25,251 bases of DNA from a virus, in IMG/VR virus record IMGVR_UViG_3300035698_028775, one strand, 5' to 3'. This document shows, piece after piece, positions 1 to 25,251 of the stretch. The notes beneath the pieces were generated by a model that saw only the letters and a program-made list of their open reading frames with translations, did no database searches and was not told where the DNA came from. How positions within the stretch are numbered: the first letter of the stretch is position 1; the number at the start of each line of letters is the position of its first letter. The position numbers were made by a program, and so were the translations under genes.

Positions 1-234
1 ATGAAACTTCAGGAGATAATTGATAATATAGATAAAAAACATTCAGATGATGTTGATGTAGAATGTTTTGCAGAGGAATTTTTTGGCTCATTATTAGAAC
101 GACATGGAACGTTCATGAGTGTACCAGATGAAGAAGATGGGAAGAGGTTAAAATGTTATCATATTAGTACTTGGTACTGTACAGATTCGTGGGTTGGATG
201 TCGTGCTTATTTAAATTGGAAAGCATTGGATTAA
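1..234 (+). CDS. hypothetical protein (starts at window edge, possibly 5'-partial)
   Basis: ORF in track; ATG at position 1; no recognisable domain. Confidence 0.3.
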   Translation: MKLQEIIDNIDKKHSDDVDVECFAEEFFGSLLERHGTFMSVPDEEDGKRLKCYHISTWYCTDSWVGCRAYLNWKALD

Positions 235-246
235 GGTGAAATAGGA

Positions 247-720
247 ATGTTTGAAACTTTTGATGGATTTGGTAGTTCTGTTATCATATGGTATGTAGTA
301 TGTACTCTACTTGTGCTTTTCATGGCTTTTCTCAACCAGAAATTCAAATGGTTTGATATTGATATGAAATTTTTAGATAAAATGAGTGGAGCTACGATAA
401 TTCTATGGGTGGTGATAATTGCTCCAATAGCTGAAGAGGTGTTTAGTAGGATATTACCAGCGGTTATAATAGGTAATACAGTTACGGTTGCTTTAATAGG
501 CACTATTATATGGCTACTTTTGCATGGGAAACGTGCATTTTTGTTGATTCCTATGATACCTTTATATGTCAATTTGGCAGTATCTGGATTATTTGTTACT
601 ATGGTGCTGATACATATGTTTCATAATGGGTGGATTGTGGTATTGTATCTGTGGGGCCGTAATAAAAAAGAAAAGATAACAAATCAGGAAAAGGTAGAAT
701 TTATAATAGACATAAATTAA
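247..720 (+). CDS. CPBP-family (CAAX protease / Abi-like) intramembrane metalloprotease
   Basis: Multi-TM protein with EExxxR motif (AEEVFSRI), FxxxH-like LLHG and HxxxN (HMFHNG) motifs in CPBP order; SD GGTGAAATAGGA before ATG. Confidence 0.6.
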   Translation: MFETFDGFGSSVIIWYVVCTLLVLFMAFLNQKFKWFDIDMKFLDKMSGATIILWVVIIAPIAEEVFSRILPAVIIGNTVTVALIGTIIWLLLHGKRAFLLIPMIPLYVNLAVSGLFVTMVLIHMFHNGWIVVLYLWGRNKKEKITNQEKVEFIIDIN

Positions 721-737
721 AAAAGTGAGGTGATACA

Positions 738-992
738 ATGGGAAAAGAAAATATTGCTGCGGTATTAAAGTATTATATTTCTGAAGGATATGAGGTGCTG
801 AAAGATGTTCGGTGTGTTATTGAGGGTCCATTTGCGATAGTGGTCATTGATGATGATACTGTAAAATATATCCCTATAAGGGGTATTATAGAATTAGATT
901 GGAGCAAAAAGGATTCCAAGGATATAATCAAAAATCTGGACAAACAGGTAACTCGAAACAAGAAGAAGCCTGATGATAGAGGATTTGGTTAG
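738..992 (+). CDS. hypothetical protein
   Basis: ORF with strong SD (AAAAGTGAGGTGATACA-ATG). Confidence 0.45.
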   Translation: MGKENIAAVLKYYISEGYEVLKDVRCVIEGPFAIVVIDDDTVKYIPIRGIIELDWSKKDSKDIIKNLDKQVTRNKKKPDDRGFG

Positions 993-1326
993 AATGAAAT
1001 ATTGTTGCCTTCATAAAAACTATCATGTAAGCATTTGTTCTTTTTGTCTGTCGTATCGTTCAGATGATAGCATGAGGGGTGAAGCACCAAAGAGGACTGA
1101 AATAGTATATCAGATTGGTTCAGGATGGAGTATGGATTTTTTGGTAAAGAGGAAAGATGATAGGGATGTAAAAAAATTATACAAACTAATTTATCCAACG
1201 TGGGAAATGTTGGTAAAAAACGGCGAGATTCATAGAAGTTCTATATTAAGAGAATATGTACCTGTTAAGAAATGGAAAAAGAAAAAGGGTAAAAGGGGGA
1301 GGAGAAAAAATGCCTCAAATGGCTGA
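973..1326 (+). CDS. hypothetical protein, Lys/Arg-rich C-terminus (start uncertain; alternative ATG at 994)
   Basis: ORF in track; basic C-terminal tail KKWKKKKGKRGRRK; AGAGGA SD before ATG at 994. Confidence 0.3.
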   Translation: MIEDLVRMKYCCLHKNYHVSICSFCLSYRSDDSMRGEAPKRTEIVYQIGSGWSMDFLVKRKDDRDVKKLYKLIYPTWEMLVKNGEIHRSSILREYVPVKKWKKKKGKRGRRKNASNG

Positions 1327-1474
1327 ATGTCATAAGTGTGGCGGTTTATCGGGTGAGCCGTTCATGTTGGGTGGATTGAGTTTCTGTGAGGCTTGTGAGG
1401 GATTGGTATATAAGATTATACTCCACATTTTCATATGTATCGTCGCTTGTATCAGACCTCACGGCATTAAATAA
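1310..1474 (+). CDS. small Zn-ribbon (CxxC...CxxC) protein with C-terminal TM helix; mutually exclusive with antisense ORF 1346..1537
   Basis: GGGGGAGGAG SD 6 nt before ATG (MPQMAECHKCGG...CEACEG). Confidence 0.3.
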   Translation: MPQMAECHKCGGLSGEPFMLGGLSFCEACEGLVYKIILHIFICIVACIRPHGIK

Positions 1475-1537
1475 ACACCCTGCCAATATTATCATACAGC
1501 AAACAAAACCAATTACCCATTTATAATAGTCTTTCAT
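1346..1537 (-). CDS. putative small lipoprotein (signal peptide with lipobox LAGC)
   Basis: MKDYYKWVIGFVCCMIILAGC...; start ATG overlaps the HNH stop (ATGA coupling); GGAGGT SD. Confidence 0.4.
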   Translation of the reverse strand: MKDYYKWVIGFVCCMIILAGCLFNAVRSDTSDDTYENVEYNLIYQSLTSLTETQSTQHERLTR

Positions 1538-2469
1538 ACTCTAACCTCCAAGTTTGTTCCTAAAATTTTTCGTAGCTTATTAATGAAATAATTCAATTCC
1601 TCTTTTCTAAATATTAATCCACCCGCCAGTTCATCATTGACCAATAAATCAAAATGCATATGCGAATCCGATTTTTTTATCACTATTACAACCACAGGAT
1701 TTCGAACACTTCTTACGCACTTTTCCAACTTGAAATTTCCCAATCTAACTCTCGTATTACCTCCCTTGTCCTTTCGAGTTAAACCAACCATCAAATTAAT
1801 AAAATTATAATTTCTCAATCTTAATGTTCCTGCATGTGCATGATTGACAAATACGCTAAATTTTTCTTTTAATACTTCGTCAATCTCCTCAGCATCTTCT
1901 TTAATAATCTTCACGATTAATTTCACATCGCAATCAGGATGCCAAACATGACCCTCATTCCAAATCTCGCAGCCCTTATCACTATTACACCGTGTACACA
2001 TCACCTGATAATTATCCAATTGGCTCTTACCGCCGTGTAATCGTGGCATTATATGGTCCTTTGTCATCAATATCTCTTTCCCATCCTCAGACAAACCATA
2101 TAAATTAAAATGATATTTATGAGGCAAAGCAACATCCTTGTTGACAAAACGTTCAAGCCCAAAAAATACTCCCTCAATCCCACATATCACACATTTTGTA
2201 CCCTTCATCGCAAATAATTGATACCTCTGAGAACACATAGAAACCATATGACCATCATAATCTTTTTGAGTAAGACATTCCCAATCCTTTTTTGTTACCA
2301 TCTTTTTCCTATGCCATCTCCCGTTTTTATTTTGCCTCCCAAATGGCACTGCGATTGTATCAACATTTACAACAAAAGGCAAAACCTCATCCACACTCCA
2401 TTGACCTATGCGAATCAGCTTATGCTCATGAGGCTTCGTATTGCCCTTTCCTCGTCGCCTATTACTCAT
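1534..2469 (-). CDS. HNH endonuclease (homing-endonuclease-like)
   Basis: Cys-flanked HNH core: CVICG...HKYHFNLYG...KDHIMPRLHGGKSQLDNYQVMCTRCN; GGGGGA SD. Confidence 0.75.
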   Translation of the reverse strand: MSNRRRGKGNTKPHEHKLIRIGQWSVDEVLPFVVNVDTIAVPFGRQNKNGRWHRKKMVTKKDWECLTQKDYDGHMVSMCSQRYQLFAMKGTKCVICGIEGVFFGLERFVNKDVALPHKYHFNLYGLSEDGKEILMTKDHIMPRLHGGKSQLDNYQVMCTRCNSDKGCEIWNEGHVWHPDCDVKLIVKIIKEDAEEIDEVLKEKFSVFVNHAHAGTLRLRNYNFINLMVGLTRKDKGGNTRVRLGNFKLEKCVRSVRNPVVVIVIKKSDSHMHFDLLVNDELAGGLIFRKEELNYFINKLRKILGTNLEVRV

Positions 2470-2472
2470 TAT

Positions 2473-3018
2473 TTAATCCCCCAATTTCTTTTCAGGGAAG
2501 TCGTGTTTTTCGAAATCTGAAAGACACTTTGCCATCGTTAATACATCTGGCATCAATCCAACGCTCTGGTAGAACCCCTGCGCACTTTCGTTCACCCAAT
2601 ACACATCAACACAACACAATCCCATACCCCGGTTCTTAAACCATTTTTCAAGTTCATTATAAAGTTTCGTAGCGATTCCAACCCGTCGATATTCTTCACA
2701 AACGTAGAGCATTTGAAGATGTCCATGAAACGGTATTAACAACATAGCACTACCACACCAATTATATATCTCCCCCACAATGAAACCGACCATCTTTTCG
2801 CCTTGCATCGCAACCAGGACATTAACGTTGGTACGAGCGATGAGCCATTCGAACTCTTCCTTTACCGTCGTAGGGAAAGGAATACGGCGAAGGAAAGTGA
2901 ATCCCCGCAATTTCTTCTGATATTCCTCATCCTCCGTAAGAAAGGCACAGTACCGTTCATATAGTACAGAAATGTCACTATCTTTTGCTCTGCGTATTAC
3001 AAATAATGGTTCATTCAT
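2473..3018 (-). CDS. GNAT family N-acetyltransferase
   Basis: Acetyl-CoA binding motif A (VCEEYRRVGIATKLYNELEKWFKNRG); start refined to ATG at 3018 (GGGTGA SD), 1-nt overlap with upstream stop. Confidence 0.75.
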   Translation of the reverse strand: MNEPLFVIRRAKDSDISVLYERYCAFLTEDEEYQKKLRGFTFLRRIPFPTTVKEEFEWLIARTNVNVLVAMQGEKMVGFIVGEIYNWCGSAMLLIPFHGHLQMLYVCEEYRRVGIATKLYNELEKWFKNRGMGLCCVDVYWVNESAQGFYQSVGLMPDVLTMAKCLSDFEKHDFPEKKLGD

Positions 3019-3617
3019 CACGAATCACCCATAATCATCTTCCAATTATCTATCGGAACAAACGCCTTTGAACCACATTTCGCTATCGCATCGTAAATTT
3101 CCTTGGCATAAATACCCAACATATTAACTGGTAGATTAGATAACCAAAAAACATGACTAATAGTTATACCAGATTCACCACGCCCCTCCATTAAATCTTT
3201 CAATACAAAATCCATCGCATCATCGTTCAATTTGATATCAAATTTTCTATCACTTGAATTATATTCAGGGCAAGGACTCAAACACATTTCACGGAACTTA
3301 TTGCCGCCCTCATCATAATCCCCATCATCACCATCCGTAATGTAAATATAAGGAGATACGTTTTCAAAACTCCAGCGAGTCGGGTCAAAAATCCTACCAT
3401 CTCCCAATACTATCCAACCATGACGCACCCAATCCAAATTGTTATGACCTGCCCAATATCCATCAGCAGATATCGGTCCCCTGTAATGCCCATATACAGC
3501 CCGACCGCCAACTATCTTCTCGTCAACAATCTTCATTGCAATTTCATAGCAGCGTCCCTCCCATTCATCAGCAGGGATTTTGATAATTTTCTCAATAACT
3601 TCTATTTCAATACCCAT
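3018..3617 (-). CDS. transglutaminase-like / papain-fold cysteine peptidase domain protein
   Basis: Cys-His-Asp triad in Transglut_core order: GRCYEIA ... VRHGWIV ... IFDPTRW. Confidence 0.55.
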   Translation of the reverse strand: MGIEIEVIEKIIKIPADEWEGRCYEIAMKIVDEKIVGGRAVYGHYRGPISADGYWAGHNNLDWVRHGWIVLGDGRIFDPTRWSFENVSPYIYITDGDDGDYDEGGNKFREMCLSPCPEYNSSDRKFDIKLNDDAMDFVLKDLMEGRGESGITISHVFWLSNLPVNMLGIYAKEIYDAIAKCGSKAFVPIDNWKMIMGDS

Positions 3618-3618
3618 T

Positions 3619-3936
3619 CTATCGCCCCCAAAGTTTAATTTCTCTTATTGTAACTTTATCTGAAATTGGATAAGGTTCGGATGAATCCTTGATTAATATA
3701 GTAGACAATCTACCATGTTTTGCTATAGCCCAAATTTGGTCACCGTTTCCATACTCCGTTTTTATCTTATTTTTCAATTTGTATATCAAAAAAGATTCCG
3801 TTTCAAATTTGCTTTTCTTTGCATATACTTTTGATAGAGAAAATAATCTTAATATTTCTTCTCCATTGAATCCTGCTGCTCTCAATCTCGTATCCGCACG
3901 TTCAAGCGCATGATACTTATATTTAATCGCTTCCAT
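3619..3936 (-). CDS. DUF4258-like small protein (toxin-like fold, function unknown)
   Basis: N-terminal YKYHALERADTRLRAAGF..EEI pattern resembling DUF4258 (yt.HAleR..eRgI..eei). Confidence 0.35.
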   Translation of the reverse strand: MEAIKYKYHALERADTRLRAAGFNGEEILRLFSLSKVYAKKSKFETESFLIYKLKNKIKTEYGNGDQIWAIAKHGRLSTILIKDSSEPYPISDKVTIREIKLWGR

Positions 3937-4438
3937 GTAAATCCTTCATCCTTCCTATTCTATCATCGTCCATCAGATATTCAACGACCGGCCACGGAAC
4001 ATATTCACTTATATCCTCCAAAATTGCCAATTTATTTCTTATAAGCGTTCCCTTAAATATATCCCTCGATACCGGAGGCGCAGAATATATTTCATATCCC
4101 CTATCACCAAACAGTTTTTTATTGATTGGATTGTTGCCGATTACAACATCGAATTCAGGAACCAAATCCTCTATATGTGAAACCCAAATTCCACATCTTC
4201 CAACGTCATCTATCGGAATTATAAAACACCGCTGTCTCCATTCTTCCTTCAAAGATAACCAAATCATTTTTATTCGCTCACTCGCAGAATATGGATTTTC
4301 ATAAGTATAACTCTTTTTACATGAGCCTACCCCTATTATCAAATATTCCAAATTCATATCTTCCATCGCTATCCTTACCATCTCGTAATGCCCGTTATGA
4401 AACGGCTGAAATCTCCCCAGAAATATTCCAGTTGTCAT
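3923..4438 (-). CDS. nadM: nicotinamide-nucleotide adenylyltransferase, archaeal NadM type (NMNAT)
   Basis: GRFQPFHNGH HxGH motif and end-to-end collinearity with archaeal NMNAT (IIGVGS..KSYT.ENPYSASERI.MI; IPI.D......W.....L.P.FD.V..NNP; RGYE; S.T.IR..L). Start refined to MTTGIF (ATG at 4438) directly after the upstream TAG stop, with GGAGAAG SD. Confidence 0.85.
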   Translation of the reverse strand: MTTGIFLGRFQPFHNGHYEMVRIAMEDMNLEYLIIGVGSCKKSYTYENPYSASERIKMIWLSLKEEWRQRCFIIPIDDVGRCGIWVSHIEDLVPEFDVVIGNNPINKKLFGDRGYEIYSAPPVSRDIFKGTLIRNKLAILEDISEYVPWPVVEYLMDDDRIGRMKDLHGSD

Positions 4439-4439
4439 A

Positions 4440-5153
4440 CTAATCTTCTCCATTTTCTATACCAACAACATATCTTGTTCCATCACTATTACGAATCCTT
4501 TGCCCAAATCCACTACCATTTCCATGCGTTACTGTCATACCATCACTACTTTCACTCATTCTATCCCTGAATATTCGGTCTGAACGCTCGGGAGAAGTTT
4601 CTTCAGTATTTGCGAATTTATTTTCACACGCTAAAAATAATTTATCCGCTTTATACAACGTAATCGCAAGTATTCCCGACGTTATTGAAAGTACACATAT
4701 TTCAAGCCAAATCGGTATGAATACATACAAATACGACCAATCAATTACTCCAGTCGATTTCAAAATAACCATCAATGAAACAAGGGCAACATTCATACCC
4801 CACGCCAATAATGACCTCTTTCCCAAAAAACGCTCGGTGCAAACAAATCTATTAAAACTATCCAGTACATATTCATCCTTATCTATCCTTCTATGGAAAT
4901 CATTGTACATCCTACGAGATACATTATCAACACTATGACACAGAACATATATACAACCGATTATTAAGAAAAAAGTAGCAAAAATAGGAACCATCCAAAA
5001 CGCACCAAATATCCAAATAAGCGACCAATTTATTACTCCAAATGCCTTTGCCAAAATCAGAGCCAAGCATATCATAAAAATCACAAACGACGATGTCGGA
5101 AATGACTCGTCATTCAATTGCTTATTTCCAATCGGTGCTATCGGCATACTCAT
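4440..5153 (-). CDS. integral membrane protein (4 predicted TM helices), unknown function
   Basis: Two hydrophobic hairpins separated by a charged loop; SD present. Confidence 0.5.
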   Translation of the reverse strand: MSMPIAPIGNKQLNDESFPTSSFVIFMICLALILAKAFGVINWSLIWIFGAFWMVPIFATFFLIIGCIYVLCHSVDNVSRRMYNDFHRRIDKDEYVLDSFNRFVCTERFLGKRSLLAWGMNVALVSLMVILKSTGVIDWSYLYVFIPIWLEICVLSITSGILAITLYKADKLFLACENKFANTEETSPERSDRIFRDRMSESSDGMTVTHGNGSGFGQRIRNSDGTRYVVGIENGED

Positions 5154-5154
5154 A

Positions 5155-5691
5155 TTACCATCTCGGCACAGCTTTTTTTATCGTATCTGTAGACGTAGTC
5201 GAAACCACTTTTCCACATTTCGTGCATTTATGCTCCCATTTCTTTATTGTTTCAGCAGGAACATGACACGGTCCACGCCAATCTGAGCCCATCGTGCCAG
5301 GACGGTCGCCAGGAATCGTATATGCTTTGCGATATTCAGGAACATATTTAGTATCGCTCCAAACATGGTTACAATCCCGTTCTAATTTCAAAAGATATGC
5401 CTTTTTATCTGCCAATTTCTTCTCTTCATCAGCTATCTGTTGCCTCGCCAGTTCAGCCGAATCACAAACTCCCGAAATAGTAGGTAAATTTTCACTAATG
5501 GGACGCACCCTCCCATATCTATGGCATTCACAACATACACTATCCTCTTCACCAAGAGGTGCAAGATGTTTTGAACAGATATCTTTTCTGCATATATCAC
5601 AATGAGAATACATACCTTCGGCAGCTTTACCGCAGTAATCACAGTATCTCTTACTCACTTCCACTTCCTCAGTTTTCGTTATCGTTACCAT
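5155..5691 (-). CDS. Cys-rich zinc-finger protein
   Basis: Multiple CxxC pairs (CDYCGK, CDICRK, CCECHR, CTKCGK); start refined to ATG (MVTITK) with GGAAGAGTGA SD. Confidence 0.5.
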   Translation of the reverse strand: MVTITKTEEVEVSKRYCDYCGKAAEGMYSHCDICRKDICSKHLAPLGEEDSVCCECHRYGRVRPISENLPTISGVCDSAELARQQIADEEKKLADKKAYLLKLERDCNHVWSDTKYVPEYRKAYTIPGDRPGTMGSDWRGPCHVPAETIKKWEHKCTKCGKVVSTTSTDTIKKAVPRW

Positions 5692-5695
5692 TTTA

Positions 5696-5971
5696 TCACT
5701 CTTCCTTTCGCTTTCCACACTTATCAGTCACCATCATAACATTCGGAATATTCATTTCGTTACACCGCCCAACAATATCCTTACCATCACCCTCACGGTC
5801 AACAAAGGAATTACAATCTCCACATTTATGCTCCGGCGACTCATGGTCAGCACTAATATGTTTTTCTACTTCCTCAATTGCATCATCCTTGATATTCGCA
5901 AAAGTGTACCAAGTACACTTAGGACAATAAGCATACCAAAAATGATGTATCTCCTTAGTCCGTATTTCCAT
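5696..5971 (-). CDS. small zinc-ribbon protein
   Basis: CPKC...CGDC...C; start refined to MEIRTK with GGAGAGATAGA SD. Confidence 0.45.
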   Translation of the reverse strand: MEIRTKEIHHFWYAYCPKCTWYTFANIKDDAIEEVEKHISADHESPEHKCGDCNSFVDREGDGKDIVGRCNEMNIPNVMMVTDKCGKRKEE

Positions 5972-5972
5972 T

Positions 5973-6350
5973 CTATCTCTCCGCATTTATCTTTGCAACA
6001 TAAGGAGTTATTAATTCTTCTAAAATATCCCTGTTGAAATTTTTTGATTGTTCAGGTGTCATCTCAATATTAAAACAATCTGTAGTCTCATCATCAATTT
6101 CAAAAGTCGTAAGAATAACGTCCCCACGTTCTTCATCAATACTCACAAAGGGCATAGTCCCAATCCATAGAAGCGTCCATTCTTTACAATTTTTCCGAAT
6201 CATGCGCTTAAAATTAAAACATGACCACTCTGGCTCATCCACCTTACCATCACAAACGAAACCATCAATCTTAATTGGATTTTTCTGAATTTGCTTCCGT
6301 ACTTCCAACAACGTTTTACTTACATCATTATTACTGAGTATTCTTGCCAT
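5973..6350 (-). CDS. hypothetical protein
   Basis: ORF tightly packed within the operon. Confidence 0.45.
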   Translation of the reverse strand: MARILSNNDVSKTLLEVRKQIQKNPIKIDGFVCDGKVDEPEWSCFNFKRMIRKNCKEWTLLWIGTMPFVSIDEERGDVILTTFEIDDETTDCFNIEMTPEQSKNFNRDILEELITPYVAKINAER

Positions 6351-6362
6351 CTATATCACCTT

Positions 6363-6548
6363 TTAACTTGTTAATGCAACAACTTCTTGGCCCGTCGGTT
6401 CACCTGTTTCAGGGTCTATTTCATCTACTACACCCGCACTTTCAACCCACATTGCAATTTCACCCTCATAATTATCATGATGAGTTATTCCAACCTCCAT
6501 ATTTTGAGGAAGTTTTTTCAATTGTTTAATTAGGTCTTTTACTTCCAT
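6363..6548 (-). CDS. hypothetical small acidic protein
   Basis: ORF in operon context. Confidence 0.35.
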   Translation of the reverse strand: MEVKDLIKQLKKLPQNMEVGITHHDNYEGEIAMWVESAGVVDEIDPETGEPTGQEVVALTS

Positions 6549-6552
6549 TTGC

Positions 6553-7176
6553 TCACCTTTTGATTACTCTAAATCCTTCACTCCTCAGAAAATGTTTATC
6601 CCGTTCCAGATTGCCGTGCATCCTCATTACAACATCCGGTGGAACGCAACTTCGGTCCTTTTTCAGAACCGTTAAATCATAAATAATACGAGATATCGCC
6701 ACCAAAGGGTCACACTCAATAAGTACAGCCAATAGCTTGCAAGGATGAAGCACATCTTTCAAAAATCCTTTACGATTTCGTGAAACCGTATTAGTAGCAT
6801 CCAAAACAACATCCTTTCCTTCCGATAATGCCCCATTAACCCTATCCCTCGCCAATTGCCAAACCTTTCCCTCAATTCCAGATTCTTGATTGGTATTTAT
6901 AGAACCACTCAGTTCCTTTCTTATCTGGTCAGGACAAACTATAACAGCATCTTCACGAGTTTTTAAATAAGTAGATTTACCAGAACCAGGTATTCCAACC
7001 ATAAAAACAAGAGTAGGTTTTTCAACCTTTTCTGCCCGTTTTGCGTATCCCGCTATCGCCTTCTCCATCGCAACCTTACTAAAATTACGACCGCATTTTC
7101 CACAAACAAATTCTTCGGGATTCGAACCCTCCCCAACTCTGTCAGGTATTCCACAATATGGGCATATCTTTTCCAT
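6553..7176 (-). CDS. Zn-ribbon + P-loop kinase of the polynucleotide kinase (T4 Pnk kinase domain / AAA_33) type
   Basis: N-terminal CPYCG...CGKCG ribbon; Walker A VFMVGIPGSGKSTY; Pnk-like VVLDATN motif. Confidence 0.6.
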   Translation of the reverse strand: MEKICPYCGIPDRVGEGSNPEEFVCGKCGRNFSKVAMEKAIAGYAKRAEKVEKPTLVFMVGIPGSGKSTYLKTREDAVIVCPDQIRKELSGSINTNQESGIEGKVWQLARDRVNGALSEGKDVVLDATNTVSRNRKGFLKDVLHPCKLLAVLIECDPLVAISRIIYDLTVLKKDRSCVPPDVVMRMHGNLERDKHFLRSEGFRVIKR

Positions 7177-7182
7177 ACAACA

Positions 7183-7210
7183 CCTATATAGTATTGGTTG
7201 TATATAACAC
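7183..7210 (-). promoter_or_regulatory. conserved inverted-repeat motif (copy 1), candidate promoter/5' leader element, ends 7 nt upstream of ATG 7176
   Basis: + strand CCTATATAGTATTGGTTGTATATAACAC; mRNA sense ...TTATATACAACCAATACTATATAGGTG-TTGT-ATG. Confidence 0.55.
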
Positions 7211-7388
7211 TACCGCCTTTTTTCTCCAAAAGCGTAGCGAAAATAAAAGGCCGCTAATCAGTCATTTTAGCTCGCCATACCCGGCATCTAATATCGCCAG
7301 AGATAGTAGTCAACCCGTACTACATATGATTTTGGATGATAGAGGACCATGCTCCCGCAGTACTGCAATTATCCGGGATTCCATTGCA

Positions 7389-8051
7389 TTATTCGACATT
7401 ATCAATTTCCTTTATCTTGATAATATGCTCTTTGATTCTTTCTTTACTTATCCGTAAATTACCATCCACATCAATTAGCATCTGTCTCTTTGCTTTAAAT
7501 CTATCAACTCTGAGACTATCATACTCCGCACCCATCTTCTTCAAAAATTCCTCTTCCGACATCTTATAATCCCCTCCGTTATCACCAATCATCTCACACA
7601 GATGAGGTCCAGATAATCTATATAACATGCCAGGATACAATTTACACGAAATTCTATCATCTGCCTTATTATATGGACAAGCTGAACATATTATATTTCT
7701 TTGTTCATAATCGTAATAAATTTTCCTCATTGAATCATACCAATCACCATACCATATCATTCCTTCCGGTGGAGGTGGCATATCATCGTCCATACTCAAA
7801 GTCCCACCAACAATATTATATGTGGCTTCAGGTGGATATTCCTCTGGTGGAATCACGCCGAATTTCTTTAATTCCATAACTAACTTTTGAGAAATATCTC
7901 CACCATTCATAACAGTTTTAGCAATAATCCCATCATTATCCATTAGCCTATCATCAGCCAAATCATGATTTAGACTCCACGTCATACCGCCAATTCCTTC
8001 TATACACATAAAATACTCCATAGGAGTTTCCGGCCACTTTTTTAATTCCAT
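7389..8051 (-). CDS. hypothetical protein (start refined to MELKKW)
   Basis: GGTGAATAT-ATG SD; upstream part of the track ORF is leader read-through. Confidence 0.5.
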   Translation of the reverse strand: MELKKWPETPMEYFMCIEGIGGMTWSLNHDLADDRLMDNDGIIAKTVMNGGDISQKLVMELKKFGVIPPEEYPPEATYNIVGGTLSMDDDMPPPPEGMIWYGDWYDSMRKIYYDYEQRNIICSACPYNKADDRISCKLYPGMLYRLSGPHLCEMIGDNGGDYKMSEEEFLKKMGAEYDSLRVDRFKAKRQMLIDVDGNLRISKERIKEHIIKIKEIDNVE

Positions 8052-8055
8052 ATAT

Positions 8056-8355
8056 TCACCTTTTAAAAAATATTTTTTCACATAAACGATATTTCCCCAT
8101 CCTGCAATCAGTGTCGCCCCTCTCAATCTGAGTAAACTTATAACATGGAGTTCCTTTAAACCATTTTTTATCATGTACCGAACATCTCGAAATATGACCA
8201 TCCCATATAAGGTGAGGACAATCCTCGCCAGAAGGTTTATGAATGATAAATTCCATCGATTCTTCTAAATCAATGTCCTCCCTATCAGATATCTCTGGCG
8301 ATATAATCATAACATCATACATCACACAACAATATCCACAGTTAAGACATTTCAT
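8056..8355 (-). CDS. CxxCxxCC (YkgJ/UPF0153-like) putative Fe-S/Zn-binding protein
   Basis: MKCLNCGYCCVMYD ... CPHL ... CSVH; start refined to internal ATG. Confidence 0.4.
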   Translation of the reverse strand: MKCLNCGYCCVMYDVMIISPEISDREDIDLEESMEFIIHKPSGEDCPHLIWDGHISRCSVHDKKWFKGTPCYKFTQIERGDTDCRMGKYRLCEKIFFKR

Positions 8356-8359
8356 AATG

Positions 8360-16293: not shown

Positions 16294-16504
16294 TTCTCGA
16301 CATTATCGCACCATCCATAGTCATAGTTTTGGCCTCAGCATTGTGAATGTCTGCATCTATAACTTTTTCCTCCGTCCCAAAATCTTCAATACCAAACATA
16401 ATATAAGCAAATATGCTAACAAAAACTATTCCAATAGTTATCAATACAACCGCTAAAATGTGAATCTTAAAATCCCATATACGCTTAATTGACTCTATCT
16501 TCAT
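16250..16504 (-). CDS. small membrane protein (1 TM)
   Basis: AGGAGATGCATAA-ATG SD; hydrophobic helix ILAVVLITIGIVFVSIFAYIMF. Confidence 0.4.
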   Translation of the reverse strand: MKIESIKRIWDFKIHILAVVLITIGIVFVSIFAYIMFGIEDFGTEEKVIDADIHNAEAKTMTMDGAIMSRIGFTSCTIVQRKMD

Positions 16505-16752
16505 TTATGCATCTCCTGTTTATTATTCCGCTCTTTCCATATTTCGCAAAGCAAACATCGCCCCTTATAATGACTACCACATTCCTTACAAAATGTACCT
16601 AAGTGTTTTCTTAAATAATCAAGCATAGCAGACCTGCTATTAAAATTCTCTTCTATTCCGAACCGTCTCATTATATTTTCCAAAGCAAAAAAGCCCATAT
16701 CATTAGCGTCCACCGTCACCAATAACGGAGACGGCCTTTTCTTATCACACAT
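16501..16752 (-). CDS. hypothetical protein (start refined to MCDKKRP)
   Basis: GGGGGTATTAGAA-ATG SD. Confidence 0.4.
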   Translation of the reverse strand: MCDKKRPSPLLVTVDANDMGFFALENIMRRFGIEENFNSRSAMLDYLRKHLGTFCKECGSHYKGRCLLCEIWKERNNKQEMHK

Positions 16753-16754
16753 TT

Positions 16755-17009
16755 CTAATACCCCCATCTTAAAAAAAAAGGACAGTCTTCACAATTCAAA
16801 TCGCCAACATCTCGGCTGATGCAACCATCGGCTTGTACTTCTGTGTATCCATTCTTTTTGGCACAGTCCACACACTCACCAACAGCCTTTAGCATAAAAA
16901 AACCACAGACGCAAGTCGCAACAATTGCAACTAATCCCCAAGATACGACCCAAAAAAGTGATATTACATCCGCAAATGAAAGCATCATTGCAAAGAACAA
17001 TACTAACAC
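16755..17009 (-). CDS. small Cys-rich membrane protein (start codon uncertain, GTG in track)
   Basis: TM helix followed by CVDC...C...CEDC. Confidence 0.35.
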   Translation of the reverse strand: MLVLFFAMMLSFADVISLFWVVSWGLVAIVATCVCGFFMLKAVGECVDCAKKNGYTEVQADGCISRDVGDLNCEDCPFFLRWGY

Positions 17010-17066
17010 TACTCCAAAAATAATTAGTATACTGCCAAGTTCATATTTGAATATGATTTCACCACC

Positions 17067-17417
17067 TTATATACTCCTCAACTGCTCTCCCATATTCTGC
17101 AATTCTTTCTCCTGTTCTATATTATTGCCGATATACACCAAGCTCTTCATGCGCTTTTTGTACTCTGATAAACGTCTTTCCTGCTCATCAGTAAACTTAT
17201 GAGCCAGAATATCTTTTGCCGCATCGACGGCTTCTTTAATGGTTTCATAGACATCCCACGTTTTCTTGAAATCTATGATGAGTCTCGTACCGCTTTTATT
17301 CCTATTCCTATGCTGTTTAGCATCAATAGGAACAAGATAGCCTCCGTCTATTTTTACGGCTCTCTGCCTCTTAATATCGAAATCTTCAGTTATCATCCAT
17401 ATGTCTATCAATTTCAT
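17067..17417 (-). CDS. hypothetical protein
   Basis: GAGGTGAATTAA-ATG SD. Confidence 0.45.
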   Translation of the reverse strand: MKLIDIWMITEDFDIKRQRAVKIDGGYLVPIDAKQHRNRNKSGTRLIIDFKKTWDVYETIKEAVDAAKDILAHKFTDEQERRLSEYKKRMKSLVYIGNNIEQEKELQNMGEQLRSI

Positions 17418-18173
17418 TTAATTCACCTCATCTCTCATACCAACAACATGATTAATTGCATCGCAAATACGCCAACCGCTTCCTATTCGACTTACTATCG
17501 CCTTCTTTTCCTCAACATCTTCCCATTCCTCGTTATCATCCCAAGCCTCTGCTCTCTTTTTGATATCATTATAAACCCCCATTCTTTCGATTAACTCATT
17601 CCTATATGCATCAGTTCTATATGCGCCACCACTCTGCCGTGACGCACGTAATTTGATAGGGAAAATTCTTGTTTCATAATTATGCCATAATGGAACTATA
17701 GATATATTTATATTAACACTGCTAAAAGTTAAGCAGTCTTTTTTATAAAACGTATAATACACAATGCCATTATCATAATGTAATCTAAATGTAATTGGAT
17801 TCAAAGACTCATCAATATGCAATCTTGGATTTGTCCACACATCAAGTGCATCCCCAAGACATAATAATCTTAATCCATAATCCTTACTTATAAAATTTAA
17901 CCTCATATCAACATCATATACATCCTTTCTCTGTTCATATTCACCATCACCAAACCATGATAATGACAAAATACTCATAAATTTTTCCCTTATATCTTCC
18001 ATTGCATCTAATCGCACTCCCACCGAAAAATATTCCTCAATAATTCTTCCCTCACGCAAAGCCCACTCCTTACTTTTATCATGTCCAGGTTCACCTGTGC
18101 AATCAGCAATAAAAGTGGATTTATTCAGACAATCGTATACCACTTCATAAAATGATGACAAATCCATTGGCAT
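17418..18173 (-). CDS. hypothetical protein (start refined to MPMDLSSF)
   Basis: GGAGGAGGAGTGAA-ATG SD. Confidence 0.5.
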   Translation of the reverse strand: MPMDLSSFYEVVYDCLNKSTFIADCTGEPGHDKSKEWALREGRIIEEYFSVGVRLDAMEDIREKFMSILSLSWFGDGEYEQRKDVYDVDMRLNFISKDYGLRLLCLGDALDVWTNPRLHIDESLNPITFRLHYDNGIVYYTFYKKDCLTFSSVNINISIVPLWHNYETRIFPIKLRASRQSGGAYRTDAYRNELIERMGVYNDIKKRAEAWDDNEEWEDVEEKKAIVSRIGSGWRICDAINHVVGMRDEVN

Positions 18174-18202
18174 TTCACTCCTCCTCCATTTTAGCATAAT
18201 AT

Positions 18203-18793
18203 TCAATCTTCATCTAATTTCACATCCTTATGCTGTGGGACCAAATAATATTTTGTACCTTCTGGCATATGGTCTCGATATTCGTGTTTATCGTCAAATA
18301 CAATTTTTATTCCTTCCTCCTCACAGTATAGCCCCTTTATTTTCCACCACTCATCATCTGAACACCACCAACTCATTCTGCCCTGGTCGTCATTCCACGT
18401 CGACCAACTTTCTATGCTATCACTAAATCTAATATAATCAGACATAGAAAATACCTTGTGATAATGTTCACCCCTTATATATCCAAGCCTTTCCAATTCC
18501 GCTTCTATCTCATCAAGAGGCGGACCCGAAATTATATGAATCTCATAGCCCATGTTCATCATGAATCGTAAAATTTCCCTGAAAATATGAGGCGATTCCG
18601 TAAGCACACCATGCAAGTCAAAACCAACCTTACCCATTTCACACGTCTTACAAAAATAAAGACCATTAATCTGTTTCAAATCGTTATGATTGAACTTATT
18701 TTTACAGACAGAGCATCCCAAATTGAAATTTGCATGATAATCATCAATGCCAGTATATTCTATTCCATCAACTAATAGCTTATCCTTACCCAT
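18203..18793 (-). CDS. Zn-ribbon + HAD-like (NT5C/Pnk-phosphatase-like) domain protein with variant motif I (DLHGV instead of DxDGT/V)
   Basis: CKTCEMGKVGFDLHGVLTESP...IISGPP...IVFDDKHEY is collinear with 5'(3')-deoxyribonucleotidase-type HAD; the second Asp of motif I is replaced by His. Confidence 0.4.
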   Translation of the reverse strand: MGKDKLLVDGIEYTGIDDYHANFNLGCSVCKNKFNHNDLKQINGLYFCKTCEMGKVGFDLHGVLTESPHIFREILRFMMNMGYEIHIISGPPLDEIEAELERLGYIRGEHYHKVFSMSDYIRFSDSIESWSTWNDDQGRMSWWCSDDEWWKIKGLYCEEEGIKIVFDDKHEYRDHMPEGTKYYLVPQHKDVKLDED

Positions 18794-19202
18794 TTATATC
18801 ATCACCAAAGCATTCAAAATAAATATTCTTATACAACTCAAAAAATCTATCAAACTTATCCTGAGAACCACTGGTAAGCTCCAAATTAGAGAAATTACTT
18901 ATATTATATCTCAATCCATTAAGACTTTCTTGCCTTATTATACTGTCGTCAGACTTTCTCATCTTTACTATGTGAACAGATAAATCAAGAGCCTTAAATT
19001 GTAAATTAAGCGTAACGTCATCACTCAATCTATCTATCATTATCAACCAGCTTTTTGCACTTTCAAAACCAGCTAATTCTCTGACATTTATAATGTACTC
19101 CTTATTTTTTGTCAGTCCCCGTAACTTAACAAACTCCTCACCCCTTCCACATAATCCCGACATAATCGTATTTTTATGAGCCGGCAAATCTCCATGTCTC
19201 AT
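18786..19202 (-). CDS. hypothetical protein
   Basis: GAGGTGATAGA-ATG SD. Confidence 0.45.
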   Translation of the reverse strand: MRHGDLPAHKNTIMSGLCGRGEEFVKLRGLTKNKEYIINVRELAGFESAKSWLIMIDRLSDDVTLNLQFKALDLSVHIVKMRKSDDSIIRQESLNGLRYNISNFSNLELTSGSQDKFDRFFELYKNIYFECFGDDING

Positions 19203-19585
19203 TCTATCACCTCAATAAACGATTCCAATAATTTGTATTTGGCTCTGATTTTATCCATCTCGTCCTTTTTCATTTTCTTTATCGCAGTCTTCGTTATTTT
19301 TTGACAGTAGACAGCATCACAGGTATTATACCCCCCTGATTTCTTGCCCGTTGCCGTCACTATTCGCTCGATATAAAATAACGGATTATACTCATCTCCT
19401 ATCTGCGCTATTATACCATCCTTTTGCTTTCTCATCCATTCAGCATCATGGTCGCCATAGAAACGCCTTTCTATTCGTACAACTCTATGATATCCTTTCG
19501 GGAAATCAGTGCGGCCAGTTACTATATCCCCGACCTTTATAGTCTTATCGTGGTTGCTATAATCTTTTATTTCGCCTACTAACAT
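19199..19585 (-). CDS. hypothetical protein (start refined)
   Basis: AGGTGATGATA-ATG SD. Confidence 0.45.
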   Translation of the reverse strand: MLVGEIKDYSNHDKTIKVGDIVTGRTDFPKGYHRVVRIERRFYGDHDAEWMRKQKDGIIAQIGDEYNPLFYIERIVTATGKKSGGYNTCDAVYCQKITKTAIKKMKKDEMDKIRAKYKLLESFIEVIE

Positions 19586-19594
19586 TATCATCAC

Positions 19595-20461
19595 CTAAAA
19601 TATTATTGCTCCTTCATAGACCCAATCGTATCTCAAATGTCCATCAGGAAAGAATATTATCTGTCTTATATTATCAGTATCCGTATCCCTCGTTAAACAA
19701 CTCGAAATACAAACATTTTGACCACCCACATCAAAAACAATAGCATCATGAGCCAGTTCCAAAAGCATCTTTCCATTCTCTGTTATGCTTCTACAAGCCT
19801 TCAACATCTCGCCATCATTCAACCTATGCGCTATTGTCCAATCGTGTACATCACTATTTACGTTCTTATCAGGAGCCTCAATGTTTCTAATAGTCAACTG
19901 CTCAACCTTATTCTGTCGGGCAAAATCTATCATCTTGTTTACTTCAACCTCCGAATCAAGATATCCCTTTAACGTCATACAACTCAATCTTACCGAAAAT
20001 CCAAAATCATGTAGTTTGGCTATCAGAAACTTCAAATCAATTTTAGTTCCATAGATTTCCGCATTCTTATCATCGTCATAATTCACAACCGATAAAGCAA
20101 TTGTAGTCAATCCCGATGCATACCAACTTTCCAACTGCTCGTTATATTTCCTATCAACCAATAAAATACCATTGGTCTGTAGCTCTATTATCGCAAATTC
20201 ATCATTTAATATATTAGCGACATATCCTATCCTGTTTGGATACAAAGTAGGCTCACCCTTGCCAGTTATCAAAACAGTGGTAATTCCACATCCTTTGCCA
20301 AATCTACACGCCTTTTTTAGATTCCGTGAAAACTTCATCATCTGAGATGCATTCATTCCACAGCCAACCCCACATTCAGGTGTCATTTTACTAACACAGA
20401 AATTACAACTCGCATTACATGCCTTATCTCCAACCAGTACACTCATCGTTTGTATTTTCAT
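19595..20461 (-). CDS. radical SAM enzyme
   Basis: CNASCNFC CxxxCxxC cluster near the N-terminus plus a GGE-like ITGKGEPTLYP motif. Confidence 0.7.
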   Translation of the reverse strand: MKIQTMSVLVGDKACNASCNFCVSKMTPECGVGCGMNASQMMKFSRNLKKACRFGKGCGITTVLITGKGEPTLYPNRIGYVANILNDEFAIIELQTNGILLVDRKYNEQLESWYASGLTTIALSVVNYDDDKNAEIYGTKIDLKFLIAKLHDFGFSVRLSCMTLKGYLDSEVEVNKMIDFARQNKVEQLTIRNIEAPDKNVNSDVHDWTIAHRLNDGEMLKACRSITENGKMLLELAHDAIVFDVGGQNVCISSCLTRDTDTDNIRQIIFFPDGHLRYDWVYEGAIIF

Positions 20462-21120
20462 TTTATCACTCCTTTTTTATATAAAATTCCATCTCCCCAA
20501 AAATCCCTATCGTCCCTTCGCTTCATTCGAATTCCCCATACACCCTCACCAACCTTATACTGTTCAACAAAGTATTCTTTATCCGAAAAATCACTCCTCC
20601 TTTTGAAAACGTCAGCCAATTTATAAAAATCCCCATCCATTTTTAATATTTCAGAATCGTTATTTGCCATATTTTCGTAATCTTTGTCTTGAAGATTTTC
20701 CATCTCGTGTAATTTAATCAAAAGTAAAGAAGCTTGCTCCACTTTCATCAAATGTAACAATTCTTTATTATCAACCATAACGCACTTTTCCCAGTCCGGC
20801 CAACTTTTCATTTCCTCCGTTTCCTTGCTGGATTCAATCTGCATTATTATCATAAATATAATAACCATAACCAAAGATATACCAGCAATCACAACCAAGA
20901 TAATTCCCCAAAATATCCCATCATCACTTCTGACTTCTTCCACAACAGTTACATTCCCATTTTCACCAGGGATAACCTCTATAATCCTGTCCACATCCTT
21001 AATAGTATCATTGGTCACATATCTTTTTTCAGCAGGCCACGCATCAAAACACCCAATTGCGGAAATAGCACTAATAAAAAGTATCCCCAATAAAACAAAT
21101 ACTATTTTTTCATATTTCAT
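20458..21120 (-). CDS. membrane protein (signal anchor plus second TM)
   Basis: GGGGGAAAATAA-ATG SD; two hydrophobic segments. Confidence 0.5.
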   Translation of the reverse strand: MKYEKIVFVLLGILFISAISAIGCFDAWPAEKRYVTNDTIKDVDRIIEVIPGENGNVTVVEEVRSDDGIFWGIILVVIAGISLVMVIIFMIIMQIESSKETEEMKSWPDWEKCVMVDNKELLHLMKVEQASLLLIKLHEMENLQDKDYENMANNDSEILKMDGDFYKLADVFKRRSDFSDKEYFVEQYKVGEGVWGIRMKRRDDRDFWGDGILYKKGVIK

Positions 21121-21494
21121 TTATTTTCCCCCGACATTCTTTTAACAGTGATACATGGCAAACTGGTCTGCTTTATTCTATAAGCATCGTAAAAAAATCC
21201 GTCATCTCTTATCGCAAACCTGTACTCATCAATAATTCTCTCCTTCCATTTTTCCGCTCCCCTCTGAGTCATAGGAGCATTGTTCATCCAATTATTATGT
21301 TCATCATCCCATACTCCATAATCATGATTAAGCCATTCATCCAAACAATCAGCATTGCAAAACTCAGATATTCTCATCTTTGTCATGTATTTTATCATTC
21401 CGAAAGTGACAAAACTACTCCCTAACTTTTTCTTACAATGACGACAATGTATACCATCACTTCCCTTGTTCAGTTCTTCGCCTTTTTTAGACAT
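21117..21494 (-). CDS. hypothetical zinc-finger protein
   Basis: CRHCKK...C...C; preceded by motif copy 3. Confidence 0.5.
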   Translation of the reverse strand: MSKKGEELNKGSDGIHCRHCKKKLGSSFVTFGMIKYMTKMRISEFCNADCLDEWLNHDYGVWDDEHNNWMNNAPMTQRGAEKWKERIIDEYRFAIRDDGFFYDAYRIKQTSLPCITVKRMSGENK

Positions 21495-21513
21495 TTTAAT
21501 CCACCTTTATAAT

Positions 21514-21542
21514 ACCTATATATCATTGGGTATATTTAACAC
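21514..21542 (-). promoter_or_regulatory. conserved inverted-repeat motif (copy 3)
   Basis: + strand ACCTATATATCATTGGGTATATTTAACAC; mRNA sense ...CCCAATGATATATAGGTATTATAAAGGTGGATTAAA-ATG. Confidence 0.5.
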
Positions 21543-21589
21543 TTTTTCCTTTTTCTCCCTCTTTCTTGGTCTTAATTTGGGTCATTAGA

Positions 21590-22645
21590 TTATACATCGT
21601 CAATTGTATTTATTGGGTCATGCGAAGATTTCTTTGTTAGTATCCATCCTTCGCCGAATAGTCGTTCAAATTCACTCATTAAACAGTCAAATGCCTCTTT
21701 TTTATATTCAAATTGGTGCGTTGGTTTTCCTTTCTTGCACATTAAATTCTTTCCAGTGCCGTCACGTGAATACATTGAAAAAGAATAAATATCTTTTTTT
21801 GCCCGTTGTTCAACCTCTAATGATATATATTCCGTATGTTTTGGCTGTCCACTCGGACTATGACCACTTTCATCAACCCATTCGTCTTTTTCAGGGTCAT
21901 AAACCTCATGCCCAAGTCTTGATATCTCAAGGTAGCCATAGTAATGAACCGCACCAATAGATGAACCTGCCCAAGAATCAACTCTTCCTGAAACTTGTCT
22001 GGGATTGTCTGGATATTTTGTTCTTCCTTTAGATGGCTCGTTATTCCATTCCCGATACTTAACTACAAATTCTTCTCCCGCTCCGAAATCTACAGGAATC
22101 TTTTCAGTAATATCCATTGACTTCTTCCAATCCAACTGCTCAGCCAGTGTTTGTTTTCTTATGTGAAAAACATATTCATCATCGTTACCGATTCCTTTTA
22201 TCGCTCTCTCACAGTTCAAAGCAACATCAAACTCACCTTTTTCTAACCAATCGAATATCGGTGATGTATCAATATGCCAATGTTTTTCCAATCCCACATA
22301 TAACACCTCACAGCCACACATTATTGCTCGTTTGATGGCTTGGTGTATATACTCACCCCTGTTTGGACGACACATGAAAACAATAGAGCCTTCAGGATAA
22401 TCAAATGTAGTACAATCTTTGTATATTATTGGCGGTCCTATTGGATATAACGGAATATCTTGCCCCTCCTCTAATTCTACACCAACCACATCATATCCTT
22501 TTTCAAATAGTGCTTCCACAAAGTTGCCATTACCACAACCAGCATCAAATATTGGTTTCTTTTCATCGTTAAATTTTTCAAACCATTCCCAAAACTTCTC
22601 ATTCGGTTCAAAAAATGTCGGTTTCACATATCCATTATCTGTCAT
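21590..22645 (-). CDS. class I SAM-dependent methyltransferase with C-terminal domain of unknown function (start refined to MTDNGYVKP)
   Basis: Motif I IFDAGCGNGNFVEALFEKGYDVVGVE; no (D/N)PP(Y/F) motif, so not an obvious DNA amino-MTase; the track ORF's extra N-terminus is translated promoter motif plus SD. Confidence 0.65.
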   Translation of the reverse strand: MTDNGYVKPTFFEPNEKFWEWFEKFNDEKKPIFDAGCGNGNFVEALFEKGYDVVGVELEEGQDIPLYPIGPPIIYKDCTTFDYPEGSIVFMCRPNRGEYIHQAIKRAIMCGCEVLYVGLEKHWHIDTSPIFDWLEKGEFDVALNCERAIKGIGNDDEYVFHIRKQTLAEQLDWKKSMDITEKIPVDFGAGEEFVVKYREWNNEPSKGRTKYPDNPRQVSGRVDSWAGSSIGAVHYYGYLEISRLGHEVYDPEKDEWVDESGHSPSGQPKHTEYISLEVEQRAKKDIYSFSMYSRDGTGKNLMCKKGKPTHQFEYKKEAFDCLMSEFERLFGEGWILTKKSSHDPINTIDDV

Positions 22646-22663
22646 TATATCACCTTTACAATA

Positions 22664-22690
22664 CCTATATATTGTTGGGAGTATATATAG
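22664..22690 (-). promoter_or_regulatory. conserved inverted-repeat motif (copy 4)
   Basis: + strand ACCTATATATTGTTGGGAGTATATATAG; mRNA sense ...TATATACTCCCAACAATATATAGGTATTGTAAAGGTGATATA-ATG. Confidence 0.55.
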
Positions 22691-22901
22691 TTTTTCTAAT
22701 AATCGGGTTTTTCCTCGTTTTATCCATTGCATTATATTTGTCGGTTCCATGTTATCATATCCTATACCTTTTTACCGAATGTACTCTCCTGAGCCACCGA
22801 AAAATCAAATCGCCTTTGTGCATATTGACATCTCGAATGTATTCCCAAATGTATTGCTCTCCTGAACCACGGAAAAATAAATTTTCCACACCATTTACAT
22901 T

Positions 22902-23537
22902 TTAACAATTTATCTCCTTCTTCACTTTATAATTTTCAGCCTCCCAAGCCGTATCCCACTCCCTCTCCGCCATGTGAATTACAAAATGCTTATCAGTAGC
23001 AGTTTGCATATACTCCTTGGTAATCTTCTCTATCTTTACAATACCATGCAGCGTAGATGGATATCCGTCCCTCGCCACCAAATCACCCAACTTGTAAGTA
23101 TCAAACTTTACATTACCAGTGCCGTCATAAATATATGCTGTTGTTGGCTGTCCGTCAACTTCCCTGCCAACACAATATGTAAAACCATCACCCTCCTTCG
23201 CACTGACGATTTTCAGAGGAGCAGGCATCTCCACCACATCCTCCATCACCTTCACCTCTTCCTCAATAAAAACAACTATCAAATCTTCAGGATTAATGCC
23301 GCCAAGTAGAGGTCTATCCACATCCGAATAATTATTCCAGCTATTTCCAGTACGCTGTAACGTACTCATAACCGATAAAATAGATTTTGCCTTATAAATA
23401 ACAGGATTATCAGGATAATCCTCCAAACTGTATTCTTCCTCATCATCGTAGTGCTCTAACTCAACTCGAAGCAGATTCCCCGACTTTTTCGACTTCAAAG
23501 CAAAATACCTCTCAGTACGACTCGTTTCTTTTACCAT
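22902..23537 (-). CDS. hypothetical protein
   Basis: Preceded by motif copy 5. Confidence 0.5.
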   Translation of the reverse strand: MVKETSRTERYFALKSKKSGNLLRVELEHYDDEEEYSLEDYPDNPVIYKAKSILSVMSTLQRTGNSWNNYSDVDRPLLGGINPEDLIVVFIEEEVKVMEDVVEMPAPLKIVSAKEGDGFTYCVGREVDGQPTTAYIYDGTGNVKFDTYKLGDLVARDGYPSTLHGIVKIEKITKEYMQTATDKHFVIHMAEREWDTAWEAENYKVKKEINC

Positions 23538-23541
23538 GTTC

Positions 23542-23568
23542 CCTATATACTATTGGGAGTATATAAAG
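23542..23568 (-). promoter_or_regulatory. conserved inverted-repeat motif (copy 5)
   Basis: + strand CCTATATACTATTGGGAGTATATAAAG; mRNA sense TTTATATACTCCCAATAGTATATAGGGAAC-ATG. Confidence 0.55.
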
Positions 23569-23596
23569 TTTTCTAATAAAATAGACTATTCAAAAT

Positions 23597-23860
23597 TTAC
23601 ATCTTAAACGAATCTGTCCTTTTGGGTATCTGACAAATATCCATAAAAACAAGCTTCGTTTTGCCACCGTGACCATGTACGAATTCCGCATCTTCTATAT
23701 TATCATACACTATAACCGATGGAGTAGTCCGGCCTTTGGCACTTCCAGGCAAAAATGAAATCGAAACCTTGCCACTTTCAAAAAGTACACCCTCGGCCAC
23801 TATTCCAGTTCCACTAACACCACTCTCATCATCTTTCCTATCCAACACAAAAGTTTTCAT
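23597..23860 (-). CDS. hypothetical small protein
   Basis: GGTGAAAAA-ATG SD. Confidence 0.4.
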   Translation of the reverse strand: MKTFVLDRKDDESGVSGTGIVAEGVLFESGKVSISFLPGSAKGRTTPSVIVYDNIEDAEFVHGHGGKTKLVFMDICQIPKRTDSFKM

Positions 23861-24255
23861 TTTTTCACCTTAATTAATCCAGCATTCAGACTCAAATTGA
23901 AATTTTTATCACCATTGTCAATTACAGCACATATCGTTTCCGCACCACTATCATCCACTATTAGAAAATTTTCATTGCATTTTAATTTAATCATTTTACT
24001 CTCATTAATGTATTTATTTATATTAATGATATGATTTTTCCCAAAACATCTGACCTTTACATCAAAACCAACGTCACTTACAACTCCAGCCAAATCATCA
24101 GTACTAATCCAATTATCGCCCCACTCTCCACCTTTCTTTATCTGAAATTCGCCCACTCTTGCTCTCATTATATAAGTCACGCCATCTTTGACCATAGTCA
24201 TTTCTGTTCCTGTTATCAATTCCGTTGCAACACATTCATTACACATTGTTTTCAC
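23857..24255 (-). CDS. hypothetical protein
   Basis: GGTGAAAACA-ATG SD; ATGA overlap with the next gene. Confidence 0.45.
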   Translation of the reverse strand: MKTMCNECVATELITGTEMTMVKDGVTYIMRARVGEFQIKKGGEWGDNWISTDDLAGVVSDVGFDVKVRCFGKNHIININKYINESKMIKLKCNENFLIVDDSGAETICAVIDNGDKNFNLSLNAGLIKVKK

Positions 24256-24358
24256 CTTTTATAATCTTGCCACACCAATCTTCTGAGCAAATATGCCCAC
24301 TGTGAATATTATAATGCTGACAACACGCACCACAATATTCAATATATTTTTCTTTCAT

Positions 24359-24580
24359 TCAAGCTTCACCAAACTTATAAATATACCCCTTTTTCCCCAA
24401 TTGCTCAAACAAAACTTCCCCCCTTCTTCGTAACTTCTTCATAGTTACACATACGGCGGCATGCGAAATCCCAAGCATACTCGCTATCTCATTAGACGTA
24501 ATCCACTTATCAGAGTCTTCCTCAAACATCTCCTCAAGCAATTCACATATGGTTTCTAAGCTCATTATCTCAGTATCCAT
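24359..24580 (-). CDS. small winged-helix/HTH DNA-binding protein (MarR-like recognition helix)
   Basis: ITSNEIASMLGISHAAVCVTMKKLRRRGEV. Confidence 0.45.
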   Translation of the reverse strand: MDTEIMSLETICELLEEMFEEDSDKWITSNEIASMLGISHAAVCVTMKKLRRRGEVLFEQLGKKGYIYKFGEA

Positions 24581-24842
24581 AAAGTTCAGGAGGACATTCC
24601 TTTTTGACTATTTCCTTGAATTTATTCAGTCTTTCAAAAAATGCTTCTATTTCCACCTGCTTTCGTTTGTAAATATCTTCCAATTCCTTTAATGTTGAAG
24701 CCGATTGACCGCTTGATTTGCCCACAAATCCTATTACTGCCTTTTCCCAACCAGCTTCCACACTTAATTTACAATCCTTATCCGTATATAATCTTTTTAA
24801 TTCTTCTACAACTGTCAACATATTAAACACCTCATATTCCAT
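24570..24842 (-). CDS. hypothetical protein
   Basis: ORF with GGTG SD. Confidence 0.4.
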   Translation of the reverse strand: MEYEVFNMLTVVEELKRLYTDKDCKLSVEAGWEKAVIGFVGKSSGQSASTLKELEDIYKRKQVEIEAFFERLNKFKEIVKKECPPELYGY

Positions 24843-24865
24843 TCAGTTACACCGTTCCCTGAAAC

Positions 24866-25251
24866 TTACCCATCTAAGTCAAATATACCCAAATAGTGTT
24901 CAATTCCTAATTCATCAAAGGCAGTTTCACTTATTTCTGTGAATAAGCCAGAGCTTCCTTCTCCAAAGGCGTTTAAGGTCTCTGGCAAACTGACAGCGAC
25001 CGTATCAAAATCAATTACTGAAGGTAATCCAAAGCTACCTATCTCTCTTTCCATATAGTATTTAAGATTCAAACTTGCATTATAGTCTCTATCTATTATT
25101 AAATTACATTCGCCACAATCATAAATTCTACAGCTTAAAGGCATATCCTTAATACTACCGCATCCAGAACATCTTTTGGTACTCGGAAACCATCGGTCGG
25201 CAACCGTTAAATCTGACCCATACCAATTACATTTATACTTCATCTGTCGAC
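24866..25251 (-). CDS. tnpB: TnpB-like (IS200/IS605 OrfB family) C-terminal fragment; 5' part lies beyond the window edge
   Basis: FPSTKRCSGCGSIKDMPLSCRIYDCGECNLIIDRDYNASLNL is the OrfB Zn-ribbon motif; reading frame stays open to position 25251. Confidence 0.55.
   Translation of the reverse strand, partial: RQMKYKCNWYGSDLTVADRWFPSTKRCSGCGSIKDMPLSCRIYDCGECNLIIDRDYNASLNLKYYMEREIGSFGLPSVIDFDTVAVSLPETLNAFGEGSSGLFTEISETAFDELGIEHYLGIFDLDG

Follow-up and report, generated by a model that had tools for sequence, protein, structure and literature searches.

A stand-alone archaeal-type NMN adenylyltransferase gene on a large virus-like element with extreme strand bias

A gene on the minus strand of the IMG/VR record IMGVR_UViG_3300035698_028775, a 25,251-nucleotide stretch of DNA (hereafter the window), encodes an archaeal-type NMN adenylyltransferase (NMNAT, EC 2.7.7.1) of the NadM family, an assignment strongly supported by sequence matching, catalytic residues, and the predicted fold. 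The protein is probably a catalytically competent, stand-alone NMN/NaMN adenylyltransferase, kept as a long-resident auxiliary metabolic gene by an uncultivated, large virus-like element, and would boost the last step of NAD+ synthesis in infection. Viral helper genes of this kind are known; the present one differs from the earlier cases in its short archaeal form and in having no partner genes nearby. Virus-encoded NAD+ synthesis is now recognized as a way to survive NAD+-depleting immunity, and the characterized viral cases are bacterial phages that employ Nampt with NadM-Nudix, Adps with Namat, or PnuC with NadR. With a stand-alone archaeal-type NMNAT, this theme would come to include another enzyme architecture and possibly archaeal hosts, and one may ask whether a virus benefits from over-expressing the last NAD+ step alone.

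Gene, active site, and predicted fold

The gene and its signals are located as follows.

3923..4438 (stop codon included), minus strand: coding sequence of the stand-alone archaeal-type NMN/NaMN adenylyltransferase, 171 aa (NF002243, PDB, AF2/Foldseek)
4448..4451, minus strand: GGAG, a site of Shine-Dalgarno type located 9 nt before the ATG at 4438 (read from the sequence)
4388..4417, minus strand: GRFQPFHNGH, ATP-binding signature with the HxGH motif (PDB alignment; coordinates checked)
4184..4207, minus strand: IPIDDVGRCGIW, segment with Asp83 and Trp90 (alignment; coordinates checked)
4037..4054, minus strand: KGTLIR, C-terminal (S)xTxxR-type motif (alignment to PDB sequences)

The longest ORF at this locus (3923..4453, minus strand) begins at an in-frame upstream ATG at 4453 and comprises 176 aa, whose numbering is used for residues below. 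The start at 4438, which the initial annotation had chosen, is the better one, because the GGAG site precedes it by 9 nt, gene calls on metagenome contigs 100% identical to the window begin at the same base, and homologues start at the equivalent residue. This GGAG falls within the 3′ end of the preceding gene, which terminates with TAG at 4440..4442.

The protein matched the NCBIfam subfamily model NF002243 (nicotinamide-nucleotide adenylyltransferase) with 158.7 bits (E 1e-46, profile positions 3–170 of 175), exceeding the cut-off of 127 bits, and matched TIGR01527 (arch_NMN_Atrans) with 152.7 bits, under its strict equivalog cut-off of 181.2 bits. CoaD was the best non-NMNAT family with only 25.7 bits, and other nucleotidyltransferase families scored at least 130 bits below the NMNAT family. 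The top PDB matches were the M. jannaschii NMNAT MJ0541 (1f9a, E 6e-35, 41% identity) and the M. thermautotrophicus NMNAT (1ej2, E 1e-30, 36% identity), both collinear over the full length (residues 8–173). An AF2 model was obtained with a pLDDT of 92.2 and a pTM of 0.88, and the Foldseek ranks 1–13 were all archaeal NMNAT structures (TM 0.85–0.92, rmsd 1.7–2.2 Å), followed by NadM-Nudix (TMq 0.75–0.84) and then PPAT (approximately 0.65). The model thus has a Rossmann-like nucleotidyltransferase fold with the C-terminal helices of archaeal NMNATs. The family score, PDB collinearity, fold, and the residues described next all agree with the archaeal-type NMNAT identity that had been read initially from the letters of the DNA.

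The peptide GRFQPFHNGH, which had been quoted in that first reading, is indeed encoded at its position; its Arg14, His19, and His22 correspond to R11, H16, and H19 of the M. thermautotrophicus enzyme, and these three columns were invariant in our alignment (A1). T136 and R139 of KGTLIR correspond to T133 and R136, the arginine being again invariant in A1, and Ser131 of the M. thermautotrophicus motif is replaced by Lys134. This first position of the motif varies naturally, with S in 42, E in 24, and K in 3 of 80 cellular NMNATs. D83 (codon 4205..4207) and W90 (codon 4184..4186) are the equivalents of D80 and W87, which belong to the nicotinamide site in the 1EJ2 structure, with W87 being the nicotinamide-stacking residue. 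S44 aligns with S39 of the M. thermautotrophicus enzyme, and His44 and Arg47 of that enzyme are changed to Tyr and Glu, respectively, in the viral protein. The mutant PDB entries 1m8f, 1m8g, 1m8j, 1m8k, and 1hyb mark R11, H19, and R136 as active-site residues, and every mutationally defined catalytic residue was retained.

The closest cellular relatives are archaeal (78 of the 80 best genome hits), the nearest named ones belonging to Thermoplasmatota, and cellular NMNATs reach no more than 53% identity with the protein. The protein bears the signature of its closest subclade, namely GHY, KKSYT, EEWR..C, and K/R-G in the C-terminal motif, of which GHY and EEWR..C are common to a few Thermoplasmatota and metagenomic sequences. 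Relatives in the wider family are fused to a CinA, NUDIX, or HAD-like domain, and one of them sits in a PncA-like/NAPRTase/NadE cluster, which ties this wider family to NAD metabolism. No close relative was found in IMG/VR; a 41-mer of the NMNAT was absent from viral, metagenome, and genome collections, and the exact protein is not on record.

The carrier element and neighboring genes

The window consists of one-strand gene arrays, mostly of small ORFs of no known function, and approximately three-quarters of the ORFs have no family assignment. An HNH endonuclease, TnpB, and a radical SAM protein are also encoded. The coding strand shows an extreme G-over-C bias (skew of approximately 0.4), which is shared by the NMNAT gene: its GC content, GC skew, and third-position skew are 0.374, 0.42, and 0.60, against element means of 0.374, 0.40, and 0.54. 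A 61–63% identical NMNAT copy was located on another strongly skewed contig (L004). The match to the element means and the presence of this copy on a skewed contig indicate that the gene is compositionally ameliorated and has resided on the element for a long time rather than having been captured recently. Exact matches to neighboring proteins were found on fragments of at most 5.3 kb (JGI 3300025669, 3300005915, and several ENA assemblies), which extended the window by 2.1 kb to the left and 1.1 kb to the right.

The host may be archaeal, as suggested by a TFB encoded on a compositionally identical relative (L014). The host signals are mixed: CoaD and a class-II-type PolyA_pol head domain look bacterial, whereas the TFB of L014 and the NMNAT look archaeal. 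The word “phage” in the first description may be wrong given the possibly archaeal host. Nothing was found in favor of the element being a Borg: only one weak tandem repeat was detected, and the proteins named in the Borg paper are TROVE/TEP1-like rather than MVP.

The following neighbors provide the context of the NMNAT.

4440..5153, minus strand: 237-aa four-TM protein, a duplicated phage 2-TM unit (phrog_1374 matched over two stretches, E 1e-15)
13916..14449: NDT-like protein (PF15891, E 2e-30)
18203..18793, minus strand: Zn-ribbon and HAD-like domain (DLHGVL / ISGPP / FDDK), with a homologous domain that elsewhere occurs fused to NMNAT
23597..23860, minus strand: 87-aa homologue of the Acb5 family (anti-CBASS cGAMP nuclease; PF26761 on an identical protein, phrog_7499)

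The stop codon of the four-TM gene ends 1 nt before the NMNAT start codon. Its protein has an internal repeat (z = 5.2) and matches only phrog_1374 and, weakly, Tmemb_185A; its adjacency to the NMNAT is not conserved in L004. A PnuC-like transporter was rejected for this protein in view of the missing PnuC match, and so was homology to the TM domain fused to a Thermoplasmatota NMNAT (P0014), for which z was 1.7 and 68 of 1000 shuffles did as well.

The HAD-like ORF shares 40% identity over 131 aa with the C-terminal domain of an NMNAT fusion protein (P0157), the gene of which adjoins isochorismatase, NAPRTase, and NAD_synthase genes on its contig (L013). Its AF2 model was of low confidence (pLDDT 68) with weak Foldseek matches to the HAD family, and the ORF is a possible functional associate of the NMNAT. 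For the Acb5 homologue, an identical protein has a precomputed PF26761 match, and phrog_7499 was matched with E 7.6e-22; the Acb5 family is described in PMC12265669. The element thus carries anti-defense genes, which lends only circumstantial support to a counter-defense role of the NMNAT.

Two further genes were considered and rejected as NAD+ enzymes. The P-loop kinase at 6553..7176 matches Pnkp-type polynucleotide kinases and is not a nicotinamide riboside kinase, and the cytidylyltransferase-like gene at 9379..10569 is not a second NMNAT or NadD, but a CoaD/PPAT fused to a phosphohydrolase (HD) domain (114 bits with TIGR01510, whose cut-off is 103; PDB PPATs, 3e-19).

The window also encodes a homologue of MVP, which is matched only by huge “uncultured phage” genomes, and the initial annotation had linked the NMNAT to it through the NAD+-consuming vPARP of eukaryotic vaults. 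This link found no support: a distance of 7 kb with more than 10 genes separates the MVP gene from the NMNAT, the window revealed no PARP, TIR, SIR2, or macro domain, and the MVP neighborhood of a huge-phage relative (LR756500) keeps the CoaD-HD and kinase genes without an NMNAT.

Partner genes and known viral NAD+ enzymes

No Nampt, NaPRTase, NadE, Nudix, PnuC, NadR, or Prs-like gene was detected in the 25-kb window and its approximately 3-kb extension. Pfam, NCBIfam, and PHROG scans covered essentially all window ORFs of at least 80 aa and revealed no Nampt or Nudix partner; a Nudix-box regular expression matched no window ORF, and six-frame tblastn with NaPRTase, NadE, isochorismatase, and NadM-Nudix seeds gave no match. 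NAPRTase/Nampt (PF04095-type) was also not found in the flanking pieces (L184 and L180), and no partner gene was found on the related contigs L014 and L015 (approximately 20 kb each). The absence of a visible Nampt or Nudix partner, noted at first sight of the DNA, was hence borne out by profile scans, regular expression, and tblastn, and the search for Nampt, Prs-like (Adps), and Nampt-like (Namat) genes that had been proposed along with it returned none over the window and its extension.

The NMNAT is most similar to the archaeal NadM enzymes of known structure (1F9A and 1EJ2), with which it shares a single domain of approximately 170 aa, an end-to-end alignment, the HxGH motif, equivalents of R11, R136, W87, and D80, and a TM of approximately 0.9. 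Those enzymes are chromosomal, whereas the present copy resides on a virus-like element and differs in the three exchanges (Ser131 to Lys, His44 to Tyr, and Arg47 to Glu), the subclade signatures, and the TIGR01527 score below the cut-off.

The bifunctional phage NadM-Nudix enzymes, such as NatV of Vibrio phage KVP40, which form the Nmnat half of NARP2, are likewise virus-encoded and share the catalytic domain family and reaction. They are, however, approximately 340 aa long, have a C-terminal Nudix domain (ADP-ribose pyrophosphatase), and are paired with Nampt, whereas the present protein ends at residue 171 (176 in the long ORF), directly after the NMNAT fold, and has no Nampt within reach. 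The identity to phage NadM-Nudix is at most about 40%, mostly across the first 95 residues. Among the best 77 IMG/VR relatives, 75 are ORFs longer than 230 aa, consistent with a NadM-Nudix fusion, and a Nudix box was present in 50 of these 75. A PncB-like gene was found within 10 kb at 6 of 80 IMG/VR loci of viral NMNATs, a count made with a PncB-type seed that may miss Nampt.

NARP3, composed of PnuC and the bifunctional NadR, resembles the present arrangement in that a membrane protein gene directly precedes the gene of an NMN-adenylylating enzyme, which yields NAD+. In place of PnuC, the upstream gene here encodes the duplicated phage 2-TM unit, and the enzyme is not NadR: it has no riboside-kinase domain and scored 21 bits with the NadR model TIGR01526, against a cut-off of 341. 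NARP2 is defined as Nampt with Nmnat, and no Nampt exists in the approximately 28 kb available; for NARP1 (Adps with Namat), there is no Prs-like or NAPRTase-like window ORF. The NMNAT is therefore not classifiable as NARP1, NARP2, or NARP3, since the partner genes went undetected in the window and its extension. A 735-kb huge phage (LR756501 class), which carries the nearest MVP homologue, was reported to carry only a lone nadD and offers a parallel of a single NAD-pathway adenylyltransferase in a very large viral genome. By description, its gene is a bacterial-type NadD, not an archaeal NadM, and that phage is only distantly related (MVP, 40% identity) and has no strong GC skew.

Proposed role and competing readings

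We infer the activity of the NMNAT, its preferred substrate, its timing, and its physiological role as follows. By analogy with the solved homologues, the 5′-phosphate of NMN (or NaMN) would attack the α-phosphate of Mg-ATP, while Arg14, His19, His22, Thr136, and Arg139 would hold the triphosphate and stabilize the transition state, and Trp90 and Asp83 would position the nicotinamide riboside. The products would be NAD+ (or NaAD) and pyrophosphate. In infection, the enzyme may raise the flux via the last common NAD+ step, with the mononucleotide supplied by the host, and this higher flux would maintain the NAD+ pool and could lessen its depletion. Viral NMNATs have been reported to raise NAD+ in infected cells, and Nmnat together with Nampt overcomes NAD+-depleting defense. 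A lone NMNAT is no complete NAD+-reconstitution pathway and cannot rebuild NAD+ from ADP-ribose and nicotinamide; it is useful only if the last step limits the flux or the host enzyme is lost in infection. “NAD+ salvage”, as the initial annotation had it, is thus a reasonable reading of the enzyme, whereas its NARP2-type counter-defense was not borne out, Nampt being absent from the window and its extension. A counter-defense role as such is plausible.

Against the favored reading count the TIGR01527 score, the Ser-to-Lys exchange (at a naturally variable position), the mixed host signals, and the size of the available DNA, approximately 28 kb from a genome that is probably much larger. A partner gene elsewhere on that genome would shift the reading towards a dedicated pathway. 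Such a pathway, NARP2-like or Preiss–Handler, of which the NMNAT would be one half and Nampt or PncA/PncB/NadE the distant partners, is rather unlikely in our estimate. It draws on phage precedent, since 94% of the phages with Nampt have Nmnat as well, Thoeris, DSR, and SIR2-HerA are overcome by the two together, and NAD genes need not adjoin in large phages; the Acb5 homologue, indicating that anti-defense genes are present, and the homology of the HAD-like ORF to the NMNAT-fused domain in the PncA-like/NAPRTase/NadE cluster also point that way. These are weighed against the negative searches of the window, its extensions, L014, and L015, and against the length of the protein, which is half that of the usual viral form seen in 75 of the 77 best IMG/VR relatives.

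Less likely still, the element represents an undescribed lineage of large archaeal viruses or extrachromosomal elements, as the G-over-C bias and the TFB of its relative might suggest, with a nucleotide-centered counter-defense toolkit that includes the Acb5-like cGAMP nuclease and a NadM working with non-canonical partners, for example the HAD-like protein, in place of Nampt. If this were true, the stand-alone NadM would represent the first enzyme of an archaeal virus to replenish NAD+. On present evidence, the NMNAT remains an ordinary auxiliary metabolic gene, and it is the carrier that is more unusual, with its strand bias, its MVP and Acb5 homologues, and its mixture of archaeal- and bacterial-type genes.

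It is improbable that the NMNAT adenylylates another acceptor, or serves nucleotide modification or signaling with the NDT-like, CoaD-HD, P-loop kinase, HAD-like, and radical SAM proteins, instead of supplying NAD+. Nucleotide enzymes are abundant in the window (NDT-like, CoaD with phosphohydrolase, Pnkp-like kinase, and radical SAM), and the subclade has its own signature along with the sub-equivalog TIGR01527 score; but all NMN- and ATP-site residues of the archaeal structures are kept, competing nucleotidyltransferase families fall far behind in score, and the subclade contains chromosomal genes of Thermoplasmatota with an NMNAT annotation, presumably the NMNATs of those cells. Moreover, the listed enzymes are spread over 15 kb amid unrelated ORFs, and none adjoins the NMNAT. 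It is very improbable that the window stems from an archaeal chromosome or from an integrated island and that the NMNAT is a housekeeping nadM of the host, as might be proposed from the cellular archaeal NMNATs, closest in named Thermoplasmatota, that make up its nearest relatives, because no ribosomal, tRNA, or other housekeeping gene occurs in the 25 kb, most ORFs lack a family while phage-type HNH, TnpB, Acb5, and PHROG families are present, no cellular NMNAT is more than 53% identical, and the skew of approximately 0.4 compares with at most 0.1 at cellular loci with relatives.

Identity and start of the NMN adenylyltransferase

The protein encoded at 3923..4438 (−) was matched in Pfam by the generic CTP_transf_like domain only. 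In NCBIfam, it scored 158.7 bits against NF002243, the nicotinamide-nucleotide adenylyltransferase (NMNAT) model with a cut-off of 127, and 152.7 bits against the archaeal equivalog model TIGR01527, which is under the strict cut-off of 181.2; the remaining nucleotidyltransferase families all scored below 65 bits (CoaD, 25.7). The top structure match was NMNAT of M. jannaschii (1f9a, E 6e-35, 41% identity), followed by M. thermautotrophicus NMNAT and its mutants (E about 1e-30; 36% identity to 1ej2), and the 1f9a and 1ej2 alignments were collinear across the entire protein. In a MAFFT alignment, the window protein keeps every residue that defines the active site of the M. thermautotrophicus enzyme: R11, H16, H19, S39, D80, W87, T133, and R136 correspond to R14, H19, H22, S44, D83, W90, T136, and R139 (176-aa numbering from 4453). 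Among them, R11, H19, and R136 are studied catalytic residues, since mutant structures of them are on record (R11A/K, H19A, and R136A; 1m8f, 1m8g, 1m8k, and 1m8j). The single notable substitution is Ser131 to Lys, with the motif reading KGTLIR. Across the 80 closest cellular NMNATs, this position is Ser 42 times, Glu 24 times, and Lys 3 times, and every member of the closest subclade has K or R there, so that Lys falls inside the natural range. AlphaFold2, run on a 13-sequence alignment, gave a confident model (pLDDT 92.2, pTM 0.88), whose best 13 Foldseek matches in the PDB were all archaeal NMNAT structures (TM 0.85–0.92, rmsd 1.7–2.2 Å), after which bacterial NadM-Nudix and then PPAT structures were ranked. 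The family score above the NF002243 cut-off, the full-length PDB matches, the active-site residues, and the predicted fold thus bear out the initial annotation, which had recognized an archaeal NMNAT partly from the peptide GRFQPFHNGH, encoded at 4388..4417. The protein was securely identified as an intact archaeal-type enzyme, for which we infer adenylyltransferase activity and a preference for NMN/NaMN.

The longest ORF spans 3923..4453 on the minus strand (176 aa), in which the ATG at 4438 is the second in-frame ATG. A GGAG sequence (4451..4448) is located 9 nt upstream of this ATG, and the upstream gene ends, with TAG, 1 nt before it. The gene was called from the same base on metagenome contigs 100% identical to the window, and homologs start at the equivalent residue in the alignment. 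Translation hence likely starts at 4438, and the span of 3923..4438 (171 aa plus stop) first assigned to the gene is correct. Two contigs 100% identical to the window, L009 and L010 (ENA ERZ27315536; JGI 3300025669), both stop exactly at 4018, within the NMNAT gene. This shared break could reflect strain variation, a coverage break, or the same reads assembled twice.

Relatives and search for partner genes

An exhaustive profile search gave 2662 cluster representatives at E < 1e-3, merely 9 of which were below 1e-30. The nearest known sequence (61–63% identity) is on L004, a 1.4-kb metagenome contig, and the next-nearest relatives (43–53%) include proteins annotated as NMNAT in Candidatus Thermoplasmatota MAGs. 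Two proteins from such MAGs are fusions, one with an N-terminal multi-pass membrane region (P0014) and the other with CinA (P0016); P0014 and its orthologs are found in an ordinary chromosomal setting. In the species-representative genome collection, 78 of the 80 best matches are archaeal (identity ≤ 52%), comprising Thermoplasmatota (including Methanomassiliicoccales and DHVE2), Halobacteria, Bathyarchaeota, and others. Relatives from viruses are further removed: GenBank phages reach at most 41% identity, mostly over the N-terminal half alone, and the best IMG/VR relatives 26–47% across the best aligned segment. Since 75 of the 77 best IMG/VR relatives are ORFs of more than 230 aa (typically ~340 aa), 50 of them with the canonical Nudix box of the NadM-Nudix architecture, the stand-alone 171-aa form is unusual among viral NMNATs. 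The NMNAT family is tied to NAD metabolism by its fusion partners (CinA/PncC and NUDIX) and by a gene cluster on L013, a phage-like contig, which encodes isochorismatase-like, NAPRTase, NAD synthase, and NMNAT-HAD-like fusion proteins.

Essentially every ORF of at least 80 aa was scanned with Pfam, and many also with NCBIfam and PHROGs; the Nudix box was searched for in all ORFs, and six-frame tblastn was seeded with NaPRTase, NadE, isochorismatase, and NadM-Nudix. No relative of Nampt/NaPRTase, NadE, PncA, Prs/Adps, Nudix, PnuC, or NadR was detected in the window by Pfam, NCBIfam, PHROG, regular-expression, or tblastn searches, in agreement with the first reading that neither a Nampt nor a Nudix partner is visible there. 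No PARP, TIR, SIR2, or macro domain was found among the window ORFs. Nampt, Prs-like (Adps), and Namat genes, which the same reading had proposed to seek further out, are absent from the window and from its 2.1-kb left and 1.1-kb right extensions, which added only a PolyA_pol-type enzyme and TnpB. The former, gained on the left-hand contig L184, is a 506-aa PolyA_pol-head (class II CCA-adding-type) nucleotidyltransferase.

The immediate neighbours of the NMNAT gene are uninformative. The upstream gene (4440..5153, −) encodes a 237-aa, 4-TM protein in which a phage 2-TM unit occurs twice; the internal duplication is significant (z 5.2, motif K-x-x-G-V-I-N/D-W-S), and each half matches phrog_1374, a phage family of 89 residues. 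The protein gave no PnuC hit and was rejected as PnuC, and its similarity to the TM domain of P0014 was not significant. Downstream are a 105-aa and then a 199-aa protein, neither in a known family. The latter (3018..3617, −), two genes from the NMNAT, gave no Pfam, NCBIfam, or PHROG family, although a Cys...His-Gly-Trp...Asp pattern seen in it by eye recalls enzymes of the papain-like or transglutaminase-like kind. CxxC zinc-ribbon motifs are abundant in the small proteins at 5155..5718, 5696..5986, 6553..7176 (N-terminus), and 8056..8418.

One indirect link to NAD salvage is provided by the ORF at 18203..18793 (−), which contains a Zn ribbon and an HAD-like domain with motifs DLHGVL (an unusual D-x-H first motif), ISGPP, and FDDK. 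It is 40% identical to the C-terminal domain fused to NMNAT in P0157, whose gene (8001..8897) is within the NAD-salvage cluster of L013. The predicted fold was of moderate confidence, with weak likeness to HAD phosphatases.

The carrier element and its host

Past about 1.5 kb, all window genes are on the minus strand, densely packed with frequent overlaps. The first 1.3 kb has plus-strand ORFs and positive GC skew, and these ORFs converge on the minus-strand array at about 1327..1533. Most ORFs have no family, neither tRNAs nor housekeeping genes were found in the window, and it had no nucleotide-level match among GenBank phages.

Annotated features of the window other than the NMNAT gene and its neighbours
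1534..2469 (−), HNH endonuclease
2473..3021 (−), GNAT acetyltransferase
6553..7176 (−), P-loop polynucleotide kinase of the Pnkp type with a zinc ribbon at its N-terminus; closest structure in the PDB, the kinase domain of C. thermocellum Pnkp
9379..10569 (−), bacterial-type CoaD/PPAT with C-terminal phosphohydrolase fusion, 396 aa
11330..13678 (−), major-vault-protein (MVP) homolog, 782 aa; MVP shoulder domain E 7e-29, one Vault repeat
13916..14449 (−), nucleoside 2-deoxyribosyltransferase (NDT)-like protein; PF15891 E 2e-30, phrog_30579 E 1e-48, PDB 4mcj E 4e-24
19595..20461 (−), radical SAM enzyme; weak MoaA-like and viperin-like matches
23597..23860 (−), Acb5-family homolog, 87 aa; PF26761 hit in an identical database copy, phrog_7499 7.6e-22
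Right edge, TnpB fragment, complete in the right-hand contig L180

We conclude that the window is a fragment of a large, uncultivated virus-like element. Its MVP homolog matched, among GenBank phage records, only the huge "uncultured phage" genomes LR756500 (462 kb), LR756501, and LR756503 (both 735 kb), at 40–43% identity, and CoaD-HD and kinase homologs are located near the MVP homolog of LR756500. The NDT-like protein is 39–50% identical to many jumbo-phage proteins (RsoM2USA, CcrColossus, Brevundimonas, and Prevotella phages). The radical SAM enzyme and the kinase suggest nucleotide or RNA-repair functions. The CoaD part of 9379..10569, which scored 114 bits with TIGR01510 (cut-off 103) and matched PPATs in the PDB at 3e-19, is followed by a phosphohydrolase domain of phrog_19425 with an H...HD motif; it represents a second cofactor-pathway adenylyltransferase on the element. 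Assignment to the Borgs is not favoured, as only one weak tandem repeat is present and no other evidence for it was found.

The window has a GC content of 37% and a large excess of G over C on the coding strand, with a GC skew of about 0.40 per gene and an average third-codon-position skew of 0.54. The NMNAT gene conforms to this composition (GC 0.374, skew 0.42, GC3 skew 0.60), which argues for an old resident rather than a recent capture. This strand asymmetry was recorded for the window (1..25251) and for contigs L014, L015, L016, and L004. L014 and L015 have 37.5% GC, a skew of 0.40, genes all on one strand, and two proteins in common with the window (55% and 62% identity), and L004, carrying the closest NMNAT, is likewise skewed (0.32). 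Such strong skew is missing from the huge-phage loci with the MVP homolog (0.12–0.15) and from cellular loci. L014 encodes a full-length archaeal-type transcription factor B (TFB; 14345..15295; TFIIB repeats E 6.5e-48, Zn ribbon 3e-17), also present on L015, together with TnpB and a ParB-like/SPL-type radical SAM protein. This TFB, the shared composition, and the archaeal affinity of the NMNAT hint at an archaeal host. The bacterial type of CoaD, the resemblance of the flanking PolyA_pol-head nucleotidyltransferase to class II CCA-adding enzymes, and the occurrence of MVP and NDT-like relatives in records labelled as phages speak against the archaeal reading.

Possible role in NAD+ supply and counter-defence

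Three NAD+ reconstitution pathways have been described, in which NARP2 consists of Nampt and Nmnat (bioRxiv 10.1101/2024.02.11.579819), NARP1 of Adps and Namat, and NARP3 of PnuC and NadR (PMC13464706). Because no partner gene is present in the available sequence, the NMNAT is not assignable to any of them. NMNAT alone cannot regenerate NAD+ from ADP-ribose and nicotinamide, the products of TIR/SIR2 NADases; it would only speed the final adenylylation, using host-made NMN or NaMN. A lone adenylyltransferase has a precedent in the 735-kb huge phage with the nearest MVP homolog, which was reported with nadD only, and the authors argue that over-expression of this step raises NAD+ synthesis (PMC11662467). 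From this last-step-only chemistry and the lone-nadD precedent, an auxiliary metabolic gene sustaining NAD+ supply in infection is the best-supported reading. The NMNAT possibly also adds to tolerance of NAD+ depletion. Alternatively, a complete NAD+ pathway may be encoded elsewhere on the genome, of which the window and its extensions cover a fragment with no partner gene. As regards the enzyme, the functional reading of the initial annotation is reasonable, but NARP2-type counter-defence is a hypothesis. The proposed connection of the MVP homolog with the NMNAT through vPARP, the NAD+-consuming enzyme of eukaryotic vaults, found no support, as no PARP domain was found in the window, 7 kb separate the two genes, and the MVP neighbourhood of LR756500 is without an NMNAT. 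Virus-encoded NMNATs are already known, and the points of note here are the stand-alone archaeal architecture and the odd carrier element.

The Acb5 nucleases of phages degrade 3'3'-cGAMP, the signal molecule of CBASS (PMC12265669). The Acb5-family gene demonstrates that anti-defence is among the element's functions, but it says nothing specific on the NMNAT. A local Pfam scan of this 87-aa ORF gave no family. Its Arg8 and His62/His64 are close to the essential R10 and H61 of Acb5A by residue number, not by alignment.
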